Shown: positions 1 to 64,000 of the stretch, piece after piece
Layout: the number at the start of each line of letters is the position of its first letter
Position numbering within the stretch: position 1 is the first letter of the stretch
DNA from: Thermoplasmata archaeon
Lineage (GTDB): Archaea; Thermoplasmatota; Thermoplasmata; RBG-16-68-12; JAFNFQ01
Direction of reading: 5' to 3'
Length of the DNA stretch: 64,000 bases
NCBI GenBank assembly: GCA_041489255.1
Contig: JBGPQV010000001.1
Location: 224,001 to 288,000, forward strand
Translations under genes and position numbers: made by a program
Notes under the pieces: generated by a model
What the model was told of the DNA's origin: nothing
What the model saw: only the letters and a program-made list of their open reading frames with translations
The model's database searches: none

Positions 1-2
1 AG

Positions 3-350
3 AGACAGGACATCGTCGCGAACGCGCAGGAGGGGCTCCTGAGGTCACTCCTCCCGATATTGGATGACTTCGACAAGGCTGTCGAGATCGCCGGGGAAGG
101 TGATTCCGGGCTGAGACTGCTGCATGCCAAGCTCCTGAAGATCCTGGAGGAGAGCGGCCTGGTTGAGATTCCCGCCAAGAGCCAGAAGTTCGACCCGTTC
201 ATCCACGACGCGGTCGAGTTCGTGAACGAGAAAGATATGGAGCACGGGACGATCAAGGAAGTCATCCGCAAGGGATATAGATGCAACATGAAGGTATTGA
301 GACCATCTCTTGTGATCGTTGTCAAGAACGAAGGTGAGAAGAATGCCTAA
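3..350 (+). CDS. grpE: Nucleotide exchange factor GrpE (5'-truncated by window edge)
   Basis: Frame is open from position 3 ([23 protein letters not shown]...FDPFIHDAV...KGY...LRPSLVIV); lies directly upstream of dnaK and overlaps its start. Confidence 0.93.
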
Positions 351-2187
351 GATAATCGGAATAGACCTGGGAACGACGAATTCGGAAGCCGGATACATGG
401 AGGCCGGAGTGCCGAAGATCATACCGAGCGCTGAGGGCAGCACGTACGGCGGCAAGATGTTCCCCTCCTTCGTGGCTTTCACGAAGGACGGGCAGGTGCT
501 GGTGGGCGAACCCGCCAAGCGCCAAGCCGTCATGAACCCCGAGCGCACCGTCATGCAAATCAAGAGGAAGATGGGGACCGACTACACGGTCAACATCGAG
601 GGGAAGACATACACTCCTCAAGAGATCAGCGCGATGATATTGAGGAAGATCAAGACCGACGCCGAGGCATTCCTCGGGGAGCCTGTGAACCAGGCGGTCA
701 TAACCGTCCCCGCTTACTTCAACGACAACCAGCGTCAGGCCACCAAGGACGCGGGCAAGATTGCGGGACTGGAGGTCTTGAGGCTGGTGAACGAGCCAAC
801 GGCAGCGGCTTTGGCCTATGGCCTGGACAAGAAGGGCGAGGGCAAGATATGCGTCCTGGACCTTGGCGGCGGGACGTTCGATGTCACCCTCATGGAGATG
901 GGCGAGGGCGTTTTCGAGGTCGTCTCCACCAGCGGAGATACGCAGCTCGGCGGCATGGACATGGACAACAAGCTGGTCGACTGGATATCCTCCGAGTTCA
1001 GGAAGAAGGAAGGGGCGGACATCACCGGCGACCGTCAAGCCATGCAACGCCTCAGGGACGCCGCCGAGAAGGCGAAGATCGAGCTTTCCAGTACGCTCAA
1101 CACGACCCTCAACCTTCCTTTCATCACCCAGAAGGACGGAAAACCGGTGCACCTCGAGATGGCCCTCACAAGGGCGAAGCTCGAAGAGATCATCGAGCCG
1201 GTGCTCTCACGGTGCAGGGCCCCGATCGAACAGGCCTTCAAGGACGCGAAATGGAGCTACAACGACGTGAACCACATAATCCTCGTTGGAGGACCGACGC
1301 GCATGCCGGTTGTCCGCGAGAGATTCGAGAGTGTGATCGGAAGGAAGGCAGAGCGGGGCGTCGATCCGATGCAATGCGTCGCTCTCGGAGCTGGGATTCA
1401 AGGAGCGGTGCTGAGCGGCGAGGTGAAGGACATCCTCCTGCTCGACGTGACCCCGCTGAGCCTTGGAGTCGAGACCTTGGGCGGCGTCTTCACCAAGCTG
1501 ATAGAGAGGAACACGACGATACCAACGCGCAAGAGTCAGGTGTTCACGACCGCGGCGGACGGGCAGACCACAGTCGAGGTCCACGTGCTGCAGGGTGAGA
1601 GGCCGATGTCGGGCGACAATGTCTCCCTCGGCAAGTTCCACCTCGTCGGCGTTCCGCCTGCCCCGAGGAACGTACCCCAGATCGAGGTGACATTCGATAT
1701 CGACGCGAACGGGATCATCAACGTCTCCGCAAAGGACCTCGGAACCGGCAAGGAGCAGAAGATGATGATCACCGCCACGAAGAGGCTCGGCGAAAACGAG
1801 ATCGACCGCATGGTCAAGGACGCCGACAAGTACTCCGAGGATGACAGGAAACGGAAGGAGGCCGCGGAGATAAGGAACCAGGCGGACCAGGCGGTGTACA
1901 CGACAGAGAAGATGCTCAAGGAGATGGGCGACCAGATAAGCGAGGCGACGAAGGCGGGCGTCCAGGCGAAGGTCGAGGATCTGAAGAAGGCGCTCCAGAC
2001 CAGCGACATAGCGCAGATCAAGAAGAGCCTCGAGGCCTTGAACCAGGAAGCGCAGAAGATCGGGGTCGAGATATACCAGAAGGCGCAGTCGAGCCAGTCG
2101 ACTCCACCGCCTTCAGGCGAGGCGAAAGGGTCAAAGCCGGGCGACGACAATGTCGTGGACGCTGACTTCAAGGATGTGAAAGACTAG
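343..2187 (+). CDS. dnaK: Hsp70 chaperone DnaK
   Basis: [39 protein letters not shown] motifs; ATG at 343 preceded by GGTGA. Confidence 0.99.
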
Positions 2188-2221
2188 ACGGCGGGAACGC
2201 CAGATCGGATGCGCTGAGTGC

Positions 2222-3358
2222 ATGGCGAAACGTGACTACTACGAGGTGCTCGGGGTCACCCGCGAGGCCTCCAAGGATGAGATCAAGAGCGCATACCGGA
2301 AGGCCGCCAAGAAGCACCACCCCGACCTGAACAAGGACAATCCCCAGGCCGAGGAGAAGTTCAAGGAACTCTCCGAAGCGTACGAGGTCCTGATGGATGA
2401 TCAGAAGAAGCTGCTCTACGACCAGTACGGCTTCTCCGGGGTCCAGAGGCAGTGGGGCGGCGAGGGCTTCGACTGGTCACGGTTCACACACTTCAATGAC
2501 ATCGAGGACATTTTCGCCGACTTCTTCGGAGGTGGCGGCTTCAGTGGAAGCCTGTTCGACCAGCTTTTCATGTCGCGCGCGAAGGCTGGACCGTCGAGAG
2601 GCGCCGACCTGAGGTATGACATCGAGATTCCGCTGAAGGAGGCGCTCGATGGGGTCAAGAAGACAATCCAACTGCCGATGCGCGTCGCGTGCGACAAGTG
2701 CGGCGGGAGCGGTGCGGAGGGTGGGAAGATGACCGTCTGCCCGGAGTGCGGCGGGCGCGGTCAGATAAGCAGGAGCCAGCGGAGGGGTTACAGCCAGTTC
2801 GTCACGATCACCACCTGTCCACGCTGCCGCGGTCGGGGTCAGTGGCCCGACAAGAGGTGCGCGGCCTGCTCGGGACTTGGGGAGATCGAGAAGATATCGA
2901 CAATCTCCGTGAGCATCCCGCCGGGCGCCTACGAGGGTCTCAAGTTGAGGCTGCAGGGCAAGGGCGAGCCTGGAGTCAGAGGTGTCGCGCCAGGCGACCT
3001 CTACATCGTTGTCCACCTTGCGGAGGACAAGAGGTTCGAGCGCGACGGGAACGACGTGATCGTGGAGGTCCCAATCACATACAGCCAAGCCGCGCTCGGT
3101 GCGGAGATAGAGGTCCCCACGCTCGAAGGGACGGCGATGCTCACCGTCCCTGCGGGGACCCAGAGTCACACAGTTTTTAAGCTCCGGGGGAAGGGCATGC
3201 CCGCCCTCGGCGGGCGGGGCAGAGGGGACGAATACGTCCGCGTGACGGTGAAGACTCCAGTGAGACTCTCCTCCGAAGAACGAGGCCTACTGGAAAGACT
3301 CGACGAACTGGAAGGTTCAGCGTCTACCAAGCCTCGGTTTTTCGGGAAATCGAAGTAG
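2222..3358 (+). CDS. dnaJ: Chaperone DnaJ
   Basis: J-domain with HPD, G/F region, four CxxCxGxG repeats, C-terminal domain. Confidence 0.98.
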
Positions 3359-3361
3359 CGC

Positions 3362-3523
3362 TCACGGGAGGTTCGCAATGATCGAGAACGCCTTCACCAA
3401 GAAGTAGAAGGCAATGATTGCCCCGCTCGCAATCGCAATCACAAGAACATCCTTGAGGATGATCTTCCCTAGTCCCGGTTCCGAACTGTTTGCGGCCACG
3501 TCGCCGTGTTGCGTCGAATGCAT
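3362..3523 (-). CDS. Small (53 aa) single-pass membrane protein, not in ORF track
   Basis: Translated by hand: MHSTQHGDVAANSSEPGLGKIILKDVLVIAIASGAIIAFYFLVKAFSIIANLP*; long hydrophobic helix; TTTATTAA TATA-like box about 28 nt upstream; fills the gap after dnaJ. Confidence 0.6.
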   Translation of the reverse strand: MHSTQHGDVAANSSEPGLGKIILKDVLVIAIASGAIIAFYFLVKAFSIIANLP

Positions 3524-3638
3524 CCTCAACGCCAATAATGGCCTCGCGGCTTAATAAAAATTGTTGTTTGCCTCTCGAAACTTGAAACTCAACTGGGCGC
3601 TAACCATATCTAAGCAGAGCGCGCTTCACTCTGTGAGC

Positions 3639-4388
3639 ATGAAGAAGGTCCTTGGCATCCTGACGGAGGACTTCCGCCTCTATCATGACCTGGTCGCAAC
3701 GCTGAAGGCGAGGGACATACCGTTCGTGAGCCTTTCATTCTCCGAGCGAATACCTTCCAACGTCGGGGCGATACTCACTTCCGTCGCCGAATCGCCGCGG
3801 ATCCGCTTCCCTCACAAGGCCGAGTGCGGGGACATCGAAGATTCAGTGATGAGAGCCCTGCAGTTGCTGAGAGGGAAGACCGGGTGGAAGGAGGTCATTA
3901 TAGGCATCGACCCTGGGAGCGAGCCCGGGCTGGCGGTGATCGGGGACGGGGAGGTTCTGGACGCACGGAGCGTCAATTCCCCGGAGGCGGTCGCACCCGC
4001 CGTTGTCTCGGCGATCAGCAACTTCCCGGCTGACATGTGCACTATCAGAATCGGTCACGGGGACGCGACGAACCGCAACAGGATCATCAACACCTTGGCG
4101 GAAAACGATCTCAGGGTCGACATCGTCGACGAGAAGGGAACGACCAGGCGCACAGAACACCCGGATGCGGATGCGGCAATCCGGATCGCCTTCACCCCGG
4201 GAGTGAGGGCCGCAAGGCACTATGACATCCGACCGACCGAGGGGGAGCTGAAGGAGATACAGAGAAGGAGCCGCCTGAAGAGCGAGGGGGAGATGACTAT
4301 ATCCCAGAGCCTTGCCAGGTCGGTTGCCAGAGGGGAGATGACCCTGGCAGAGGCCATCTCGGTCCACCGTCGCAGGAAGGAGCGCTAG
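3639..4388 (+). CDS. Hypothetical protein with RNase H-like (YqgF/RuvC-like) domain
   Basis: IIGIDPG...VDEKGTT...DADAA acidic pattern; start moved to ATG of MKKVLGIL. Confidence 0.7.
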   Translation: MKKVLGILTEDFRLYHDLVATLKARDIPFVSLSFSERIPSNVGAILTSVAESPRIRFPHKAECGDIEDSVMRALQLLRGKTGWKEVIIGIDPGSEPGLAVIGDGEVLDARSVNSPEAVAPAVVSAISNFPADMCTIRIGHGDATNRNRIINTLAENDLRVDIVDEKGTTRRTEHPDADAAIRIAFTPGVRAARHYDIRPTEGELKEIQRRSRLKSEGEMTISQSLARSVARGEMTLAEAISVHRRRKER

Positions 4389-4453
4389 CAGTTTTCAAAG
4401 TCAGCTAAAGGTATCCTAAGACTCATATAGTTCGTTTGACTTGAATTCAAGCC

Positions 4454-6682
4454 GTGACCGAAAAGGTCGTTCTCAAGGTTGCGGAGGCGCCACAGTCCGA
4501 CGTGGGACTTGGCAGGGCGCGAGTGGACACGAAGACCAGGATGGCCCTGGGACTCGATGTCGGTGAGATCGTCGAGATCATCGGCAAGAAAAGCACGTCC
4601 GCCAAGATCTTCAGGGTCATGCAGGAAGACGAAGGGAAGGGCATCATCAGGATAGACGGCTTGGTGAGGAGAAACGTCGGCTGCTCCATCGGTGACAGGG
4701 TCGAGGCGAAGAAGGCCGAGGTTCTGACGGCCGAGCGCGTCACGATTGCGCCGATAATCTCCGAGGGCCACAGGATCTCGTTCGGCCAGGGAATAGAGAA
4801 CTTCGCCAAGCGCGGGCTGCTGAAGAGGCCGCTCATGAAGGGGGACGTCGTCATAGTGCCCGGCATAGCGCTGATGGGCGGTGCACTGCCGTTCATGGTC
4901 GTGAAGACCACGCCTAAGGGCGTCGTCCAGATCAACGACGAGACAATCATCGAGATGAAGGAGGAACCCGTGAGGGAGGGGGAGGTGCTCACCACCGCCA
5001 TCACCTACGAGGACATAGGCGGGCTGAAGGAGGAGTTGCTCAAGGTCCGCGAGATGATCGAGCTGCCGCTGAAACACGCGGAGCTGTTCGAACGCCTCGG
5101 TATCAACCCGCCAAAGGGAGTCCTGCTCTACGGACCGCCGGGCACCGGCAAGACGCTGATCGCGAAGGCGGTAGCGAATGAGGCGGGTGCGAATTTCTAT
5201 TCCATACAGGGCCCGGAGATAATGAGCAAGTACTACGGGCAGAGCGAAGAGAGGCTCAGGGAGAAGTTCGACGAGGCGCAGAAGAACGCGCCGAGCGTGC
5301 TGTTCATCGACGAGCTGGACAGCATTGCCCCGAGGAGGGAAGAGGTCACGGGAGAGGTGGAGAGGCGGGTCGTCGCCCAACTGCTGACGCTCATGGACGG
5401 GCTGTCCGACCGCGGGCAGGTCATAGTCATCGCAGCGACCAACCGCGAGGAAGCAATCGACCCGGCTCTGAGGCGCGGGGGACGGTTCGACCGGGAAATC
5501 GAGATAGGCGTCCCGGACCGCATAGGCAGGAAGGAGATACTGCAGATCCATTCGCGAGGCATGCCGATAGAAGGCAACGAGGAGGACAGGGAGAACCTCC
5601 TCACAGAGCTGGCGAACGTCACCCACGGCTTCGTCGGGGCGGATATGGCCGCGCTGGCGCGGGAGGCGGCTATGAGGACGTTGCGGCGCTATCTCCCCGA
5701 GATAGACTTGGACAAGCCGATACCGTCCGAGATACTGGAAAAGATGCGGGTGACCCCGGGCGATTTCAAGGAAGCGCTGAAGGAGGTCGAGCCGAGCGCT
5801 ATGAGGGAGGTCCTCGTGGAGATACCGCACACCACCTGGGATGACGTCGGCGGTCTGGAGGACCTGAAAGCGAAGTTGAAAGAGGCGGTCGAGATGCCGC
5901 TCAAGGACCCCGAGTCGTTCAAGCGCATGGGCATAACCCCGCCGAGGGGTATACTGCTCTACGGCGCCCCGGGGACCGGCAAGACGCTGATCGCCAAGGC
6001 GGTCGCGACGGAATCGGAGTCGAACTTCATCAGCATCAAGGGTCCCGAGGTCATGAGCAAGTGGGTGGGGGAGAGCGAGAAGGCGGTGCGCATGATCTTC
6101 AAGAAGGCGAGGCAGGTGGCGCCCTGCATAGTCTTCCTCGACGAGATTGACGCGATAGCACACAGGCGCGGCGGGGGGGAAGGCGACTCGGGTGTCACGG
6201 AGCGGGTGGTCAACCAGCTGCTCACGTCCATGGACGGCTTGGAGAGCAGGGAGGGCGTGCTGGTGATCGCCGCCACGAACAGACCGGACATGGTGGATCC
6301 GGCGCTGCTGAGGGCGGGCCGGTTCGACAAGCTGATTCTGGTCCCTGTGCCCGACGAGAGGACCCGTCTGGAGATACTCAAGGTCCACACGAAGAGCATG
6401 CCTCTGGACGGCGACGTCTCGATCAGCGAGTTGGCCAAGGAGATTGAGGGCTACACCGGCGCAGACATCGAGGGGCTGTGCCGCGAGGCGGCCTTGTCCG
6501 CCCTGAGGGAGAACAGGAAGGCCAAGAAGGTCTCCATGAAGCACTTCGAGGAGGCCAAGAAGAGCGTGCACCCTTCGATGGACGAGGAGACGGCGAGGGT
6601 CTACGAGAGGATGGGGCAGGAGATGGAGAAAGGCATCTCCAAGAAGGAGCGCGAAGAGATCAGCATGGGGTACTATAGGTAA
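4454..6682 (+). CDS. cdc48: Cdc48/VAT family AAA+ ATPase
   Basis: N-domain plus two AAA modules ([18 protein letters not shown] Walker B, GRFD); C-terminal HbYX-like GYYR. Confidence 0.97.
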
Positions 6683-6755
6683 CCGGGCCCCGCCATCGCA
6701 GAGCTAAAATACGTCTGGCGTGTTACTGGCTCAAAGAAAGCCAGGAGGCGATGGG

Positions 6756-7001
6756 ATGAAAAAGTTTGTCAGCGAGCTCCGCGGCAAGACCGTTATGACG
6801 CAGGATGGCCAGATTCTTGGCATGATCGAGAACCTCATGGTCGACACGAGGTCTGGCAAGATCCAGGACGTGCTGGTCATTCCCGCAGAGGAGGTCGAGA
6901 CGAAGCTCTACAAGACCGACGCCCAGGGTCGCATAATCCTGCCCTTCACGGGCATGAAGTCGGTCAAGGACGTCGTCGTGATGACGGTAAAGCCAGAGTG
7001 A
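6756..7001 (+). CDS. PRC-barrel domain protein (CdpB-like)
   Basis: SELRGKTVMTQDGQILGMIENLMVD...G.I...L PRC-barrel pattern; GGAGG upstream. Confidence 0.85.
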   Translation: MKKFVSELRGKTVMTQDGQILGMIENLMVDTRSGKIQDVLVIPAEEVETKLYKTDAQGRIILPFTGMKSVKDVVVMTVKPE

Positions 7002-7097
7002 ACCGCAAGCTCCCGTTTCAGCATTTTTCGCCCGGACTTGGGCGAGCGCCCCAATAAATGATATATCACCGAAGCTATACGGGAGCAGAGAGGACTG

Positions 7098-7580
7098 ATG
7101 GTAGCGGAATTCACCCTTGGACTCGTGTTCCTAGTCATCGGAGTGATAATGCTCGTTATTGAGGCGGCCTCTCCCGGCTTCTTCATGGCGGTCCCGGCCA
7201 CGGTGCTAATCGTCATTGGTCTGCTCGGCATGTTTGTGGAAGGTTTCCTGTTCTCGGTCTGGAGCCCAATACTGGCCATGCTCATCGGCATCCCGATAAC
7301 GCTCTTCACGATGTGGTTCTACTCGCGGTTCTCCCCGCCATCACCGCCGACGACCACGGTCGGAGAGAGCCTGATTAGCCGCCAGGGTATCGTCACCGCC
7401 TTGGTGAGACCGCATTCCTTGAGGGGCAAGGTGAGGATCGAGAACGAGAGCTGGAGCGCGACCTCCGACGAAATCATACCCGTGGGGGAGCGGGTCTTGG
7501 TGATCGGGAGCGAGGGTGTGCATGTCATCGTCCGGCGGCTGACAACCCCGGACACAGGGAAAGGAGGAGGGTCGAAATGA
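7098..7580 (+). CDS. NfeD family membrane protein (short form, OB-fold)
   Basis: N-terminal TM helices, GKVRIENESWSATS; ATGA overlap with the SPFH gene. Confidence 0.9.
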   Translation: MVAEFTLGLVFLVIGVIMLVIEAASPGFFMAVPATVLIVIGLLGMFVEGFLFSVWSPILAMLIGIPITLFTMWFYSRFSPPSPPTTTVGESLISRQGIVTALVRPHSLRGKVRIENESWSATSDEIIPVGERVLVIGSEGVHVIVRRLTTPDTGKGGGSK

Positions 7581-8824
7581 AGGAAAACGATGTGAGGTCG
7601 GGCAAGAGGGAGATTGGCGCAACGATCATGCTCGGAACTCTCGGTCTGATGTCGCTGGACATGTTCGGGCTGACGGCGCAGGTGGAAATCGGGATCGTGG
7701 TCGGGCTGTTCATCCTGATCCTGATCGCCGTCATGATACTGCTGGCGAGCTCGATGAAGATAGTCCAGCCGTATCAGCAGGGACTGCTCATAGTCCTGGG
7801 GAGCTTCCGCAGGGTGCTCAATCCCGGCATGAACTTCGTCCCGCCGATGATTTCCGAGGTGAGGAGAATAGACCTGAGGACGCAGGTGCTCGATGTTCCC
7901 CGCCAGGAAGTCATCACCAAGGATAACTCGCCGACGAACGTCGACGCGGTCATCTACATCAAGGTCATAGACCCCAAGAAGTCGTTCTTCGAAGTCACGG
8001 ACTACCATATCGCAACTTTAGCACTCGCGCAGACCACGCTCAGGTCGATCATCGGTGACATGGAGCTGGACGAGGTTCTGTACAACCGAGACAGGATCAA
8101 CCTGAGGCTCAGGGACGTGCTCGACGAGGCGACTGATAAATGGGGCGTGAAGGTGGACGCCGTCGAGATAAGGGAAGTCGACCCGGTGGGCCCGGTCAAG
8201 GCCGCGATGGAGGAGCAGACATCTGCAGAGAGGCAGAGGAGAGCAGCGATCCTCCGAGCTGACGGTGAGAAGAGGTCTGCCATACTCGTGGCGGAAGGGC
8301 AGAAGAGATCCCGCATCTTGCAGGCCGAGGGTCTTCGGCAGGCGAAGATACTCGAGTCCGACGGACAGAGGCTTTCGATCATCCTGGAAGGGCAAGGAGA
8401 GGCGCAGAAGCTGCGCATACTCGCGCTTGGCGCGGCTGCTCTCGACACGAAGGCGCTCTCGGTCCTGAGCATGGACACCGTGAAGGAAATGTCCCGTGGG
8501 CAGGCGACCAAGATAATCTTCCCGTTCGAAATCAGCAAGATGATCGAGGGCATCAGCTCCTATCTCGGCGCAGCGACGGCGAGAGTCCCGGAAAGGGGGA
8601 TATCGGATCTCCCTTCATTGGAGAAGGCCCTGGGCAGGATTGACCAGGTTCTCGGCCCCTTGCCGAACCCCGAGGAGATCAGGGAGGAGATGAGATACAT
8701 CAAGGAGGAGATGAGGGGGATATCGCCTTCCACCGGGGCCAGCATGCCCGAAGAGGTCAAGAAGCGCAAGACCGTCGAAGAGATCTTGAAAGAAGAGGAA
8801 GACGAGGCGATAAAGGGCAGGTAG
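7577..8824 (+). CDS. SPFH/stomatin-like (QmcA/slipin-type) protein
   Basis: IDLRTQVLDVPRQEVITKDN, AQTTLRSIIG, AERQRRAAIL.A.G. Confidence 0.95.
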   Translation: MKENDVRSGKREIGATIMLGTLGLMSLDMFGLTAQVEIGIVVGLFILILIAVMILLASSMKIVQPYQQGLLIVLGSFRRVLNPGMNFVPPMISEVRRIDLRTQVLDVPRQEVITKDNSPTNVDAVIYIKVIDPKKSFFEVTDYHIATLALAQTTLRSIIGDMELDEVLYNRDRINLRLRDVLDEATDKWGVKVDAVEIREVDPVGPVKAAMEEQTSAERQRRAAILRADGEKRSAILVAEGQKRSRILQAEGLRQAKILESDGQRLSIILEGQGEAQKLRILALGAAALDTKALSVLSMDTVKEMSRGQATKIIFPFEISKMIEGISSYLGAATARVPERGISDLPSLEKALGRIDQVLGPLPNPEEIREEMRYIKEEMRGISPSTGASMPEEVKKRKTVEEILKEEEDEAIKGR

Positions 8825-8907
8825 CTGGCAAGCGATCGGCTCTTGGCAATCAGTTTCACCTCTCCCTCGGGCGAGGCTAATACCAGCCTTGGAGTTCATG
8901 GGCTCGG

Positions 8908-9372
8908 ATGTACTGGACAGAGGAGCTCATGTGCCGCCCCGTCTTGGCGCACTTCCGGTCCTTGGGCTACCGTGTCTACCGCGAGGCGAAGGTTGCGGGA
9001 AGGTGGGTGGACATCCTCGCGGTGGGCAAGGAGATCGTGGCGGTGGAACTCAAGATTCGAAACTGGCGGGAGGCCCTCAAGCAGGCGATGTCCTACCAGC
9101 TCGGCGCGCACTACGCGCTCGTCGCCATGCCCCTCGACCACGTGTTTCCCGCGATGAGATCCCGGCACCTGTTCGAGCGCGAGGGAGTCGGGCTTATGGC
9201 GGTGAGTTCGGCCGCGGGCGACGTGCGGGTCTTGATCGAACCGGAAGCGTCGCCCAGGCTTCTGCCGTTCGTCCTTGACGGGGTGCTTTCTGGCGGGGAC
9301 GGGAAATCGGGAAAGCCGGTGAGGAGAAGGAAGGTCCCTGTGATCGAGATACCGGGGTTCTCGGCGCCTTAG
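8908..9372 (+). CDS. Putative PD-(D/E)XK nuclease
   Basis: RE...VDILAV...VELK...QAMSY (D, ExK and QxxxY motifs). Confidence 0.7.
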   Translation: MYWTEELMCRPVLAHFRSLGYRVYREAKVAGRWVDILAVGKEIVAVELKIRNWREALKQAMSYQLGAHYALVAMPLDHVFPAMRSRHLFEREGVGLMAVSSAAGDVRVLIEPEASPRLLPFVLDGVLSGGDGKSGKPVRRRKVPVIEIPGFSAP

Positions 9373-9454
9373 ATATTCGTCAGCGATTCTGCCGAGACTG
9401 AGCAACTTTATTACCGGTCATCGCGATGCCGTCGCGTCCCCCGGGGGTTCTGTT

Positions 9455-10792
9455 ATGGCTGATGACAGTCCAACAAACAGAGTGCTTGAGGCCGTTAAGA
9501 AGGAGAAGGTCAACTTCGTCCAGATGCAGTTCATGGATTTGCTGGGATTCGTCAAGACGGTCACAATCCCCACGACCAAGATCGAGAGTGCCATGGAGAA
9601 TGGCGTAGTTTTCGATGGCTCCTCTGTCACCGGCTACGCTGAAATAGAGGAGAGCGACATGCGCGTGCGGCCGGACCCCACGACGTTCAAAATCTATCCG
9701 TGGATATCCGGCGACCTCAAGACGGCCGCGATGGTCTGCAACGTGTACGACTCGAGCGGCAAGAGGTTCAGCGGCGACCCCCGGTACATCCTCGAACAGA
9801 CCATGAAGAAGGCGAGGGAACTGGGATACATCTGCTACACCGGTCCCGAGTACGAGTTCTTCCTCTTCAAGATGGACGGCGGGGGCCAGGTGACGAGCAT
9901 CCCCTGCGATTCGGGTCGATACTTCGAGCAGCTGCCCCTGGACAAGGGCGAGGTCGTGAGGAAGAAGACGATCCTGTACTTCAACGAGATGGGGTTCGAT
10001 GCGGAGGCAGGGCATCACGAGGTAGCGCCGGGCCAGCACGAGATAGACCTGCGGTACACCGATGCGTTATCCTCGGCGGACAGGGTGCTGACCCTGAAAC
10101 ACGCCATCAAGACGGTGGCGCTGGAGCAGGGTCTGCACGCGAGCTTCATGCCGAAGCCGATATTCGGGGTGAACGGCAGCGGGATGCACGTGCATCAGAG
10201 CCTCATGACGCCTGAGGGCGAGAACATATTCTACGAGCCTACGGCGAAGTGGGAGCTCAGCGACAAGTGCATGTGGTACATCGGGGGCCTGCTGATGTTC
10301 GCAAGGGAGAACTGTGCCGTGCTCGCCTCCTGGGTGAACAGTTACAAGCGACTGGTGCCCGGGTACGAGGCGCCGGTCTACATCAGCTGGGCGAACAAGA
10401 ACAGGTCGGCGCTGATACGAGTCCCGGCGGGCAGAGGGATGAGCACCCGCCTGGAGGTGAGGAATCCCGATCCCAGCGGCAACCCTTACCTGCAGTATGC
10501 GGTGATGCTCGCGGCGGGGTTGAGGGGGATGTACAAGCAGGTAGAGCCGCCGAGCCCGGTGGAGACCAACATCTACGCCCTCGGGGCTCTTGAAAGGAAG
10601 AAACTCTCCATAGGCAGCCTTCCCGCCGACTTGGAGGAGGCGCTGGACGAGCTGGAGAAGAGCGACCTGATGCGGGAGACGCTGGGGGCGCACGTCTGGA
10701 CCAACTACCTGTATCTCAAGAGGCAGGAGTGCGAGGAGTACAGGACGCAGGTGACGGACTGGGAGCTGAAGAAGTACCTGGCGGTCCTCTGA
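9455..10792 (+). CDS. glnA: Glutamine synthetase type I
   Basis: FDGSS, GPEYEFF, HHEVAPGQHE, FMPKP..GVNGSGMH, SYKRLVPGYEAP, NRSALIRVP. Confidence 0.97.
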   Translation: MADDSPTNRVLEAVKKEKVNFVQMQFMDLLGFVKTVTIPTTKIESAMENGVVFDGSSVTGYAEIEESDMRVRPDPTTFKIYPWISGDLKTAAMVCNVYDSSGKRFSGDPRYILEQTMKKARELGYICYTGPEYEFFLFKMDGGGQVTSIPCDSGRYFEQLPLDKGEVVRKKTILYFNEMGFDAEAGHHEVAPGQHEIDLRYTDALSSADRVLTLKHAIKTVALEQGLHASFMPKPIFGVNGSGMHVHQSLMTPEGENIFYEPTAKWELSDKCMWYIGGLLMFARENCAVLASWVNSYKRLVPGYEAPVYISWANKNRSALIRVPAGRGMSTRLEVRNPDPSGNPYLQYAVMLAAGLRGMYKQVEPPSPVETNIYALGALERKKLSIGSLPADLEEALDELEKSDLMRETLGAHVWTNYLYLKRQECEEYRTQVTDWELKKYLAVL

Positions 10793-10798
10793 GGAATC

Positions 10799-11332
10799 TC
10801 AGTACATAGGGATCTTGCCGCTCCCCAGGATGTCGAAGTGGTACCTCAGGCCGTACACGGTGTACTGCATGGGCGGGACAGGACCCGTGTGAACGGTGGT
10901 AGTCGTCTTGTCATACGCCGTGATTGTCGAACTCTTGACCAAGAGTCGCCCATCAGCATAAACGAGTATCCCGTACTGCCCGTCAATGGTCGAATTGATC
11001 ATCAACGTCACATTGTCAAGGGCGAGACTGCCGCCACCCTGGACCGTTAGGTTGCCCTTCAGGACGATGGTCTCGTTGGACCTCTGCTCCACCTGGCCCG
11101 GACCAATCGTCCAATCCGAATCCATCTCGACGGACGGGTTCGCATCCGAGCGTGAATCGAGCTTCGCGGCATGAGGATGACCTGCCGCGGAGCGATTCAA
11201 TTGCGTGCCGCCTGCGCCCAAGTCAAGAATCGAAGCGAACCCTAGGAGAACAAGCATTCCAATGAGGACTGCGCTCGATGCTCGTCTCCGCCCATGCCCG
11301 GTTGACCTCCACTTGATCAATCTAGGTCCCAT
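10799..11332 (-). pseudogene. Secreted beta-strand-repeat protein, apparently 3'-truncated
   Basis: Signal/TM segment then NETIVLKGNLTVQGGGSLALDNVTL...GILV...G.L.VKSSTI, typical of N-termini of much larger surface proteins; ends abruptly after 177 aa against the glnA stop. Confidence 0.5.
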
Positions 11333-11479
11333 ACCCCATTGGCCGCGACGAGTATTTATGCTGTGTTGAGCGGCGTTGTAATCCTTCTTATATCTAACGG
11401 AGCGGCCCATCGGGCTACCTCTGGGCTGGCTGGTGCGTGTGCATCACTTCTCCGCCGCAGCGCGTGTCAATCTTCTCAC

Positions 11480-11775
11480 TCAGGGCGTCACGATTATCGT
11501 GTAGAAGTACACATAGCCGTCGTCGCATCCGGCGGCAATCTGCGGCTGTATTCGTGCGATATCGCGACGACTTGCACAATGCCTCCGGTCCTGTCCCTGC
11601 TGACGCTGGAATCCCCCTCCCTGAATGGCGAAACGTAGTAGTCATAGCCTCCCGCGACGCTGAAGCACGAGGTCCCCGACGGGCAATCCGCCACAGACAT
11701 GTCCACGGACAAGCTGAAAGAGCTCATGGTCCATTGACTGCTGGGGCTGTCGTCGCAGACGATGTACTGTTCAGC
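11480..11775 (-). pseudogene. Frameshifted WD40/beta-propeller remnant
   Basis: SVDMS...AGGYDYYV...GGIVQVVAIS in one frame, continuing after a shift near 11545 as QIAAGCDDGYVYFYTIIVTP*; upstream in-frame TAA at 11776-11778. Confidence 0.5.
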
Positions 11776-11892
11776 TTAGCTATCGCTGCCTTGGCTCCTG
11801 CCCACCAGCGACCTGACTGAAATCTGCGTGGCGTTCTGTTTTTACGCGTTCGTGACGCCGAATCCGGTTGCACCACTGTTGTCTAGCCCTTC

Positions 11893-12002
11893 GATTCGAG
11901 CGTTTGACGAAGATGGTACGAGCGTGGTACGAGCGTGGTACGAGCGTGGTACGAGCGTGGAACGAACATGGTACGAACAACTGACGAACAAAGGTCGAAC
12001 AA
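11893..12002. repeat. 11-bp tandem repeat, 10 units (4 perfect GGTACGAGCGT, 11915-11958)
   Basis: gattcgagcgt/ttgacgaagat/(ggtacgagcgt)x4/ggaacgaacat/ggtacgaacaa/ctgacgaacaa/aggtcgaacaa. Confidence 0.9.
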
Positions 12003-12093
12003 GCGCCCATACGAACAGGGCGTTTCCCTCCATGGGCGGCACCTCGCCCAAAAAGCCTTTAGCGCGACTGCGGATGCAAGCGCGGGTATTCAG

Positions 12094-13131
12094 ATGAAGG
12101 CTGTCGTTTTCCACAGGCATGGCGGGCCTGAGGTCCTCCAGTATGAAGAAGCCCCAGACCCCAAGGTCGGTCCGAAGGACGTCCTCGTCCGCGTCAAGGC
12201 GGCGAGCTGCAACCACAACGACATCTGGGCGAGGAAGGGACTTCCGGGAATGAAGTTCGACCTCCCGCACATCTCAGGCAGCGACGTCTCCGGCGAGGTC
12301 ATCGAGGTCGGGAGTGCCGCGACCGGCATCCAGGTCGGCCAGAAGGTCCTCTCTCATCCCGTGCTCAGCTGCCGCACATGCGAGTGGTGCACGTCCGGAC
12401 AGGAGTATTTCTGCCGCCAGCTCAAGATCTGGGGCTTCCAGACCGAACCCTACGATGGCGGGTATGCGGAGCTTGCGAGGCTACCCGAGGTGAACGTCAT
12501 CCCGGTACCGCCAAACCTCAGCTGGGAAGAGGCCGCCGCGATACCGCTAGTCCTGCTCACCGCCTATCACATGCTCGTCACGAGAGCGCAGCTGAAGGCG
12601 GGAGAGGACCTGCTCCTTTGGGGATCCTCAAGCGGCATAGGCCACGTCGGCATCCAGGTAGCGAAGATCATCGGCGCTCGAGTGATCGCGGTGGCGGGAA
12701 CTGACGAGAAGTGCAGCAAGGCGAAGGCACTCGGAGCGGACGAAGTGATCAACTACAACACGCAGGATGTCGCGGCTGAAGTGAAGAAGCTCACGAACAA
12801 GAAAGGCGTGGAGGTCGTCTTCGAGCACACCGGCCAAGCGACCTGGGAGAGGTCGATAGCCTCCATGGCCTGGGGCGGTCGCCTGGTGATCTGCGGCAAC
12901 ACCACCGGCTTCGAGGCGAAGACAGACCTGCGCTTCCTCTTCAACAAGCAACTGTCCCTTCTCGGCTCTCACGAGGGCAACAAGGCGGAGATGATCAGGG
13001 GTTTGAAATGGGTCGAGGCCGGGAAGGTCAAGCCCGTCATAGACAAGACGTTCGCCCTGAAAGATGCGGCGAGAGCTCAAGAGGCCATGGAAAAAGGACA
13101 GCACTTCGGGAAGATCGTGCTCAAGCCGTAG
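12094..13131 (+). CDS. Zinc-binding medium-chain dehydrogenase/reductase
   Basis: MKAVVFHRHGGPEVL, GSDVSG, structural CxxCxxC..C, GSSSGIG. Confidence 0.92.
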   Translation: MKAVVFHRHGGPEVLQYEEAPDPKVGPKDVLVRVKAASCNHNDIWARKGLPGMKFDLPHISGSDVSGEVIEVGSAATGIQVGQKVLSHPVLSCRTCEWCTSGQEYFCRQLKIWGFQTEPYDGGYAELARLPEVNVIPVPPNLSWEEAAAIPLVLLTAYHMLVTRAQLKAGEDLLLWGSSSGIGHVGIQVAKIIGARVIAVAGTDEKCSKAKALGADEVINYNTQDVAAEVKKLTNKKGVEVVFEHTGQATWERSIASMAWGGRLVICGNTTGFEAKTDLRFLFNKQLSLLGSHEGNKAEMIRGLKWVEAGKVKPVIDKTFALKDAARAQEAMEKGQHFGKIVLKP

Positions 13132-13369
13132 ACCTGAGCGCCTTCTTCACCGCCGCCTGCAGCACCTCGTAGTCCGGGAACCTTCTCGCCTTCGTGCTCG
13201 AGTAGACCAGCTTCCCGCCGACCTTGATGTCGTAGACGCCCTGGTCGCCCGGTACCAGTTTCACCGCCGTGATATCCTCGCCGAACTCGGTAAGGAGCTG
13301 CTCGGTGTGCTTCATCGCGAGGGGCAGGTACTTGCAGGGGACGCAGTATTTTATCTCGACCGTGACCAT
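13121..13369 (-). CDS. Rdx (SelW/SelT/SelH) family redoxin, Cys form
   Basis: VEIKYCVPC...PGDQGVYDI...RFPD. Confidence 0.85.
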   Translation of the reverse strand: MVTVEIKYCVPCKYLPLAMKHTEQLLTEFGEDITAVKLVPGDQGVYDIKVGGKLVYSSTKARRFPDYEVLQAAVKKALRSTA

Positions 13370-13485
13370 TTCTCTTGCCTTATATTATCAAACCTCTCTG
13401 GACTAGTTAAAGTTGTCCCGCCCATGGAAGATGAATGAGCCTCATTTTCAAAAGCCATTAAGAGGATGATTGCCCTCTTCTTGCC

Positions 13486-14094
13486 GTGTTCGACTGGCGG
13501 CGGGCGGGCAGCTGGTGCGGGCTCGCGGGATCATCGATATTTCTCGTGGCCTGGGCCACGGCGATTGCGGCGACCCCCCGCTACAGCTTCGGAGGTCAGT
13601 GGGTCAGCGATCTCGGCGTTGGGGCGGGTGCCTCGTTCTTCAACGCCGGTGCGATCATGGCGGGAATGCTCTCAATCCCGTTTGCGGTCACATTGGCGCT
13701 CGTTCTCCGTCCTTCTCGCCTCGGGATTGCAGGCTCGATGTTCCTAGCTCTGGCGGGAGTCTTCCTCATGGGAGTCGGCGTTTTCACCGAGAACGCGGGC
13801 GAGACGCATTGGATCGTCTCGATATCATTCTTCTCTCTCATGCTGATATCGATGACCCTGCTGTCATACCCGCTGTTCCGCTCCGCCACCATGGGTCCGT
13901 GGAGCGGCCAGTTCACCGCCACGATCATGATGATTGGCATCGGCTTCGTGGCTCTCTACGGAATGGAATCCCTTGCGGAAACGGTCGCCGTCCTGCTCAT
14001 CGCCATCTGGTCGCTGGCGATCGCGTGGAAGCTCCGCTGGTACCTATGTGTCGTCTTCCCGCAAGGGGCTCCTGGCGGGCGCTCCATGCGTTGA
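13486..14094 (+). CDS. DUF998 family membrane protein
   Basis: VSDLG...FNAG...GVGVF.E...HW; multiple TM helices. Confidence 0.8.
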   Translation: MFDWRRAGSWCGLAGSSIFLVAWATAIAATPRYSFGGQWVSDLGVGAGASFFNAGAIMAGMLSIPFAVTLALVLRPSRLGIAGSMFLALAGVFLMGVGVFTENAGETHWIVSISFFSLMLISMTLLSYPLFRSATMGPWSGQFTATIMMIGIGFVALYGMESLAETVAVLLIAIWSLAIAWKLRWYLCVVFPQGAPGGRSMR

Positions 14095-14108
14095 CTGCTT
14101 CAGCTTGG

Positions 14109-14504
14109 CTACTGCTTCCCGGCGGTCTTCTGGAGATACGCGCCCATCCGCTCGAATTCATTCTTGAAGGTGGCATAGTCGTAGTCCTGCGCGTGGATCA
14201 TCGCGCTCCAGAACGAAGTCCAGCCTGCGAGCGTGGCGACCTCCGCGAGTTCCTTCTCTGTCGCGCCGTTCATCTTGGCCGCCCCCATGTGAAACAGCTG
14301 GCAATAGGGGCACTTGATGTTTGCGGCGACTGCGAGCCCGATCAGCTCCCGGTACTTGGGCGGGATGTCCGATTCCTCGATCGAATACTTCCTGAACAAC
14401 GGCCACTCCGCGACAAGAACGTCCTTGGGCAGGGCTTTCATGAATCCTGGCACAAATCCGAATGTCTTCTTCACGTCATCTAGTGTCTTTTCGTATTGGT
14501 CCAT
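14109..14504 (-). CDS. Carboxymuconolactone decarboxylase/AhpD family protein
   Basis: FGFVP, KYRELIGLAVAANIKCPYC..FH...A...GAT. Confidence 0.9.
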   Translation of the reverse strand: MDQYEKTLDDVKKTFGFVPGFMKALPKDVLVAEWPLFRKYSIEESDIPPKYRELIGLAVAANIKCPYCQLFHMGAAKMNGATEKELAEVATLAGWTSFWSAMIHAQDYDYATFKNEFERMGAYLQKTAGKQ

Positions 14505-14687
14505 GTCATCACTCCCTTGTCTTCAGGGATTTTGGTATACCTAACAAATGGTGCCGTATAAACATTCGCCATATGGCCGCGGCAGTGTCAGCCTCATCCT
14601 GGCTCAGTTCGACCCAGTGCCCAATGGGAGGATTGGTCCTTAACAAGATTGATGTGCCCCTTCGCACATAGCGGTTGGGAGAGCAGA

Positions 14688-14846
14688 ATGGCCTTCTACC
14701 AGACAGGGGAGAGAGTCCGCGCGGGCAGGTTCCGATGCGCGGGATGCGGAGTCGATTTGAAGATTGACAAAGACGGCGAGCGCCTCCCTGAATGCCCGTG
14801 CGGATCGCGCAGCTACGAAGGACACGCGTCCCTGAAGGCCCGATAG
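14688..14846 (+). CDS. Small zinc-ribbon protein (52 aa)
   Basis: YQTGE...G.F.CAGCG...LPECPCG; GGGAG upstream. Confidence 0.75.
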   Translation: MAFYQTGERVRAGRFRCAGCGVDLKIDKDGERLPECPCGSRSYEGHASLKAR

Positions 14847-14848
14847 GA

Positions 14849-15787
14849 TCATTCGAGGTTCTCGACATACCTCTGCGCGTCGACCGCCGCCTGGCAGCCG
14901 TATCCTGCGGCGGTGACCGCCTGCCTGTACCTGTGGTCGTGCACGTCCCCCGCCGTGAACACCCCGGGGACGCTGGTCATCGTGTTCTCCTTCTTGACGA
15001 CGTAGCCCTTTTCATCCATCTCGACATGCCCCTTCAAGAAGGCGGTGTCCGGGTCGTGGCCAATCGACAGGAACACCCCGTCAGCTTTCAACTCGGTCAC
15101 ATTCCCCGTCTTGACGTTCTTCAGTCGGATGCCCTCCACCTTCGTCGAGCCCAGGATCTCCTCGATAACCGTGTCCCACATCCAGTGGATCTTCGGGTTC
15201 TTCATCGCCCTCTTCTGCATGATCGGGCTGGCCCTGAGCTTGTCCCGCCGGTGGATCACGGTCACCTTCATGCACATGTTCGTCAGGTAGATCGAGTCCT
15301 CCATCGCGACATCCCCGCCGCCGATGACGACGACCTCCTTGTCCTTGAACAGGAACCCGTCGCACGTCGCGCAGGCCGAGACGCCCTTGCCCCGCAACCT
15401 CTTCTCGCTCGTAAGCCCGAGCCACTTCGCCTTCGCTCCGGTGGCGACTATGACAGCTTTCCCCTCGTAAGCGGCATCGCCGATGAAGACCTTCAGCGGT
15501 CTGCCTGAAAAGTCGACGGTGGTCACGTTGTCGTCGACGAACTCCGTCCCGAACTTCTCCGCCTGCTTCCTCATGAGGGTCATCAGGTTGGGCCCCATGA
15601 TCCCGTCGGGGAATCCAGGGAAGTTCTCCACCGTGGTCGTGAGCATGAGCTGCCCGCCGGGGAGGCGGTAGCTGTCGTCGACCGTGGGGCCGCCTGCGAT
15701 GCAGAGGACTTTAAGATTCGCTCGGCAGGCATAGATTGCGGCTGTGAGACCTGCGGGACCGGAGCCGATGATGAGGACGTCGTACAT
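14849..15787 (-). CDS. trxB: Thioredoxin reductase
   Basis: IIGSGPAG, GGQL...VENFPG, CATCDG, IGGGD, HRRD, TAGD. Confidence 0.96.
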   Translation of the reverse strand: MYDVLIIGSGPAGLTAAIYACRANLKVLCIAGGPTVDDSYRLPGGQLMLTTTVENFPGFPDGIMGPNLMTLMRKQAEKFGTEFVDDNVTTVDFSGRPLKVFIGDAAYEGKAVIVATGAKAKWLGLTSEKRLRGKGVSACATCDGFLFKDKEVVVIGGGDVAMEDSIYLTNMCMKVTVIHRRDKLRASPIMQKRAMKNPKIHWMWDTVIEEILGSTKVEGIRLKNVKTGNVTELKADGVFLSIGHDPDTAFLKGHVEMDEKGYVVKKENTMTSVPGVFTAGDVHDHRYRQAVTAAGYGCQAAVDAQRYVENLE

Positions 15788-15890
15788 GTCGCGACTTAGA
15801 GCGCACTCTCCGTCAAAAACCTTCCCCGACAGCCGGGGTCGTTCGAAGAGCATCAGGCTTAAAGCCCCCTGAGAATAATATCCAGCTCAC

Positions 15891-16664
15891 ATGGCTCAGC
15901 AGAAGACCATGGCCGTATGCCCCGAATGCGGGGCGAAGGTCCGCAAGGAGAACCTCAAGGGGCACATCGACAAAGTGCACAAGAAGGCGGCCGTGGCGAA
16001 GGAGAAGACTCCGGAGCAGACGGCAAGGCCGACCCGCCCGAGAGTCAAAGATCAGCGCAAGGTAAGCCCCTGGCCCGCCATCGCCCTTGCAGCCCTCATG
16101 GCCCTCTCGAGCCTGGGAGCGTACGCCATCTTGACGCAGACACCTAGCAACCCGAGCAACAACCCGCCGCCGTCCAGCAATCGCAGGGCGGCAATCGCCA
16201 CGAGCATGGGCACATTCACGATTGAACTCTACGAGGATAAAGCTCCGCGGACCGCCGGGAACTTCATACGCCTGGCACAGGCGGGCTTCTACAACGGCCT
16301 GATCTTCCACAGGGTCGTGGCCGACTTCGTCATACAGGGCGGGGACCCAAACGGTGACGGCACGGGAAATTCGGGGCAGACCGTTGATTGGGAGAACACA
16401 GGGCTGACGAACGTCAAGTACACGGTCGCAATGGCCCGCTCGGGGGATCCGAACTCGCCCCAAGGCGCGAACACAGCTACCAGCCAGTTCTTCGTGAACC
16501 TGAAGGACAACCCGAGTCTGGACAGCTACACCTATCGCTTCGTCGTCTTCGGAAAGGTCATCAGCGGGCAGTCAGTCGTCGACGCGATTGGACAGGTGAG
16601 CGTGGACTCGAACGACAAGCCGTATACTCCTGTAGTGATGAACACGGTCACCATCACGAGCTGA
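15891..16664 (+). CDS. Membrane-anchored cyclophilin-type PPIase with N-terminal C2H2 zinc finger
   Basis: CPEC...HIDKVH, TM helix, then FHRV..FVIQGGDP, VAMAR, SQFF, VFGKV. Confidence 0.9.
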   Translation: MAQQKTMAVCPECGAKVRKENLKGHIDKVHKKAAVAKEKTPEQTARPTRPRVKDQRKVSPWPAIALAALMALSSLGAYAILTQTPSNPSNNPPPSSNRRAAIATSMGTFTIELYEDKAPRTAGNFIRLAQAGFYNGLIFHRVVADFVIQGGDPNGDGTGNSGQTVDWENTGLTNVKYTVAMARSGDPNSPQGANTATSQFFVNLKDNPSLDSYTYRFVVFGKVISGQSVVDAIGQVSVDSNDKPYTPVVMNTVTITS

Positions 16665-16718
16665 ACGCTCTCACATACGTGAGGAACGTTTATTCACGCC
16701 TCTTTCAATGTCCTCGCG

Positions 16719-17633
16719 GTGCAGAGAACCCAGCAGCTCGGTCAAGGAGAAGAGAGACCCAGGATTGCCGTCGTCGGCTGCGGCGGTGCGGGATGCAACA
16801 CGGTCCATCATCTCCCCGCCACTCCGGGTCTGGAGATCATCGGCCTCAACGACGTCCCTCACCCGTCTCTCCTTGGCATCAAGCACCGCGTCCTCATCTC
16901 AGAAGACGAGCTCAAGACGATCGCAACGCTGGACGACTCGGTCGCCCGCGGACTTGAGACCGATGCCGAGAGGCTGATTGCGCGCGAACTCATCGGGTTC
17001 GACATGGTCGTCGTCGTGGCCGGTCTTGGCGGGAACACGGGTGGAGACGGGGCGAACGCTGTCGCGCGCGTAGCCCGCATCCACAACATCCCGGTGTGGG
17101 GGATCGTGACCCAGCCCTTCAAGGCGGAGGGGCTCAGGAGGAGAATGGCGAGCCAGGAAAGCCTCGACAGATTGCGCAAGAGGTGCCCCGGGGTCCTCGC
17201 CTTCACCAACGACGAGCTCCTGGAAATCGCGCCGGAGATACCGATCATGAGGGCATTCGCGATCATGGGGCAGATAATGGTCAAGCCCCTGGAGGCGATG
17301 TCGAAGCTGATCACGAAGAGCGACATCCGCCTCATGCGTGAGTTCTTCGCAGGGTGTCGCGAGCTCAGGCTCGGGATCGGCGAGGCGAAAGGCCCTCACA
17401 GGTCATTCGAGTCCGTGATAGACGCGTTCGCGTCGCCCTGGATGAAGTTCGATGCGGAAAGGGCAAGGCAGGCGATGGTCTTCATCAGCGGCTCGAAGGT
17501 CGACGAGGACATCGTCAAGGATGTCTTGCACAACGTCTCGCTCCGCGCGCCGATCGCAGAGGTGCTGTACGGCACCTACACGGAGGGAGAGGGCGAGATG
17601 ATCAGGGTCAGCGTCATGGTCCCGCCGCCATGA
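16719..17633 (+). CDS. Divergent FtsZ-family protein
   Basis: VVGCGGAGCN, GLGGNTG, PFKAEG..R, NDELL; T7 loop and C-terminal tail absent. Confidence 0.85.
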   Translation: MQRTQQLGQGEERPRIAVVGCGGAGCNTVHHLPATPGLEIIGLNDVPHPSLLGIKHRVLISEDELKTIATLDDSVARGLETDAERLIARELIGFDMVVVVAGLGGNTGGDGANAVARVARIHNIPVWGIVTQPFKAEGLRRRMASQESLDRLRKRCPGVLAFTNDELLEIAPEIPIMRAFAIMGQIMVKPLEAMSKLITKSDIRLMREFFAGCRELRLGIGEAKGPHRSFESVIDAFASPWMKFDAERARQAMVFISGSKVDEDIVKDVLHNVSLRAPIAEVLYGTYTEGEGEMIRVSVMVPPP

Positions 17634-18108
17634 GCGACCTGCCCATCACGTGCCTTTCCATTTTGAAACCCATCTTCAGGTAGAGGGGTCTCGCGCTTTC
17701 ATTGCCATCAGCGACCTCGAGCTTGACCTTCTCCAGTCCCTGCTCCTGGAACCACTTGAACGCGAACTCTATCAGCTGCCTGCCAACGCCCTGCCGCCTC
17801 GCCCATTCAGCCACGTAGATGTCGAAGATGAACCCGTACGGCCTAGACGAATAGAACGGCATCGTCTGCCCGAGGAGAATGTGCCCCGCGGATGTTCCCC
17901 TCTCATCTTCCGCGATGAATAGACTGTTTCTGGGGTCGTCCAGGTAGGGGCCGGCGGCCTGTCTGAAGTGGCTCTCGAACTCCCGCCTGTCCATCCCTGC
18001 CCTCTCATCCTCAGGTATGTCCCGCCATGCCGTCTCCAGAGTCGCCTTCCAGAAAGCCTCGCGGTCGGCAGCCTTGCCTTCCCTTATCCTCACTCGCATG
18101 ATTGCCAC
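17614..18108 (-). CDS. GNAT family N-acetyltransferase
   Basis: IYV...ARRQGVG, V...N..A..LY.KMGF. Confidence 0.9.
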   Translation of the reverse strand: MAIMRVRIREGKAADREAFWKATLETAWRDIPEDERAGMDRREFESHFRQAAGPYLDDPRNSLFIAEDERGTSAGHILLGQTMPFYSSRPYGFIFDIYVAEWARRQGVGRQLIEFAFKWFQEQGLEKVKLEVADGNESARPLYLKMGFKMERHVMGRSLMAAGP

Positions 18109-18227
18109 CAGGCAATGGAGGATATTAGACAGTTGGTGGAATCCGCCGACCCCTCCCGCCAGCTCTTTTTCGGCGGTGATAACCAGCGCGGTGCTATCTA
18201 ATAGCCTCGCCCGCGCTAGATTCGGAC

Positions 18228-20573
18228 ATGCTCCAGCCCCAGTGCCTTCGCTGCGGGGCTATATCCCAGGCGCCTCTGTGCAGCAGGTGCCTTTCATTCC
18301 TCGCGGCGCACAGACCCCTCCTCTTCGATCCAAAGGTGGAACGGGGGACATCGGTGGTCGAGCTGTTGGGAAAGGGCGGGAGGCTCATGGCGACCCTCGA
18401 CCCGAAGAAGCCGCTATTGGCTTTCGACGAACCGCCCCTAGACTGGAAGTCCGAGGCGGCGGCCGAGTTCATCCTGAAACACATGGGCTTCAATGGCGGC
18501 GCTCCAGACAAGCTGACGCTGGGCGACGCCGAACTTCTCCATGATATCCTGTTCCATTTCTCGCAGAGGCCCCTGAACCCGGGGAAACTCGAATCCAGAC
18601 TTCAGGCGTTGAAGAAGCGCCTTGCCGAGGTCCCTTATCTCCCGCAAGTCGAGGCGAACCTCAAGAGTCAGGCGCCGCCAGTGTTCGCACAGGCGGTCGC
18701 CTCGGCGGTCTCGATCACACAGCCGGTCATCGAGCGACTGGAGGAGGCGCGGGGGGTGATTGAGCTTCCTTCACCGCCCCCCGACGAGCCCGAACCCTTG
18801 CCGCCAGAGCCTCCAGATTCCCCCGAGCCGGAGATACCGCCGTTGGAACCGCCGCCGCCAGCGGACGTGCCCCCTGAGCCGGAAGAGCGGCACCCCCAGA
18901 CCCCGCCAGTTCCCGAAATCGTCACCGCGGCCGCCGAGCTCGAGCAGCTTCAAGCGGAGATCCAGAGGCTGTCCATGCTCAAGGCGCAGATGGGGAGGCA
19001 GAGGGACGAGATTCAGAACGTGCTCCAGGTCGAGAGGTCCGCGCTGGAGGAGCGCGAGGTCCTCGTGACCGCCCAGGCGGCCACCTTGCAGTCACGGGCG
19101 AGAGAACTCACGGAGAAGGAGAAGGATCTGAGCTCGAGGGAGGCGGAAACGGCTAGGCAGAGGCGCCGCCTTGACCTGACCGAGTTCCTGATGTCCGTCC
19201 CAGAGCTGGAGAGGAAAGACCTCCAAGTTCTGCGCGCGAACTACCAGGACCTGGAATCGCTCAAGTCCGCGACACTCGACGACCTCATGGCGGTCGGGGA
19301 GCTCGGCGAGGCGAAGTCCAGAGAGCTGTACGCCGCACTGCACCCAAGCTGGTCAGACGAGGACGAGGACCTCGCCACCAGGGCTCAGGCGCTCCTTGAG
19401 GTAGGCGACTACCACGGGGCGCTCCAATGCTACGATTTCATGCTGAGGAAATCCCCCGAGAGCGAGAACCTCTGGTTCAACAAGGCAGAGGTGCTCGGGA
19501 TGATCAATGACCGCGAGGGAGCGCTCCAAGCCTACTCGCGCGTGCTCGAGATCAACAAGAACAATGCGGTCGCGTGGCAGGAGAAGGCAGACCTCCTCTT
19601 CGAAGCGAGCAGGATCGAGGAAGGGATACGGGCCCTCCGCAGCCTCATCGAGGTTGACCACGAGAAGGTCGAGATCGTTCTCGCGAAGGCGGAGCAAGTC
19701 GCTGCACGAGGGATGGAAAGGGACGCGGTCCTGCTCTACAACGCGATCCTGGAGGCGGACCCGGGGAACGTGAAGGCGCACCTCGGACTGGGAGACTGCC
19801 TGGTGAAGCTCGGCGACTGCGACATGGCGGACAAGATGTATACCCGGGCCCTCGGCAGGGACCCTCAGAACCCGCGCGCCCTCTACAGGAAAGGCTCGAT
19901 GCTCAACCGCAGGGGGAGGTGGGGAGCGGCACTGCAACTCTTCAACAGGGCGATCGCTCTGGACTGGAACTACGCCGACCCATGGATCGGCAAGGGCGAG
20001 TTGCTGCTCAAGCAGGGAAAACCGTCTGAGGCCTTGGACTGCTACCAGAAGGCAATCGAATTCGGACCTGAAAGGGCAGACGCCTGGGCGGGCAAGGCCT
20101 TGGTGCATCTGGCCAGAGAGGAGACCGAGCAGGCCAACGCCGCGATGGCGAAAGCGGAGGAGCTCGAGCCCGAGAGCGAATCGCTCAAGGAAATCAAGAA
20201 GGTCGTCGAGCGCGGCGCTCGAAAGGGCGGTCACGAGCCGCGCAGAGTCATCATCAGGGAGGATTCCGACGAGATCCTGAAGGCCGTCCTGAAGGACTCG
20301 AAGGGAATCAGCGAGTCGCAGATACTGAGGAGACTGGCGGACATGGCCCTCGATGCGGGGGACCTCGAGGAGGCTCTCAAGAGCTACTCGGAGGCCCTCG
20401 CGACGGATGAGAACGATGCCGACGCCTGGTGCGGCAAGGGCCTGGTCCTCCGCAAGATGGGGCGGTTCGAGGAGGCGGCGGAGGCATACGACCGTGCCCT
20501 CAGAATCGACCCGAACAGGGAAGACGCGAGACATGGCCGCGAGGCCTGCGCAAAGGAGGAGGCTGCAAAATGA
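18228..20573 (+). CDS. Zn-finger / Pro-rich / coiled-coil / HhH / TPR multidomain protein
   Basis: CLRC...CSRC, PPPPDEPEP linker, heptad region, LMAVGELGEAKS HhH-like, many TPRs. Confidence 0.85.
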   Translation: MLQPQCLRCGAISQAPLCSRCLSFLAAHRPLLFDPKVERGTSVVELLGKGGRLMATLDPKKPLLAFDEPPLDWKSEAAAEFILKHMGFNGGAPDKLTLGDAELLHDILFHFSQRPLNPGKLESRLQALKKRLAEVPYLPQVEANLKSQAPPVFAQAVASAVSITQPVIERLEEARGVIELPSPPPDEPEPLPPEPPDSPEPEIPPLEPPPPADVPPEPEERHPQTPPVPEIVTAAAELEQLQAEIQRLSMLKAQMGRQRDEIQNVLQVERSALEEREVLVTAQAATLQSRARELTEKEKDLSSREAETARQRRRLDLTEFLMSVPELERKDLQVLRANYQDLESLKSATLDDLMAVGELGEAKSRELYAALHPSWSDEDEDLATRAQALLEVGDYHGALQCYDFMLRKSPESENLWFNKAEVLGMINDREGALQAYSRVLEINKNNAVAWQEKADLLFEASRIEEGIRALRSLIEVDHEKVEIVLAKAEQVAARGMERDAVLLYNAILEADPGNVKAHLGLGDCLVKLGDCDMADKMYTRALGRDPQNPRALYRKGSMLNRRGRWGAALQLFNRAIALDWNYADPWIGKGELLLKQGKPSEALDCYQKAIEFGPERADAWAGKALVHLAREETEQANAAMAKAEELEPESESLKEIKKVVERGARKGGHEPRRVIIREDSDEILKAVLKDSKGISESQILRRLADMALDAGDLEEALKSYSEALATDENDADAWCGKGLVLRKMGRFEEAAEAYDRALRIDPNREDARHGREACAKEEAAK

Positions 20574-22471
20574 GCGAGACAGGCAGTAGCCTCCCCAGCG
20601 TCGTCAGGCTCGAAGAGGCCATGGAAGCCGGCCACAAAGCCATGCGCTTGGAACGCTGGAAGGACGCCATGGGCTTCTTCCGGATGTCCACGGAACTCAA
20701 GCCGCTATACGTCGAGGCGTGGCTCGGCCTGGCGATGGCCCTGAGGCGCAGCGGGAATCTCCGCGGAGCGGTCGATTCCTACCGCAGGTCACTCGATATC
20801 GATTTCAGCAACAGGGATGCTTGGACCGGTCTCATCGAGGTGCTCCACGAACTGGGGATGTACAAGCAGGAGATCGAGGCGTGCGACTGCTTCCTGCGTT
20901 TCAACTCGAGAGCTGATGGCGCTCTTTTGAACAAGGGCGTGGCGCTGCATTCCCTCGGGAAACTGGAGGCCGCCCTGGATTGCTTCACGCAGGCCGCCGA
21001 TCGCAGGCCGGACAATGTGGCGGCGCTCAACAACAAGGGCGCCGTACTGCTCAGGCTCGGACGGCTTGAGGATGCTCTGGAGGCTTTCGATTGGGCGCTG
21101 ACATTCGAACCTCATCACGACGATGTCCTGAGGAACCGCTGCCTGCTGCTGATCCGCCTCGGGCGTTACAGCGAGGCTGTGCGCGCGGCGGAACAGATGC
21201 TCGCGGTGAAAGAGGAAGGATGGCTCTGGATGCTGAAGGGGCTCGCCCACGCCGAGCTCAGGGAAGTGCCTCTCGCGCTGCAATCGCTCGAGAGAGCGAG
21301 GGAACTCGACTCGAATCTCGAAGGACTGGAAGAGGCCCTCGAAAGGACTCGCAAGCTCAAGGCGACCATGGAGGAAGCGGAGAGGAGACTGCCCGACGGA
21401 GTGTCGGAGCAAAGGAAGGGAGCGGAGACTCCTGTCGCCGATCAACTTCAGATTCCTCCTCAAGGAATCGCCGTGGTCCTCCTCCATCTCGGCTACCCGA
21501 CGGAGGCCCTGAGCATCTGGCAACAGTCGATGGACAAGGACTGCCCCGACGACTGGCTCGGGCTGGGAAAGGCGTTGATGGCGGGCGGAGAGAGACATGC
21601 AGGGGAGAGGTGCCTCTCCGAGGCCGCCAAGCGGGCCTGGGGGGATGGAAACGCGACCGAGTTCCCCACCGACGAACTCCCTTCACTTTGGCGGGAAATC
21701 TCGAAGCATGTCTCCGAGGAACGCAAGAATGAGGCCATGGATCTGCTCTCCCGGGCACTGGAGTACAGGGGAGATCTGGAGCACGGCTGGGAGTGGCTCG
21801 GGGTGCTGAGGGCCTTGGACGGCCAGCTGGTCGCGTCGGAGGCAGCCCTGCGCCAAGCGACGGATGTTGAGCCCGACTATGCTACGGCTTGGAGCAACCT
21901 AGGCGCGGTCCTCATAAGTCAATGTAAACTGAACGAAGCATCAAACGCCCTCCGCACCGCCCTGGTGATCGATCCGAATCACGCCGAAGCGCTCAACAAC
22001 CTGGGCCTCGTCGAGTTGAGGCTCGGCAACTGCACCGAAGCACGGGAATCGCTGCGCAGGGCGATCAAGATCAAGGAGCACCCGCAGACCTGGCTGATCC
22101 TCGCCGCAGTGATGGAGAAGATGAACCGGTGGCGGGAAGCGGAGCACTGCTACGAGAAGACCCTCGCACTCGATCCGAAGAATGCGATGGCGGTGGCAGG
22201 ACTCGCGAGGACAAGGGGCAAGATCGGCTCTCGCACGAAAGCCATGATCGACAAGGGCAGCAGGCGGCTGATGCACATCAGAGGCGTGGGACCGAGCAGG
22301 GCCAGGGCGCTGGCCAAGGCGGGATACACATCGCCCAAGGCTATTGTCGAAGCTCCGCTCGCCGACATCTCAACGCTGCCCGGTTTCAACAAATCCGTCG
22401 CGGCGGAAATCAGGAAGACCGCGCGTCAGCTCCTCATGAAGCGGAACCCGCGAAGGTCCCCGGGCAGGTAG
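20570..22471 (+). CDS. TPR protein with C-terminal HhH domain
   Basis: ATGA overlap with the upstream gene and GGAGG RBS; TPRs; IRGVGPSRA..L..AGY and LPGF HhH motifs. Confidence 0.85.
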   Translation: MSETGSSLPSVVRLEEAMEAGHKAMRLERWKDAMGFFRMSTELKPLYVEAWLGLAMALRRSGNLRGAVDSYRRSLDIDFSNRDAWTGLIEVLHELGMYKQEIEACDCFLRFNSRADGALLNKGVALHSLGKLEAALDCFTQAADRRPDNVAALNNKGAVLLRLGRLEDALEAFDWALTFEPHHDDVLRNRCLLLIRLGRYSEAVRAAEQMLAVKEEGWLWMLKGLAHAELREVPLALQSLERARELDSNLEGLEEALERTRKLKATMEEAERRLPDGVSEQRKGAETPVADQLQIPPQGIAVVLLHLGYPTEALSIWQQSMDKDCPDDWLGLGKALMAGGERHAGERCLSEAAKRAWGDGNATEFPTDELPSLWREISKHVSEERKNEAMDLLSRALEYRGDLEHGWEWLGVLRALDGQLVASEAALRQATDVEPDYATAWSNLGAVLISQCKLNEASNALRTALVIDPNHAEALNNLGLVELRLGNCTEARESLRRAIKIKEHPQTWLILAAVMEKMNRWREAEHCYEKTLALDPKNAMAVAGLARTRGKIGSRTKAMIDKGSRRLMHIRGVGPSRARALAKAGYTSPKAIVEAPLADISTLPGFNKSVAAEIRKTARQLLMKRNPRRSPGR

Positions 22472-22734
22472 CTCCTGAGCCTCCCTATCTGTTCGTAGTC
22501 CGCCACGAGGCCTTTTATCTGCTCCTTCGAGAGGCCGGAGTGCTTCAGCTGTCTCCTGAAGACCCTGACGCCCTTCTTGCGCCTCGCCTTCATTCGGAGG
22601 AGGGCCAGGCCTGCCTTGAGCACGAGGACTGGGATGAAAGCGACGATCTCGACGATATCGCCGCTACTTCTCCTCGTCGACCTTGCTCCGGATTCGCTGC
22701 TTGAGCTTCTCTTCGATCTCTCGTCCGATGTCAT
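22426..22734 (-). CDS. Small basic hypothetical protein
   Basis: Third gene of a coupled minus-strand operon; F...LK.SGL..EQ...L...Y motif. Confidence 0.65.
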   Translation of the reverse strand: MTSDERSKRSSSSESGARSTRRSSGDIVEIVAFIPVLVLKAGLALLRMKARRKKGVRVFRRQLKHSGLSKEQIKGLVADYEQIGRLRSYLPGDLRGFRFMRS

Positions 22735-23029
22735 CGTCCTCGTCCCCGTGCTCGTGCTTCCCGCCGCCGCTAACCGCCTTGCCTATGATACCCGCCAAGT
22801 CCAGCGAAGACATGTACGTCTTCGTCAGCTCATAGGCCTGCTGGTCTGTCATCCCGCTGTCCTTCAGGGACTTATAGAAGCCAGCGATTGCCTGTCCGTA
22901 CTTGGCGGCGGACTCCTTGCCGTAGAGCACGTCGGTCAGTGCGTTCAGGAGCGCGGGGATCTTCTGGGAAACGACCTCGAGGATCTCCTTCACTTCTTCC
23001 GCGTCATGCTTCTCTTCTGACATTTTCAT
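22664..23029 (-). CDS. Small acidic hypothetical protein
   Basis: ATGA overlap with the upstream regulator, GGTGA RBS; FYKSLKDSGMTDQQAYEL..Y. Confidence 0.8.
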   Translation of the reverse strand: MKMSEEKHDAEEVKEILEVVSQKIPALLNALTDVLYGKESAAKYGQAIAGFYKSLKDSGMTDQQAYELTKTYMSSLDLAGIIGKAVSGGGKHEHGDEDDDIGREIEEKLKQRIRSKVDEEK

Positions 23030-23526
23030 TCACCTTCCTTTTTGCCTTGATTACCACTAGGTTGACCCTCATACTTCTGGAGACCGAGCAACTGTGACCA
23101 CTTTTGCACGACCTCGTCAGAGATGTTGAACCGCCTCTGCTTGCTGTCGGTCGACACCGTCACGACCCCGTTCTCCACCAGCTTGTCGAGGCGTTCCCTG
23201 ACGATGCGCCTCGAGGCGGAGCCCCTCCTCTGCCTCATCTGCTCGGCTATCTGGGATATGTTCCTATCTCCCTTGTCGAACAGTATCTTCACGATCTCCT
23301 GGGATATCGGATTCTTCAGACCGGGGATGACAACCTCGGGCGATATCTCTCCGTACCTTTGATAGAGTTCCAGGAGCCCGAAGTACCGCTTCGCGACCCC
23401 CTGAAGCTCCTCCAGCTGGCCGAGCACCTTCTGATATGGCCTGACTGCCATCTCCAGCGCCTCGGAGAGCTGGGCGATCTGCGCCCTCAGCTCCCTGATC
23501 TCGTCGCGGAGGTCCTCCTCGCCCAT
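23026..23526 (-). CDS. Winged-helix transcriptional regulator with N-terminal coiled coil
   Basis: NISQIAEQMR...SRRIVRERLDKLVENGVV. Confidence 0.8.
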   Translation of the reverse strand: MGEEDLRDEIRELRAQIAQLSEALEMAVRPYQKVLGQLEELQGVAKRYFGLLELYQRYGEISPEVVIPGLKNPISQEIVKILFDKGDRNISQIAEQMRQRRGSASRRIVRERLDKLVENGVVTVSTDSKQRRFNISDEVVQKWSQLLGLQKYEGQPSGNQGKKEGE

Positions 23527-23620
23527 TCGCGCTCTTATCGGCTAACGCCTATTAATCTGTAGCCGTCCGGGACCATGCGGGCTGAGGAGTCATTAAGAGC
23601 GGACAGGGCGTTCCCGCGGC

Positions 23621-24298
23621 GTGGTCGAACTCAAGCCCACCCACTACGACGGCGTGTTCTCCGACGGGCGGGACTTCTTCACGCGGAATCTCACGGCGGG
23701 AGTCAAGGTCTACGGCGAGAAACTCCTGACCTGCGGCGGGAAGGAGTACAGGCGTTGGGATCCCTACAGGAGCAAGCTCGCGGCGCTTCTGCAGAGGGGT
23801 TGCCCTGAATGGCCTTTCAAGGAGGACACGGAAGTGCTCTATCTCGGTGCCGCCAGCGGGACCACGGCGAGCCACCTCTCTGACATCTGTATGGAAGGGA
23901 GGCTGTACTGCATCGAGATATCCTCGAGGGTCTTCCGCAAGCTGCTCGACGTGGCGGTAAGGAGGCCGAATATGATGCCATTCCTCGGCGACGCGGACCG
24001 ACCGGATGCTTACAAGAGCCTCTTCGGCTTGGTCGAGGTGGTCTACCAGGACGTAGCACAGAGAGACCAGGTCCCGATCTTCTTGAAGAATGTCTCCTTC
24101 CTGGGCCCCGGGGGGCTCGGGTTCCTCATGGTCAAGGCGAGGAGCATCGACGTGGCGGCGCAGCCCGCAGACATTTATCGCCAAGTGTCAAAGGATCTCT
24201 CCGCGGCTGGGCTCAGCCTCCTCGGCACCGTCCGGCTCGACCCATTTCAGAAAGACCACGCGGCGGTCGTCGTCCAAAAGCCTTCGGGGCAAGCTTAA
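23621..24298 (+). CDS. flpA: Fibrillarin-like rRNA/tRNA 2'-O-methyltransferase
   Basis: VYGE, WDPYRSKLAA, VLYLGAASGTTASH, YQDVAQ, KARSID. Confidence 0.97.
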   Translation: MVELKPTHYDGVFSDGRDFFTRNLTAGVKVYGEKLLTCGGKEYRRWDPYRSKLAALLQRGCPEWPFKEDTEVLYLGAASGTTASHLSDICMEGRLYCIEISSRVFRKLLDVAVRRPNMMPFLGDADRPDAYKSLFGLVEVVYQDVAQRDQVPIFLKNVSFLGPGGLGFLMVKARSIDVAAQPADIYRQVSKDLSAAGLSLLGTVRLDPFQKDHAAVVVQKPSGQA

Positions 24299-24338
24299 AT
24301 AACGGCGCAGTTATCGTCATCCTCCCCCGAGGCGGAAC

Positions 24339-24794
24339 ATGGCCAGATTGTATGCGAAGAGGAAGGGCAAGTCGGGCAGCAGGAGGCCTCAGGTCAAGGA
24401 GAGCCCCGCCTGGGTCCAGCTCAAGAAGGACGAGATAGAGAGCCTCATAGTCAAGCTGTCAGGGACCGGTCTGGCCTCGGCGCAGATAGGCCTGAAGCTG
24501 AGGGACTCCTACGGCGTGCCGGACGTGCGCCTCGCGACAGGGAAGACCGTCGTGAAGATCATGAAGGAGAAGGGCGTGAAGATCGACATCCCCGAGGATG
24601 TCACGTCGCTCATGAAAAAGGCGGTGCATCTCCAGACGCACATCAAAGCGAACCCGGCCGATCTCTCCAACAAGCGCTCCCTCGGGCTGGTCGAGAGCAG
24701 GATACGCCGCCTCTCGCGCTACTACAAGCGCGAAGGAGTGATTCCGCAGGATTGGGACTACAAGGTCATGCTGGCCGAGATCGGGGCAAAGTAA
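24339..24794 (+). CDS. rps15: 30S ribosomal protein uS15 (S15p/S13e)
   Basis: MARLYAKRKGKSGS, QIGLKLRDSYG, ESRIRRLSRYYK. Confidence 0.97.
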   Translation: MARLYAKRKGKSGSRRPQVKESPAWVQLKKDEIESLIVKLSGTGLASAQIGLKLRDSYGVPDVRLATGKTVVKIMKEKGVKIDIPEDVTSLMKKAVHLQTHIKANPADLSNKRSLGLVESRIRRLSRYYKREGVIPQDWDYKVMLAEIGAK

Positions 24795-24808
24795 GGCGGG
24801 GGTGGAGC

Positions 24809-26167
24809 ACGTCGAAGCTCTCGGACATCGTCCCGGCGCCGCTCCTTTCTAGGATACAGCAGGGCGCGCAGTTGCTCGAACGGTCCCGCCGCGCGAGGAT
24901 CCTTTGTCACTATGATCCAGACGGTGCGGCCGCCGCCGCGACGATCGCGAAGACCCTGATAAGGAAGGGCAAGGAGTTCCACATCACACTCAGCTCAGTG
25001 CTGGACGAGGAGCTCCTCTCCAAGTTCAGGGAGGAGGGGAACGACCTGACGATAGTCGCGGACATGGGCAGCGGGCAGCTCGACATGCTCGAGAGGCTCG
25101 ATGGCGGGACGATTGTTCTCGATCATCACAAGCCTCACGGCGATTCTGAGAAGGTCGTCCATGTGAACCCTCACCTTGCCGGCATCGACGGAGTGCGCGA
25201 GGTGTGCGGCGCCAGCATGGCTTGGATCTTCTCCTTGATTGTTGACGAGGCGAACTGGGACCTCGCAGGGATCGCCATGGCGGGAGCGATAGGGGACAGG
25301 CAGCACGTCGACGGCTTCATCGGACTGAACGCCGGACTCTTCAAGGAGGCCGAGGCGCGCAAGGTCCTCGTAAAGGAAAGAATGCTCTCACTTCGCGATA
25401 TGCCTCTCGCCGACGCCTTGTCATGCTCGCTGAGCCCCTATATGGTCGGGCTCACGGGCAGGCGCGAGGCCTGCGTGGATTTCATCAAGTCCCTTGGCCT
25501 GGATCCAGAAGTCTCCCCGCGGAAGCTCCCCGCCAAAGAGAGGAGAACCCTGACCTCGATGCTCGCAATCCGCATGTTAAAGCAGGGGGCCCAGCCCGAG
25601 GCGATGAGGACGCTGGTGGAAGAGAAGTACTGGATTCCTGACAGGGGAATCTACGCAGAGGAGATGAGCGCATTGATAAACAGCTGCTCGAGGCTCGGGC
25701 GGGAAGGGCTCGGCGTCTCCCTCGCCCTTGGAGACGGCGGAGCGCTGAGGGAAGCCGAAGTCCTGCGGGACGACTATTTCAGGCAGATCATAGGCTACCT
25801 GCACGAGCTCGAGAAAGGGATGTTCACGAAGAAGCGCGTCCAGTTCTTCTACTGCCCCGAACCGACCCTGGCGGGAGCAGTGGCCGGCATCGGGATGCAG
25901 TACTACTTCAACGGCGAGATGCCGTCGCTGGGCTTCTCCGTGCTCGAGAAGACGACGAAGGTCTCGTCGAGGGGGAACAGGCAGCTCGTCGCCCGGGGGC
26001 TCGACCTCTCGTCGGCGATGAACGAGGCCGCCGCAGAAGTAGGCGGTCAAGGCGGTGGGCACAACATAGCCTCCGGCGCGACGATCCCAAAGGGCAAGGA
26101 GGAGAAGTTCATCTCCCTCGTGGACGACATCGTCGACCGCCAGCTGAAAGTCAAAGCCGAAGCGTGA
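24809..26167 (+). CDS. RecJ-like DHH phosphoesterase (start uncertain)
   Basis: HYDPDG, ADMG, LDHH, GAIGD, GGGH..ASG motifs; usual neighbour of rps15 in archaea. Confidence 0.9.
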   Translation, partial: TSKLSDIVPAPLLSRIQQGAQLLERSRRARILCHYDPDGAAAAATIAKTLIRKGKEFHITLSSVLDEELLSKFREEGNDLTIVADMGSGQLDMLERLDGGTIVLDHHKPHGDSEKVVHVNPHLAGIDGVREVCGASMAWIFSLIVDEANWDLAGIAMAGAIGDRQHVDGFIGLNAGLFKEAEARKVLVKERMLSLRDMPLADALSCSLSPYMVGLTGRREACVDFIKSLGLDPEVSPRKLPAKERRTLTSMLAIRMLKQGAQPEAMRTLVEEKYWIPDRGIYAEEMSALINSCSRLGREGLGVSLALGDGGALREAEVLRDDYFRQIIGYLHELEKGMFTKKRVQFFYCPEPTLAGAVAGIGMQYYFNGEMPSLGFSVLEKTTKVSSRGNRQLVARGLDLSSAMNEAAAEVGGQGGGHNIASGATIPKGKEEKFISLVDDIVDRQLKVKAEA

Positions 26168-27137
26168 ATTCGTCGGAAGTGACCTGCCACTGCGCCTCTC
26201 GAGAATAGTAGACCCATGTCCCGAGGAACTCCGCCGCCACTCCTCCCGCCATCCCGCGCTTGTCCGTCGACCAGTCCCAGCCGAAGATCATGCACGAGAT
26301 GTAGTATCTCTCGCCGCCAGCCGCATCGGCGAGGGTGAACGAGGTGCCGATGATTTCCCCCGCCAAAGTCTCCACCCCGAGCACTGCAATGTACCTTCCA
26401 GCCCATGCATCCGGCGTTACCGCCAGGTCGTGGATTGTGACGACCGCGTAGGATTCCGGAATGTCAGCAGGGTGCGGTGCAATCGCGTCATTCTCGCCCG
26501 CCACCTTAATCTCGAACCGCCTTCGCTCCTCGTTGTAGAGCAGCAGACCGAATACATCCACGTTCCCTCGTGCCCCTTTCCTCCCCTGATCATCGACCCA
26601 GAACGAGTCCCCATCAGAGTGTATGAGTGTCTTGTCCCAATCCACCGCGCTCGCGATCTCGGCGACCTCGCCGCCGACAAGGACCTGCATACCATCGAAC
26701 ATCTCCGGATTCGATGCCAACGTGTCCAGCCCCAATCGGTTCTCCTCAGCTCCCGCCAGGAGCTGCACCATCGACGCATCCGATACCGCGATTTCCACCT
26801 CCCCGCCAAACTCCTGAACTTCCCCCGCTACCCTCAGTTTCGCACCCGGGACGATTCTCTCCATGAACTCGATGGATCTGGCGATTTTTCCCGGGAGAAA
26901 GACCGTTATGGCGGCGAAGTCCGAGTAGTCCACGAGTTCGATCTGCAGACCACCGCCACCAACCGCAGAGATCTCCCTCACGTGCCCTTGGGTCCGGACG
27001 AACGACCCCACGTCATCAGACCCTATCTCCCCGATGTTCACAGTCCTGGGGTTCACCGTCCAAGCATAGGCATAGAGGGCGAGTGTGCTCAGCATGCTTG
27101 CCGCCAGCGACAGCGCGAGGAGCTTTCTGCTATCCAC
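26151..27137 (-). CDS. Membrane-anchored OB-fold repeat protein
   Basis: N-terminal TM; IGEI...VG.FV.T.G.V and PGAKLRVAGEVQEFGGEVEI OB-like units. Confidence 0.7.
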   Translation of the reverse strand: MDSRKLLALSLAASMLSTLALYAYAWTVNPRTVNIGEIGSDDVGSFVRTQGHVREISAVGGGGLQIELVDYSDFAAITVFLPGKIARSIEFMERIVPGAKLRVAGEVQEFGGEVEIAVSDASMVQLLAGAEENRLGLDTLASNPEMFDGMQVLVGGEVAEIASAVDWDKTLIHSDGDSFWVDDQGRKGARGNVDVFGLLLYNEERRRFEIKVAGENDAIAPHPADIPESYAVVTIHDLAVTPDAWAGRYIAVLGVETLAGEIIGTSFTLADAAGGERYYISCMIFGWDWSTDKRGMAGGVAAEFLGTWVYYSREAQWQVTSDEFTLRL

Positions 27138-27169
27138 GAAGCAACCCGCTGTATGAGACCGGCGAGGGG

Positions 27170-27787
27170 TTACTTACCCTCATAGGTGTCAAGTAGCTTG
27201 CTGACCTGCTTAGTCTCCATGTCCATCTTTATTGTCGGGGCCTCGACCACCTCGAGGTTCCTCTCAAGCAGGGCGAGTTCCTTCTCCTCCAAGGCCTCCG
27301 GGCTGACCGGCAGGATCACTATCGCCTTCCTCTGCATGACGAACTCGTTGACCTGTTCGACGAACATCAGCGTCTGGAGGAAGCCGTTGTTGACCATGAT
27401 GTACTCGAGCCCGTCTATCAGGACGACGGCCTCGCCTCCGGATTCCTCGATGAACTTGCAGATCGCCTTCGTGAGCACCCCGAGCGCGGTCGGATTGTGG
27501 TAGTCGTCCCCGGGCGTGTGGCTGAGCCAGATGACCCTTATGTCCCTCAGGCTGTGCTCGCGCCTCACCCTGTCGGGATACTGGCGGGTGACGCAGAGCG
27601 CGGGGAGCCCAGTCTTGACGAGCGAGCCGAATAGGTAGAACGAGAAATCCGGCTTCTTCTCCTTGACGAGGTGACAGACGCCCCTGGACAGCTCCAGCGG
27701 CGGACCCGCCTCGAAAGGAACGATTTCAGGACTCACTGATACCCCTTCTCTGGGCGCATCCTGCCCTTCTCTGGTGAATCCATCCAC
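27170..27787 (-). CDS. DUF835 domain protein (inactive KaiC-like ATPase fold)
   Basis: LCVTRQYP, IWLS, VVLIDGLEYIM..NGF, E.ALLER. Confidence 0.88.
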   Translation of the reverse strand: MDGFTREGQDAPREGVSVSPEIVPFEAGPPLELSRGVCHLVKEKKPDFSFYLFGSLVKTGLPALCVTRQYPDRVRREHSLRDIRVIWLSHTPGDDYHNPTALGVLTKAICKFIEESGGEAVVLIDGLEYIMVNNGFLQTLMFVEQVNEFVMQRKAIVILPVSPEALEEKELALLERNLEVVEAPTIKMDMETKQVSKLLDTYEGK

Positions 27788-27817
27788 CGTCGCGGCTTAA
27801 GGGTTTTGACCTGATTA

Positions 27818-29002
27818 TCACTTGGCGGTCTTTGATTTCCTGCTGCCCAGTATCTCCACCAGCATCCCCTCGAGGGTCTTGGCGGGAATTTCGGGCAGGG
27901 ATATCAGGGTGGTCTTGCCGACGACCCCCTCCCCCGATATCTTCGCGTCAATCAAGCCGAGTGCGTCGAGGTCTCTGAGGTACTTCCAGTACTGCGTGTG
28001 CCCTCTCTGCATCTCCCCGTACTCCTCGCAGACCAGGGCGTAGGCCTCCTCCGCCGCGCCCGTGGATATATAGGCCTTCCTCCTGATCTTGCGTGCAACC
28101 GCCAGGAGGACTATGGCCTTCGATTTGTCCAGCGCCTTCAACCTCTCTTCCATTCCCGTAGGGTGCACCGAGGCCTTGGCCCCCCGGACGTGCTCCGCCG
28201 CGATCTCCTCCAAAGACTCCTCATCTGCCAACAGACCAGCGTTCCAGAGTATCTCGATGGCGTACCTCGCGTCACCGAACTCCGAGGCGATGTCGGAGAT
28301 AAGGTCGAGGACGTCTCCGCCGACGCAGCCGGGGTGGATCGCCAGTTCCGCCCTGATCTGGATTATGTCCCTGAGCTCCTCGCGAGCGTACTTGCCGAAC
28401 TCGACCACGCTCGTCCTCCTGAATGTGCTCAAGGCCGCCTTATCGAGGTGGTCCAGCGCGTCGGTCTTCTGCGAGATGAGGATGAGCGAGATGTGACCCC
28501 GCCCGCCGGAATGCTCCTCCCCGAACCGCGAGAAAGTGTAGATGAGGTTGGAGCCGCTCTTCTTCAGGAGGGCGTCGACCTCGTCGAGGATGATTACGAT
28601 GTTCGTTTTCCTCTTCTCCAGCCAGGTCCTCAGCACATTGAGCTTCTCCGAGATCGAGAAGCCCCTGTCGGGGAATCTCTCGTCGTAGCTCTTGAGGATG
28701 GCCAGCAGTACCGCGTCGTCGCCCATTCTCTGGCGGCAGTTGACGAGCACGCTGTCGAGAGCCCTGTCGCCCTCCTGAGCTTTCTTGATCAACTCGAGAC
28801 AGAACCGCCTGGAAAGGTGCGTCTTCCCCGTACCGACGGCGCCATGGACGAACGCATTGCTCGGAACATTCGCCTCGAGGAGCGGGCGGAACAGCTGGAA
28901 GAGTCTCTGCATCTGCTTCTCCCTGTGCGGCATCTTCTCAGGGAGGTAGTCGAACGATAGCTTCCCCAGATCCTTGAACACCGTGCCGCCCTTCAGGCCC
29001 AT
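27818..29002 (-). CDS. cdc6: Orc1/Cdc6 replication initiator
   Basis: YLPEKMPHRE, GAVGTGKT, IILDEVD, GDARYAI, C-terminal wH; TTTAAA box about 25 nt upstream of ATG 29002. Confidence 0.95.
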   Translation of the reverse strand: MGLKGGTVFKDLGKLSFDYLPEKMPHREKQMQRLFQLFRPLLEANVPSNAFVHGAVGTGKTHLSRRFCLELIKKAQEGDRALDSVLVNCRQRMGDDAVLLAILKSYDERFPDRGFSISEKLNVLRTWLEKRKTNIVIILDEVDALLKKSGSNLIYTFSRFGEEHSGGRGHISLILISQKTDALDHLDKAALSTFRRTSVVEFGKYAREELRDIIQIRAELAIHPGCVGGDVLDLISDIASEFGDARYAIEILWNAGLLADEESLEEIAAEHVRGAKASVHPTGMEERLKALDKSKAIVLLAVARKIRRKAYISTGAAEEAYALVCEEYGEMQRGHTQYWKYLRDLDALGLIDAKISGEGVVGKTTLISLPEIPAKTLEGMLVEILGSRKSKTAK

Positions 29003-29374
29003 CGACCGCGTATCCCCCCCGTCACGTTTAAACCCTTCTTGCGGGAGGGGTGGAACGAATCTCTCAGCGCTTTCAATGTCCTGTACCATCCCCATTCTGA
29101 CTGCTTGACGGACGGTTTCACGGTCTGGATGACGACGGTGGCGCTGAAGATAGTCAGATGGCTGTTCGTGGCCGAAATGACATTGAGATTCGGCACGTAG
29201 GCGATACTCTGGATTCCGTCGCCTATGTTACGGCTGCTCGCGATGTCTTGAAGCCGCATGACGAACGATGCTGTTTCCGAGGCGGGGCCGGGCTTATGAA
29301 CATGTCCGTGCCCATCTCGGACTCGTTCCTCATGGGGATAGTGTCCAGTGAGGATAGGGGGTTGGCCAGCGCGA

Positions 29375-29911
29375 TCATTCCTTCAGTCTCTCTCGGAACT
29401 CCTTGCGGAACTTCCTCACCTTGGGGGAAATCACCGCGATGCAGTAACCACCGTATGGATTCTTCCTGAAGTAGTCCTGGTGATAATCCTCGGCGCGATA
29501 GAAAGCTGCGGAGGGCACCACCTCCGTGACTATCGGGCGGCTCCAAAGGCCATCATTGCTCAGCTCGGCAATCAGGCTCTTCACCACTTTCATTTGATCA
29601 GCGGAATGATAGAATATTGCCGATCGATATTGGGGTCCCAAGTCAGCACCTTGGCGGTTCAGGGTCGTGGAATCGTGGACTTTGAAGAAGACGCGGAGCA
29701 AATCCTCGAACGAAATCGTGGCGGGGTCGAAGACTATCTGCACGGCTTCCGCGTGCCCGGTCGTGCCGGTACAGACCTGCTCGTAGCCGGGGTCCGGGAC
29801 ACGGCCCCCCGAGTAGCCGCACTCGACACTTTGCACGCCCTTCAGCTCCTGGAAAATCGGCTGGAGACACCAGAAGCAGCCACCGGCGAGAGTGGCGGTT
29901 TCAATGGCCAT
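29375..29911 (-). CDS. msrA: Peptide methionine sulfoxide reductase A
   Basis: GGCFWC, GYSGG, TGHAEAV, NRQG.D.G.QYRS, AEDYHQDY. Confidence 0.96.
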   Translation of the reverse strand: MAIETATLAGGCFWCLQPIFQELKGVQSVECGYSGGRVPDPGYEQVCTGTTGHAEAVQIVFDPATISFEDLLRVFFKVHDSTTLNRQGADLGPQYRSAIFYHSADQMKVVKSLIAELSNDGLWSRPIVTEVVPSAAFYRAEDYHQDYFRKNPYGGYCIAVISPKVRKFRKEFRERLKE

Positions 29912-30032
29912 GGTGTATCCTACGCAATGGCGGTAGTTGGCTTTTTGGGATGAATCGAAAGGATGGCGGCTGGTCGGGGGGGTAAGGGATTGAACGTGGG
30001 AGTGGAGGGAGACGAAACCTGCTCCAGCAGCG

Positions 30033-31286
30033 TTAGCGACCGCCCCGCCATCTTCCTCTGTGCTGGCCCCCGCCCCTTTCACGCCCACGCCCGTGGTATC
30101 CCGGCCCTGGCCCTCCCCGCCCACCGCCCCTCGCCCGCGGCGGCGGTTCAGCCCGGTAATTGAAGTCCGGGAAGGTGATCCGCGGGATGGACTGCCCGAG
30201 TATCTGTTCGATTCCCCGGAAGTCATTCTCCTCCTCCGGCGCGATTAGAGTCATCGCCTCGCCCTCAGCATCCGCCCGGGCCGTGCGCCCGACTCGGTGC
30301 ACGTAGTCAATTGCCACCGTGGGGACGTCGTAGTTGATTACGTGCGTGATGCCGAGTACGTCGATGCCGCGAGCCGCCACGTCAGTCGCGATGAGCACCT
30401 GGTGGCGGCCATCCCGGAACCCGCCGAGCGCCGCCTCCCGCTGGCTCTGACTCCGATCCCCGTGGATCCTCGCCACGGCGAAGCCTGCCTGCTCGACTTG
30501 ACGCGAGACGCGATCCGCGCGGCGCTTCGTCCTGACGAAAACGAGAACGGACAACATGTCCTCCCGACCGAGCAGGCGCACCAGCAGTTGAGTCTTCAGA
30601 TGCTGTGGCACCGGATACGACTCGTGGCGGATCGTGGTGGGCGGGCGATGAGGCGGGGAGACCGAGATGCGGACTGGATTCCGGAGGATGCTCCGAGCAA
30701 GTCCTTCGACCTCGGGGGACATCGTCGCGGAGAACAGCAGGGTCTGGCGGTCCTTCGGGAGCGCACCAATGATGCGCCGAACGTCTGGGAGAAAGCCCAT
30801 ATCGAGCATCCGATCAGCCTCGTCGAGGACGAGAACCTGAAGGTTCCGGAAGTCCACATTGCGGCGCTCCATGTGGTCGAGGAGCCGCCCGGGCGTGGCG
30901 ACGACGACGTCGACCCCGCCGCGAAGCGCATCTTGCTGTGGACCCATTCCAACACCGCCATAGACAGCCTTCCCTCGGACCTTCCCTCCTCGACCAAGGT
31001 CATGCAGCGCCTTATCGATCTGCGCTGCGAGCTCGCGCGTCGGTGTAAGGACGAGCACGCGGGTCTTTCCAGGTGGCTGGCGGTGGAGTCGCTGGAGGAT
31101 CGGCAGAAGAAAGGCAGCCGTCTTCCCGGAACCTGTCTGCGCAGTCCCGATCACATCTCGCCCCGCAAGCAAGACCGGAATCCCTTCGCGTTGGATCGGC
31201 GTCGGAGACTCATAGCCAAGGGCTTGAATGGCTCGAAGCAGGATTGGGTCCAAGCCCAGCTGTTCGAATGTCTTGGGTTGTTCCAT
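30033..31286 (-). CDS. DEAD-box RNA helicase (RhlE-like) with RGG tail
   Basis: Q motif, AQTGSGKT, PTRELA, TPGR, DEAD, SAT, ARGID, HRVGRTAR. Confidence 0.95.
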   Translation of the reverse strand: MEQPKTFEQLGLDPILLRAIQALGYESPTPIQREGIPVLLAGRDVIGTAQTGSGKTAAFLLPILQRLHRQPPGKTRVLVLTPTRELAAQIDKALHDLGRGGKVRGKAVYGGVGMGPQQDALRGGVDVVVATPGRLLDHMERRNVDFRNLQVLVLDEADRMLDMGFLPDVRRIIGALPKDRQTLLFSATMSPEVEGLARSILRNPVRISVSPPHRPPTTIRHESYPVPQHLKTQLLVRLLGREDMLSVLVFVRTKRRADRVSRQVEQAGFAVARIHGDRSQSQREAALGGFRDGRHQVLIATDVAARGIDVLGITHVINYDVPTVAIDYVHRVGRTARADAEGEAMTLIAPEEENDFRGIEQILGQSIPRITFPDFNYRAEPPPRARGGGRGGPGPGYHGRGRERGGGQHRGRWRGGR

Positions 31287-31339
31287 GCACTCTGTAAGGC
31301 GTTAGGCTCATAAGGATTACTTGACCGCCAGAACGATAG

Positions 31340-31412
31340 TGGACCGGGTGGGATTTGAACCCACGGCCTCTACCATGCCAAGATAGCGATCTTCCAGCTG
31401 ATCTACCGGCCC
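31340..31412 (-). tRNA. tRNA-Ala(GGC)
   Basis: GGGCCGG...CTATC-TTGGCAT-GGTAG...GTGGGTTCAAATCCCAC-CCGGTCC-A cloverleaf, G3:U70, CCA not encoded. Confidence 0.96.
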
Positions 31413-31438
31413 GCGGGCGGTTCCTATCATACCAGTCC

Positions 31439-32926
31439 TTAAATACGTTTCTTCGAGGTCTTCTTCCGCGGTCTGGCGAGTTTGGGCGGCTCCTCCGCGA
31501 ACTCCTCCAGCGGCTTCTCGAGCCTGACCCTCTCGCCGGGAATCTTCACGGGATATTCCCCGGTCAAACAGCCGAGGCACAAGTCCTCCCGCGCCTGCCG
31601 CAACGACCTTATCATTCCCTGAATGGAGATGTAACCGAGCGTGTCGGCGGTGATGTACTTGGTAATTTCAGGCACCGTCTTCTTGTTCGCAATGAACTGG
31701 TCCCTCGTCTTCATGTCGATGCCGAGGTAGCATGGTGCCTTGATTGGCGGGCAACCGATCCTCAGATGGATCTCCTTCGCCCCGGCTTCCCTGATGATCT
31801 GCACGATCTTGCGAATCGTGGTGCCTCTGACGATGCTGTCATCCACCAGGACAACCCTCTTGCCCTTGATTGCGGAGCGCACGGGGTTCAGCTTGAGCAG
31901 CACCCCGATTTCCCTCTCCGATTGATCCGGCATGATGAACGTCCGCTCGATGTACCTGTTCTTGATGAGGCCCTCGACAAGCGGCAGGTCGGAGGCCCTG
32001 CTGTAGCCCTGCGCCTGCGCCCTCCCCGATTCAGGCACCGGCATGACTATGTCGGCCTTCACCGGATGCTCCTTCGCCAGCTGCTCCCCGACCTTGACGC
32101 GCGCGTCATAGACCAGCCTGCCATCGACGAGGCTGTCCGGACGGGCAAAGTAGAGCCACTCGAACATGCAGTGGGCGGTATGGGTCGGATGCGGAAGGCG
32201 CCAGCTCTCGAACCCCTCTTTCGTCAACTCCACGATTTCCCCTGGCTTCACGTCTCTCAGGAACCTCATCCCGAGTGTGTCGAACACGACGCTCTCAGAC
32301 GCAATCATCCTCAAGCCGTTCCCCCGGCCTATGCACAGCGGTCTCACCGCCAACGGGTCGCGCAACCCGAAGACGCGTTCCCCGATCATGATCACCAGGC
32401 TGTACGAGCCGACCAGCTTCTTCGTGAATTCGCGGAGGGCGCGGATGACGTCCCCCGTCGAGGCGATCTCGTTCGCGAGAAGACGAACGATGACCTCCGA
32501 GTCGCTCGAAGTCATGAACGCCCAGCCCCTCTTCTGCAACTCCTTTCTGAGCGCATCAGAGTTGACTATGTCGCCGTTGTGCGCGAGCGCGATCCCGCCG
32601 TACTCGGTGGTGCAACTTATCGGCTGCGCGTTCTCTATGGCGCTCGATCCCGTCGTGCTGTACCTGACGTGGCCCATGCCTGCGGTCCCGCCAAGGTCCT
32701 GCAGATCCTCCTTCGAAAACACCTCATGGGCGAGCCCCATTCCCTTCTTGACCTTGATCTCGCCATCGAAAACGGCGATGCCGGCGCTCTCCTGGCCCCT
32801 GTGCTGGACAATCCTCAAGGCGTAGTAGATGTCAGTCGCGACCGGGGAGTTCCCCACGGCCCCAATCACGCCGCACTTGTCCCGGGGCTTGAGTTCCTTG
32901 TACCCGTTTTCTCCGCCACTTCTCAT
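31439..32926 (-). CDS. purF: Amidophosphoribosyltransferase
   Basis: propeptide then CG, QHRGQESAG, GHVRYSTTG, HNG, VDDSIVRGTT, Fe-S cysteines. Confidence 0.97.
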   Translation of the reverse strand: MRSGGENGYKELKPRDKCGVIGAVGNSPVATDIYYALRIVQHRGQESAGIAVFDGEIKVKKGMGLAHEVFSKEDLQDLGGTAGMGHVRYSTTGSSAIENAQPISCTTEYGGIALAHNGDIVNSDALRKELQKRGWAFMTSSDSEVIVRLLANEIASTGDVIRALREFTKKLVGSYSLVIMIGERVFGLRDPLAVRPLCIGRGNGLRMIASESVVFDTLGMRFLRDVKPGEIVELTKEGFESWRLPHPTHTAHCMFEWLYFARPDSLVDGRLVYDARVKVGEQLAKEHPVKADIVMPVPESGRAQAQGYSRASDLPLVEGLIKNRYIERTFIMPDQSEREIGVLLKLNPVRSAIKGKRVVLVDDSIVRGTTIRKIVQIIREAGAKEIHLRIGCPPIKAPCYLGIDMKTRDQFIANKKTVPEITKYITADTLGYISIQGMIRSLRQAREDLCLGCLTGEYPVKIPGERVRLEKPLEEFAEEPPKLARPRKKTSKKRI

Positions 32927-32927
32927 C

Positions 32928-33095
32928 CTAGTGCCTCTTGGCCCAGCTGAAACTCCGCAGTTTCTTCGATCTCCCATATCCGCAGGACGCGCAGTAACCT
33001 TTCTTGACGTGATAGCTGTGCCTGCCGCAGCGCCTGCATCGAATGTGCGTCTTCTTGACGCCCATCTTTCCGAGAGAAGCTGTGCCTTTGGTCAT
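32928..33095 (-). CDS. rpl37e: 50S ribosomal protein eL37 (not in ORF track)
   Basis: [55 protein letters not shown]; follows LSm as usual in archaea. Confidence 0.97.
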
Positions 33096-33106
33096 CTAGG
33101 CCGACC

Positions 33107-33322
33107 TCAGGGGCTGATATAGATAACGTTGTCGCCTCGGACGACGGCAAGCTCGACCTTCCTCATGGTCTCGTTGTCCATCAACTCCTCGGCGTTCCTC
33201 AGGACAAGGTTCATGTGCGGATCGAAACCTTCTAGAATCCCCCTGTAGCCACGCCCTCCTTTCAGCTCCACCAGGATGCTGGTGTTTATGTGCTGATTAA
33301 GCAAAGAAAGCGGCTTAATCAT
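33107..33322 (-). CDS. Sm-like archaeal protein (LSm/SmAP)
   Basis: VELKGG...GFDPHMNLVL, VVRGDNVIYISP. Confidence 0.95.
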   Translation of the reverse strand: MIKPLSLLNQHINTSILVELKGGRGYRGILEGFDPHMNLVLRNAEELMDNETMRKVELAVVRGDNVIYISP

Positions 33323-33415
33323 GTTCTCGTGGATGAGAAGCCCGTGCACTACTTAAAGGTTTACTGGAGTGAGTTCGACTCGGACGGCGATGCTCACCGG
33401 TCATTGCTCGGGATC

Positions 33416-34006
33416 TCAGACCTTCGATACCGCTTCGGTCAGATCCTCAATTGTCTTCTTTCCCAGCGTCTCCTCGATTATTCTGAGTCCGAGCGTCTTG
33501 AAGGCAATATCGACGTTCTCGCCCGTCTTCGCGCTGGTGAGCACCTCGTCTGCATCGTGCTCCCCGGCGAAGCGCGCGAGCTTGTCCGAGAGCCTTTTGA
33601 TGCTGTTCGGCGGGATGAGGTCGAGCTTGTTCGCGGCGACCATCACGGGCACTTTCCCCACCACATTCCCCGCGGCTTTTATCCATGTGGCCAAGGACTC
33701 CAGCGTCTCCTCCCTCGTCAAGTCGCAGACGGCCACCACCCCGCTCGCTCCGTTGAAGTACGACTCTTTGATCACCCCGATGAGGTCCTTCTCTCCCATG
33801 ATGTCCCATAGAGTCATCAGGAAATCGACCTTCCCGCCCCCAGAGACATCGAGTACCATTCGCTTCTTCGTGACCTTCGTTCCCATGGTTGAAATGTACT
33901 CGTCGCCGAATTGGTCAAGCACATAGCGGCGGATGAGGGAGGTCTTGCCCACCCCGGAGTCGCCAACCATGCAGAGCTTCGCCCTGAATAGCGATGGTAT
34001 TTGCAC
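33416..34006 (-). CDS. Rab/Ras-like small GTPase
   Basis: G1 GDSGVGKTS, G2 YISTMG, G3 WDIMG, G4 NKLD, G5 SAK. Confidence 0.92.
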   Translation of the reverse strand: MQIPSLFRAKLCMVGDSGVGKTSLIRRYVLDQFGDEYISTMGTKVTKKRMVLDVSGGGKVDFLMTLWDIMGEKDLIGVIKESYFNGASGVVAVCDLTREETLESLATWIKAAGNVVGKVPVMVAANKLDLIPPNSIKRLSDKLARFAGEHDADEVLTSAKTGENVDIAFKTLGLRIIEETLGKKTIEDLTEAVSKV

Positions 34007-34146
34007 TATATCGTGTCCTGGCCTTGGCGAGCGCGGGGGGATGAGATAAACCTCCCCTCATCATTCTCATCCGCGATATCCATCTAGCCGACCGAGGCCT
34101 CCGCTGGAGGATACGGGTCGACTCGGCTTTGAGCCGGGCAGTCACT

Positions 34147-35238
34147 CTACGCGATGATCTTGCCCTTCTCCACTATCCTCTTGCCCTCCACGTCGAGTGT
34201 GGCATTGCTCAGGGTCCCGCCGAACTCGTAGTCACTCTGGACCTTCCCGCCAAGCTCCCGGTTCTCGCCGATGCCAACGGAGATGGTCCCTGCGGCCAGA
34301 TAGGCATGCAGGAAAGATGGCTTCGCCTTGGGATTGATGCCTATTCCAATCGAGCTGAGCAAATCCTTCCCGCCAGTCGCGACGTCATAGAATGCCTTCG
34401 TCGCCTCCACATTCTTCCTCGCCGCGAACTCAACGAGATGTCCGTCCTTGAATGTCCATGACATCCCCTGTATCAGCAGCCCCACCTGAGGCGTCGCCAC
34501 GTCGAAGATCACTCTGCCGTTCGCGCTGGTCTCGTCCACAGTCGTGGCGACCTCCCCGGCCGGCAGGTTCGCGAACCTGGAGTCCTTCGCAATGTCTTCG
34601 TCGTCGATTATCCCGTCGTAGATGTGAACCCGCCGCGAGTCGAGACGGAAGGCAAGGTCGGTGCCGTTCGGAGCGGTCAGGTGCGCGTCACCCGTTCCGG
34701 ACAGATAGCCCGCCAGGTACTTCCCCTTCTTCTGCAGTTCCGCATACTTCACCGATAGCGCGTCAGTGACATTCTTCTTCCAGGCGGCAAAGGAGAACCC
34801 GTACGTCTTGGCCCTCTCCAGCGTGACCTGGCCCAACGCAAGGTGGACGGACCTGCTTGTCTTCTTCTGCAGCGCCGCCTCGTAGTGCCCCTGCTCGCCC
34901 TGGAACATCGCCGCGAACCTTTCTTTGGGGATCTTCTTCATCGGCGCCGGGTCCTTCGGTCCCCCAAGGCTGATGTAGGCCGTCACATAGTCGTTCAGAC
35001 CGAGGCAGTGCTTCGAGGTCTTCCTGAGCTGCTCGATGGTCAGGTGCTTGAACTGCCCGTAGAACCACTCGTCCGTCTCCAGCTGGATAAACGGATCCGC
35101 CCCGACCTTGTAGCACTCGATCGCGAGCTGGTCCGCCAGGTCCATGGTGTGCGGATACGTTGTTATGATTACCGGCTCGTCCTCCTTCAGACGGAGGCAC
35201 TCCCTGACTACACTCTGCGCGATATTCGCCACTGTCAT
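34147..35238 (-). CDS. Peptidase M29 (AmpS/AmpT)-like protein, degenerate metal site
   Basis: NGTDL, NLPAGEV, ANG...D, IGIG.N; downstream E/H ligands substituted. Confidence 0.8.
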   Translation of the reverse strand: MTVANIAQSVVRECLRLKEDEPVIITTYPHTMDLADQLAIECYKVGADPFIQLETDEWFYGQFKHLTIEQLRKTSKHCLGLNDYVTAYISLGGPKDPAPMKKIPKERFAAMFQGEQGHYEAALQKKTSRSVHLALGQVTLERAKTYGFSFAAWKKNVTDALSVKYAELQKKGKYLAGYLSGTGDAHLTAPNGTDLAFRLDSRRVHIYDGIIDDEDIAKDSRFANLPAGEVATTVDETSANGRVIFDVATPQVGLLIQGMSWTFKDGHLVEFAARKNVEATKAFYDVATGGKDLLSSIGIGINPKAKPSFLHAYLAAGTISVGIGENRELGGKVQSDYEFGGTLSNATLDVEGKRIVEKGKIIA

Positions 35239-35345
35239 CGCGCCTTCAGGGGGTAATGACGGTCGAATACAAGAAAGCGATGCGAGGCCCAAGCTGGAGA
35301 TGGTTCTCAGATGGCCCCGCTATCCAGTGACAATCTAGGCTCGCC

Positions 35346-36476
35346 CTACTCCAGGACGACTATCTTCCGCTTCGCGCACATGTCCTTGAGTATCTTCGGC
35401 CAGACTGTGACGCTGACCTCGCCGAGGTGAGCCTTCTTGAGGATGGCCATGTACGTGCGCGACTGGCCTATCCCGGACCCTACGCTGAGCGGGATTTCGC
35501 CGTTCATGATCGCCTTGTGGTACGGGTAGTTCAGGAAATGCATCTGGTTAGTGAGCGCGAGCTGCTGTTTCAGGGTCTGGGGCGTCACCCGGATGCCACC
35601 GGACATGAGCTCGTGCCTGCGCTTGGTCACCTGGTTCCAGACGAGGATGTCGCCGTTGAGGCCGTGCATCGGCTTGCCGTCCTTGGACTTGGTCTCGGTC
35701 ACCCAGTCGTCGTAGTCGGCCGCCCTCATCTCGTGCGGATAGCCGTCCTTCAGAGTCCACCCGATGCCGTATATGAAGACGCCCGGGTACTTCTGGAGGA
35801 TCGCTGTCTCCCTCTGTTTGCGCGGCAGATCGGGGAACATGTCCAGGATTTCCTCGGCGTGGATGAACTTGAGCTTCTCCGGAAGGTCCGGCCACTTCTT
35901 CGACTTCAGCTGCGGGAACTTCTTCTGGATTTGGGTCTCGGCGCCCTTGATGGCCTTCCAGATCTTCTCCACCGTTTTGGTCAGGTAGTCAAGGCTCCTG
36001 TCCTCGGCTGTGATCGCCTTCTCCCAGTCCCACTGATCCACATAGGCGCTGTGGTCGTGGTCCAGGAAGTAGTCCTTGCGCACCGCCTTCATGTCCGTGA
36101 GTATCCCCTCGCCCGGCTTGCACCCGAACTGCTTCAGTGCCATGCGCTTCCACTTCGTCGCCGCTTGGACAACCTGCGCGTCGACCGGGTGCTTGTTGTA
36201 GTCGTTGTTTATGTGGAACTGGACTGGCGTTCGCGATCCGTCGCGGTCCAGGAGGTCATTGACTCCGCTCTCGACGTCGACGATGAGGGGGACCTGGACC
36301 ATGTAAAGGTTCAGCTCCTTACACATCGTCTTCTCGATGAAACTCTTCGCCTCGAAAAGAGCCAGCATCGTCTCTTTGGGTGTCAGAAGCGGCTCGTAGT
36401 CGTTCGGAAGTATCTTCTCCAGCTCCTCGTAGTTCCCAATGCCTGGCCCGGCCAAGTCAGCTTTCTTGTCGGTCAT
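35346..36476 (-). CDS. asnA: Aspartate--ammonia ligase
   Basis: KWKR, DMKAVRKD, HSAYVDQWDWEK, RAADYDDW, LNGDILVW, GIGQSR. Confidence 0.93.
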   Translation of the reverse strand: MTDKKADLAGPGIGNYEELEKILPNDYEPLLTPKETMLALFEAKSFIEKTMCKELNLYMVQVPLIVDVESGVNDLLDRDGSRTPVQFHINNDYNKHPVDAQVVQAATKWKRMALKQFGCKPGEGILTDMKAVRKDYFLDHDHSAYVDQWDWEKAITAEDRSLDYLTKTVEKIWKAIKGAETQIQKKFPQLKSKKWPDLPEKLKFIHAEEILDMFPDLPRKQRETAILQKYPGVFIYGIGWTLKDGYPHEMRAADYDDWVTETKSKDGKPMHGLNGDILVWNQVTKRRHELMSGGIRVTPQTLKQQLALTNQMHFLNYPYHKAIMNGEIPLSVGSGIGQSRTYMAILKKAHLGEVSVTVWPKILKDMCAKRKIVVLE

Positions 36477-36618
36477 GCCGAATCCCATCTGTCCGAACCT
36501 TATCTCCTATATAGAACCGCCGAATTTGGCTGTGCTGGGGACGTCATCTCATGGAGGCAGTTGTCTGCCTCAAGGTCTAAGCGAATTGACAGTCTTTGAC
36601 AAGCATGGCAGGGAGTCT

Positions 36619-37308
36619 CTATCTCCTGATGTCAGCGAATAACCTGCCATCGCGGATCTCCACGATCCTGTCCGTCTCTTCAGCAATCCTTCGGTTGTGC
36701 GTGACTATCACGAAGGTCGTGCCCAGCCTCTTGTTGATGTCCCTGAAGAGCTTGTACACGTTCTCCGAGGATTCGGAGTCCAAGTTCCCGGTCGGCTCGT
36801 CTGCGAGGATTATCTTCGGGTTGTTGATCAGTGACCTGGCTATCGCGGTCCTCTGCTGCTGACCTCCCGACATCTTCGTGGCGGGGTTGTTCTTGACTTT
36901 GGACAGACCGACCAGGTCCAGCAGTTTCTCAGCCCTCAAGCGTACTTTGTCGGGAGGCCTGGTGTCGTTGATCCAGTATGGCATCAGCACGTTCTCATAA
37001 GCGGTGAACTCTGGCAACAGGTAATGGAACTGGAAGACGAAACCTATCGTCTGGTTCCTCAACCTCGCCAACTCGTTCTTCTTCATCTTGGCGGTTGTCC
37101 TGCCGTCGACGACGACCTCGCCCTTCGTCGGCCTGTCGAGCGAGCCGATTATATTCATCAACGTGGACTTCCCGCTCCCCGATTGACCGATTATCGAGTT
37201 GAACGAACCCTCCTCGAACGCGAGGTTGACGTCGAAAAGCACCTGCGTCTTGATGTCGCCATTGGTGTAGACCTTGTCCACATGCCTCAGCTCGATGATG
37301 TCAGCCAC
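36619..37308 (-). CDS. ABC transporter ATP-binding protein (LolD/MacB type)
   Basis: GQSGSGKST, IGFVFQ, MSGGQQQR, ADEPTGNLD, VTHN. Confidence 0.93.
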   Translation of the reverse strand: MADIIELRHVDKVYTNGDIKTQVLFDVNLAFEEGSFNSIIGQSGSGKSTLMNIIGSLDRPTKGEVVVDGRTTAKMKKNELARLRNQTIGFVFQFHYLLPEFTAYENVLMPYWINDTRPPDKVRLRAEKLLDLVGLSKVKNNPATKMSGGQQQRTAIARSLINNPKIILADEPTGNLDSESSENVYKLFRDINKRLGTTFVIVTHNRRIAEETDRIVEIRDGRLFADIRR

Positions 37309-38455
37309 TTCGGATCACCTCGATTGGACTGAGCCTGGATGATCGACGCGCGGGGAGCACAGCCGCGAAAATCGCCGCCAATATCGCAACAATCCCCGAG
37401 GCCGCGATGAACGCATAATCGATATGAATCGTAATCAGCGATGAGCCGTCCGGATTGGCGGTTCCAATCGAGAAGCCGTAAAGCAGGAAGAGGCCGAGGA
37501 GCACACCCCCGATCGCCCCGCCGATTCCAAGGAATAGTCCCTCAAAGAGGAAAACCATGCTCGCGGCTCTGTCCGTGATGCCCATGGCCTTGAGTATTCC
37601 CAGCTGGCGGGACTTCTGGACCACCTTGATTGCGAGGACGCTCGCGATGGCGATGACTACCGAGACGAGGACGAAGAGCTGGATCATGTAGCTGGAGATG
37701 CTCTGGCCCTGGAGCCCGCTCAGGAGTTGCTGGTTCTGCGTCTTCCAGTCGAGAACCTTCACCGAGCTGTCGGAGATTGCGGCTTCGATGTCCACCGCGG
37801 CCTTGTCGGCCTTGAAGATGTCTTTCACCTGAATCTCTATGGAGGTGACATTGTTCCCGAAGCCGAAGATGCTCTGCGCCGTGGGCAAGTTCGTGAGAAT
37901 CCATGCGCGGTTGATTGACGCGACCTTCAGGTCGTAGAATCCGGTGATTGTCACCGCGAACCTGCTCGCATTGGCGGTAATCACGTCGAACGTGTCAGAT
38001 AGCTGGAGATTCAGGTCATTCTTGAGTTCCTTTCCAACTAAGACCCCCATCGACGTCTGGGGAAATGAGCCTTCGTAGAGAGCTTCATCCAGCCGGTAGA
38101 TGCCGTTGGCGTCCTCGAAGTTGAAGCCCCTCACGACGACTGATGCTGTCCTGCCTGTTTTGTCAATGAAAGCCGCGGAATCGGCAGCGACGGAGACTGT
38201 TTTCACCGCGTCAACCCCCCGGATCCTCGTGACCATCGCATCCCATCCGTGAATGGTCGGGCTGCTGTCTGCGGGGACGACTGTCACCTGCGATGACCTG
38301 CCGACCGTCGAATCAACTAGGCTCGTTTGGAGACTTCCTATGAGGGAGCCCACGAAGACCTGAACGGCAACTCCCACGGCGATTCCCGTAATGATCAGAA
38401 TCGTCTGGCCCCTGCTCGACCTCAGAAATCGGAGGGCAATCTTCAGCGAAATCAT
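37301..38455 (-). CDS. FtsX-like (LolC/MacB type) ABC permease
   Basis: GIAVGVA TM1, large extracytoplasmic domain, LGILKAMG, PARR...LSPIEVIR. Confidence 0.9.
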   Translation of the reverse strand: MISLKIALRFLRSSRGQTILIITGIAVGVAVQVFVGSLIGSLQTSLVDSTVGRSSQVTVVPADSSPTIHGWDAMVTRIRGVDAVKTVSVAADSAAFIDKTGRTASVVVRGFNFEDANGIYRLDEALYEGSFPQTSMGVLVGKELKNDLNLQLSDTFDVITANASRFAVTITGFYDLKVASINRAWILTNLPTAQSIFGFGNNVTSIEIQVKDIFKADKAAVDIEAAISDSSVKVLDWKTQNQQLLSGLQGQSISSYMIQLFVLVSVVIAIASVLAIKVVQKSRQLGILKAMGITDRAASMVFLFEGLFLGIGGAIGGVLLGLFLLYGFSIGTANPDGSSLITIHIDYAFIAASGIVAILAAIFAAVLPARRSSRLSPIEVIRSG

Positions 38456-39108
38456 TTGTTCCCGCCTCCTCTCAGGTTCCTGATGTCATTGAACGTCTGC
38501 AGGAGCATGTCGGCGCCTATGCGCCTGTACTCATCGGGGTTCTTGCGGAAGGCGTTCCCGCCAACGATAATCTTCACGTCGCGGTGACCAGCTTCCTTGA
38601 TTCTCGCGATGGCCTTCTCGGCCGCCACGATGTTGTAGTAGTTTGACACGCTGATGGCCAGGTACTTCGGTTTGGCGTCAGCAACGGCAGCGACGATGTT
38701 CATCCCCGGCGTGTTGGCGCCCACAAATGTTGCATCGTACCCGCAGAGAGTGAAGAAGTCCGTGACCATTTTCGCCCCGAGCTCGTGAAACTCCTCAACC
38801 GGGCAGACAACGAGGACTTTCTCCCCCTTCTTCCCGCCATACTTCCCATCGCGTTCACGGATGACGTAGGGGTAGCAGCACTCGATAATCGTCCTGACGA
38901 TCGCGCTCTTCACATGCTCCTTCCAGACACATTTATCCGTGTCCTCGAAGGTGCAGGCGATGTTGTTCAAAGCGGGAGCCAGAATCTCATCGTAGAGCGT
39001 GACTACATCCAGTTCCCCCTTAGAGAGTCTGGAGATCACGAAATTCACGCATTTTTCCTTGTCCTCTTGGTCCAACAATGATACGAACTCGCGGTAGAGC
39101 GGGTGCAT
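38452..39108 (-). CDS. Stand-alone cobalamin-binding domain protein
   Basis: Four-helix cap (ILAPAL...EH) plus Rossmann EEFHELG, G.NTP, ISVS, IVGGNAF. Confidence 0.88.
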   Translation of the reverse strand: MHPLYREFVSLLDQEDKEKCVNFVISRLSKGELDVVTLYDEILAPALNNIACTFEDTDKCVWKEHVKSAIVRTIIECCYPYVIRERDGKYGGKKGEKVLVVCPVEEFHELGAKMVTDFFTLCGYDATFVGANTPGMNIVAAVADAKPKYLAISVSNYYNIVAAEKAIARIKEAGHRDVKIIVGGNAFRKNPDEYRRIGADMLLQTFNDIRNLRGGGNK

Positions 39109-39254
39109 GCACCACTCCTGAATCGACGATTGGGAATTCGCTGAGTCGATGCCTCGGTTGACTATATTGTTGTCGCTTTGAGAGCGCCGAGCGCTTGCAC
39201 GGGTCCCGGCAAGGTTTTTCTAGCTCTTGCAGGTCATGTCCATAGAGGGCATGG

Positions 39255-39689
39255 ATGAAACTCACGGAAATCATCGAGGCTTTCAACGAGAACCTCACCA
39301 AGGAATATGGCGCCATATTGCTGTATATTGAGTTGCGGAAGCTGCCCTTGATGGCTAGGAATGTGAAGACCGCCGCTCTGATCTCCAGCCTGGCAGAGGA
39401 CGAAATGCATCATGCGGAGATGCTTGCGGATAAAATCGCCAGCCTCGGCGGAAAATCAACCTGGCAGATAGCGCCATTCGAAAGAAAGTCCACAGTCAAG
39501 GAGACCCTGATACAAATAATCGAGAGCGAAGAACAAGCGATAGAAGACTACTCCAATCTGATTGACAGGCTGGCTGACCAGCCGAAACTCCGGGAGATGC
39601 TCATTGCGATTCTCGAGGACGAGAGACGCCATAAAGAAAGAACAGAGGATCTGTTGAAATCCGTCTCGGGACGCAAGACGAACCCATAG
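39255..39689 (+). CDS. Ferritin-like domain protein
   Basis: KE..AI..Y, DEMHH, E..AI..Y, DERRH di-iron pattern. Confidence 0.87.
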   Translation: MKLTEIIEAFNENLTKEYGAILLYIELRKLPLMARNVKTAALISSLAEDEMHHAEMLADKIASLGGKSTWQIAPFERKSTVKETLIQIIESEEQAIEDYSNLIDRLADQPKLREMLIAILEDERRHKERTEDLLKSVSGRKTNP

Positions 39690-39772
39690 CGATTCCATTC
39701 TCTTGATCGCACTCCAGACATTCCATCACCCCTGTTCAGCCTGGCTCATTGGCGCAATCATCTGGCGGGGTA

Positions 39773-39817
39773 TTCAGGTTTATCAGCATATTCTGATTTA
39801 TCAGAAGGATTTAAATC
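39773..39817 (+). promoter_or_regulatory. 9-bp-periodic operator plus TATA box upstream of hgcC-like/arsM
   Basis: TTCAGGTTT-ATCAGCATA-TTCTGATTT-ATCAGAAGG, including palindrome TTCTGAT-N2-ATCAGAA, followed by TTTAAA at 39810-39815. Confidence 0.6.
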
Positions 39818-39849
39818 AATGGAAATCCATGCTCTCCAGAGGCGTCTGA

Positions 39850-40131
39850 ATGACCAAGACCAGATTGCGCAAGTCACCGCAGCGGAACCAAACTGAGGAA
39901 ACCGGATGCTGCAAGGTGGAGTCAATAGTCGGCATAGACGATAGAGGACAACTTGTGCTCCCCAAGGAACTGCGCGACAAGGCGAAGGTGAAGGCGGGAG
40001 ACAAGATGGCGGTTGTGAGCTGGGAGAAGGGCGGGGAGGTCTGCTGCATAGTCATGATCAAGGCAGACGGCCTGACGAAGATGGTCGCGGACATGCTGGG
40101 TCCTATCATGAAGGATATAACGGAGAAGTGA
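39850..40131 (+). CDS. AbrB/SpoVT-fold protein of the HgcAB-associated (HgcC-like) type
   Basis: [30 protein letters not shown]...VCC. Confidence 0.82.
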
Positions 40132-40135
40132 TCAT

Positions 40136-40972
40136 TTGGCGGCCAAGATGAAGGAAGATGAGATCAAAAGAGTGGTGAGGCAGAGCTACGCGAAAGTCGC
40201 GAGAAACGCCGGACGCTGCTGCGGTCCCTCCGACATGCAGGAGGCGGTGATGGAGACGAGCAAAGCCATAGGCTACACCGCCGAGGAGCTTGCGGCAGCG
40301 CCGGAGGACGCAAACATGGGCCTCGGTTGCGGCAACCCGACCGCCATCGCGACTCTGGCCAAGGGCGAGGTGGTCCTGGACCTCGGATCAGGCGGCGGGT
40401 TCGACTGCTTCCTTGCCGCTGACAAAGTCGGCAGCAAGGGGAAAGTGATTGGCATCGACATGACCCCGGAGATGATTGAGAAGGCCAGGAAGAACGCCGA
40501 GAAAGGAGGCTACAAGAACGTCGAATTCAGACTTGGCGAAATAGAGAACCTCCCCGTCGCCGACAGTTCCGTCGATGTCATCATCTCCAACTGCGTCATC
40601 AATCTCGCACCCAACAAAAAGCGGGTTTTCGAGGAGGCTTTCAGGGTGCTGAGGCCGGGCGGTAGAGTCATCGTCTCCGATCTGGTCCTGTTGAAAGAAC
40701 TCCCCGAGGAGATTAAGAACTCGGTGGCTGCGTACGTGGGTTGCGTGGCCGGGGCGATGATCAAGGACGACTACCTCAAGGTCATCGAGAAGGCAGGATT
40801 CAGGAAGGTGCGTCTCTTGAAGGAGACGAGATTCCCGGTCCATGTGGCTCTGAGCACTCCCGCCGCGAACGAGGCAATCCAGCCGCTGAAACTGAGCAAG
40901 AAGAATGCGGACAAGTTTGTCGACTCCATCGCGAGCATCGACGTCTACACGGTCAAGCCGGGAAGGAAATAG
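40136..40972 (+). CDS. arsM: Arsenite S-adenosylmethyltransferase
   Basis: [35 protein letters not shown]. Confidence 0.93.
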
Positions 40973-40974
40973 AG

Positions 40975-41089
40975 TGCGGGGGATGGGAATTCCAGTCCTG
41001 AGGCGGGCCTCGAGGACCTTTGAACCCATGAACTCCTGCGAGACAGGATTTTAAGTCCTGTGCCGTTGGCCAGGCTTGGCTACCCCCGC
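40975..41089 (-). tRNA. tRNA-Leu(TAA) with 30-nt intron at 59/60 (intron 40989-41018)
   Basis: GCGGGGG...CAGGA-CTTAAAA-TCCTG, long variable arm, ATGGG-TTCAAA[intron]T-CCCAT-CCCCCGC-A; strict BHB at the junctions. Confidence 0.93.
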
Positions 41090-41132
41090 CGAAGCGCAAG
41101 AATGGCGGTGGCGTCTTAGACTTTTCCTCGCC

Positions 41133-41840
41133 TCATCGAAGCGAGAGCCAAGGCATCAGGGTGTCGGAAGGCAGCCTGAGGCGGTAGTGCTTCCCGCCGA
41201 CCTGCAGAATTATCGTGTTCTCCCGCCTCGCATCCAGTTCCACCTCTGGGCTCAGCCTATCCCTCGCCAGCCGCCTCATCAGCCTGCTCTTCATCCCCCG
41301 CAGCATTTGACGGGTCTTCCTCTCGAATCTCGGCAGACCCTCGCCGGGGAACAGGCGGTTGTGCCTGCCATCGACAATCACCGCCACGAGACCCCGTGAC
41401 TCCATCTGGAGTGAAAGCTTCCTCACAGCCGCAACGCTGCGTCCGATCTCCGGCGCGAGCTCTGCCGGGGTCAGGCCGGGTTTCTCGACGATCATCTTCA
41501 GGATCTCTCGCCCGGAATCTTCCGCCAGCATCGCCAGAACTGGGATGTCCTCTTCCATCGGCCTCAGGTCCGAGGGATAGTAGACGCTGCTCCCGCCAAC
41601 GTCCCCAGCCGCCAAGTACTCATGTTGGGTCATCTTTCTCAGGTGGAACTGTACGACCGTCGCATTCATGCCGAGACTGCGCGCGATTGGCCTTAACCTC
41701 GAGGCGGGACGATGACAGAGGTGCTCGAAAATCCTCTGGCGGGTAGGGCTCATGAGAATGCTCTCGGACCTGCCCTTAACCTGAAAGGTCTCCGCTCCCT
41801 CGCCGACCATCGCCTTGAGAGCCTCACCGAGCCTAGGCAT
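41133..41840 (-). CDS. Double winged-helix transcriptional regulator
   Basis: RQRIFEHL...IARSLGM...VQFHL and REIL..I...PG.T..EL; overlaps the ATPase stop. Confidence 0.82.
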   Translation of the reverse strand: MPRLGEALKAMVGEGAETFQVKGRSESILMSPTRQRIFEHLCHRPASRLRPIARSLGMNATVVQFHLRKMTQHEYLAAGDVGGSSVYYPSDLRPMEEDIPVLAMLAEDSGREILKMIVEKPGLTPAELAPEIGRSVAAVRKLSLQMESRGLVAVIVDGRHNRLFPGEGLPRFERKTRQMLRGMKSRLMRRLARDRLSPEVELDARRENTIILQVGGKHYRLRLPSDTLMPWLSLR

Positions 41841-42741
41841 GCTCCTTCTCTTCCACCGAGTATTCCTCGAGTATCAAGTCTAGCAACTCGTCCGGATCGA
41901 CATCGACTAGATCCTGCTCGGAAAGCGCGTCGATCGTCTTCATAAAATTGTCCTTTGCCGTTGGCGATAGCTTGGAGAGTCTGTCCTTGTCGAGGGACAG
42001 CGCCTTCTCCTTCACTATCTTCCCAGCTTGCGCCACGCCCCGCCGCCTCGTGAGCTCCTCTACCTTCCTCACGTACACCCCGACCCCTTTCATGATGCTG
42101 TAGGGGTGCCAGTACCTGCTGTGCTTGCTGGACCTGCACTTGATAATCTTGAGCTCCCTCCTCTCAGGCGATTCGAGGCTCGCGTATCTGAGGTGGATCA
42201 AATTGTCCGCGAGGTACATCGGAATGACCAGGTCCGGGGCGGAGAGGTCGCCGACGCTGCCATGCTCCTCCAGAGTGCAGAGGACGGTTCCTATCTTCCT
42301 GGTCTCGCGGAGGAAGTATGAGACAAGCTCTCTCTGCTCGTATTTCTCCTTGACGGACCAGAGCACAGGCGTGAGGGGGTCGATCGCTATGCGCGCGTTG
42401 TGCCCCTCCCACTCGTCGACGAACTCCGCGAGCTCCTTCTGGATGAAATGCGAGAACTGCTTCCCCCCGGCGTCGACGAAGATGAGCGAGCCGTCGGAGA
42501 TGTACGAGTCGATGTCCTCCCAGCCCATGAGCTTGGAGTTCTTGACGATCTCGCTCGGGGCCTCGTCGAGGGTGATGAAAACCGCATCGTCGTTGTCAAG
42601 GAGACCCCGGCGGAGGAACTGGGTCGCGAAGGTGGTTTTGCCGGCGCCAGGCGATCCTATGACGACCGTGGTGGTGTGCTCGTTGATGCCGCCGTCCATG
42701 AGGGCATTGAGACCGTAAACGCCGGTCCGGACCTTCCTCAT
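41833..42741 (-). CDS. KaiC/RAD55-family ATPase
   Basis: TGVYGLNALMDGG, GSPGAGKT, ITLDE, IKCR.S.H. Confidence 0.9.
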   Translation of the reverse strand: MRKVRTGVYGLNALMDGGINEHTTTVVIGSPGAGKTTFATQFLRRGLLDNDDAVFITLDEAPSEIVKNSKLMGWEDIDSYISDGSLIFVDAGGKQFSHFIQKELAEFVDEWEGHNARIAIDPLTPVLWSVKEKYEQRELVSYFLRETRKIGTVLCTLEEHGSVGDLSAPDLVIPMYLADNLIHLRYASLESPERRELKIIKCRSSKHSRYWHPYSIMKGVGVYVRKVEELTRRRGVAQAGKIVKEKALSLDKDRLSKLSPTAKDNFMKTIDALSEQDLVDVDPDELLDLILEEYSVEEKEHA

Positions 42742-42857
42742 CGATGGCTCCTAGGGAGTGGCGGGAATATAATGGTTTTTACCCACAATCTACCTGCTCT
42801 CGTTGCCGACACAAGAGCAATAATAGCCCGGCAATCTTAACCGCCATCGGTGATTCT

Positions 42858-43583
42858 GTGCCCGACGCTGTCGTCACCAAGAGACTGAGGAAGGCCTACG
42901 GGAAGATTAACGCCGTCAAGGACCTCGACCTCACGGTCAGCGAGGGCGAGATATACGGGCTCATAGGCCCCAACGGCTCTGGCAAGACGACGACTGTCAG
43001 AATCCTTTGCGGACTTCTGAGGCCCGACGGCGGTGAGGCACAAGTCCTGGGAAGCCCACCAGGCAGCAGCTTAATCAGACCGCTGATCGGCTACATGCCC
43101 CAGGACCTCGCAATCTACCCTGACCTCAAAGTGAAGCAGAACATTGACTTCTTCGGACGTCTCTATGGCCTCAGCGGGAAAAGGCTGGAGGCGCGCGAGA
43201 AAGGACTTCTGCGCATGGTTGCGCTAGAAGGCAGAGAAGATTCCCTCGTATCGACGCTGAGCGGCGGCATGAAACACCGCCTCTCCCTCGTGTGCGCGAT
43301 GATTCACGGCCCCAAACTCCTTTTTCTTGATGAGCCGACCGTAGGCGTGGACCCAGAGCTGCGATTCTCGTTCTGGCAGTACCTCAGGAAGCTCAAGGAG
43401 GGGAGCGTCACCGCCCTCATCACCACCCACTACATGGACGAGGCGGCGCGATGTGACCGTGTCGGGCTCATCAGGGAAGGACGACTGATCGCTGAGGGCA
43501 CGCCGAAGGAGTTGCGGGAGTCTGCCGGATGCGAGTCCCTCGAGGATGCATTTCTTGTCTTCTCGAGGAGGGATGCGAGATGA
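42858..43583 (+). CDS. ABC-2 transporter ATP-binding protein
   Basis: GPNGSGKTT, LSGGMK, LDEPTVGVD, TTHYMDEA; GTG start after GGTGA. Confidence 0.92.
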   Translation: MPDAVVTKRLRKAYGKINAVKDLDLTVSEGEIYGLIGPNGSGKTTTVRILCGLLRPDGGEAQVLGSPPGSSLIRPLIGYMPQDLAIYPDLKVKQNIDFFGRLYGLSGKRLEAREKGLLRMVALEGREDSLVSTLSGGMKHRLSLVCAMIHGPKLLFLDEPTVGVDPELRFSFWQYLRKLKEGSVTALITTHYMDEAARCDRVGLIREGRLIAEGTPKELRESAGCESLEDAFLVFSRRDAR

Positions 43584-44809
43584 ACCGCGCCATCGTGATT
43601 ACCATCAACATCTTAAGACAGATAAAAAACGATAGACGCACGGTAGGGATGATAGTCGTCACCCCAATCCTCGTGATGGTCCTCTTCGGCTACGCGTTCG
43701 CCGGGGAACCCCATGACCTGCAGTTGGCAATCGCAAATGAGGATGTCGGGAGTGCATCTTTTCCAACGCTTGAGGGACCTGTTGTCACCCTGCCGCTCAA
43801 TCTTGGCCGAAGCATGGCCGATTCCATAGACAGCGACACATTCGCAAAGACCAGCACTGATAGTCTGGAATCCGTCAGGCAAATGATCTCGGACGGACAC
43901 GCCTGGGGTGGGTTATACATTCCAGGCAACTTCACGCAGCACTTCATCACCAAAGGTTTCCAAATCACCAATCAGGCAACGATCATTTTCGGCGGAACCC
44001 TCTATCACCTGAACCTCACCCAAGTTCGGAGCATGCCGACTGATCAAGCACACATGGCGACCCTCGTAGACAACAGCAACACCCAGGTGGGCTCGCTCAT
44101 CCAGCGCAAGATGCAGGATGCGTTCAGCTCGATGATGGCGCAACTCCCCGTCAACCTCTCTTTCTCAGGCGTCATCCAGACGAGCTTCGTCTACGGTGCT
44201 AACGCGAAGTTCGTCGACTTCTTCGCGCCCGGGATTATGTCTTTCGTCATCACCATCATCACGATCATGCTCACAATCGTCTCCATAGTCCGCGAGAGGA
44301 CTAACGGAACCATGGAGAGAATCTTCGCGTCGCCCACACGTCCGTACGAGGTCGTCCTCGGGTATATGATCGCCTTCAGTCTCATAAGTCTCATCCAATC
44401 GTGTCTCCTCCTCGGTTCGGCTATCCTTCTGTTCAACATGACGATTCAGGGCAGCGTCCTGCTCGCCCTCGGATTCGTCGTTCTCTACGCCATAGGCGTG
44501 CAAGGCCTCGGCACCCTCCTCTCGACGGTGGCTCGCAACGAGTTCCAGGCAATCCAACTCGTCCCGCTGGTGTTCGTGCCTTTCATCCTCCTTGGCGGCA
44601 TTTTCTGGCCTGTCGAGGCGATGCCGACGTTCATCAGACCATTATCTTCAGTAATACCTCTCACTTACGCGGCCGAGGGGCTCAGGTCAATCGTGATAAG
44701 GGGGTGGGGACCTGCAGAGATCTGGAAAGACTTGGTCGCACTCAGCATCTTCGCCACGGTGATGATCCTAGCAGGTTTCGCGGTTACGAAAAAGAAAGCG
44801 AGAGGTTAG
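43580..44809 (+). CDS. ABC-2 transporter permease
   Basis: ATGA overlap; SIVRERTNGTMER, LGGIFWP..MP, PLTY...GLR. Confidence 0.92.
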   Translation: MNRAIVITINILRQIKNDRRTVGMIVVTPILVMVLFGYAFAGEPHDLQLAIANEDVGSASFPTLEGPVVTLPLNLGRSMADSIDSDTFAKTSTDSLESVRQMISDGHAWGGLYIPGNFTQHFITKGFQITNQATIIFGGTLYHLNLTQVRSMPTDQAHMATLVDNSNTQVGSLIQRKMQDAFSSMMAQLPVNLSFSGVIQTSFVYGANAKFVDFFAPGIMSFVITIITIMLTIVSIVRERTNGTMERIFASPTRPYEVVLGYMIAFSLISLIQSCLLLGSAILLFNMTIQGSVLLALGFVVLYAIGVQGLGTLLSTVARNEFQAIQLVPLVFVPFILLGGIFWPVEAMPTFIRPLSSVIPLTYAAEGLRSIVIRGWGPAEIWKDLVALSIFATVMILAGFAVTKKKARG

Positions 44810-44861
44810 ACGCCACAGCTCTGCAACTTCAAATAGCCCGGACGCGTGATTCATCACCGCC

Positions 44862-45689
44862 ATGCAACTGACACTACAATCCAGGGTGAAGCTCAACAAC
44901 GGCGTCGAGATGCCGATGCTGGGATTGGGCGTCTGGCAGATGGCGCAGGGTATCGAGACACAACGCGCCGTCAAGTCTGCTCTGGGCGTTGGCTATCGCC
45001 TCATCGACACCGCCAAGCTCTACGCGAACGAGAGAGACGTCGGCATCGCCGTCGGGGAGAGCGAGATTCTCCGCGAAGAGGTGTTCGTGACAACCAAGCT
45101 CTGGAACACGGACCACGGCTTCGAGCCTGCGATCAAGGCTTTCAACAGGAGCCTGCACGAACTCGGGTTTGACTATGTCGATCTCTACCTGATACATTGG
45201 CCTGTGGCGCCTCTGAGGGGAGACAGTTGGCGGGCTTTGGTGAGACTCCTGGAAGAGGGGAAGTGCCGGGCAATCGGGGTCAGCAACTACACCGTCGACC
45301 ATCTCCGGGGACTCTTGAGGGACTCCTCAGTAGTGCCGGCGGTCAACCAGGTCGAGTTCAGCCCATTCCTCTTTCAGGAGGAACTCATGGACTCCTGTCA
45401 AGATCACAACATACAGCTTGAGGCCTACAGCCCGTTGACGAAGGGAGCGAGACTAGGCGACCCGAAGCTGAGACCCTTCGCGGCAAAGTATCACAAGACC
45501 GCCGCCCAGATTCTCATCCGATGGGCGTTGCAGCACAACGTCGTCGTGATACCCAAGTCCAGCAGACCGGAAAGGATCCTGGAGAACGGTCAGGTGTTCG
45601 ACTTCGAGATCTCATCCGCCGACATGAAGATGCTCGATTCTCTCGGAGAGGATTATCGCACCGCCTGGGACCCCACGAACACCCGATAG
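44862..45689 (+). CDS. Aldo/keto reductase
   Basis: GLGVW, IDTAKLY, TKLWN, DLYLIHWP, IGVSN, YSPL, IPKS. Confidence 0.95.
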   Translation: MQLTLQSRVKLNNGVEMPMLGLGVWQMAQGIETQRAVKSALGVGYRLIDTAKLYANERDVGIAVGESEILREEVFVTTKLWNTDHGFEPAIKAFNRSLHELGFDYVDLYLIHWPVAPLRGDSWRALVRLLEEGKCRAIGVSNYTVDHLRGLLRDSSVVPAVNQVEFSPFLFQEELMDSCQDHNIQLEAYSPLTKGARLGDPKLRPFAAKYHKTAAQILIRWALQHNVVVIPKSSRPERILENGQVFDFEISSADMKMLDSLGEDYRTAWDPTNTR

Positions 45690-45734
45690 CGGGCCCGCGT
45701 GCATCGGCCCGCGTGTCGCTCGCGCCAACTGACC

Positions 45735-45911
45735 TCAGGTTCGTCTGTCCCCGCCCTGGCCCTTCTGCGCCTTGTACCGCGCCGAGTCGAGGTCGAGGTC
45801 CAGGTCCTCTTCCTTCGCCTTGCCCGGGCTGAATACCTTGCCCGCCTCGAACTCCAGCTTCTTGTCCTGCTTCTTCTTCTTGCGCGGCGCCTGCTCAACC
45901 TGCTGTTCCAT
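45735..45911 (-). CDS. Putative Pup/UBact-like protein modifier (58 aa, not in ORF track)
   Basis: MEQQVEQAPRKKKKQDKKLEFEAGKVFSPGKAKEEDLDLDLDSARYKAQKGQGGDRRT*; GGAGG RBS; start overlaps the PafA/Dop gene end by 17 nt; charged, likely disordered. Confidence 0.75.
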   Translation of the reverse strand: MEQQVEQAPRKKKKQDKKLEFEAGKVFSPGKAKEEDLDLDLDSARYKAQKGQGGDRRT

Positions 45912-47193
45912 GTATATCCTCCCATCTGTGAGCGTAGGGGTCGGGTAGGTCTATGCGGCGGCGGTCGCCGTCGCCGACCATCACAGTGGACCAATCGATG
46001 GACTCGATATTGAACCTGTCGCAGATTTCCCGCCTCAGCGCGGCCCTGGTGTCGCTTGGCGGCTCCTTGATCGCCTTGGCGATGTCGCCGTCCTTCAGCA
46101 GTCTATCCACGAGCCCTTTCGACTGCCTCTTGTAGAAGATGCCTCTCTCAGCTCCGACCTCCGAGTACTGCTTGCAGGCCATCATCTCGACATCGGGTCC
46201 GCTCTTGCTCTCCTTGGCCTCCTGGATGGCGAAGTACCTGTCCAGCCATTCGACCCGCCTGGCGAGTTCTTTCGATTTCCTGCCCTCGATGCCATCGAGG
46301 ACTTCCTCGAGGATTTTCAACGCGCGCTTCTCTCGATCATCCTCCACGATGTTCTCTATCTTCGCCAGGTAATATCTCTGGATCTCCACAGGCGAGACCT
46401 TCTTGCCGCTATTGAGGTGAACCTTCCAGGCTTCCGGGTTCGTCTTCTCGACGTTCTCCCACATGTCCTCGACCGGCGACTTGAGGCGGGGAGCGTCGCC
46501 GAGTTCGTCCATCTCCATGAGCTGCAGTATGGCGGTGGTGGTGAAGTGCCGCAGCAGGATCGCCACCTCGTTCATCAGCGCATCGCCGCAGATGACGTGC
46601 AGCCTGCGCCAGCTCGAGCGGTCCGAGTGTGGCTCGTCGCGCGTGTTGATGAGCCCGGTGTTGTGCATGGTCTCGCCGCTGACGACTGCGCTCGTCAAAT
46701 ATATCATCGGCGATAGGACATACTTCCCGTCGAGGATGTCTCCCGCCCCCGTGTAGATGAACCTGGTGCTGAAGTGCGGCACTAGCTCCTTCACGAACTT
46801 CTCAGGGAAGTCCACGGACCTGTCGACGATGTAGTTCTCATGGCTCCCGTAGCTGACTCCCTCGGGTGACGTGTTGTTCTTGAACGCCCAGATCCTCTCC
46901 CCGCTTGAGAGGTACTTCTCCTCCGTCACCCGCCTCAGCCAATCGATCACCTTCTCGCCCGCCTTCTCCCACAGGAGCATGTCGAATGGGTTGCTCACCT
47001 CGCAGGTGCTCAGCTCGAAGTGACCGACGTCGTAGTAGCAGCGAGAGCCGTTGGTGATGAACTCCCCCGCCAGCTGAAGGTCGCTCTCGCTCAACAGCTC
47101 GAGCGCGAGGGTATGAGGGTCGAACCCCTTGGAGGCAAGCTTCTTCGAGTACATCGTGTACTCGAGTTCTGTCCCCTGGATCCTCTTTCTCAT
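45895..47193 (-). CDS. PafA/Dop family (Pup ligase/deamidase) enzyme
   Basis: GTELEY, NGSRCYYDVGH.E, KNN....SYGSHENY, INTRDEPH, RRLHVICGD, PPSDTRA. Confidence 0.95.
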   Translation of the reverse strand: MRKRIQGTELEYTMYSKKLASKGFDPHTLALELLSESDLQLAGEFITNGSRCYYDVGHFELSTCEVSNPFDMLLWEKAGEKVIDWLRRVTEEKYLSSGERIWAFKNNTSPEGVSYGSHENYIVDRSVDFPEKFVKELVPHFSTRFIYTGAGDILDGKYVLSPMIYLTSAVVSGETMHNTGLINTRDEPHSDRSSWRRLHVICGDALMNEVAILLRHFTTTAILQLMEMDELGDAPRLKSPVEDMWENVEKTNPEAWKVHLNSGKKVSPVEIQRYYLAKIENIVEDDREKRALKILEEVLDGIEGRKSKELARRVEWLDRYFAIQEAKESKSGPDVEMMACKQYSEVGAERGIFYKRQSKGLVDRLLKDGDIAKAIKEPPSDTRAALRREICDRFNIESIDWSTVMVGDGDRRRIDLPDPYAHRWEDIHGTAG

Positions 47194-47195
47194 CC

Positions 47196-48752
47196 TTATC
47201 CTACCATCGGGTCTCCGCCGGCGCTCTTGAATATCTCCCTCTGCCTCTTCTCGTAGAGGTAGACATCGGTTATCGCGTGCTCCTTCGACTCTTCCTCAAT
47301 CGCCTGCTGGAAGTCGTTCAGGTTCAGCCCCTCCTTTTCCCGCTCGGCCTTCTTGAGGTTGAGAATCCTCTTGACGTAATTCTTCTTGGCGGTCTTCACG
47401 ACGGCGGCGATGATTGCTCCGGAGACTATGTCCTTCCTCTTGACGGTCTTGATCGCTTCCTTGGCGTCCGGATCGGTTTTCACCCTGACCCACTTGCTCT
47501 CTCCGTAGAACTCATCAAGCACTGCATTCCTCAGGTACCGGATCGCCTTCTCGTGGTCGCCTTGCTCCCTGACGATGCCCGCTTCGACCGGAAGATCGCC
47601 TGCCAAGTAGATTGAGAGGATCTCCTCGGCCATCTTCCTGCTTGGCCTGGGTATCTCGATTATCTCGTCGAACCGACCGGGCCTAAGGAGTGCCGGATCC
47701 AAGAGATCGGCCCTGTTGGTCGCGCCTATCACGAATACGTCGTGAAGCTCCAGCAGGCCGTCCATCTCGCTGAGTATCTGCGCGATTATGTTCTTGTGCA
47801 CACCTGAGGTGTCCATGTAGCCCCTCACGGTGAAGACCGCCTCGATCTCATCGAAGAAGACGATGCTTGGCCGTCTCTCGTGTGCTTGGCGGAATATCTC
47901 CTTGATGAGCCGCTCGCTTTCCCCCACCCACTTGCTCAGCACGTCGGCGATGCTGACGTTGAAGAATGTCATGTCGTTCTCGGTCGCGACGGCCTTCACC
48001 ATGAGGGTCTTCCCGCATCCAGGCGGACCGTGAAGCAGTATGCCCCGGGGCGCCTCCAGGTTGATCTTCTTGAACAGCTTCTGCTCCTTGAACGGGAGAA
48101 TCGTCACATCCCTGATCCTCTCGATAGCCTCCCCCAGTCCGCCAATCTGCGCATAGTGGACATTCGGCTTCTCACCCAGCAGCAGGTTCTTCACTTCAAG
48201 ATTCGGGAGGACCTCGATCAGCTCCATGGTCGGCGGGAGGACAGATATCTGGAACCCGGGCTTCAGCTTCCCGATGATCTCCTTCTCGGCGGAGACCAAC
48301 CTCTTCTCCATGTCGCCTTCGACAGTGATCACAAGCTTGCCTTCGAGGATGTCAGCGACCTTCGCAATCACTCCTTCATTTCTGGCGTTGCTGCTCTCGA
48401 CAATCGCGTATGTCTGCGGATGAACCCAGACGTACTGCCCTATGTTCAGCGTCGACTTGTCGACGAGGCCTGTGCTGACCTTCAGGAGCTCCATCGACCT
48501 CGCGACCACGACCTGGCTCGCGTCGAGATCCGGTCCTTCCTTCCTGACGACGTAGGCATATAGCAGAGGCGGCTGCTTGATCTTGTTGAATTTCTCCTCA
48601 TAGGCCTTGAGCCTATACTCCCTCTCATCCACCTCATAGCGGAAGGCCTGCAGATCCCTCTCGTACTGCCGCTTGAGTCGGTCGAGCTTCTCCTCGTACT
48701 CTTCCTTCATTTCGTCGAGCGATTCCTGATCCTTTTGCTTGGTTTCCGGCAT
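47196..48752 (-). CDS. arc: ARC/Mpa-type proteasomal AAA+ ATPase
   Basis: N-terminal coiled coil, QPP motif, two OB-like segments, GPPGCGKT, KWVGE, FFDE, DPALLRPGRFD, SGAII...V..AKK. Confidence 0.88.
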   Translation of the reverse strand: MPETKQKDQESLDEMKEEYEEKLDRLKRQYERDLQAFRYEVDEREYRLKAYEEKFNKIKQPPLLYAYVVRKEGPDLDASQVVVARSMELLKVSTGLVDKSTLNIGQYVWVHPQTYAIVESSNARNEGVIAKVADILEGKLVITVEGDMEKRLVSAEKEIIGKLKPGFQISVLPPTMELIEVLPNLEVKNLLLGEKPNVHYAQIGGLGEAIERIRDVTILPFKEQKLFKKINLEAPRGILLHGPPGCGKTLMVKAVATENDMTFFNVSIADVLSKWVGESERLIKEIFRQAHERRPSIVFFDEIEAVFTVRGYMDTSGVHKNIIAQILSEMDGLLELHDVFVIGATNRADLLDPALLRPGRFDEIIEIPRPSRKMAEEILSIYLAGDLPVEAGIVREQGDHEKAIRYLRNAVLDEFYGESKWVRVKTDPDAKEAIKTVKRKDIVSGAIIAAVVKTAKKNYVKRILNLKKAEREKEGLNLNDFQQAIEEESKEHAITDVYLYEKRQREIFKSAGGDPMVG

Positions 48753-48782
48753 CGGATGACCACCGCCGCGAAATATGTCAAG

Positions 48783-48840
48783 GGCGTCCTGGCGCTCAGA
48801 CTGCCATCTTCGTGCTGAAGATGGCCAAATCCAGAACGCC
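48783..48840 (-). promoter_or_regulatory. Long hairpin in the leader of the ARC operon
   Basis: Outer GGCGUUCUGG/CCAGGACGCC and inner GCCAUCUUC/GAAGAUGGC stems; TATA-like TTCATAA at 48868-48874. Confidence 0.6.
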
Positions 48841-48993
48841 TGGAACCTAATTATGTCTGAACTGGGGTTATGAACCTTGCGACGAGATTATGGGATTCAG
48901 TAATCTGGAGAGTGCAAGAAGAGTCACCTAATCAATGGAGTGTTGAAAATTATAAACAATGACGAATTTAATCACGGTCAGACGGCTCAGGAA

Positions 48994-50145
48994 TCATGAC
49001 AGCCCGTGATACTTGAACGCTTTCCTCTTGACGCCGTCGACGACCTTCTTCACCGCACTCGACACAGCGCCGCCATCCTGTGTTTCCTCGGAATCCCTCA
49101 GCGTCCCGCCTTTCGGGGCGATCGCGTATGTGATCTTGCAGTACTCCATCCATTCGATCGGCAGGTCGTTTGCCAGCTCCTTCCCGAGCATCCTGGCGAA
49201 GAAGAGAGCCCATATCCTCGGGCAGATCATGATATCATAACCGCCGCCAGTCACCGCCACCCATCGCCCGCCGCCATATCTCCTCGAAATCTCGTCGAAG
49301 TCCCTGCCGATCTCCTCGTAAGCCCGCGTGGTCAGGTTCAGGTGGGCCAGCGGGTCGGCGAAGTGCGCGTCAGCGCCGAGCTGGGTGAACAACACCTCTG
49401 GCTTGAACGCCTCTGCCAAAGGGATGACGATTTCTTTGAAGGCATGCAGATAGCTCGCGTCTCCCGAGTATGGGGGCAACGGGACGTTCACGGTGTAGCC
49501 CTCCCCGTCACCCGTGCCGATCTCATCGATGTCGCCTGTCCCTGGGAATAAATAGTGACCGTCCTCGTGGATTGAGACTTTCAGGACTCGGGGATCGTCG
49601 ATGAATATCGATTGCACACCGTCTGCATGATGAACATCTATGTCGACGTACATCACCCTGCTCAGGCCATATTTTCCGAGCAACCGCTTTATGCCAACGG
49701 CAATATCATTCAGGAGACAAAACCCGGACGCTCTCGCAGGCATGGCATGGTGGAACCCGCCACCTAGGTTCATGGCCTTTTCCGTCTCCCCTTTCGCGAC
49801 CGCATCGCAGGCGAGCATGGTCCCGCCGACATGGAGGCTTGCCGCCTCGAACATCCCTGCGAACACCGGATTGTCCGAGATGCCCAGACCGTGTGAGAAC
49901 GATTGGCCGTCCGGGTGCTCGCTCAAGTGCTCGAGAACCTCTAGGTAGCCTCTGTCGTGCACGGCGATCAGGTCTTCGTATTCGGCGAGGCTGGGTTTCA
50001 TTTCGACCGCGCCCTTCGGCCCTATGAGCCCGTAATCCTGCATGAGCATCTTCGTGAGGAGGAGCCGCTCCTCCCTCATTGCATGCCCTTCCCCGAAATT
50101 GTATTTTAGGTACTTGTCATCATAGACAAGGACAGGGCTGGCCAT
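48994..50145 (-). CDS. Zn-dependent lysine deacetylase (AcuC/HDAC family)
   Basis: GGFHHA, SGFC..ND, DIDVHHADG, FPGTG, QLGAD, GGGY. Confidence 0.93.
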   Translation of the reverse strand: MASPVLVYDDKYLKYNFGEGHAMREERLLLTKMLMQDYGLIGPKGAVEMKPSLAEYEDLIAVHDRGYLEVLEHLSEHPDGQSFSHGLGISDNPVFAGMFEAASLHVGGTMLACDAVAKGETEKAMNLGGGFHHAMPARASGFCLLNDIAVGIKRLLGKYGLSRVMYVDIDVHHADGVQSIFIDDPRVLKVSIHEDGHYLFPGTGDIDEIGTGDGEGYTVNVPLPPYSGDASYLHAFKEIVIPLAEAFKPEVLFTQLGADAHFADPLAHLNLTTRAYEEIGRDFDEISRRYGGGRWVAVTGGGYDIMICPRIWALFFARMLGKELANDLPIEWMEYCKITYAIAPKGGTLRDSEETQDGGAVSSAVKKVVDGVKRKAFKYHGLS

Positions 50146-50184
50146 CGACGCGCCATGTCCCCCAACATCTAAAGCCTTAGCCCC

Positions 50185-50928
50185 TCAGATGAGCCATCCA
50201 CCCGTTACGTTGATGACGTCACCGGTGACGAAACCCGCCTCATCGGAGACGAGGAAAGCCACGGCGGCGGCGATGTCCCACGAAGTCCCCGGCCTGCCGA
50301 CCGAGGTCTCTTTGTCTTTGACCTCGAGTGCCTCCTTGACGGTCCTCTCCTTGTCCGCGACGACGCCGGGAGCGACCGCGTTGACCGTGATCCCGCTCCT
50401 CCCGACCTCTCGGGCGAGCGACTTGGTGAACGCGACGACTCCCGCCTTCGCGGCATAGAACGCGGACATGCCGGACGCCCCGTGCGCCCTGTATGCGCCC
50501 GCGGCGGCGAGATTCACTATCCTTCCCCACTTTTGCTTCTTCATGATCGGCAACACCTGCCTGGAGCACAGGAACGCGGCGGTGACGCTCGTGTCCAAGA
50601 CCCTCCGCCATTCACCGAGCGACATCGCCTCCACATCCTTTGTAATCCAATCGCCAACGTTGTTGACCAAGATGTCGAGTCGGCCAAAGTGAGTATGAAC
50701 CTTGTCCACGAGCTCGGCGACCTCCACCTCTCTCGTCACGTCTGCCTTGATGGCCAGAGCCTTGCGGCCCTTCGATTCGATTTCCTTGACAACCTCCAAC
50801 GCCTCTGCCTGACTGTGCAGATAGTTGACGGCGATGTCCGTCCCTTTCTCTGCTAGGGTCAGGGCTATGGCCCTTCCTATGCCTTTCGCTGCCCCCGTGA
50901 CCAGCGCCACGCGTACTGGGAGCGTCAC
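50185..50928 (-). CDS. SDR family oxidoreductase (FabG-like)
   Basis: TGAAKGIG, LVNNVG, YAAK, NAVAPG. Confidence 0.92.
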   Translation of the reverse strand: MTLPVRVALVTGAAKGIGRAIALTLAEKGTDIAVNYLHSQAEALEVVKEIESKGRKALAIKADVTREVEVAELVDKVHTHFGRLDILVNNVGDWITKDVEAMSLGEWRRVLDTSVTAAFLCSRQVLPIMKKQKWGRIVNLAAAGAYRAHGASGMSAFYAAKAGVVAFTKSLAREVGRSGITVNAVAPGVVADKERTVKEALEVKDKETSVGRPGTSWDIAAAVAFLVSDEAGFVTGDVINVTGGWLI

Positions 50929-50989
50929 GGCTGGATGATGGACGGAGTCGGTATTAAGGCTGTTCGAAGACCGGCCTGAAAGGAGGGCC

Positions 50990-53900
50990 TTAGATTTCGT
51001 CTTCCTCCTCGGTCTCCGCCTCTTCGATCTCCACCTTCTTCTCCGCTCTCTTCTCTTCCTTGGGCATCTGTTTCGGCTGCTGCTTCTCCGGCTGCAACTC
51101 CTCCTCTTCCTCGATTTCGCCCAAGTCCTCCTGAGGACCCTGGAGAGCGCGAATCTTGCGGCTTATCGCGAAGTACATCCCGATGAGACCGACGAACAGC
51201 ATCACGATCAGCAACACCATCCCCATCATCAGCACGTTGCCCAGGCCGTCCAGGTCTGACTTGAGCGTCCTGATGTCGCCCGACGTCTGGTTGAGCGCGT
51301 CGAGCCTGCCCTGGATCGTGGTCAGCTGATTGTTGACATTGGTGATATCCTGACTCTGCTGGTTGATCGTGTCATTCATGTCTGCGATCTGGTTGTCCAG
51401 GTTATCGATTTGGTTGTTGAGGTCATTAATCATGCCGAGCAGCAACGTGATTTGATTCTGCAAGCCGGCGATATCAGGCGCGATGTAGGTCACGTCTCGC
51501 GTCTGCTGGTTCGTGTTGCCGGCCTGGTCGGTCGCCGTGATATAAATCGTATTGACTCCGTCAACCAAGAGGGCCACGATTGTATCGAAGCCTCCTGTCG
51601 AGTCCACCATAGCCATCTGTCCGTTGACTGTGATCGTTGCGCTGGGCTCGGTCGTTCCCCTGACCTCCACCGATGGGACTGTCGTCTGGTACAACGGCGC
51701 GGGCATCGCAATCGCCAGTGTCGGCGCGACCGTGTCGAGTGTGATGGTCTTGAGCACCGCCGCCATGTTCCCTGCGACGTCTGTCGCATTGACCCAGATG
51801 TTCTTCCCTCCGTCGCTTCCCAGGCCCACCGTCGTCGTGAAGCTGCCGTCGCCCGCCACCGCAACCGGTGCTGAGTTGACGGCCACAGTGGCAGAAGGCT
51901 CGGTCTGACCGGAGACAGTTAAGGCCGGATTGTTGGTGTACGCTCCTGTTGGAGACGTGATCGTCACGGCTGGCGATACCGTGTCCACGGTGACGCCGAT
52001 GATCTCGACATGGGCGTTACTAGCGGGATCTGTCGCCACTACCCGGATTGAATTGCTGCCTTCTTTCAATGCAATAGTGACCGCAAAATCACCGACATTG
52101 TTCACCGCAGCGTTGATGCCCTCAATCACGACCGACGCCCCTCGTTCGGTCGTGCCCGCCACCACCACCGTCCTCTCTTTGATGTAGGAACCTGCAGTGG
52201 GGGAGGTGACCGTGAGTGCTGGAGGTTGGGTGTCGAGTTCGATGTCCTTATGGAGCAAGGCGGTATTGCCGACCAAGTCTGTCGCCTCTATCTGAATGGT
52301 GTTCGGCCCCTCGACAAGGTTCGTCGAACTGCTGAACGCACCATTCGTGGTCGCTGTCGGCACTCCATTGATCAGCACCGTGGCGATGGTCGACTCCGTG
52401 TAACCGACCACGTTCACCGCAGGCTGATTCGTGATGCTGACCGCAGGAGACGTGAGGACTATGATGGGTGCCGAATTGTCCACACCGAACGTGAACATTA
52501 GTGAAGCGAGGTTCGGCGTGGTGGCGAGGTCGTACATCTGGATGTCCACCGTATGCTGTCCCTCGCTCAGCAGGAAGGTCAGGTTCCACCACAATTCTCC
52601 GGCCACGATTCTCGCAGACGAGGTCACATCGCGCCCGTCCAAGGTCAGGAGTATGCTGTTCATGTCGACGCCCGAGTAGAACGCTCCCCGAACGTCATCG
52701 AAGGAGACGTCGATTATCGGGACGTCGGATGTCCTGTAGTCGATTCCTGCCGAGGGTGAGTTCAGGGTTATCGTAGGCGGTGTCGTATCGCGCGCCATGA
52801 GCAGCACCGGCATCTCGATGGTCGTCGGCGCCCCCATTGGCCCGATGAAGATGACGCCATAGTAATCACCTTCGACATCGGGGATATCGTAGTCGATATC
52901 GAAAGTGTAAGGCGTGTTGGCGACGATTGGACCAGAGGGCACGTTCGCCGGATCCAGATCCAGTCCCGCTCTCAGGTCGACCGTCAGGTCGAAAGTCGCA
53001 CCCGGCATCGGCACGGTGAATCCGTGCACCTCGATTCTGTACGTCCCGTCGTCTGGCAGCGTCAGCTTCACCCTCTCGTTGGCTGTCGGCGAGGTCGAGG
53101 AACCGACGGGCACTTCGCCGCCGCCCGGCAGCTCGTAATACACGTAAAGGTCGAGATCGATGGGGAACGCCGAAGTCAATGTGATGTCCATCAGTCCCGC
53201 GTGAACAGAGTCGACAAGGAAGCTGACCCGTTCATCCTGGGTGATTGGATAGACATACGTTGTCGGCTCGGAGACCCCGTAGGCCCTGACCTCCATCCCG
53301 TCGGGCATATCCATCGTCGACATGAAGTCGAACGTCTTCACGCCCGAGCTCTGCGACAGCTGTTCGGTCCACGGGAATGGATTGACGTTCACGAAACCCG
53401 TCGCTCCCGAGAACACTTCCGAAGGCCCTTCGCCCGCGTAGAGGACGTTGTGCAGGGCAATCTCGTGCAGACCATTCGCGGCAGGCCCTGAGACCCATTC
53501 CTCCGGACCGCCTGTCGCCGTATTGAATAACCAAGTGCCCGCTCCTATGTTCATGTTCGGGCTGCCGCCGACTTGGGAAAGTGCGTATGGTCCGAAAAGG
53601 GAAGGCATCGCATTCGAGAAGTCGTCCGGGGTAGGACCGAATAATAGCGTGTCTATGTCGGTCGGATAGTTGTTCCATTTCGTGTGTATGAGGAAACGGG
53701 TGCCGCCCGTGATCGGCGTGCTGTCCGGCACGTCCATGAAATAGAACCGCCAATCCCCCGCTTCCGGTCGCCATGACCAGTCCTGGCCGCCATACATGCG
53801 GCCATTGTCATAGTAGCTCGTGTTGCTGGTGTCCTCCTGGAAGGTTATGTCCTGACTGTTCCCGGCGACGTTTATCACGATCGGTATGACCGTCTCGTTC

Positions 53901-56788
53901 GAACCGGTATCCTTGAGGATCACCATCGCGCTGTAGACGCCCACCGCGGCCGTTGGCGGCACACTCACCGTCACTCTGAGCGTCTGCGTCGCTCCGGCAC
54001 CGAGCGTCACGGTCGCCTTGTCTTCCGTGATCCACGCCGAATCAGCAAGCTCATAGAACTCCAGGACGACGTGAACCCTCGTGCTCGGAATCGCCGGATC
54101 CCGGTATCTGTGGATAACGCCGAACAGTAGAGCATCGTCGACCCTCGTGAACGGATCGTGCACGAATGCGTTCTGGACGTTCGAAAATCCGTATGCATAG
54201 GTGAACCTCATGTATTCTACCTGCCCGCCAACGTTGTCGAGCTCGCCCGAGTTCACCACACCGTTGCCGTTCAAATCGTCCCAATAAAGGCCGTTGCCAT
54301 TGAGGTCCTTCCAATCGTAGAACAGCGCCCTGTAAGCGCTGTTCATGGTGTAATCGTACTCTGGGTCGAACGATGCGAAGTCGGTGTACGCAATCCCCCG
54401 TACGAATTTGGTGGTCGGATAAGCCGAGAGCATCGCGCTGACGTTCCACAGGTAGTCGGGCCTATTGCTGCTGGGACTGCTTTCATCCGAGTTGTTCGAC
54501 CAGATGTCAAACGTCCGTTCTCCCGCCTTCCTGAGGACGGCATCCGAGATCGACCACTGCTGAGCCGAACCCCCTCGGTTCGTGAGCTGGAAATCTTTCC
54601 ATGTCGTGTCTCCTGCGCTCATCACATGCGCGAAAGAGGGGTAGTCAGTGCCTCTGTAGCCGCCAGGCGTCCAAGATGATGGTGAAGCACGCACCCCATA
54701 GAGTCCATTGGCAAGCATCGTCGAACGTTCCGCGTTCGTGAGCCCGGCACCCATGACGAGCGGATCATAGTTGATGTTATCCGCGCCGTTCATCAGGAAC
54801 TCCTTGACCATGGTGTTCGTGGGATACACGGACGCGCCTTGTTCGTAGGCGTCATAGATCAACGCAACAATGCCGGCAGTCGCGGGTGAGGACAAGCTCG
54901 TTCCTCCCCAGATGCTCCAGGAATTCGTGCCGTTGCTCTGGCCTGCGGATACGGTATTGATGGCGTTGTCGCCCGACGCCCATGCGCCCACAGTCACCAC
55001 GTCGGGATCGACGTTGCCCAGAGAACTCGGTCCCCGGTTGGACCACGGCTGGACATCGCCGAAGGTCCACATAGGCCCGTTCTCCCAGGTCGTCTTCGCC
55101 CCACTGTAGTAGCTGGTCGATGCACCCACCGATATCACCGATTTACTGCCGCCCGGCGGAGTCACAGTCCCGAACCCATAGCCGCCATTTCCCGTCGATG
55201 CAACGTAGGTCGTGCCGTCGTAGTACGAAGTCAGCAAGTCGATGAAGCGCGACTCGTAATCCCAGCCGTCATTGTCGACATTAGAGGTACCGTAGCTTGA
55301 GCTGCTTACCATCGCCTCGTCGCCAGTCCCCGGGACTCCGTCGTATCCCTCAGCGGCGAACGGGTAGATGTCCGTCCAGAAACCTCCGAAGTAGATGTCA
55401 CCAACGGCGACTATCCTGGCGTCGGGCGCGAAGCCCTGCACCCTTCCTGTCACATTCTGCGCCACCACAGCGGAGGAACACATGGTGCCGTGGTCTCCTC
55501 CCGCTGCATATGCATCACCAATCATGAATGCAGTCAAATTCCCGTTGCCAGGTATCGTATTAATCAGTCCGTAACGGTCCGCCACAACGTCCGAGTACGG
55601 AATGGGATTGACGCCGTTCGCGATGAAATAGATTAGACCGCCAGAAACGTCGGGCATTCCGTCGCCCCAATCCCAGGAGGATTCGTCATAGCCGCCGGTG
55701 CTCGCGTCCCTGTAGTCAGCGTAGGAGATTGGGCTGAAGATGTCCACGGGTTTGTCGTTAAGGAAGTTGTCATCGTCGTTGAGGTCGACGTAGATTGTAT
55801 CGTAGACGAATGGAACCGCGCTGTCTGTCAGAAGGACGCCTGGGCTGTGGCTGCCGAACCTCGCCGCCAGCGTCGGCGCCGGGTGTACGCCGAGATGGTA
55901 CCAACCGCTCGCGCTCGGGACGCTGGTGACGTTGTAGTTCCTATCATTGAAGAGTGGCAGGAGACCGTTGACATCAGCCGTGGCATTGAAACTCGTGTCG
56001 ACGTACCACGAGGGGGCCGCAGGGTATGAAGCCCCGCCGAAATAGAGGTAAACGTACATCGAGAACGGATCGAACGCAATCGGCCAGAGATAGTAGGGCG
56101 AGGAGGTGTTCTCCTCAATGGCCCACGTACCCAACAGGTCAGGATTGGCGAAGTCGACGCCCGAATCCAAGATTGCGACCCTGACGTCAGAGCCCGTGAA
56201 GCCTCTCGCCCAGGCGTCCGTCACATGGTGGCCCTGGGCCGCTCTTATTGTGTTCACGCCGGGTTCGGCCGCACTGTCTGGACTCTCCTGACGTCCATTC
56301 TCCGATTCCGGATTGAGTATCTCCAGTGGCTGCGGGACCACGAACAACGATACCCCACCGACGCTGTCGAGATAGGCTATCTTGGCTGCGATGACTGCAG
56401 GCATGTCGACGATCACGGGTCGGAGGCCCGTGCTTTTTGAGGGCGCCTTGCCAACCGGGGTATCCACGCCCATCGCCCTCAGCGTTCTGCCGAGTGCCGC
56501 AGGGTCCGTTGTGTAGACTGTGACCCTGACCACCTGCTCCGGATTTTGCATGATCATGTCCTTGAGGCTCACGGAGATCTTGTTCAAGTATGACGTGTCA
56601 GGATAGAGGCCGCTTAGGCTGGTGAACGGCGACACCTGATTCTTCTCGCTCTGGCTTGCCGTCGCCGTGGCGGTGACGGTTCTTGATGCCGAGACCCGTG
56701 GCACCGAGACCAAGACCGCGAGCGACGATATCAAGACCAACGCTGCGACGACGATTGCCCCACTTCTTCCACCGACCGCTGTCTTCAT
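50990..56788 (-). CDS. Giant membrane-anchored S8 (subtilisin/pyrolysin-like) protease
   Basis: Signal peptide, ILDSGVD, HGT, GTSLSSP triad; PPC and Ig-like repeats, coiled coil, C-terminal TM and acidic tail; GGAGGT RBS. Confidence 0.92.
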   Translation of the reverse strand: MKTAVGGRSGAIVVAALVLISSLAVLVSVPRVSASRTVTATATASQSEKNQVSPFTSLSGLYPDTSYLNKISVSLKDMIMQNPEQVVRVTVYTTDPAALGRTLRAMGVDTPVGKAPSKSTGLRPVIVDMPAVIAAKIAYLDSVGGVSLFVVPQPLEILNPESENGRQESPDSAAEPGVNTIRAAQGHHVTDAWARGFTGSDVRVAILDSGVDFANPDLLGTWAIEENTSSPYYLWPIAFDPFSMYVYLYFGGASYPAAPSWYVDTSFNATADVNGLLPLFNDRNYNVTSVPSASGWYHLGVHPAPTLAARFGSHSPGVLLTDSAVPFVYDTIYVDLNDDDNFLNDKPVDIFSPISYADYRDASTGGYDESSWDWGDGMPDVSGGLIYFIANGVNPIPYSDVVADRYGLINTIPGNGNLTAFMIGDAYAAGGDHGTMCSSAVVAQNVTGRVQGFAPDARIVAVGDIYFGGFWTDIYPFAAEGYDGVPGTGDEAMVSSSSYGTSNVDNDGWDYESRFIDLLTSYYDGTTYVASTGNGGYGFGTVTPPGGSKSVISVGASTSYYSGAKTTWENGPMWTFGDVQPWSNRGPSSLGNVDPDVVTVGAWASGDNAINTVSAGQSNGTNSWSIWGGTSLSSPATAGIVALIYDAYEQGASVYPTNTMVKEFLMNGADNINYDPLVMGAGLTNAERSTMLANGLYGVRASPSSWTPGGYRGTDYPSFAHVMSAGDTTWKDFQLTNRGGSAQQWSISDAVLRKAGERTFDIWSNNSDESSPSSNRPDYLWNVSAMLSAYPTTKFVRGIAYTDFASFDPEYDYTMNSAYRALFYDWKDLNGNGLYWDDLNGNGVVNSGELDNVGGQVEYMRFTYAYGFSNVQNAFVHDPFTRVDDALLFGVIHRYRDPAIPSTRVHVVLEFYELADSAWITEDKATVTLGAGATQTLRVTVSVPPTAAVGVYSAMVILKDTGSNETVIPIVINVAGNSQDITFQEDTSNTSYYDNGRMYGGQDWSWRPEAGDWRFYFMDVPDSTPITGGTRFLIHTKWNNYPTDIDTLLFGPTPDDFSNAMPSLFGPYALSQVGGSPNMNIGAGTWLFNTATGGPEEWVSGPAANGLHEIALHNVLYAGEGPSEVFSGATGFVNVNPFPWTEQLSQSSGVKTFDFMSTMDMPDGMEVRAYGVSEPTTYVYPITQDERVSFLVDSVHAGLMDITLTSAFPIDLDLYVYYELPGGGEVPVGSSTSPTANERVKLTLPDDGTYRIEVHGFTVPMPGATFDLTVDLRAGLDLDPANVPSGPIVANTPYTFDIDYDIPDVEGDYYGVIFIGPMGAPTTIEMPVLLMARDTTPPTITLNSPSAGIDYRTSDVPIIDVSFDDVRGAFYSGVDMNSILLTLDGRDVTSSARIVAGELWWNLTFLLSEGQHTVDIQMYDLATTPNLASLMFTFGVDNSAPIIVLTSPAVSITNQPAVNVVGYTESTIATVLINGVPTATTNGAFSSSTNLVEGPNTIQIEATDLVGNTALLHKDIELDTQPPALTVTSPTAGSYIKERTVVVAGTTERGASVVIEGINAAVNNVGDFAVTIALKEGSNSIRVVATDPASNAHVEIIGVTVDTVSPAVTITSPTGAYTNNPALTVSGQTEPSATVAVNSAPVAVAGDGSFTTTVGLGSDGGKNIWVNATDVAGNMAAVLKTITLDTVAPTLAIAMPAPLYQTTVPSVEVRGTTEPSATITVNGQMAMVDSTGGFDTIVALLVDGVNTIYITATDQAGNTNQQTRDVTYIAPDIAGLQNQITLLLGMINDLNNQIDNLDNQIADMNDTINQQSQDITNVNNQLTTIQGRLDALNQTSGDIRTLKSDLDGLGNVLMMGMVLLIVMLFVGLIGMYFAISRKIRALQGPQEDLGEIEEEEELQPEKQQPKQMPKEEKRAEKKVEIEEAETEEEDEI

Positions 56789-56977
56789 TCCCTTGACCTC
56801 CTTTGATAAGACAGAGCAACACAGTTGCTCAGCGAAATTCGATATTCCCCGCATGCTGCGTGCACCGGGATGAGGGGCGCAACATCGAGCGGCGTAATAA
56901 AAGTTGGTGCACCACATCCCGTTCGAAGGGAGGCGGCAAGGCGAGGTTTAATGAATGCGCATGCCCTCCTCCGCTTC

Positions 56978-59077
56978 ATGAAGCACCGACTCGAGCCAGT
57001 GTTCTTTCCTCGTGCAATCGCTGTCATCGGGGCATCCCGCCACAAGGAGAAAGTGGGCTACGCGATCATGCACAACCTCGTCGTGAACGAGTATCAAGGC
57101 ACTCTGTTTCCGATCAATCCGAATGCCGAGTCCGTTCACTCCGTCAAGTGCTACCCGAGCATCTCTGAGGTGCCGGGACCGGTCGATCTGGCCATCATCG
57201 TCGTGCCCGCGGCGCACGTGCTGGAGGTGATGGAAGAGTGCGGCAAGAAAGGGGTCAGGGGCGCTGTCGTCATCACCGCCGGTTTCAAGGAGACCGGCGG
57301 GAAGGGAGAGACGCTGGAGAGGCAGCTCAGGGCTGTCGTCAGGAAGCACGGCATGGCGATGATCGGACCGAACTGCATGGGCATCATCAACACGCACAAG
57401 GATATCCAGATGGATGCCACATTCGCTCCGACGCCGCCCCTGCCAGGACACATCTCCTTCATGTCCCAGAGCGGCGCGCTCGGTGTGGGCATTCTCGACC
57501 ATGCGACCACGCTGAGGCTGGGCATCAACCAGTTCGTCAGCCTAGGCAACAAAGCCGATGTGTCTGGCAATGACTTGCTGGAGTACTGGCAGCAGGATCC
57601 CAACACCAAGATCATTCTGATGTACATCGAGAATGTTGGAAATCCCGGCAACTTCCTGAAAATCGCACGGAGGCTGACGAAGAAGAAACCGGTAATCGCC
57701 GTCAAGTCCGGGAAGACGGAAGCGGGCGCTAAAGCCGCCTTGAGCCATACGGCCTCATTGGCGGGAAGCGACGTGGCCGTGGACGCGCTGTTCCATCAAT
57801 GCGGCGTGATCCGTGTGGATACAATCGAGGAGCTCTTCGACATGGCCATGGCGTTTTCTCACCAGCGCCTGCCCAAGGGCAAGCGCGTTGCGCTCGTGAC
57901 TGACGCCGGAGGACCTGGCATCATGGCAACAGACGTGCTGGTGAGCATGGGCATGGAGATTGCACATCTGAGACAGGATACGCTCGATGAAATCAGGAAA
58001 CATGTTGTTGACGAAGCGATAGTGTCGAATCCGGTCGACCTGACCGCGCACGGGAATCCGGACAGCTACGGACACGCACTCGACGCGGTGCTCCGGGACG
58101 ATGGCGTGGATTCCGCGCTTGCGATATTCGTCCCGCCGCTGCCCCATGAGGAGATACCCGTGGCTCAGGCGATCTGGCAGACCGCGAAGAAACACAGCAA
58201 GCCGGTGCTTTGCTGCTTCCTCACGAAAAATGAGGAATCCCCTGGGTTCGTCGAGCTTGTGACGAACGGCATCCCGGCCTTCCTTTTTCCGGAGAGCGCC
58301 GCGACGGCCCTCGCGACGATGACGCGCTATACGGAGTACCTCAAGCGCGACGAGGGTTCGTTCAAGAGCTTCAAGGTCCAGAAGAGCGCAGCGGCCAAGA
58401 TCATCAAGTCGGCCAGGGACACCGGCGGGCAACGTGTCAGGGAGAAGGAAGCCTTGGACCTCTTCAAGGACTACGGGTTCGATGTGGCCAAGAGCCTGTT
58501 CGCGAAGAACAAGGAGGACGCGCTGAAGTGCGCGAAGAGCATCGGCTATCCTGTCGTCGTGAAGGCGGTCGGGCCGAAACTAATCCACAAGACCGAGTTC
58601 AAAGCTGTGGCGGTGAACATCAAGAGCGAAAGGGCACTCAAGGCGACCTTGAACGAGATGTGCGGGAGATTCACCTCGCAGGGCGTCGAGACTGACGGGT
58701 TCCTCGTGCAGGAGATGGTCAAGGGAGGAATGGAATGCATCCTTGGCATGAAGTCCTACAAGCACTTCGGACACCTGCTCGCATTCGGCCTCGGAGGGAT
58801 ATTCGTGGAGTACCTCAAGGACGTGAGCTTCGCGCTCGCGCCGACCACGGACATGGACGCGAAACGCATGATCCAGTCGATAAAGACCTACCCGCTGCTG
58901 AAGGGGGCGCGCGGTGGCCCAGCCATGGACGAGGCCTCCTTGCAGGACGCGATACTCAGGCTATCCCAGCTGGTCGGGGAGCAGGAGGGCATCGAGGAGA
59001 TAGACATCAATCCCTTGATCGTGCTGCCTGACGGTAAGGGCTGCAAGGTCGTGGACGCAAGGGTAATCCTCCGCTGA
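56978..59077 (+). CDS. ADP-forming acetate/acyl-CoA ligase, fused alpha-beta
   Basis: AVIGAS, GPNCMG, SQSGA, LGNKAD, SHTASLAG (phospho-His), ATP-grasp HKTE, DINP. Confidence 0.92.
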   Translation: MKHRLEPVFFPRAIAVIGASRHKEKVGYAIMHNLVVNEYQGTLFPINPNAESVHSVKCYPSISEVPGPVDLAIIVVPAAHVLEVMEECGKKGVRGAVVITAGFKETGGKGETLERQLRAVVRKHGMAMIGPNCMGIINTHKDIQMDATFAPTPPLPGHISFMSQSGALGVGILDHATTLRLGINQFVSLGNKADVSGNDLLEYWQQDPNTKIILMYIENVGNPGNFLKIARRLTKKKPVIAVKSGKTEAGAKAALSHTASLAGSDVAVDALFHQCGVIRVDTIEELFDMAMAFSHQRLPKGKRVALVTDAGGPGIMATDVLVSMGMEIAHLRQDTLDEIRKHVVDEAIVSNPVDLTAHGNPDSYGHALDAVLRDDGVDSALAIFVPPLPHEEIPVAQAIWQTAKKHSKPVLCCFLTKNEESPGFVELVTNGIPAFLFPESAATALATMTRYTEYLKRDEGSFKSFKVQKSAAAKIIKSARDTGGQRVREKEALDLFKDYGFDVAKSLFAKNKEDALKCAKSIGYPVVVKAVGPKLIHKTEFKAVAVNIKSERALKATLNEMCGRFTSQGVETDGFLVQEMVKGGMECILGMKSYKHFGHLLAFGLGGIFVEYLKDVSFALAPTTDMDAKRMIQSIKTYPLLKGARGGPAMDEASLQDAILRLSQLVGEQEGIEEIDINPLIVLPDGKGCKVVDARVILR

Positions 59078-59121
59078 CCGCGTTCGGAAGCGAGATAAAT
59101 CGGACATGCATGTCGTCATGC

Positions 59122-59631
59122 ATGACCGAAACAAGGTTCTCTCTGCCGTTCCGTGGCGGAAGCGTGACCGTTGTTGAGAGGGACGGGGCAGTCTTCCAGG
59201 TCGGCATCTCCGGCGCGCGCCCGACGGGGAACACCCCGCGTACAGGGCTCGCAGGGGACATGAGGAGGTATCTGGCGGGCGAGAAAGTGTCATTCGACCG
59301 GTACAAGGTGGATTACTCAGGATATACCGAGTTCCGGAAGCACGTCTTGAAGACGGCGCGGAGGATACCGCATGGAGAAATCCGCAGCTACGGACAGGTC
59401 GCCGAGGCTGCCGGCAAGCCGCGGGCATACAGGGCCGTGGGCTCGACCATGGCGAACAACCGGATCTGCATAATCGTGCCTTGTCACAGGGTCGTTGGAG
59501 CCAACGGCCTCGGAGGGTTCACCGGATCACTGGATCACAAGATTGCGCTGCTTGAACTCGAAGGAATCTCGAAGGAACGCTGGCTCACTCGGAAATATCA
59601 GGGAAATGATGCGGAAAAATCCTCGCGGTGA
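59122..59631 (+). CDS. ogt: Methylated-DNA--protein-cysteine methyltransferase
   Basis: IPHGE..SYGQVA, RAVG, IVPCHRVV, GGF...K..LL.LE. Confidence 0.93.
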   Translation: MTETRFSLPFRGGSVTVVERDGAVFQVGISGARPTGNTPRTGLAGDMRRYLAGEKVSFDRYKVDYSGYTEFRKHVLKTARRIPHGEIRSYGQVAEAAGKPRAYRAVGSTMANNRICIIVPCHRVVGANGLGGFTGSLDHKIALLELEGISKERWLTRKYQGNDAEKSSR

Positions 59632-60894
59632 TTACGACGGCTGGGACACGTACCAGAACCAGATCAGATAGACCCCTGCGATTATCAAGGCTATCCCGCT
59701 GATTTTCTTGATCACGTTGACATAGCGGTTCATCTTCTTGACCGCCGCTTGTCCTGCTTCGCTCAGGAGGACCGTTATGGCGATCATGAGGGCGATGACA
59801 ATCGCGGAGTAGATGACGAGAACGAGCACCCCGAACATGATGTTGCCGTAGATCGATGCGTTCAGTATGGCGGCTATAAAAGGCGGAGCGACACACGCGA
59901 AGCCTGCAGCACCGTAGCCCACCCCATACACGAACATCTTGGGGCCGATTCCCATTTCCTTTCCTTCCTTGCTCGGGAGGATACGCTGCCTGAGCTTGCG
60001 GAACGGCTCGATTAGCTTGTGATACTGGAGCGGGGTCAGCGTTAGGGCACCGAGGATTATCAGAATCACGCCGACGTAGAGGCCGAGGGAACCCACGAAG
60101 GCAGCGGCGGAATAGCCGATGGCGAATACGATGACCGCGATTATGCCATAAACCACAATCATCCCGAGTGCCGCAAGGAAACCCCTTCCGGCCGCGGTGC
60201 GTGTGGACGGTTTCTGCTTCGAGCCTGCATCGATCCCGAGATAGTATGCCATGTAGCCTGGGAGCAGGGGGAAGGAGCAGGGGGAGAAGAAGGACCCGAC
60301 AGCAGCGAGTATCGCCAGCGAGTACACGCTCACCTGTGCCACTGCCGCCGACCCTCCCGTGCCGGAAATCGCGGCGGATATCTGTTTTCGCATTTCCTCC
60401 TTCTGTGCCGTGGGATCAAAGCCGCCCGTCGGATTAAATACCCAAGTGATGCCGCCGCCCTTGTCAACAATAACGACCTTCGGGAGTTCTTGGCCTACAG
60501 AATACTTCGTGTTAAGGGAGTCGGTGTCCTTGGCGACCAGCCAGGTTATATTCTGATCGTCCCTGTAAGCCCTCAAATCACTCTCCGTGTCGAATAACAA
60601 GACATCGATGCTTATCACCTGGAGATCGCCGACAAAGGATGGGACGATGTCCTTCAGGTTGTTAGCCACTATTGCGCAGCCCGGGCAGGCGATGTACATG
60701 AAGTCGAGGAGAACGACGTGATTGTTCCTATACTGACTGAGGGTGATATCGACGGGAGGTTCGTCGACACTCTTGATGCTAAAATCGGGAGCAATCGAGG
60801 TCTGGGGCGACATGACCGTTATCGCCACGACTATCAGGACGACTACGAGTATCAGGGTCACAGCGACAATGAGACTAGATTTGACCGAACTCAT
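59632..60894 (-). CDS. Redoxin (TlpA-like) fused to CcdA/DsbD-like membrane domain
   Basis: APDF, CPGC, SFFSPCSFPLLP, ACVAP. Confidence 0.88.
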   Translation of the reverse strand: MSSVKSSLIVAVTLILVVVLIVVAITVMSPQTSIAPDFSIKSVDEPPVDITLSQYRNNHVVLLDFMYIACPGCAIVANNLKDIVPSFVGDLQVISIDVLLFDTESDLRAYRDDQNITWLVAKDTDSLNTKYSVGQELPKVVIVDKGGGITWVFNPTGGFDPTAQKEEMRKQISAAISGTGGSAAVAQVSVYSLAILAAVGSFFSPCSFPLLPGYMAYYLGIDAGSKQKPSTRTAAGRGFLAALGMIVVYGIIAVIVFAIGYSAAAFVGSLGLYVGVILIILGALTLTPLQYHKLIEPFRKLRQRILPSKEGKEMGIGPKMFVYGVGYGAAGFACVAPPFIAAILNASIYGNIMFGVLVLVIYSAIVIALMIAITVLLSEAGQAAVKKMNRYVNVIKKISGIALIIAGVYLIWFWYVSQPS

Positions 60895-60976
60895 CCGGGC
60901 CGATAAAGTCCAGTGATACTACCCCCTATAAACCCTTGTAATGAACAGTCTGTATGTCCGGGCAGGCAGGTCCCTA

Positions 60977-61672
60977 TCAACTTCGCCTGGGAGCGATGGT
61001 GAACGAAAACGAGGCATTCGAATCCGGAGTCGTCGCCCTCAATTCCTTCAGCCTGACCACCTCCGGCCCGAGGTCCGCCAGCTGCTGCAACATCCCGTCT
61101 ACGTGGCCTTCGCCAACCACCGCCACCACCCGCTCGTACTTCGAGGCCAACTGTCGCACTCCCTGCGCGATGTACTTGTCCCTGTCGTCTATGAGTATCT
61201 TCTTAACCGAGGGGAACTGGCTGGCGAACTCGTCAAGGTAGGATGTGCGATCCTCGTCGAACCTCTTGAGCTCCCTCTCCACCTGCTTTTTCCCAACAAA
61301 GAGCGCCGCAATTGTGGAGACGAAGAGCTTCACCTTCTCCTCGAACGTCATCGATCCCCAGAGACGGGAGAGGACCATTCCTGAGTCCATGTCCAGGAAC
61401 GCGATGTCGGCCCCGACCTCGCCGGCGGCTTTGGTCGCCGCCAGCATCTCGTCGCCCACCTCGACCCCATATTCGTGCGCTATCCTCCTCTGGAAGTGCG
61501 AGAGAAGGCGGTAGAGAACACCAGTGTCCTCCCGCCCGTGGCGGTTATTGAGGGCGTGATACCTCTCCTGATCAAGCTCGACCCCGACCACGGTCGGCTG
61601 GCGGCTGACGACGACCTGCCTGACCTGCCCGCCGATGTCGAAAACGTGGCCCACGCCGATGATCGTGATCAT
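60977..61672 (-). CDS. TraB/GumN family protein
   Basis: IGVGHV, VELD..R, EM..A, RDKYIA, VVGEGHVDG. Confidence 0.88.
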   Translation of the reverse strand: MITIIGVGHVFDIGGQVRQVVVSRQPTVVGVELDQERYHALNNRHGREDTGVLYRLLSHFQRRIAHEYGVEVGDEMLAATKAAGEVGADIAFLDMDSGMVLSRLWGSMTFEEKVKLFVSTIAALFVGKKQVERELKRFDEDRTSYLDEFASQFPSVKKILIDDRDKYIAQGVRQLASKYERVVAVVGEGHVDGMLQQLADLGPEVVRLKELRATTPDSNASFSFTIAPRRS

Positions 61673-61714
61673 CCAGATGACGAAGGCAACCGTCGCATAT
61701 GAGACTATCGCGGA

Positions 61715-62245
61715 CTACGGCCTCAGCTCCAGCCAGGCCTCCGCGAATCTATCCACTGCCTCGTCCAGGAACGTCGCTCGATATGAGATGAGGGCCTTCG
61801 CGATCCTTTCGGGATCGTTGAGGCTGTAGACTCTTTCCCTGCCGACGTGCTCCACCGCGAGGATGCCCGTCTGGGAGAATTTCGAGAGATGAAACGAGAG
61901 CGTGGACTTCGCCTTGCCGAACGATTCGAGCAGCTCCTGGAACGTGCGCTTGCCCGCGAGCAGGATCTCTATCGCTATCCGCCGAGGAGCCTCCTGTCTC
62001 AGGAGCACCAGCAAACGCCGCTCTCTCTCATCGAAGGCGCCTCTGGCGAAATACCTCTTTCTGTTCCCCTCGAGCTGGACAGAGACCAATCCCGCTTTCT
62101 CCAGATAAGAGAGGTGATACTCCGCCTCGCCAACCTCAAGACCCGCCGCCCTCTGGATCTCCCTGAAGTACATCCCGGGGACGGAAGATATCTTGCGGTA
62201 GATCCGCCGCCTCGTCTCGAGCTCGAGGGCGTCCTTCGTGCCCAT
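61715..62245 (-). CDS. Double wHTH (ArsR-like) transcriptional regulator
   Basis: RRRIY..I...PG.YFREI...YHL..LE; KSTLSFHL. Confidence 0.88.
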   Translation of the reverse strand: MGTKDALELETRRRIYRKISSVPGMYFREIQRAAGLEVGEAEYHLSYLEKAGLVSVQLEGNRKRYFARGAFDERERRLLVLLRQEAPRRIAIEILLAGKRTFQELLESFGKAKSTLSFHLSKFSQTGILAVEHVGRERVYSLNDPERIAKALISYRATFLDEAVDRFAEAWLELRP

Positions 62246-62248
62246 GCG

Positions 62249-62503
62249 TCATCTCTTTGCCACTGCCAGGTACATGAACAGCAGAATAATCAGGTCGAGC
62301 GCGAGTATCTCCCAAGATGCGAATGAGCTGCCCTTCAGCTCCCCGATTAGAGCGACATTGCCCATGACGAGGAACATCAGGAAAGCTATTGCAACGTATG
62401 CGAACCTGGCGTGACGCAGGCGGAAATACGACGCCAGAGAAGTCGCGAACAGAAGGAGCGAGAATCCGACTATGCACCCCGCGAGGAAGATTTCCAGAAT
62501 CAC
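62249..62503 (-). CDS. Small 3-TM membrane protein paired with the wHTH regulator
   Basis: Hydrophobic helices, SY.R...RF..V..AF; 3 nt from the regulator start. Confidence 0.75.
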   Translation of the reverse strand: MILEIFLAGCIVGFSLLLFATSLASYFRLRHARFAYVAIAFLMFLVMGNVALIGELKGSSFASWEILALDLIILLFMYLAVAKR

Positions 62504-62590
62504 GAGGCTGAATCAGGGTCGCAGCATAAAAGACTTAGGGGGGGGAGAATCGGCCGAAGAAGCTTGGCGGGAGAATCCGCAGAATCCCCA

Positions 62591-63748
62591 CTACGCGCGC
62601 CATCTCACTGGCCCGCCAAGGACTTCTCTGAAAACCTCGACTGTGCCTCTGGTCATCCGCTCGGCGGTGAAATCCTTTGACTTCTCGAGCGCCCTCAATC
62701 CGAGTTGCGCCGCGAGCGAGTCGTCGGACATCACCGCCGCGAGATGCTTCGCGAGGGTTTCGGAATCATTTGCAGGAGCTGTCAGTCCGGCTTCACCGAG
62801 CACCTCCATGGTGGTCGATATGGACGACGCAACGATAGGAGCCCCGCAAGTCATTGCCTCGAGGACGGGAAAGCCGAATCCCTCGTAGAATGCCGGATAA
62901 AGGAATGCTGTCGTCCCGGAGATCAACGCCGGGACAGACGCATCGTCCACGAAGCCCGTGATCACTGTCCTGTCGGCGATGCCAAGTCGCGACACCAATG
63001 CGCGCAACTCGGCCTCGAAGCTGGGCAGCATGCCGCCTGAGAACACGAGCTGATGCTCTTTCGAACCCGCAAGTCCGCATGCACGGTGGAAGACCTCAGC
63101 TGCCCCGAAGGTGTTCTTGTTCCAACGGTGGACGGCATGCATGAGCACGTACGGTTTCCGTATTCCGAACTTCGCCGTGACCGCCTCGACCTCGCTCTGC
63201 CCCCGCCGTCCGAAGTCCGGCGTCAAGCCGAGGGGGACCACCTTCACCTTTCCCCTTGCCGAGCGGAACACCCGCTGTATGTCCCTGCTGCTGTTCTCCG
63301 ACGGCGATATGATCGCGTCGGTCTTCCAGAGCACGGCGGGGAGCCTCGTCCTGAACTCTGTCACTCCCTTCAAGGCGAACTTCCTGGGAAACAGGTTCGC
63401 CATCACGTCCATCAGCGTGACGACATTTCGCGGTGGCCATGACAGCAGCGGCAAGCCGACGCAGGCGGGCTCGAAGATCATGTCCACATGATTGCGCTGC
63501 AGGGCCTTGGCGAAGGCCACCTCCCACGAAATGAAGAAAGGAAGTGGGATTTTCGAGGAATACCGCCCATACTCCACATGCTCGTACATCTCGTAGAACT
63601 GGTTGGGCGAGGGATCCCTGTGAAAAAGGATGTAATCGTTTTCCTTGTCGATGTCGCGGAGGTAGGTGAGGATGTTGCTCAGGTACCGGCTCTGCCCGGT
63701 CCCCTTGCCCTGCTTGTAGAGTGTGTTGGAGATTATGCCGACCCTCAC
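62591..63748 (-). CDS. Glycosyltransferase family 4
   Basis: YEGFGFPVLEAMTCGAP, K in WNKN. Confidence 0.92.
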   Translation of the reverse strand: MRVGIISNTLYKQGKGTGQSRYLSNILTYLRDIDKENDYILFHRDPSPNQFYEMYEHVEYGRYSSKIPLPFFISWEVAFAKALQRNHVDMIFEPACVGLPLLSWPPRNVVTLMDVMANLFPRKFALKGVTEFRTRLPAVLWKTDAIISPSENSSRDIQRVFRSARGKVKVVPLGLTPDFGRRGQSEVEAVTAKFGIRKPYVLMHAVHRWNKNTFGAAEVFHRACGLAGSKEHQLVFSGGMLPSFEAELRALVSRLGIADRTVITGFVDDASVPALISGTTAFLYPAFYEGFGFPVLEAMTCGAPIVASSISTTMEVLGEAGLTAPANDSETLAKHLAAVMSDDSLAAQLGLRALEKSKDFTAERMTRGTVEVFREVLGGPVRWRA

Positions 63749-63968
63749 TCTTCCTCACTGTCCTCTTTTTGCGACATGCACGCCGGAGGCGCTCATTAGC
63801 CTATCTGCGTCCTGTGTTCGACCATTGTACCAAATCCCATATATCTAGACCGCGGCTTCGAAGTGACCAGAGGCTTCGTCTATTATCTGCCCACATAATA
63901 GATTTCCTCCGTGAGGGGGAAAAGCCTCCTCCATTCTTTTTTTGAAAAGCTGGAGGGGCGCGGACAAC

Positions 63969-64000
63969 ATGAAGCGCGTCGTAGCGATACTGGCACTGGC
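63969..64000 (+). CDS. Start of a probable secreted protein (runs off the window)
   Basis: GGAGG then MKRVVAILAL (signal-peptide-like). Confidence 0.5.
   Translation, partial: MKRVVAILAL

Follow-up and report, generated by a model that had tools for sequence, protein, structure and literature searches.

The window, by which we mean the whole 64,000-nt stretch of archaeal DNA analysed here, carries on its minus strand a unit of three genes that encode, in this order, an AAA ATPase resembling ARC/Mpa, an enzyme of the PafA/Dop family and, last, a small protein (Table 1). The ORF of the small protein overlaps the upstream enzyme gene by 17 nt. The window further encodes Orc1/Cdc6, a Cdc48/VAT-type ATPase and haloarchaeal-type HTH regulators.

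Table 1. Coordinates of the three genes and of the features of the small protein gene within the window.
Feature	Position	Strand	Basis or remarks
518-aa ARC/Mpa-like AAA ATPase (coiled coil, OB domain, AAA domain)	47196..48752	minus	TIGR03689
432-aa PafA/Dop-family enzyme	45895..47193	minus	PF03136, E 8.8e-86
GGAGG, Shine–Dalgarno-like	45918..45922	minus	6 nt 5' of ATG, within the 3' end of the enzyme gene
58-aa small protein gene, Pup-like candidate	45735..45911	minus	TGA stop at 45735-45737; homologues and codon-level purifying selection
Residues 17-32 (KKLEFEAGKVFSPGKA), predicted enzyme-binding segment	45816..45863	minus	Complex model; residue conservation
Motif K50-G51-Q52-G53-G54-D55-R56	45744..45764	minus	Q52 codon CAG at 45756-45758; 203-member tally
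Tail G53-T58 (GGDRRT) after the Q/E position	45738..45755	minus	Residues fixed, codons vary; at least 6 residues in the family

Translation of the small ORF gives MEQQVEQAPRKKKKQDKKLEFEAGKVFSPGKAKEEDLDLDLDSARYKAQKGQGGDRRT followed by a stop, and its final codons are GAC AGA CGA ACC TGA, in agreement with the original prediction, which had described a 58-amino-acid ORF with this C terminus. The same prediction had called the ORF unannotated, which is only partly correct, as some homologues are listed in public records under the name ‘hypothetical protein’. No Pfam or NCBIfam family matched the small protein, even at E 10. A homologue search returned 103 homologues, mostly 56–65 amino acids in size, and a profile built on 63 sequences retrieved 106 representatives from 1.84 billion representative proteins; the family comprises about 200 distinct members.

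In 25 of 29 loci, counted by eye, a GGAGG occurs no more than 25 nt before the start codon, and the remaining 4 have GGAG or GAGG; because this site lies inside the coding sequence of the enzyme, its conservation may partly stem from the protein. Contigs from two other DNA studies span the small ORF with 0 listed differences inside it and no indel, and the contig of a close relative differs by four substitutions, also with no indel. The agreement of independent contigs and the conservation of the ORF among relatives exclude an assembly error or a hidden stop directly after the Gly-Gln, an explanation that had been raised together with the prediction.

Contigs from one metatranscriptome library are 90–99% alike over positions 45600-45769, 45786-45818, 46081-46403 and 47130-47297, leaving most of the small ORF uncovered. 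They belong to a relative, neither strand nor transcription can be read from them, and DNA may be present in such libraries.

We compared 34 distinct nucleotide versions of the small gene, of which 2 are unrelated hits of the regular expression and 32 are genuine. All 32 retain GGDR[RK], and although the residues of the tail are fixed, the codons are free: four Gly codons are used at each Gly and both GAC and GAT at the Asp, and the Arg codons number six at position 56 and four at position 57. The stop codon, taken across all 34 rows, is TAG in 24, TGA in 8 and TAA in 2, and its position is always identical. Fixed residues combined with synonymous codon variation indicate purifying selection on the amino acids of the tail. 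We conclude that the small ORF is a real gene under purifying selection.

The neighbouring enzyme scores 289 bits against PF03136 (Pup_ligase; cut-off 25) and falls below the cut-offs of both more specific models, with 250.2 bits for TIGR03686 (PafA; cut-off 551.3) and 246.5 bits for TIGR03688 (Dop; cut-off 492.3). It is the single Pup_ligase gene in a 2.74-Mb genome that is 96% complete, and public records name its homologues ‘PafA2 family protein’. Compared with solved structures, it scores higher against Dop (192 bits) than against PafA (140 bits). The Dop-loop, described as a stretch of 40–65 residues before strand β2 that occurs in all Dop and in no PafA proteins (Cui 2021, PMC8599861), is absent: the alignment of the enzyme to Corynebacterium glutamicum (Cglu) PafA starts at residue 2 and contains no insert, and its alignment with Dop begins at Dop residue 72, facing enzyme residue 33. 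Across 34 archaeal sequences, the Mg/ATP-binding and catalytic residues G7, E9, E11, R51, Y53, D55, H58 and E60 are invariant, as are the runs H118-E119-N120-Y121, T184-R185-D186-E187 and R196-R197-L198-H199.

In Cglu PafA, R201 is reported to make a weak salt bridge with the C terminus of Pup; T217 in the α-loop of Dop binds the last residue of Pup, and in the solved PafA and Dop structures the C-terminal domain closes the active site on one side (Cui 2021, PMC8599861). Thr179 of the archaeal enzyme aligns with R201 of PafA and with the Arg of both solved Dop sequences. The dipeptide at this point is Thr-Gly in 47/47 loci of this order and in 27/27 loci of other archaeal lineages, and Arg-Pro in a homologue from Nonomuraea; the Nonomuraea PafA-like gene, which came from a search of a plasmid collection, has no Pup within 9 kb. 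Loss of the Arg that contacts the C terminus of the tag would, judging from these alignments, fit a reactive residue without a free C terminus. Members of this order have a Thr as the counterpart of Dop T217 (SGETMHN), and other archaeal lineages lack it (SGGNLSN). Because this residue differs among the archaeal lineages, a shared deamidase mechanism is not evident, and a simple ‘Dop-like’ reading of the enzyme does not follow. Hecht 2020 (PMC7947786) lists PafA and Dop in bacterial phyla only, with single-copy relatives in Planctomycetes, and argues for a promiscuous ancestor. One enzyme that meets both Q-type and E-type tags would need both activities.

The best NCBIfam model for the ATPase is TIGR03689, although its score of 349.6 bits is below the cut-off of 504.75, and residues 42–466 align to Mpa/ARC chains. 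In 15/15 loci, the ATPase has the C terminus ...GADPMVG, so that the penultimate Tyr of the GxYx motif, which docks Mpa on the proteasome (PMC6466877), is missing and a link to the proteasome is not supported. The genome encodes two proteasome subunits on other contigs, a true PAN that scores above the curated cut-off and two Cdc48-like proteins.

The arrangement of the unit recurs in related genomes. Of 29 loci from relatives, 28 have the small ORF immediately after the PafA/Dop-like gene, and there it ends in KG[Q/E]GGDR[R/K]x and a stop; the sole miss is a contig that ends 50 nt past the enzyme gene. It was also found in 15/15 larger loci, all of which likewise have the ATPase gene adjacent to the enzyme gene (15/15). 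In a sample of the class, the enzyme occurs in 46 of 401 genomes, all 46 of them in the window’s own order, and it was not found in the other orders sampled. In a sample of the phylum (401 genomes, among which related genomes are not independent samples), the enzyme family occurs in 22 genomes and the small-protein family in 22, with both in 21, that is, in 21 of the 23 genomes that have either. The two exceptions are a 75%-complete genome with only a fragment of the enzyme and a 72%-complete genome with only the small gene. This co-occurrence extends to several families in other classes of the phylum and, in genomes in which the small gene does not adjoin the enzyme gene, the latter was found elsewhere in 5/5 tested. 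All named sources of homologues of the small protein and the enzyme are Thermoplasmata, Methanobacteriota or Euryarchaeota archaea, which identifies the host as an archaeon of the Thermoplasmata type, a point that the original prediction had missed.

No protease gene lies within the conserved three-gene unit in the 15 larger loci, and the unit contains no JAMM or E1 gene. We considered two neighbours and rejected both. An HDAC-like gene, a candidate isopeptidase, is located upstream in 12/15 loci of this order, but in 0/19 loci from a pattern scan (each no more than 8 kb long); given this distribution, we treat it as probable lineage synteny. A gene for an S8 protease, a candidate processor of the tail, is nearby in only 2/15 loci.

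The motif K-G-[Q/E]-[G/A]-G-x-R is conserved across the whole family, within a common pattern that reads ...LEFxxGKVF...DFxLDLDxARYKAxKG[Q/E][G/A]Gx-R and is followed by tails of widely differing length. A tally of 203 distinct motif-bearing members gives, at position 52, Q in 140, E in 58 and a different residue in 5 (Q or E in 198/203). At position 53, 150 members have G and 48 have A; at position 55, 153 have D, 24 have T, 12 have N and 10 have S; and R56 is present in 200. G54 occurs in 203/203, at a position where the search pattern demanded G. The number of residues after position 52 ranges from 6, the length found in exactly 109 members, to 96, and 0 of 203 chains end at the Q/E or within 5 residues beyond it. 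In the 63-sequence alignment of near relatives, F21, V26, F27, A48, K50, G51, G53, G54, D55 and R56 are invariant, and L19, E20, E22, G24 and K25 are kept in at least 90% of sequences.

In a maximum-likelihood tree, we labelled each of 29 enzymes with the Q or E of its neighbouring small gene. The labels require 8 changes, compared with a mean of 7.9 for shuffled labels, and supported branches force at least 6 of them. Position 52 thus flips freely between Q and E, even between near-identical genomes, and almost never takes another residue, while the residues around it stay constant. In this, it behaves as the last residue of Pup does.

A scan with a degenerate DNA pattern, using one genome per species, returned 19 loci, of which 16 carry archaeal labels, mostly Thermoplasmatota. 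One locus labelled ‘Proteobacteria bacterium’ holds a true family member, and two Qipengyuania loci are chance matches in an unrelated ORF. The scan also revealed a second subgroup with the C terminus KGQAGTRTKAVA and a stop, the gene for which comes after a PafA/Dop-like gene in 10 loci.

Searches for relatives of known tags were negative at permissive thresholds. PF05639 (Pup) had 0 matches in the whole genome at E 10, and the family profile, run against the PDB at the same threshold, found no Pup chain; its sole match there was an SH3-like chain (E 1.3), which we took as chance. When 79 family members were scanned against Pfam, the only matches were scattered and attributable to chance, with each Pfam family in no more than 2 members. 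The best score in the ESM Atlas was 0.78, to unnamed bacterial clusters, which is below the level reached by shuffled proteins.

AlphaFold models the small protein alone at low confidence (mean pLDDT 65, pTM 0.25), with helices at residues 23–26, 29–37 and 41–49, coil at residues 50–58 and no strands. Pup is described as two helices and an extended tail (Iyer 2008, PMC2588565). We then modelled the complex of the enzyme (34-row alignment) and the small protein (63 rows) with ATP. The median ipSAE was 0.64 (0.60, 0.64 and 0.67 in individual runs), and the best of 3 controls reached 0.01. The pass mark is met by 58/80 solved complexes and 2/110 mismatched pairs, counts that hold only roughly here because we supplied our own alignments and included the ATP ligand; moreover, structures of PafA–Pup and Dop–Pup complexes exist, and likeness to these may account for some of the high score. 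Contacts agreed by at least 70% between runs, and the pLDDT of the small partner was 50–56. Confident contacts involve residues 17–23, 25–27 and 29–32 of the small protein and residues 33, 36–39, 81–89, 347–350 and 368–376 of the enzyme. Enzyme residues 33–39 align beside R32 and R38 of Cglu PafA, which sit beside the Pup-binding groove according to a 2023 paper (PMC10465538). The model therefore supports a predicted interaction in which the small protein docks on the enzyme by its LEFEAGKVF segment (LEFxxGKVF in the family). Residues 33–58, including the C-terminal motif, have no confident placement, so that the complex model does not bear on access of Q52 to the active site and cannot decide between readings in which the reactive residue is internal and those in which the tail is trimmed.

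The small protein resembles Pup in its small size (58 amino acids, within the 50–90 of Pup-type modifiers), in its low-confidence helices followed by an extended tail, in the position of its gene beside those of a PafA/Dop-family enzyme and an ARC-type ATPase, in a glycine-adjacent residue that alternates between Gln and Glu only, and in its predicted binding at the enzyme region equivalent to the Pup groove. It differs in having no detectable sequence similarity to Pup and in that the Q/E is internal throughout the archaeal family, with at least 6 residues after it, and never terminal. The surrounding machinery differs as well. In place of a ligase and a depupylase, there is one archaeal enzyme, which lacks the Dop-loop and has Thr for the Arg that contacts the C terminus; unlike Mpa/ARC, the archaeal ATPase has no GxYx tail; and the proteasome genes are unlinked and of the host’s own archaeal kind, the host being an archaeon. 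Both by sequence and by the terminal G[EQ] that defines the Pup family, the putative archaeal tag lies outside it.

UBact is a Pup-like tag of Gram-negative bacteria (Nitrospirae, Verrucomicrobia and others) that is linked to homologues of PafA, Dop and Mpa and has an R-Y-x-Q-[RK]-x-G-[EQ]-like ending, terminating at G[EQ]. The ARYKAQKGQ of the small protein resembles this ending, and UBact is likewise a tag found outside Actinobacteria. Unlike UBact, the archaeal family runs on with [G/A]-G-x-R, has a single enzyme and occurs in an archaeal host. No NCBIfam family, among which there is presumably a UBact model, hit the small protein at E 10. By analogy, the parts list would nevertheless be that of Pup and UBact tagging: a disordered tag, an enzyme of the glutamine-synthetase fold and a coiled-coil AAA unfoldase.

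Three further systems offer points of comparison. The single-copy relatives in Planctomycetes are similar by description, with one enzyme per genome that is about equally related to PafA and Dop (PMC7947786); the word ‘archaea’ occurs 0 times in the text of Hecht 2020. Unlike ubiquitin and SAMPs, the small protein has no predicted β-grasp strands (at low confidence), and its GG is internal and not terminal. A haloarchaeal family with a CC ending has been described as resembling the Pup domain (Makarova and Koonin 2010, PMC2948915). Literature searches aimed at archaea or Thermoplasmata returned no paper on archaeal tags of the Pup type or on archaeal PafA/Dop systems.

The best explanation for these observations is that the small protein is the intrinsically disordered cognate partner of a single PafA/Dop-type carboxylate–amine ligase and an ARC/Mpa-like unfoldase in Thermoplasmatota. 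Genomic context, co-occurrence and the complex model all support the central proposal of the original prediction, which was a Pup- or UBact-like modifier candidate with a non-terminal Gln beside a PafA/Dop gene.

As to how such a partner might act, the reading that we judge best, although we place it slightly short of an even chance, is a Pup-like tag that keeps its tail and is ligated through a glycine-flanked Gln/Glu inside the chain. Against it, no PafA/Dop-type carboxylate–amine ligase is known to act on an internal Glu, the C-terminal domain closes the active site of the solved enzymes on one side, and sequence homology to Pup or UBact was not detected. All Pup proteins end in G[EQ] and are joined through the γ-carboxylate (Iyer 2008, PMC2588565); because this chemistry takes place at the side chain, an internal Glu could in principle be a substrate. 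Gln/Glu-52 would be the counterpart of the terminal Gln/Glu of Pup and, where Gln is encoded, the same single enzyme would deamidate it. The reactive residue would be internal, and the flanking glycines in G-[Q/E]-[G/A]-G could let a tight loop reach the active site. The G-x-R tail may be kept as part of the recognition motif and not removed, and the ATPase would then engage the tag. A Q/E that is never terminal, the lack of a protease in the unit and the lost Arg together point to ligation through the side chain of an internal Glu, an option beyond the three given in the original prediction. More broadly, and a little more tentatively, we propose pupylation-type tagging that is native to archaea, in several Thermoplasmatota lineages, and in which one hybrid enzyme both deamidates and ligates, acting on the side chain of an internal glycine-flanked Glu and leaving a free tail on the conjugate. 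It is conceivable, as a similarly tentative part of this proposal, that the tail bears an extra Cys-rich module in some lineages.

Alternatively, as the original prediction had considered, the small protein could be a pro-form that a protease trims to a terminal G[Q/E], which would then be deamidated and ligated exactly as in Pup. We consider this unlikely. Known Pup proteins all react through the terminal residue (PMC2588565), the conserved [G/A]-G-x-R could serve as a cleavage signal, and the length beyond the G-x-R core is free (6 to 96 residues after position 52), as would be expected of a discarded propeptide. However, the conserved three-gene unit has no protease, and the tail is lost in 0/203 members although every Pup manages without one. 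In each of the 74 archaeal enzyme loci read, Thr stands in place of the Arg that contacts the C terminus. A Dop-type amidase cleaves side-chain amides and not the main chain (Cui 2021, PMC8599861).

It is also improbable, in our judgement, that the small protein is a non-covalent partner of the enzyme, the ATPase or both, such as a regulator, adaptor or pseudo-substrate, that is never ligated. LEFxxGKVF, and not the Q/E motif, is the only confidently modelled contact, homology to Pup was not detected, and the single enzyme has neither equivalog-level scores nor a Dop-loop, all of which would be compatible with such a role. Yet toggling between Q and E only, within an otherwise invariant Gly-rich motif, is hard to explain without side-chain chemistry, and the enzyme retains every catalytic motif.

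A third route, likewise among the options of the original prediction, is cleavage after G53-G54 to give a di-glycine end as in ubiquitin and SAMPs, activated at the α-carboxylate; it seems very unlikely. SAMP/JAMM systems exist in archaea (PMC2948915), and [G/A]-G is conserved (G54 in 203/203) and followed by a polar residue and Arg. However, the partner enzyme is a ligase of the glutamine-synthetase fold and not an E1, genes for JAMM and E1 proteins are missing from the unit, the model, at low confidence, predicts a helical or disordered chain rather than a β-grasp, and this route gives no reason for the alternation at position 52 between Q and E only. The results that speak against trimming, namely the tail kept in all 203 members, the unit without a protease and the lost Arg, weigh against this route too.

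Finally, the original prediction had also entertained a former stop after GGD, or recent decay, as AGA and CGA are both a single change away from TGA; this option and that of a chance ORF deserve practically no weight, because purifying selection maintains GGDR[RK] in all 32 nucleotide versions: six Arg codons occur at position 56 and four codons at position 57, R56 is found in 200/203 members, and the stop keeps its place whether TAG, TGA or TAA. Of that interpretation, the modifier candidate is therefore supported and the decayed end refuted.

Pupylation has been described as a bacterial system that uses a strictly terminal Gln/Glu and a pair of enzymes, a ligase and a depupylase (Iyer 2008; Hecht 2020; Müller and Weber-Ban 2019; Cui 2021; and a 2025 minireview). 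What is new here is the fixed presence, in archaeal lineages, of a PafA/Dop-family enzyme and an ARC-type ATPase alongside a previously unrecognized small-protein family of about 200 members, which has no match in Pfam, NCBIfam or solved structures and in which the Q/E is always internal. Attachment through an internal Glu, if true, would amount to a branch-point chemistry without known precedent among ubiquitin-like and Pup-like tags. If the protein is indeed conjugated, the archaeal system would provide a natural test of the use of an internal Glu by this ligase fold, as well as a natural single-enzyme system in which to study the partitioning between ligase and amidase activities, a question posed by Hecht 2020. 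It would also raise the question of what role such a tag has in cells already equipped with PAN, Cdc48 and SAMP-type systems, and it would mean that Pup-type tagging reaches a second domain of life.

Third-position variation across the small gene, the candidate for a Pup-like modifier, tracks the minus-strand frame, and the two open reading frames that overlap it on the opposite strand are therefore taken as spurious rather than as genes. The ARC-like ATPase of the unit ends in ...GADPMVG in all 15 relatives read, and the penultimate tyrosine of the HbYX/GxYx type is absent from this C-terminus in each of them (15/15). Besides this ATPase, the genome that contains the window encodes a genuine PAN, as well as two ATPases that are Cdc48-like.

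Features of the window discussed here, with positions and strands
Feature	Position	Strand	Description
Two large TPR-repeat proteins	18228-22471	+	side by side, 781 and 680 aa
104-aa ORF	45699-46013	+	opposite strand, overlaps small gene
58-aa ORF	45772-45948	+	opposite strand, overlaps small gene
C-terminus of ARC-like ATPase	47196-47230	-	ends ...GADPMVG
HDAC/AcuC-type deacetylase gene	48994-50145	-	PF00850, E 3e-89; immediately upstream of ATPase
S8 subtilase protein	50990-56917	-	1975 aa; four Glucodextranase_B repeats, Ig-like domains

Homologues of the HDAC/AcuC-type gene lie upstream of the unit of ATPase, PafA/Dop-family enzyme and small gene in 12 of the 15 relatives' loci, at about 0.2 to 4 kb as estimated from locus coordinates; none was found in the 19 loci of the degenerate DNA pattern scan, most of them from other archaeal lineages and none longer than 8 kb. 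This neighbour could be an amidohydrolase partner of the unit, or could simply reflect lineage synteny. Homologues of the subtilase protein occur near the unit in two of the 15 relatives. Elsewhere in the window, the second TPR-repeat protein (680 aa) carries a C-terminal helix-hairpin-helix domain.

One pattern-scan locus, L051, lies on a contig of a metagenome-assembled genome labelled 'Proteobacteria bacterium'. Its small gene is almost identical to those of the Thermoplasmatota loci L054 and L056, and Pup_ligase matches are present in the same genome, which may be mislabelled or mis-binned.

Some distant members of the small-protein family, recovered by profile search (P0264, P0265, P0272, P0281, P0308, P0311, P0315 and P0327), carry three to four cysteines with CxxC-like spacing in the tail that follows KG[Q/E]AGxR. 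These cysteines suggest that the putative reactive residue is followed by a small module that binds metal.

Follow-up and report, generated by a model that had tools for sequence, protein, structure and literature searches.

Can a single enzyme of the Pup-ligase family carry a tagging system that pupylation divides between two? The literature treats pupylation as an invention of bacteria, chiefly Actinobacteria, that relies on two specialised enzymes, and the origin of ligase and hydrolase from one ancestor has been approached by Hecht et al. through mutagenesis only (PMC7947786). The locus described here belongs to a Thermoplasmata archaeon MAG (GCA_041489255.1). The stretch analysed, hereafter the window, comprises 64,000 nt of contig JBGPQV010000001.1 (positions 224,001-288,000, forward strand), and it contains a cassette encoding, in this order and all on the minus strand, an Mpa-like AAA ATPase, the enzyme and a 58-aa small protein. 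The features, in coordinates of the window, are as follows:

47196..48752, minus strand: Mpa/ARC-like AAA ATPase, 518 aa, with matches to TIGR03689 and to Mpa in the PDB
45895..47193, minus strand: enzyme of the Pup-ligase family, 432 aa, in an archaeal-type lineage outside PafA and Dop
45917..45923, minus strand: Shine-Dalgarno-like GGGAGGA, read from the sequence, within the 3' end of the enzyme gene
45735..45911, minus strand: small protein and candidate modifier, 58 aa, conserved downstream of the enzyme

A previous, sequence-only reading had noted mixed Dop and PafA signatures in the enzyme and had suggested either a divergent clade performing both reactions or a partner enzyme encoded elsewhere. 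We propose, as the reading that on balance is probably correct, that the locus is a single-enzyme, three-gene pupylation-like tagging cassette, native to a group of Thermoplasmatota and acting on an internal Glu/Gln.

Sequence and predicted structure of the enzyme

The enzyme matches PF03136 with 289 bits over residues 12-404 in a Pfam profile search, the gathering cut-off being 25. Its scores are 250.2 bits with the PafA model TIGR03686 and 246.5 bits with the Dop model TIGR03688, both far below the curated cut-offs of 551.3 and 492.3, respectively. The mixed signature is thereby confirmed, and every motif quoted in its support is present: GTELEY (7-12), YDVG (54-57), FKNNT (104-108), YGSHENY (115-121), GAG (149-151), ET..G.INTRDEPH (174-189), GDA (203-205), PP.DTRA (378-384), DW (400-401) and DP (418-419). 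The sorting of these motifs into two sets holds only in part. The comparison sets, labelled by NCBIfam, consisted of 16 Dop rows, of which 12 exceed the cut-off and 4 fall just short of it, and 11 PafA rows, of which 6 exceed theirs and 5 fall just short. YDVG, FKNNT and DW do lean towards PafA, through V56 and G57 (V/T and G in 11/11 PafA rows; H in 15/16 and A in 13/16 Dop rows), F104 and D400 (D in 10/11 PafA rows), and F45 leans the same way (F in 11/11). E174, GDA (through A205) and D381 (D in 12/16 Dop rows against T in 9/11 PafA rows) lean towards Dop, together with S62 (S in 12/16 Dop rows; A in all 11 PafA rows). YGSHENY, NTRDEPH and GAG, however, are common to both families and do not discriminate. 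At the positions of Table 1 of Hecht et al. (PMC7947786), the enzyme (P0001) agrees with PafA at 7, with Dop at 5, with both at 1 and with neither at 10. The enzyme has no Dop loop (some 40 residues inserted behind the first strand), as had been claimed: the spacing from E11 to N48 amounts to 37 residues in 39/39 archaeal rows and to 34-43 in PafA, compared with 67-100 in the 16 Dop rows.

The Mg/ATP ligands and catalytic residues E9, E11, Y53, D55, E60, H118, R185, H189, H199 and W401 are kept. The GhExE motif, metal/ATP ligands, catalytic Asp and phosphate-binding Arg that PMC8599861 describes for Acel Dop (E8, E10, Y92, D94, E99, H155, R227 and H241) correspond to E9, E11, Y53, D55, E60, H118, R185 and H199 here, and are (near-)invariant in a 90-row alignment. 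To judge from these residues, the catalytic core is intact. At fourteen positions that hardly vary among 48 bacterial rows, the archaeal core clade has other residues, and its chemistry or substrate may accordingly differ.

An AlphaFold2 model of the enzyme (pLDDT 94, pTM 0.93) yielded query-normalised Foldseek TM scores of 0.87-0.90 against five full-length Dop chains, 0.79 against the shorter chain 9cku_G, and 0.80-0.87 against PafA. The best sequence match in the PDB is likewise Dop, with 192 bits, against 140 bits for PafA. In the model, the 'alpha-loop' (166-179) is formed by a strand (169-172) and coil (173-179), which is Dop-like and lacks the PafA helix; its pLDDT is 84, below the mean of 94, and the alignment behind the model included both the Dop and the PafA families. 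By the argument of Hecht et al. (PMC7947786), such a non-helical alpha-loop favours a hydrolase.

Phylogeny and copy number

The archaeal-type superclade (21 rows) is separated from the bacterial forms (44 rows) with a split support of 100/99. PafA (11 rows, support 100/98) and Dop (16 rows, 99/98) each form a monophyletic group on the bacterial side. The enzyme nests in neither of them and belongs, as had been supposed, to a divergent clade. Approximately unbiased (AU) tests accept the archaeal stem both as sister to Dop (p-AU 0.43) and as sister to PafA (p-AU 0.41). The earlier observation of only one such gene in the locus extends to the whole genome, which is 96.5% complete and holds 1 PF03136 match. 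Matches were found in 24/41 order-level and 18/401 phylum-level genomes, this genome being included in both counts, and the enzyme is single copy in all 42 matching genomes (again including this one) among the 441 searched in the phylum. Every double match consists of two non-overlapping fragments, and in none of the order- and phylum-level matching genomes were two full-length copies seen. The suggestion of a partner enzyme encoded elsewhere thus finds no support.

The cassette and its genomic setting

The end of the AAA gene is separated from the start codon of the enzyme gene by 2 nt, and the small, Pup-like ORF overlaps the end of the enzyme gene by 17 nt, in agreement with the proposed position of the enzyme directly upstream of the modifier. 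GGGAGGA stands 5 nt before the ATG of this ORF, and we infer for it a role in ribosome binding. The arrangement recurs in related loci: the AAA gene is directly upstream of the enzyme in 38 of them, and the small ORF directly downstream in 47/47 core-clade loci having downstream sequence. Of the 12 second-tier loci with 491 nt or more of downstream sequence, 4 yielded no tailed ORF beside the enzyme.

The AAA ATPase displays the Mpa/ARC architecture, with an N-terminal coiled coil, an OB region (Prot_ATP_ID_OB_C at 129-183), one AAA module (AAA at 238-368) and a C-terminus ending ...DPMVG. It scores 349.6 bits with TIGR03689 (pup_AAA) over residues 42-492, below the cut-off of 504.75, and the PDB Mpa chains 5kwa and 7px9 match it in one stretch, residues 42-466, whereas PAN models reach 268 bits over 128-383 only. 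The DPMVG terminus is identical in 17/17 relatives compared, and neither the HbYX nor the GQYL proteasome-docking motif was found at this C-terminus. The genome encodes, beside the Mpa-like ATPase, a native PAN and two Cdc48-like ATPases, the PAN-like gene ending ...VMYA. Two proteasome genes are present, on other contigs than the cassette.

The host is a Thermoplasmata archaeon, whereas the sequence-only reading had assumed an actinobacterial setting, and consequently missed the archaeal host, the internal E/Q with its tail, the lost conserved residues and the unlinked proteasome genes. The window also encodes Orc1/Cdc6, Cdc48 and haloarchaeal-type HTH proteins, its GC content is even throughout, the archaeal ribosomal protein L21e is encoded in the genome, and 70/79 related loci come from archaea-labelled MAGs of many different submitters. 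These observations make it extremely improbable that a bacterial contig was wrongly binned into an archaeal genome, even though the family is known from bacteria and one partial related locus (L088) carries the label of a Proteobacteria MAG.

A scan for sigma-70 promoters and terminators gave nothing above shuffled controls, archaeal promoters being outside the scope of the sigma-70 model, and the Rfam search of the window returned one tRNA only. In the metatranscriptome X20, short contigs match portions of each of the three genes with 93-99% agreement, half of the bins being uncovered, and one contig spans the AAA/enzyme junction. These contigs are a weak hint at transcription, given that DNA may also be present in an RNA library.

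At a distance of 241 nt, the cassette is preceded by a gene of the HDAC family (PF00850, 300 bits), and 25 related loci likewise have such a gene ahead of that for the AAA ATPase. Second-tier and other archaeal loci lack it, as do about 10 fully flanked core loci, and the linkage may simply reflect common descent. Enzymes of the HDAC type hydrolyse the amides of N-epsilon-acyl-lysine, and the gene could play a part if the enzyme were a ligase only, performing a PafA-like attachment, using Q-forms directly by ATP-driven transamidation and leaving any removal to an unrelated amidohydrolase such as this one. As argued in the Discussion of PMC7947786, the ligase is the first requirement of a tagging system, and the missing Dop loop and the PafA-like F45, V56-G57 and D400 fit this possibility. 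We nevertheless regard it as unlikely, considering the Dop-like, non-helical alpha-loop of the model, the slightly better PDB matches to Dop in both bits and TM, and the loci from which the HDAC gene is missing.

The small protein as a candidate tag

The small protein has a basic N-terminus, an acidic middle and the C-terminus ...SARYKAQKGQ-GGDRRT, in which a Pup-like K-G-Q, with Q52, is followed by a six-residue tail, placing the E/Q seventh from the end. By codon position its variable sites number 24/19/51, and within the last 9 codons 454 synonymous differences stand against 105 non-synonymous ones; on these codon patterns, the small protein, tail included, is under purifying selection. Residues G24, F27, D36, K50, G51, G54 and R56 are invariant. 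KG-x-GGDR is found in 98/103 database clusters, where x is Q in 69, E in 29 and nothing else, and the invariant GGDR is followed by 2-13 variable residues. Position 52 is Q in this genome. A tree of 47 rows (rows L050 and L052 have internal stops and long branches) implies at least 11 switches between E and Q, even between near-identical relatives, and these close relatives all have the same single enzyme. A Nitrososphaeria relative possesses a 50-aa ORF ending ...LYRARSAE, and lining this end up by eye with ...ARYKAQKGE brings its terminal Glu to position 52.

No Pfam family, PF05639 (Pup) included, matches the small ORF at E<=10, and the NCBIfam search likewise gave no family; as positive controls, the canonical Pup proteins of two loci, L081 and L084, match PF05639 at 76 and 81 bits. 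In hhalign comparisons the small protein reached a probability of 0.13 with canonical Pup and of 0.42 with GE-ended archaeal proteins. It could be surmised from the lack of detectable Pup homology that no conjugation takes place, and that the small protein serves the AAA ATPase as adaptor, regulator or substrate, or is a peptide whose E/Q52 the glutamine-synthetase-like enzyme modifies with a small amine. The internal position of the reactive-looking residue, the 14 changed enzyme positions and the ATPase without proteasome-docking motifs point in the same direction. However, the gene order, the size and charge pattern of the tag, the Q-K-G-E/Q motif, the restriction of position 52 to E or Q and an ATPase that matches Mpa along its whole length are all parallels to pupylation, and we consider an absence of conjugation to be distinctly unlikely.

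Co-variation of enzyme and tag

R163 is found in 44/48 and R179 in 43/48 bacterial rows (Dop, PafA), where positions 175-176 are mostly TT and in some cases TM. In both Thermoplasmatota clades with tailed tags, position 179 is T and positions 175-176 are TM or NL; position 163 is never Arg but M, S, C or, in a single row of alignment A2, G. The five archaeal enzymes of the GE/AE-ended-tag cluster type have R163, R179 and TT, the tag having been seen in 4/5 of these clusters. On the alignments, two otherwise conserved arginines are thus lost in enzymes paired with tailed tags. T179 aligns with R201 of C. glutamicum PafA, which, according to section 6 of PMC8599861, forms a salt bridge to the C-terminus of Pup; the same section describes a hydrogen bond from Dop T217 to the terminal Gln of Pup. 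T175, the equivalent of Dop T217, is retained in 39/39 rows.

This threonine is also compatible with an enzyme that would be a hydrolase only, a Dop-like amidase deamidating Q52 or releasing the tag, with attachment performed by something else or not at all. The Dop-like features of the PDB matches and of the modelled alpha-loop are in line with such a role, as is a gene directly upstream of the tag, like actinobacterial dop. We hold this to be very improbable: no other family member is present to ligate, 29/98 tag clusters already have Glu and need no deamidation, the Dop loop is absent, and a tag and an unfoldase without a ligase have no obvious use.

Proposed mechanism

In the single-enzyme cassette that we favour, the enzyme would use ATP to activate the side-chain carbonyl of tag residue 52, and would then itself join the activated residue to lysines of target proteins. 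Where residue 52 is Gln, it would first deamidate it in a Dop-like step or use the amide directly. As the reactive residue is internal, the GGDR... tail would stay attached to the tag, and an enzyme acting on such a tag would be expected to lack the arginine that contacts the free C-terminus of Pup. Proteins so tagged would be recognised and unfolded by the AAA ATPase and presumably passed on to the archaeal 20S proteasome, whose genes lie elsewhere in the genome. Two other fates of the tail can be envisaged, namely cleavage right after E/Q52 by another protease, or cleavage after GG, as in ubiquitin-like precursors. We rank both below retention because GGDR is invariant and the arginine contacting the free C-terminus is lost. 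Bifunctionality of the enzyme is plausible, with indirect support from the switching of residue 52 between E and Q in close relatives that share one enzyme; conjugation, retention of the tag tail and the link to the proteasome are steps that we infer.

Evolutionary and functional implications

It can be hypothesised, more tentatively and as something rather less likely than the cassette itself, that tagging of the pupylation kind extends beyond bacteria, with a deep branch of the PafA/Dop family proper to several archaeal lineages, that one Thermoplasmatota enzyme does the whole cycle via the internal E/Q, and that a split of the enzyme in ANME and Nitrosotalea is convergent. The whole cycle would then comprise amide handling, ligation and perhaps tag removal by one undivided enzyme. 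Hecht et al. postulated a promiscuous ancestor preceding the PafA/Dop duplication (PMC7947786), of which the Thermoplasmatota enzyme would be a living example. ANME and Nitrosotalea genomes contain a tandem duplication of the family enzyme, independent of PafA/Dop, which would mean that the ancestral activity was divided a second time, convergently; one of the two tandem paralogues has Cys where the catalytic Asp would stand. An enzyme that is natural, widespread and single copy, and that mixes both residue sets, would open the origin of ligase and hydrolase to direct testing, as would an independent second duplication among other archaea.

If the proposal is correct, the product would be a branched conjugate with a free GGDR tail, whose invariant arginine may supply, in trans, the active-site arginines lost by the enzyme. 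Conjugation through an internal residue that precedes a conserved tail would be chemically new among Pup-type tags. Beside SAMP/ubiquitin-like tags and PAN/Cdc48, the cassette would provide a third route to archaeal proteasome-linked proteolysis, operating in abundant soil and sediment Thermoplasmatota. In the literature, no published description of an archaeal one-enzyme pupylation-like cassette was found, and the word 'archaea' occurs 0 times in Hecht et al. (PMC7947786).

Comparison with known systems

Some Planctomycetes have a single-copy PafA/Dop homologue, which served as an outgroup in Hecht et al. 2020 and was treated as a paralogue outside the PafA/Dop duplication (PMC7947786, section 5). 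Like the enzyme described here, it is a lone member about equally distant from PafA and Dop, but the group of the Planctomycetota-labelled sequence P0150 falls on the bacterial side of the 100/99 split, apart from the archaeal clade.

Dop of Acidothermus cellulolyticus (PDB 4B0R/7OXY) has the same fold and catalytic core, and is the best PDB match in both sequence and fold. The enzyme shares with Dop a gene directly upstream of the tag, an alpha-loop modelled as a loop and the residues S62, E174 and D381, but H95-A96 of Dop is replaced by V-G, the equivalents of R205 and R221 are lost and the Dop loop is missing. PafA of Corynebacterium glutamicum (PDB 4B0T/4BJR) also has the same fold, and its N-terminal region is compact and without a Dop loop, as in the enzyme, which further resembles it at F45, V56-G57, S172 and D400. 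PafA differs in an extra residue after D-V-G, a helix at the alpha-loop and R201, whereas the enzyme has neither the extra residue nor a modelled helix, and Thr in place of R201.

The archaeal ATPase resembles Mpa/ARC over its whole length, from the coiled coil to the AAA module, and its gene is the first of the cassette. Bacterial Mpa-type neighbours end in G[QH]YL in 4/5 cases and in RQYM in the fifth, whereas the archaeal ATPase ends in DPMVG. The gene order in Actinobacteria is mpa-dop-pup, with dop directly upstream of pup, and equals that of the archaeal cassette. UBact is a small disordered modifier ending in GGQ or GGE; like Pup and UBact, the candidate tag is small, charged and encoded right after the enzyme. 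Its ...Q-K-G-[E/Q] resembles the ...Q-[RK]-G-G-[E/Q] of Pup in bacterial loci, and the alternation of E and Q at position 52 recalls the alternation of GGE and GGQ between species in Pup. In Pup, however, the E/Q is terminal and has a free alpha-carboxylate, whereas in the candidate tag it is internal and followed by GGDR and 2-13 further residues.

Gene organisation and archaeal host

The Pup-ligase-family enzyme of the window (P0001, whose residue numbering is followed here) belongs to a compact cassette of three genes:

47196-48752 (-): AAA ATPase, 518 aa; best model TIGR03689 (pupylation-associated proteasome ATPase)
45895-47193 (-): Pup-ligase-family enzyme P0001, 432 aa; Pfam Pup_ligase PF03136, 289 bits, residues 12-404
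45735-45911 (-): small protein (candidate tag), 58-aa ORF directly downstream of the enzyme

The ATPase adjoins the enzyme upstream on the same strand, its stop codon lying 2 nt before the enzyme ATG, and the small ORF, preceded by GGGAGGA, overlaps the last 17 nt of the enzyme gene. Against TIGR03689 the ATPase reaches 349.6 bits over residues 42-492, below the cut-off of 504.75, and its C-terminus is an invariant DPMVG, not HbYX or GQYL. The small protein ends in ...SARYKAQKGQGGDRRT. In a 690-aa metagenome protein (P0101), the C-terminal region of the ATPase continues into the enzyme with no intervening stop (...DPMVE-GR-MRKMVQGTEHEY...); this reflects a naturally occurring fusion or else an error of sequencing.

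The host of the cassette is an archaeon. Its genome (2.74 Mb, 41 contigs, 96.5% complete) encodes ribosomal protein L21e, a family that within the control set matches only the four archaea, and the window also encodes Orc1/Cdc6, a Cdc48 ATPase, KaiC-like proteins and haloarchaeal-type HTH proteins. Among the matches listed, the 120 closest database proteins are 66-100% identical to P0001, come, where a source is named, from Thermoplasmata, Methanobacteriota or Euryarchaeota MAGs, and are labelled 'proteasome accessory factor PafA2 family protein', 'proteasome accessory factor A', 'pup-ligase protein' or 'hypothetical protein'. The two proteasome-family genes of the genome sit on contigs other than that of the cassette. 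DnaK, DnaJ and a Cdc48/VAT-type double-AAA ATPase are encoded at 319-6682 (+) of the window, and a second Cdc48-like gene and a PAN-like gene with an HbYX-type end (...VMYA) are also present in the genome, so that the Mpa-like ATPase of the cassette is the fourth unfoldase of such kind.

Just upstream of the cassette lie an HDAC-family amidohydrolase (48994-50145 (-); PF00850, 300 bits) and a short-chain dehydrogenase (50185-50928 (-)). Among related core-clade loci, homologues of the first precede the AAA gene in 25 and those of the second in 24; neither occurs in the second-tier or other archaeal loci. Since N-epsilon-acyl-lysine amides are cleaved by HDAC-type enzymes, a role of the HDAC-family protein in tag removal is conceivable, though its position may be mere synteny. 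Further upstream, a 1975-aa ORF (50990-56917 (-)) combines a subtilase (Peptidase_S8) domain with Ig-like domains and four glucodextranase-B-like repeats; it probably encodes a large protease that is secreted or located at the cell surface. At 41133-42741 (-), a 302-aa KaiC-like ATPase precedes a 235-aa double winged-helix protein that carries HTH domains of haloarchaeal type.

Distribution of the cassette

A locus scan with one genome per species returned 79 loci, of which 63 are of Thermoplasmatota type (labelled Thermoplasmata, Thermoplasmatota, Methanomassiliicoccales, Thermoplasmatales, Methanobacteriota or Euryarchaeota, with one Halobacteriales). The others comprise two from Nitrososphaeria, five from Methanosarcinales, Methanophagales or Methanoxibalbensis, eight bacterial loci with canonical enzymes, and one partial locus in a record labelled Proteobacteria MAG (L088). 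The latter carries, at a contig end, residues 1-128 of an enzyme of archaeal type (49% identity), a result of either mis-binning or transfer.

The core clade, defined by enzymes at least 58% identical to P0001, comprises 51 loci. The AAA gene is directly upstream of the enzyme in 38 of them, is represented by its 3' end at a contig edge in six, and has no upstream sequence to occupy in seven; a small ORF follows the enzyme in 47, and the other four contigs end within 56 nt. A second-tier Thermoplasmatota clade of 12 loci (48-54% identity) contains a homologue of the small ORF, with the end ...FQGKKGQAGTRT[KR]xxx, in six; it was not found in four with at least 491 nt downstream, and two lack downstream sequence. 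About 70 nt after the tag gene, 26 of the 62 Thermoplasmatota-type loci scanned carry a 320-aa LAGLIDADG-family ORF (PF00961/PF14528; e.g. L023:6521-7483 (+)), whose place is taken in the window by a convergent aldo-keto reductase.

A third lineage with a mixed signature

The sequence-only reading had noted mixed Dop and PafA signatures in P0001, and this is confirmed; the interpretation given there is partly supported. Scores against the NCBI equivalog models are nearly equal and both below cut-off (PafA 250.2 bits, cut-off 551.3; Dop 246.5 bits, cut-off 492.3). An exhaustive search gave 134 full-length representatives (at least 400 aa); of the 90 labelled with NCBIfam models, six passed the PafA cut-off, 24 that of Dop and 60 neither. 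P0001 was then compared column by column with 16 Dop rows (12 above cut-off, four just below), 11 PafA rows (six above, five just below) and 39 archaeal relatives. The Dop loop is absent from every archaeal row of the alignment: E11 and N48 are separated by 37 residues in all 39, where PafA rows have 34-43 and Dop rows 67-100. P0001 is PafA-like at A30, F45, V56, G57, S172 and D400, and Dop-like at L41, A42, S62, E174 and D381 and in having no extra residue after D-V-G. At the discriminating positions in Table 1 of Hecht et al. (PMC7947786), it is PafA-like at seven, Dop-like at five, shared at one and like neither at ten. Three motifs quoted in the sequence-only reading, YGSHENY, NTRDEPH and GAG, are common to both families and do not discriminate. 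Moreover, the 39 archaeal rows depart from the bacterial residue at 14 positions that hardly vary across 48 bacterial rows.

Among solved structures, Dop is nearer in sequence (192 bits) than PafA (140 bits). A confident AlphaFold2 model built on a 90-row alignment (mean pLDDT 94, pTM 0.93) fits Dop and PafA about equally well: TM is 0.87-0.90 for five full-length Dop chains, 0.79 for the shorter 9cku_G and 0.80-0.87 for PafA chains. The alpha-loop is helical in PafA and forms a loop in Dop (Hecht et al., PMC7947786; Cui et al., PMC8599861, section 6). Residues 166-179 are modelled as a short strand and coil (pLDDT about 84), which makes the model Dop-like at this element.

A single full-length representative (63% identity) stands for the whole archaeal clade in the exhaustive search; the next neighbour has 38% identity and 277 bits, and all others at most 195 bits. 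A maximum-likelihood tree (65 rows, 453 columns, LG+C20+F+G4) places 21 rows in an archaeal-type superclade apart from the 44 bacterial ones (support 100/99, branch length 0.65), and an 82-row quick tree agrees. The superclade unites the two Thermoplasmatota clades, ANME/Methanosarcinales/Nitrosotalea forms, a Nitrososphaerales protein and two other proteins. Within the bacterial part, PafA (100/98) and Dop (99/98) each form a monophyletic group, and P0001 falls outside both, as expected of the divergent clade that had been suggested. Holding the archaeal stem with Dop costs 2.55 log-likelihood units (p-AU 0.43), and with PafA 3.72 (p-AU 0.41); both placements are acceptable.

A single copy in the genome

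The alternative offered by the same reading, a partner enzyme elsewhere in the genome, is not supported. The 96.5%-complete genome contains one PF03136 match, so that the earlier remark of only one such gene in the locus extends to the whole genome. A match occurs in 24 of 41 genomes searched at order level and in 18 of 401 in an even phylum-level sample of genomes at least 80% complete, this genome included in both. The two matches in each of four genomes (G015, G029, G033 and G142) are fragments of a single gene that do not overlap and lie side by side or at contig ends; thus no genome among those searched at either level was seen with two full-length paralogues.

Tandem paralogues do occur in other archaea. 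In Nitrosotalea and ANME/Methanosarcinales loci (L085:2990-6790, L094:3137-6915, L091:720-4007, L095:3190-6527), an AAA ATPase is accompanied by a tandem pair of Pup-ligase-family paralogues and by a small protein whose end reads ...YAT[S/A]GE; in Nitrosotalea and two ANME-type genomes the pair lies between the ATPase and the GE-ended tag. The catalytic Asp, R163, R179 and TT are all retained in paralogue B. In paralogue A the corresponding positions hold Cys, Lys and Trp, the Cys replacing the catalytic Asp. A quick tree groups the two as sisters (SH-aLRT 94), which suggests a duplication independent of the PafA/Dop split, both branches being long and attraction possible.

The candidate tag and its co-variation with the enzyme

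The small protein is a real gene under purifying selection, as judged from its codons: variable sites by codon position number 24/19/51, and synonymous differences exceed non-synonymous ones (1712 vs 859; 454 vs 105 in the last nine codons). Residues G24, F27, D36, K50, G51, G54 and R56 are invariant in both Thermoplasmatota clades and give the motif K-G-[E/Q]-[G/A]-G-[D/T]-R. All 103 database clusters are unnamed or 'hypothetical' and without Pfam domains; KG-x-GGDR is present in 98, with x being Q in 69, E in 29 and nothing else, and 2 to 13 variable residues follow GGDR. At least 11 switches between E and Q are required on a 47-enzyme tree (starred branches force 8; shuffled labels give a mean of 13), and near-identical relatives differ at this position. 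Homology to Pup was not detectable by profile comparison or Pfam, whose model canonical Pup controls match; the small protein's ...Q-K-G-[E/Q] nonetheless resembles the canonical Pup end ...YVQ[RK]GG[E/Q] beside bacterial enzymes.

Other archaeal branches have tags with a terminal Glu, including the ...YAT[S/A]GE of the Nitrosotalea and ANME loci. In a Nitrososphaeria MAG, a convergent 50-aa ORF (L083:3174-3326 (-)) ending ...KLALYRARSAE abuts a single Pup-ligase-family gene and is a candidate for such a tag; its ...LYRARSAE aligns by eye with ...ARYKAQKGE of the window's tag type. Enzymes of the terminal-Glu branches keep R163, R179 and T175-T176, and among 48 bacterial Dop/PafA rows R163 is present in 44 and R179 in 43, with 175-176 mostly TT and some TM. 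In both tailed-tag Thermoplasmatota clades Arg is replaced at 163 (by M, S or C, and by G in one row), 179 is T, and 175-176 is TM or NL. T179 of P0001 aligns with R201 of C. glutamicum PafA, which salt-bridges the C-terminus of Pup (Cui et al., PMC8599861, section 6). We infer that the reactive Glu/Gln of the tag became internal and that the enzyme lost the need to hold a free alpha-carboxylate, while the tail with its invariant arginine would have taken on a role of its own.

Proposed function and comparison with known systems

The catalytic core of P0001 is intact (metal and ATP ligands, D55, R185, H199), so that its sequence is that of a probably active enzyme. A tag paired with an unfoldase would be pointless without a ligase, and no other family member is present, so that ligation would be the minimal function of P0001. 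Gln is encoded at the putative reactive position in this genome and in most tag clusters, and E and Q swap freely; the same enzyme would therefore have to handle the amide too, by Dop-like deamidation or by direct ATP-driven transamidation. It is in this sense, ligation and amide handling by one enzyme, that P0001 may be called bifunctional.

The gene's existence is already known, and databases name the enzyme a PafA2-family protein. Searches combining pupylation with archaeal taxa, Pfam/NCBI family names and UBact, covering few subscription journals and main texts only, returned no description of these archaeal enzymes, and two Thermoplasmata genome papers and two reviews searched by term are likewise silent. 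Hecht et al. (PMC7947786) report a single homologue in some Planctomycetes and propose a promiscuous ligase ancestor, without mention of archaea. What is new is the system: an archaeal host, a single undivided enzyme of a third lineage, and an internal, putatively reactive residue with a conserved tail and matching enzyme changes. It is more unusual than the sequence-only reading supposed. The ATPase ending in DPMVG, the proteasome genes unlinked to the cassette and the modelled alpha-loop of Dop type all count against a simple transfer of the bacterial model to this system.

Follow-up and report, generated by a model that had tools for sequence, protein, structure and literature searches.

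A possible one-enzyme counterpart of the bacterial arc-dop-pup module in Thermoplasmata archaea

Three adjacent genes on the minus strand, encoding an ATPase, a Dop/PafA-family enzyme and a small charged protein, are found in an archaeal genome of the RBG-16-68-12 lineage of the Thermoplasmata. The window, that is, the whole stretch of DNA that was analysed, is 64,000 nucleotides long. The features of interest, given 5' to 3' on the minus strand, are:

48994 to 50145, minus strand: gene of the histone-deacetylase family (lysine deacylase or amidohydrolase; PF00850, 299.7 bits)
48753 to 48993, minus strand: intergenic stretch 5' of the ATPase gene, A+T-rich and TATA-like as read from the sequence; probably the operon promoter
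47196 to 48752, minus strand: ARC/Mpa-like AAA+ ATPase of 518 aa with an N-terminal coiled coil, an OB region, one AAA module and the conserved C-terminus DPMVG
45895 to 47193, minus strand: Dop/PafA-family enzyme of 432 aa (Pup_ligase, glutamine-synthetase fold), without a Dop-loop; assigned from PF03136 and present as a single copy in the genome
45918 to 45923, minus strand: Shine-Dalgarno-like GGGAGG 5' of the small ORF, within the 3' end of the enzyme gene, read from the sequence
45735 to 45911, minus strand: small charged protein of 58 aa, a new family by its conservation and by the lack of a Pfam or NCBIfam family
45756 to 45758, minus strand: codon (CAG) of Gln52, at the conserved Gln/Glu position; candidate attachment or deamidation site

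The coupling of the three genes, which the original prediction had proposed, is confirmed by their ORFs: 2 nt separate the ATPase gene from the enzyme gene, and the enzyme gene overlaps the small ORF by 17 nt. The small ORF indeed has a ribosome-binding site of its own, since GGGAGG (45923-45918) ends 7 nt ahead of its ATG, and GGAGG-like sequences are present at the equivalent place in related loci. Gene content also agrees with the proposal that the locus contains neither proteasome genes nor a second enzyme, there being one Pup_ligase gene in the genome. The histone-deacetylase-family gene is the upstream neighbour, on the same strand and 241 nt from the ATPase gene. Such a gene lies upstream of the ATPase gene in 8 of the 11 archaeal loci with enough upstream DNA, a count in which the window and locus L023 are near-identical, and it might be functionally linked to the module. 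PADLOC gave generic AAA hits to the ATPase, no hit to the other two proteins of the operon or to the deacetylase, and no link to a defence system. Short contigs from metatranscriptome run X20 fall on the enzyme and ATPase genes, for example at 47130-47334 (3 differences) and 47307-47461 (1 difference); DNA carry-over is possible, and these contigs are not counted as expression.

As judged from its sequence, the ATPase is nearer to ARC/Mpa than to PAN. Its best-scoring family is TIGR03689 (pup_AAA), which matches residues 42-492 with 349.6 bits, versus 267.7 bits for PAN; the equivalog cut-off of 504.75 is not reached. Residues 42-466 align with Mpa structures (226-231 bits), and KQPP is present. 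Pfam detects the AAA domain (139 bits) and Prot_ATP_ID_OB_C (24.4 bits, cut-off 23) and does not detect the first OB domain at E up to 1, while the full-length alignment to the Mpa structures suggests that this domain is present as well. Thus, of the ARC/Mpa-type ATPase that had been predicted, the family, KQPP, the AAA module and the coiled coil/OB/AAA build stand, but only the second of the two OB segments is detected by Pfam. Except for L105, the 23 archaeal ARC-like ORFs whose C-terminus is complete all end in DPMVG, whereas GQYL, with a penultimate Tyr, is the ending of most bacterial ARCs in the loci fetched. Within the same genome, PAN (ending VMYA) and one of the two Cdc48 genes (ending GYYR) also have a penultimate Tyr. 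With neither an HbYX nor a GQYL ending on the ATPase, the sequence gives no support for a route to the 20S proteasome or for the suggestion that the module feeds the native one.

The enzyme matches Pfam Pup_ligase (PF03136) with 289 bits (cut-off 25), residues 12-404 aligning with positions 43-440 of the 441 in the model. Together with the motifs cited for it, which are all present (GSHENY at residue 116, NTRDEPH at 183 and RRLHVICGD at 196), this upholds its predicted membership of the PafA/Dop family. Residues G7, E9, E11, D55, H58, E60, H118, E119, R185, D186, E187, H189, R196, R197, H199 and D204 are the same in every row of an alignment of 37 archaeal, 10 Dop and 11 PafA sequences, and the GhExE nucleotide-binding motif, the catalytic Asp and other residues common to Dop and PafA are all kept; at the level of the alignment, the catalytic constellation is intact. 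Neither equivalog cut-off is reached, the PafA model (TIGR03686) giving 250.2 bits versus 551.3 and the Dop model (TIGR03688) 246.5 bits versus 492.3. Structure-sequence matches score 192 and 177 bits for Dop versus 140 bits for PafA. Among the archaeal, Dop and PafA sequences sampled, the enzyme forms a third clade, outside both the Dop and the PafA clades; it is ~33% identical to Dop and to PafA, which are ~41% identical to each other. The alignment columns of the Dop-loop (about 40 residues in Dop) are gaps in all archaeal rows. At columns that discriminate Dop from PafA, the PafA state is found at 8 and the Dop state at 2, and the columns of the alpha-loop, a region described as decisive for ligase versus hydrolase activity (PMC7947786), match neither. 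There is no hydrophobic segment in the enzyme, the highest Kyte-Doolittle 19-residue mean being 1.18. It is the sole Dop/PafA homologue in a 96.5%-complete genome, a search of the rest of which found no further PafA/Dop gene.

The small protein consists of a Lys-rich N-terminus, a LEFEAGKVF box, an acidic DLDLDLDSARY stretch, and then K50-G51-Q52-G53-G54-D55-R56 with a 2-residue tail; the family motif is [K/H]-G-[Q/E]-[G/A]-G-x-R. The residues that flank Gln52 (K50, G51, G53, G54, D55 and R56) are invariant in alignment A1. Among 199 family members, position 52 is Q in 138, E in 57, N in 2, P in 1 and G in 1. The conserved Gln/Glu is C-terminal in none of these 199 motif-bearing members, being followed by 6 to 82 residues (median 6), with a tail of 9 residues or less in 139. 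The residues after G-G, [D/T/N/S]-R, are conserved as well, and R is found at +4 in 198 of 199. The possibility that the small protein is a RiPP precursor or a double-glycine leader was rejected because so many of the tails (139/199) are this short. Some genomes contain extra, unlinked paralogues with long Pro-rich or Cys-rich tails, which the reading of the family as a tag does not account for and which are counted against it.

Several results show that the small ORF is a real gene: its conserved place beside the enzyme gene, its 103 database homologues, and the pattern of codon changes, a comparison of 40 core codons with those of 23 loci counting 288 synonymous codon changes and 225 that alter the amino acid. 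A profile search of 1.84 billion proteins gave 105 hits, all of archaeal type. Its suggested likeness to Pup is not borne out in sequence. The Pfam Pup model (PF05639) recovers a control bacterial Pup at 1.3e-19 but not the archaeal ORF, even at E up to 10; the hhalign probability, with alignment A1 compared with 18 bacterial Pups, is 1.9%; and there is no C-terminal G[E/Q]. No Pfam or NCBIfam family is matched at E up to 1, and the best ESM Atlas score, 0.78, is below a meaningful level. By these comparisons the small protein is a new family, not previously described, rather than Pup.

Enzyme and small protein occur together. The enzyme is present in 24 of 41 sampled relatives, and the small protein in all 24 of these versus 1 of the 17 enzyme-negative relatives, this one genome being 83% complete. 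The module is found in 5 of the 7 families of the order; the enzyme is absent from 251 sampled genomes of other orders of the class and appears again in 17 genomes elsewhere in the phylum. In related genomes, the small ORF is directly downstream of the enzyme gene at 12 of 12 loci (one cut by the end of the fetched stretch), and it is conserved beside homologous enzymes there. Of 17 archaeal-type loci, 14 have the enzyme and small-protein genes side by side, as do 7 of 10 loci in another part of the phylum, where the pair is usually without an adjacent ATPase; the ATPase gene is directly upstream in every locus of the own-order type that reaches far enough. In 5 of 5 genomes checked in which the pair is split, the gene of the small protein lies at another place in the genome. 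A full-text search of the literature turned up no account of an archaeal Dop/PafA, Pup or UBact, and a paper on the order (PMC9239135) has no mention of proteasome, Pup, PafA or ubiquitin.

Pupylation is treated as a bacterial process, with an actinobacterial origin and sporadic transfer to other bacteria (PMC7947786, PMC3511204). The bacterial loci that were fetched show Dop-Pup-PrcB-PrcA-PafA, and come from Myxococcota, Poribacteria and Spirochaetota besides Actinomycetota. The order arc - dop - pup is described as rigidly conserved in pupylation loci (PMC3511204), and the archaeal ATPase, enzyme and small-protein genes have the same order, as had been predicted. With the bacterial Pup-proteasome system (mpa/arc - dop - pup - prcB - prcA - pafA), the archaeal module shares this gene order, the coiled-coil/OB/AAA+ build of the ATPase, the fold and catalytic residues of the enzyme, and a Q/E alternation at the candidate reactive residue. 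Unlike the bacterial system, it has one enzyme, not two, which lies outside the Dop and PafA clades and has no Dop-loop; its locus has no prcB/prcA or pafA, its ATPase lacks GQYL, and its small protein has no detectable homology to Pup and an internal Q/E, whereas Pups are described as all ending in G[E/Q] (PMC2588565). In addition, the host is an archaeon already equipped with PAN, two Cdc48 genes and a 20S proteasome. The two PF00227 genes of this genome lie on contigs other than that of the module, and it also has two ThiF-family genes.

Other known systems resemble the module in part. Some actinobacteria have a pupylation locus without proteasomal subunits (PMC3511204). Like these loci, the putative archaeal tagging module combines an ARC ATPase with the absence of proteasome genes from the locus, an arrangement that suggests remodelling or regulation rather than obligatory degradation; unlike it, they have the two enzymes Dop and PafA, and their Pup is canonical, with a G[E/Q] ending. 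Some Planctomycetes have a single-copy Dop/PafA homologue with 29-31% identity to Dop/PafA, described as having a four-helix membrane insertion and a neighbouring Pup that ends in G[E/Q] (PMC7947786, PMC2588565). Compared by published description only, this homologue and the archaeal enzyme are alike in occurring once per genome, in lying about equally far from Dop and PafA (33% identity for the archaeal enzyme) and in being unlinked to proteasome genes, but differ in the membrane insertion, as the archaeal enzyme is without a hydrophobic segment.

UBact of Gram-negative bacteria (Lehmann et al. 2017) is reportedly a Pup-like small protein of a different sequence family, encoded beside Dop/PafA homologues and an Mpa-like ATPase; it is said to have a terminal Gln/Glu, with two enzymes and proteasome subunits in its loci. 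Set against this description, the archaeal module is similar in pairing a Pup-like small protein of a separate family with a Dop/PafA homologue and an Mpa-like ATPase, and different in having no terminal Gln/Glu, no second enzyme and no proteasome subunits. The known small-protein lysine tags of archaea, the SAMPs, are beta-grasp proteins adenylated at a C-terminal Gly-Gly by the E1-like UbaA. Transglutaminases, which are Cys enzymes and use no ATP, form from an internal Gln the same epsilon-(gamma-glutamyl)lysine bond that the module would make, which shows that such a residue can serve as a donor. Neither SAMP/Urm1 conjugation nor transglutaminases use a glutamine-synthetase-fold enzyme.

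These comparisons lead to the proposal, which we regard as evenly poised between right and wrong, that the module is an archaeal counterpart of arc-dop-pup, a single-enzyme, Pup-like lysine-tagging system. The small, disordered protein would be bound by the single Dop/PafA-family enzyme. With ATP, the enzyme would activate the gamma-carboxyl of the conserved Gln/Glu (Gln52 in K-G-Q-G-G-D-R), the Gln being either deamidated first or turned directly into the acyl-phosphate, and would then join the activated residue to lysine epsilon-amino groups of targets. The tag would be recognised by the coiled-coil/OB/AAA+ ATPase encoded upstream, and the tagged protein unfolded or remodelled. As the Gln/Glu is never C-terminal, either an internal residue in a Gly-rich, flexible loop would be accepted or the variable tail trimmed first. 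The sequences show which genes are present and in what order, how they are conserved and occur together, the intact catalytic residues, the third clade and the alternation of Q and E; from these we infer the conjugation, the reading of the tag by the ATPase and any connection with the 20S proteasome.

The tagging proposal draws on the gene order shared with arc-dop-pup, the Pup_ligase match, the shared residues that are kept, the tight co-occurrence and the ARC/Mpa-like ATPase. Also counted in its favour are the small protein's Pup-like size, charge and layout (an acidic, helix-prone stretch and an aromatic residue, then K-G-[Q/E]) and the Q:E alternation of 138:57 at an otherwise fixed position, compared with 35:19 for the last residue of the Pups encoded in the bacterial loci that were fetched. 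There is one enzyme per genome, and a single Dop variant made by engineering has been shown to use PupQ and ligate it (PMC7947786), so both steps are within reach of one enzyme. Against the proposal are the internal position of the Gln/Glu in 199 of 199 members, whereas Pups end in G[E/Q]; an enzyme in the dop position that scores higher to structures of Dop, a hydrolase, than of PafA; the lack of detected homology to Pup; an alpha-loop unlike both; and an ATPase without HbYX/GQYL. No Dop or PafA is known to us to use an internal residue.

A fuller form of the proposal is tentative, and we doubt it somewhat more than we believe it: Thermoplasmatota would possess a third prokaryotic small-protein conjugation system, in which one enzyme outside the bacterial Dop/PafA pair joins an internal Gln/Glu of a new disordered family to lysines, with several paralogous tags of different tails in some genomes, and with an ARC-type unfoldase that reads the tags and lacks the usual docking on the 20S proteasome. 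If tagging does occur, protein tagging by a glutamine-synthetase-fold enzyme would extend to archaea that already have PAN, Cdc48, the 20S proteasome and E1-like enzymes; pupylation-type chemistry would not be a purely bacterial invention, the archaeal module being a one-enzyme form of the pathway, and the reactive Glu may not need to be C-terminal. The module would provide a one-enzyme system from nature in which to ask how PafA and Dop came to share out the ligase and hydrolase activities, and its occurrence in sediment archaea points to an unstudied mode of protein marking. About 200 'hypothetical' small proteins gain a family name. The tagging idea is directly testable, since lysines that carry the tag should keep a distinctive branched remnant of six residues after digestion with trypsin.

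An alternative that we consider unlikely, though it deserves attention, involves no conjugation. A Dop-like amidase would deamidate the conserved Gln or remove some other gamma-glutamyl amide, and the small protein would act on the ARC-like ATPase non-covalently, as its adaptor or regulator, with Gln-to-Glu as the switch. The dop position of the enzyme and its Dop score (192 versus 140 bits for PafA) are consistent with this, as are an alpha-loop that is not PafA-like, an internal Gln/Glu that suits side-chain deamidation as well as ligation, and the mostly absent adjacent ATPase in the other part of the phylum. However, because 57 of 199 members already carry Glu, deamidation is not the general function; the missing Dop-loop and the PafA state at 8 columns versus the Dop state at 2 also argue against an amidase, and a Lys-rich small protein strictly paired with an ATP-dependent carboxylate-amine ligase fold fits ligation better.

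Much less probable is a precursor that, like ubiquitin or SAMP, is cut after Gly-Gly and conjugated via its new C-terminus by E1-like (ThiF-family) enzymes, leaving the Dop/PafA-family enzyme some other role. The conserved G-G followed by tails of variable length, some of them Cys-rich, does recall ubiquitin precursor fusions, and two ThiF-family genes are present in the genome. However, the residues after G-G ([D/T/N/S]-R, with the nearly universal R at +4) are conserved, a beta-grasp fold is not expected in a 58-aa charged, low-complexity protein, and the tight linkage is with the Dop/PafA-family gene rather than with ThiF genes.

Finally, a bacterial pupylation fragment misjoined to an archaeal contig in assembly or binning, which might be suspected since Pup_ligase genes are otherwise known from bacteria and one close homologue is in a record titled 'Proteobacteria bacterium' (L039), is ruled out for practical purposes by the position of the window inside a long contig (reaching at least base 288,000), an unbroken composition (GC 0.58 at the locus versus 0.54-0.63 across the window), recurrence of the module across families of the order, and an enzyme clade that holds none of the bacterial sequences sampled. 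Further contigs, assembled from other sediment runs, span 44010-47057, 45004-46560 and 46615-51536, and thus bridge both gene junctions. The locus is genuine and its host archaeal, as the original prediction had held. The L039 'Proteobacteria' genome itself encodes ribosomal protein S8e, which among 14 control genomes was detected only in the 4 archaeal ones.

Three genes on the minus strand make up the module. They had been described in the original prediction as coupled genes of a pupylation-like operon, and the coordinates in the ORF listing agree with this layout:

47196-48752, minus strand, ATPase ORF, 518 aa
45895-47193, minus strand, enzyme ORF, 432 aa
45735-45911, minus strand, small-protein ORF, 58 aa

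The ATPase and enzyme ORFs are separated by 2 nt, and the enzyme and small ORFs overlap by 17 nt. The ribosome binding site predicted for the small ORF (GGAGG) is present as GGGAGG 7 nt ahead of its ATG.

The window sits on contig 1 (bases 224001-288000) of a 2.74-Mb genome of 41 contigs (completeness 96.5%, contamination 2.7%). The host is archaeal, as proposed, and the contig shows no sign of being chimeric: the locus has a GC of 0.58 against 0.54-0.63 over the whole window, with no break, and the junctions are bridged by contigs from other sediment metagenome runs, downstream at 44010-47057 (21 differences) and 45004-46560, and upstream at 46615-51536 (116 differences). Close homologues are filed under names such as Thermoplasmata archaeon, Methanobacteriota archaeon, and Euryarchaeota archaeon RBG_16_68_12, names that indicate the RBG-16-68-12 lineage, or 'Ca. 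Yaplasmales' in PMC9239135. One homologue (L039) is filed under 'Proteobacteria bacterium'. This label is probably wrong, since the genome carries a gene for the archaeal ribosomal protein S8e, which was matched in only the four archaeal genomes among 14 control genomes. Besides two Cdc48-type and two ThiF-family genes, the window's own genome has a true PAN (582.8 bits, cut-off 500); its two proteasome-subunit genes map to other contigs, in keeping with the prediction of a locus without them.

The enzyme matches the Pfam Pup_ligase model at 289 bits (cut-off 25) and solved structures of Dop (192 and 177 bits) and PafA (140 bits), and it keeps without change the residues that Dop and PafA have in common. 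Thus, the predicted PafA/Dop family membership holds. A Pup_ligase search of the 96.5%-complete genome found a single member, so the absence of a second enzyme noted for the locus extends genome-wide. NCBIfam scores are near-equal for PafA (250.2 bits) and Dop (246.5 bits), both below equivalog cut-offs, and mean identities are 32.8% for archaeal-Dop, 33.2% for archaeal-PafA, and 40.7% for Dop-PafA. An unrooted maximum-likelihood tree of 58 sequences, sampled without planctomycete single-copy and UBact-linked enzymes, separates three groups: archaeal (SH-aLRT 100), on a long stem, PafA (94), and Dop (98). The 58 were thinned by within-group similarity from 103, leaving out three ORFs that lack the start motif and ORFs that lack the C-terminal part; one row called Dop by a length rule grouped inside PafA. 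At 34 columns that discriminate the sampled Dop and PafA rows, the enzyme has the PafA state in 23, the Dop state in 2, and neither in 9, with 15 of the 23 being gaps because the enzyme has no Dop-loop (~40 residues) and no C-terminal extension. The alpha-loop region, whose conformation is reported to decide between ligase and hydrolase (PMC7947786), is among the "neither" columns. The same work reports an engineered Dop variant able to take and to ligate PupQ. A 690-aa database protein (P0202) carries both PF03136 and PF00004, and may be either a fused gene call or a real ATPase-enzyme fusion.

The ATPase (Pfam AAA, 139 bits; proteasomal-ATPase OB C-terminal domain, 24.4 bits, cut-off 23) is ARC/Mpa-like, as predicted. 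Its best NCBIfam model is the Pup-system ATPase (349.6 bits over residues 42-492, below the equivalog cut-off), ahead of PAN at 267.7 bits, and its alignment to Mpa structures runs from the coiled coil to beyond the AAA module (residues 42-466). Bacterial ARCs from fetched loci align over residues ~27-492 at 200-250 bits, and the genome's own PAN scores 169 bits. Among the 23 archaeal ARC-like ORFs whose C-terminus is complete, every one but that of L105 ends in DPMVG; the bacterial ARCs mostly end in GQYL, the genome's PAN in VMYA, and one of its two Cdc48 proteins, encoded inside the window, in GYYR. With DPMVG in place of GQYL, 20S docking via a penultimate Tyr is not supported, which leaves the suggestion that the module feeds the native 20S proteasome without backing from sequence.

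The small ORF is under coding constraint, with 288 residue-preserving versus 225 residue-changing codon differences (40 core codons, 23 loci). A word-based search returned 103 homologues; every one is either unnamed or labelled "hypothetical", and none carries a Pfam domain. A Pfam scan of the small protein also detected none. When 1.84 billion representative proteins were searched with a profile, 105 matched, all of the same type and at most 164 aa long. The family has a Lys/Arg-rich N-terminus (187 of 199 members), an LEFEAGKVF-like box, and an acidic stretch that closes with A-R-[F/Y], after which comes [K/H]-G-[Q/E]-[G/A]-G-x-R. The Q/E position is filled by Q in 138 members and by E in 57, the other 4 having a different residue, and R stands at +4 in 198/199. 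The tail that follows the Q/E has 6-82 residues (median 6), with at least two Cys in 14 tails.

Size, charge, the acidic stretch, the aromatic residue, and then K-G-[Q/E] all resemble Pup, as does the alternation of Q and E; canonical Pups extracted from 54 of 63 bacterial loci end in GGQ (35) or GGE (19). The likeness can be seen by setting the endings FVRAYVQKGGE (L049) and FVRAYVQKGGQ (L067) beside SARYKAQKGQGGDRRT in the window. In the archaeal family the Q/E is internal. A C-terminal G[E/Q], described as the defining feature of Pup in PMC2588565, ends none of the 199 members. Aligned with 18 bacterial Pups, the family gave an hhalign probability of 1.9%, and the Pfam Pup model did not match three members at E up to 10 (control Pup, 1.3e-19). 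By these tests the small protein is not Pup; the predicted likeness stands for size and charge, and no homology is detected.

Pup_ligase occurs in 24/41 sampled relatives (5/7 families of the order). A class-wide sample had it in 35 of 301 genomes, all within the order, with 0/251 from the other orders; phylum-wide it was found in 18/401, 17 of them outside the class. Wherever an own-order-type locus reaches far enough, the ATPase gene sits immediately upstream of the enzyme gene; in the other part of the phylum the two adjoin in only 2/10 fetched loci. As the original prediction would have it, the small gene is kept immediately 3' of the enzyme gene, in 12/12 loci from relatives (one cut at the end of the fetched stretch), 14/17 archaeal-type loci of the species collection, and 7/10 loci of the other class; in five genomes without this adjacency, the small gene is present at another site (5/5). 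It is present in 24/24 enzyme-positive relatives versus 1/17 enzyme-negative ones (that genome is 83% complete), counts that describe a pattern and do not test it, because relatives share descent. A divergent archaeal enzyme subgroup (L036, L038, L039; 48-50% identity) has neither the ATPase gene nor the small gene beside it. One genus has its small and enzyme genes unlinked; there, the gene of an AMP-binding (adenylate-forming) enzyme begins right after the small-ORF stop codon (L125:1678-3162; L128:1681-3162; PF00501, 243-255 bits).

The simplest account, which we judge to have about an even chance of being right, would be a one-enzyme pupylation-like system. It draws on the conserved copy of the arc-dop-pup arrangement, the intact fold of an ATP-dependent carboxylate-amine ligase, the small disordered Lys-rich protein that is strictly paired with it, and the single fixed Q/E. 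The main departure from bacterial arc-dop-pup is that this Q/E is internal. The enzyme could use its side chain directly, held in a Gly-flanked loop; transglutaminases, which use an internal Gln as donor, offer a parallel. Alternatively, the tail could be trimmed before the Q/E is used, and M16 (insulinase-type) peptidase gene pairs found 3' of the module in some loci (L025:7009-8475; L024:6389-8845) are possible candidates for this. The main rival, under which the enzyme is purely a hydrolase and the small protein works without attachment, seems to us rather unlikely; the 57 Glu-bearing members speak against deamidation as its general role.

If the one-enzyme system is correct, tag removal might, speculatively, fall to a histone-deacetylase-family protein (PF00850, 299.7 bits), whose gene lies upstream on the same strand in 8/11 loci with enough upstream DNA. 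This family hydrolyses N-acyl-lysine-type amides in general, which makes it a candidate. The single enzyme may also serve several tags: several relatives (L115-L123, from G015, G022, G026, G033, G036, G037, and G038, the last with five copies) have extra paralogues that lie away from the enzyme gene. Their tails after the motif are long and Pro-rich or Cys-rich, several with PP.VP-like or CxxC-like stretches.

A full-text literature search, with supplementary files and the UBact paper outside its coverage, turned up no account of Dop/PafA, Pup, or UBact in archaea. PMC7947786 gives the phyla with homologues and lacks the word "archaea", and none of these genes is mentioned in PMC9239135, the paper on the order. 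The enzyme gene's presence is already in databases, where archaeal metagenome-assembled genomes carry it as "proteasome accessory factor PafA2 family protein". The small protein, however, has no name, and the system itself seems not to have been described.

Several minor observations concern neighbouring genes. In six loci the small gene is followed directly by a free-standing ORF resembling a LAGLIDADG endonuclease (PF00961, 42 bits) (L033:1344-2387; also L025, L026, L028, L029, and L030); in the window an aldo/keto reductase on the opposite strand is there instead. Elsewhere in the same genome, a 67-aa ORF (L104:1489-1692, plus strand; G000:C3 ~150605-150808) gives a weak match to the small-protein profile (E 2.9e-4, over model positions 15-49). 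The FE.G..F and DL.FD.D...ARF pattern is present but K-G-[Q/E]-G-G is missing, and the ORF directly follows a gene whose sequence reads as an electron-transfer-flavoprotein alpha subunit. A 1975-aa ORF (50990-56917, minus strand) has a signal-like N-terminus, subtilase-like motifs seen by eye, numerous domain repeats and, at the C-terminus, a coiled coil with a hydrophobic segment; its product is probably a giant protease, either secreted or held at the cell surface. The window also encodes:

319-2187, plus strand, DnaK (888.8 bits)
4454-6682, plus strand, Cdc48-family ATPase ending in GYYR (1055 bits)
9455-10792, plus strand, type I glutamine synthetase (508 bits)

With DnaK and Cdc48, protein-quality-control genes are nearby, yet at least 39 kb from the module.
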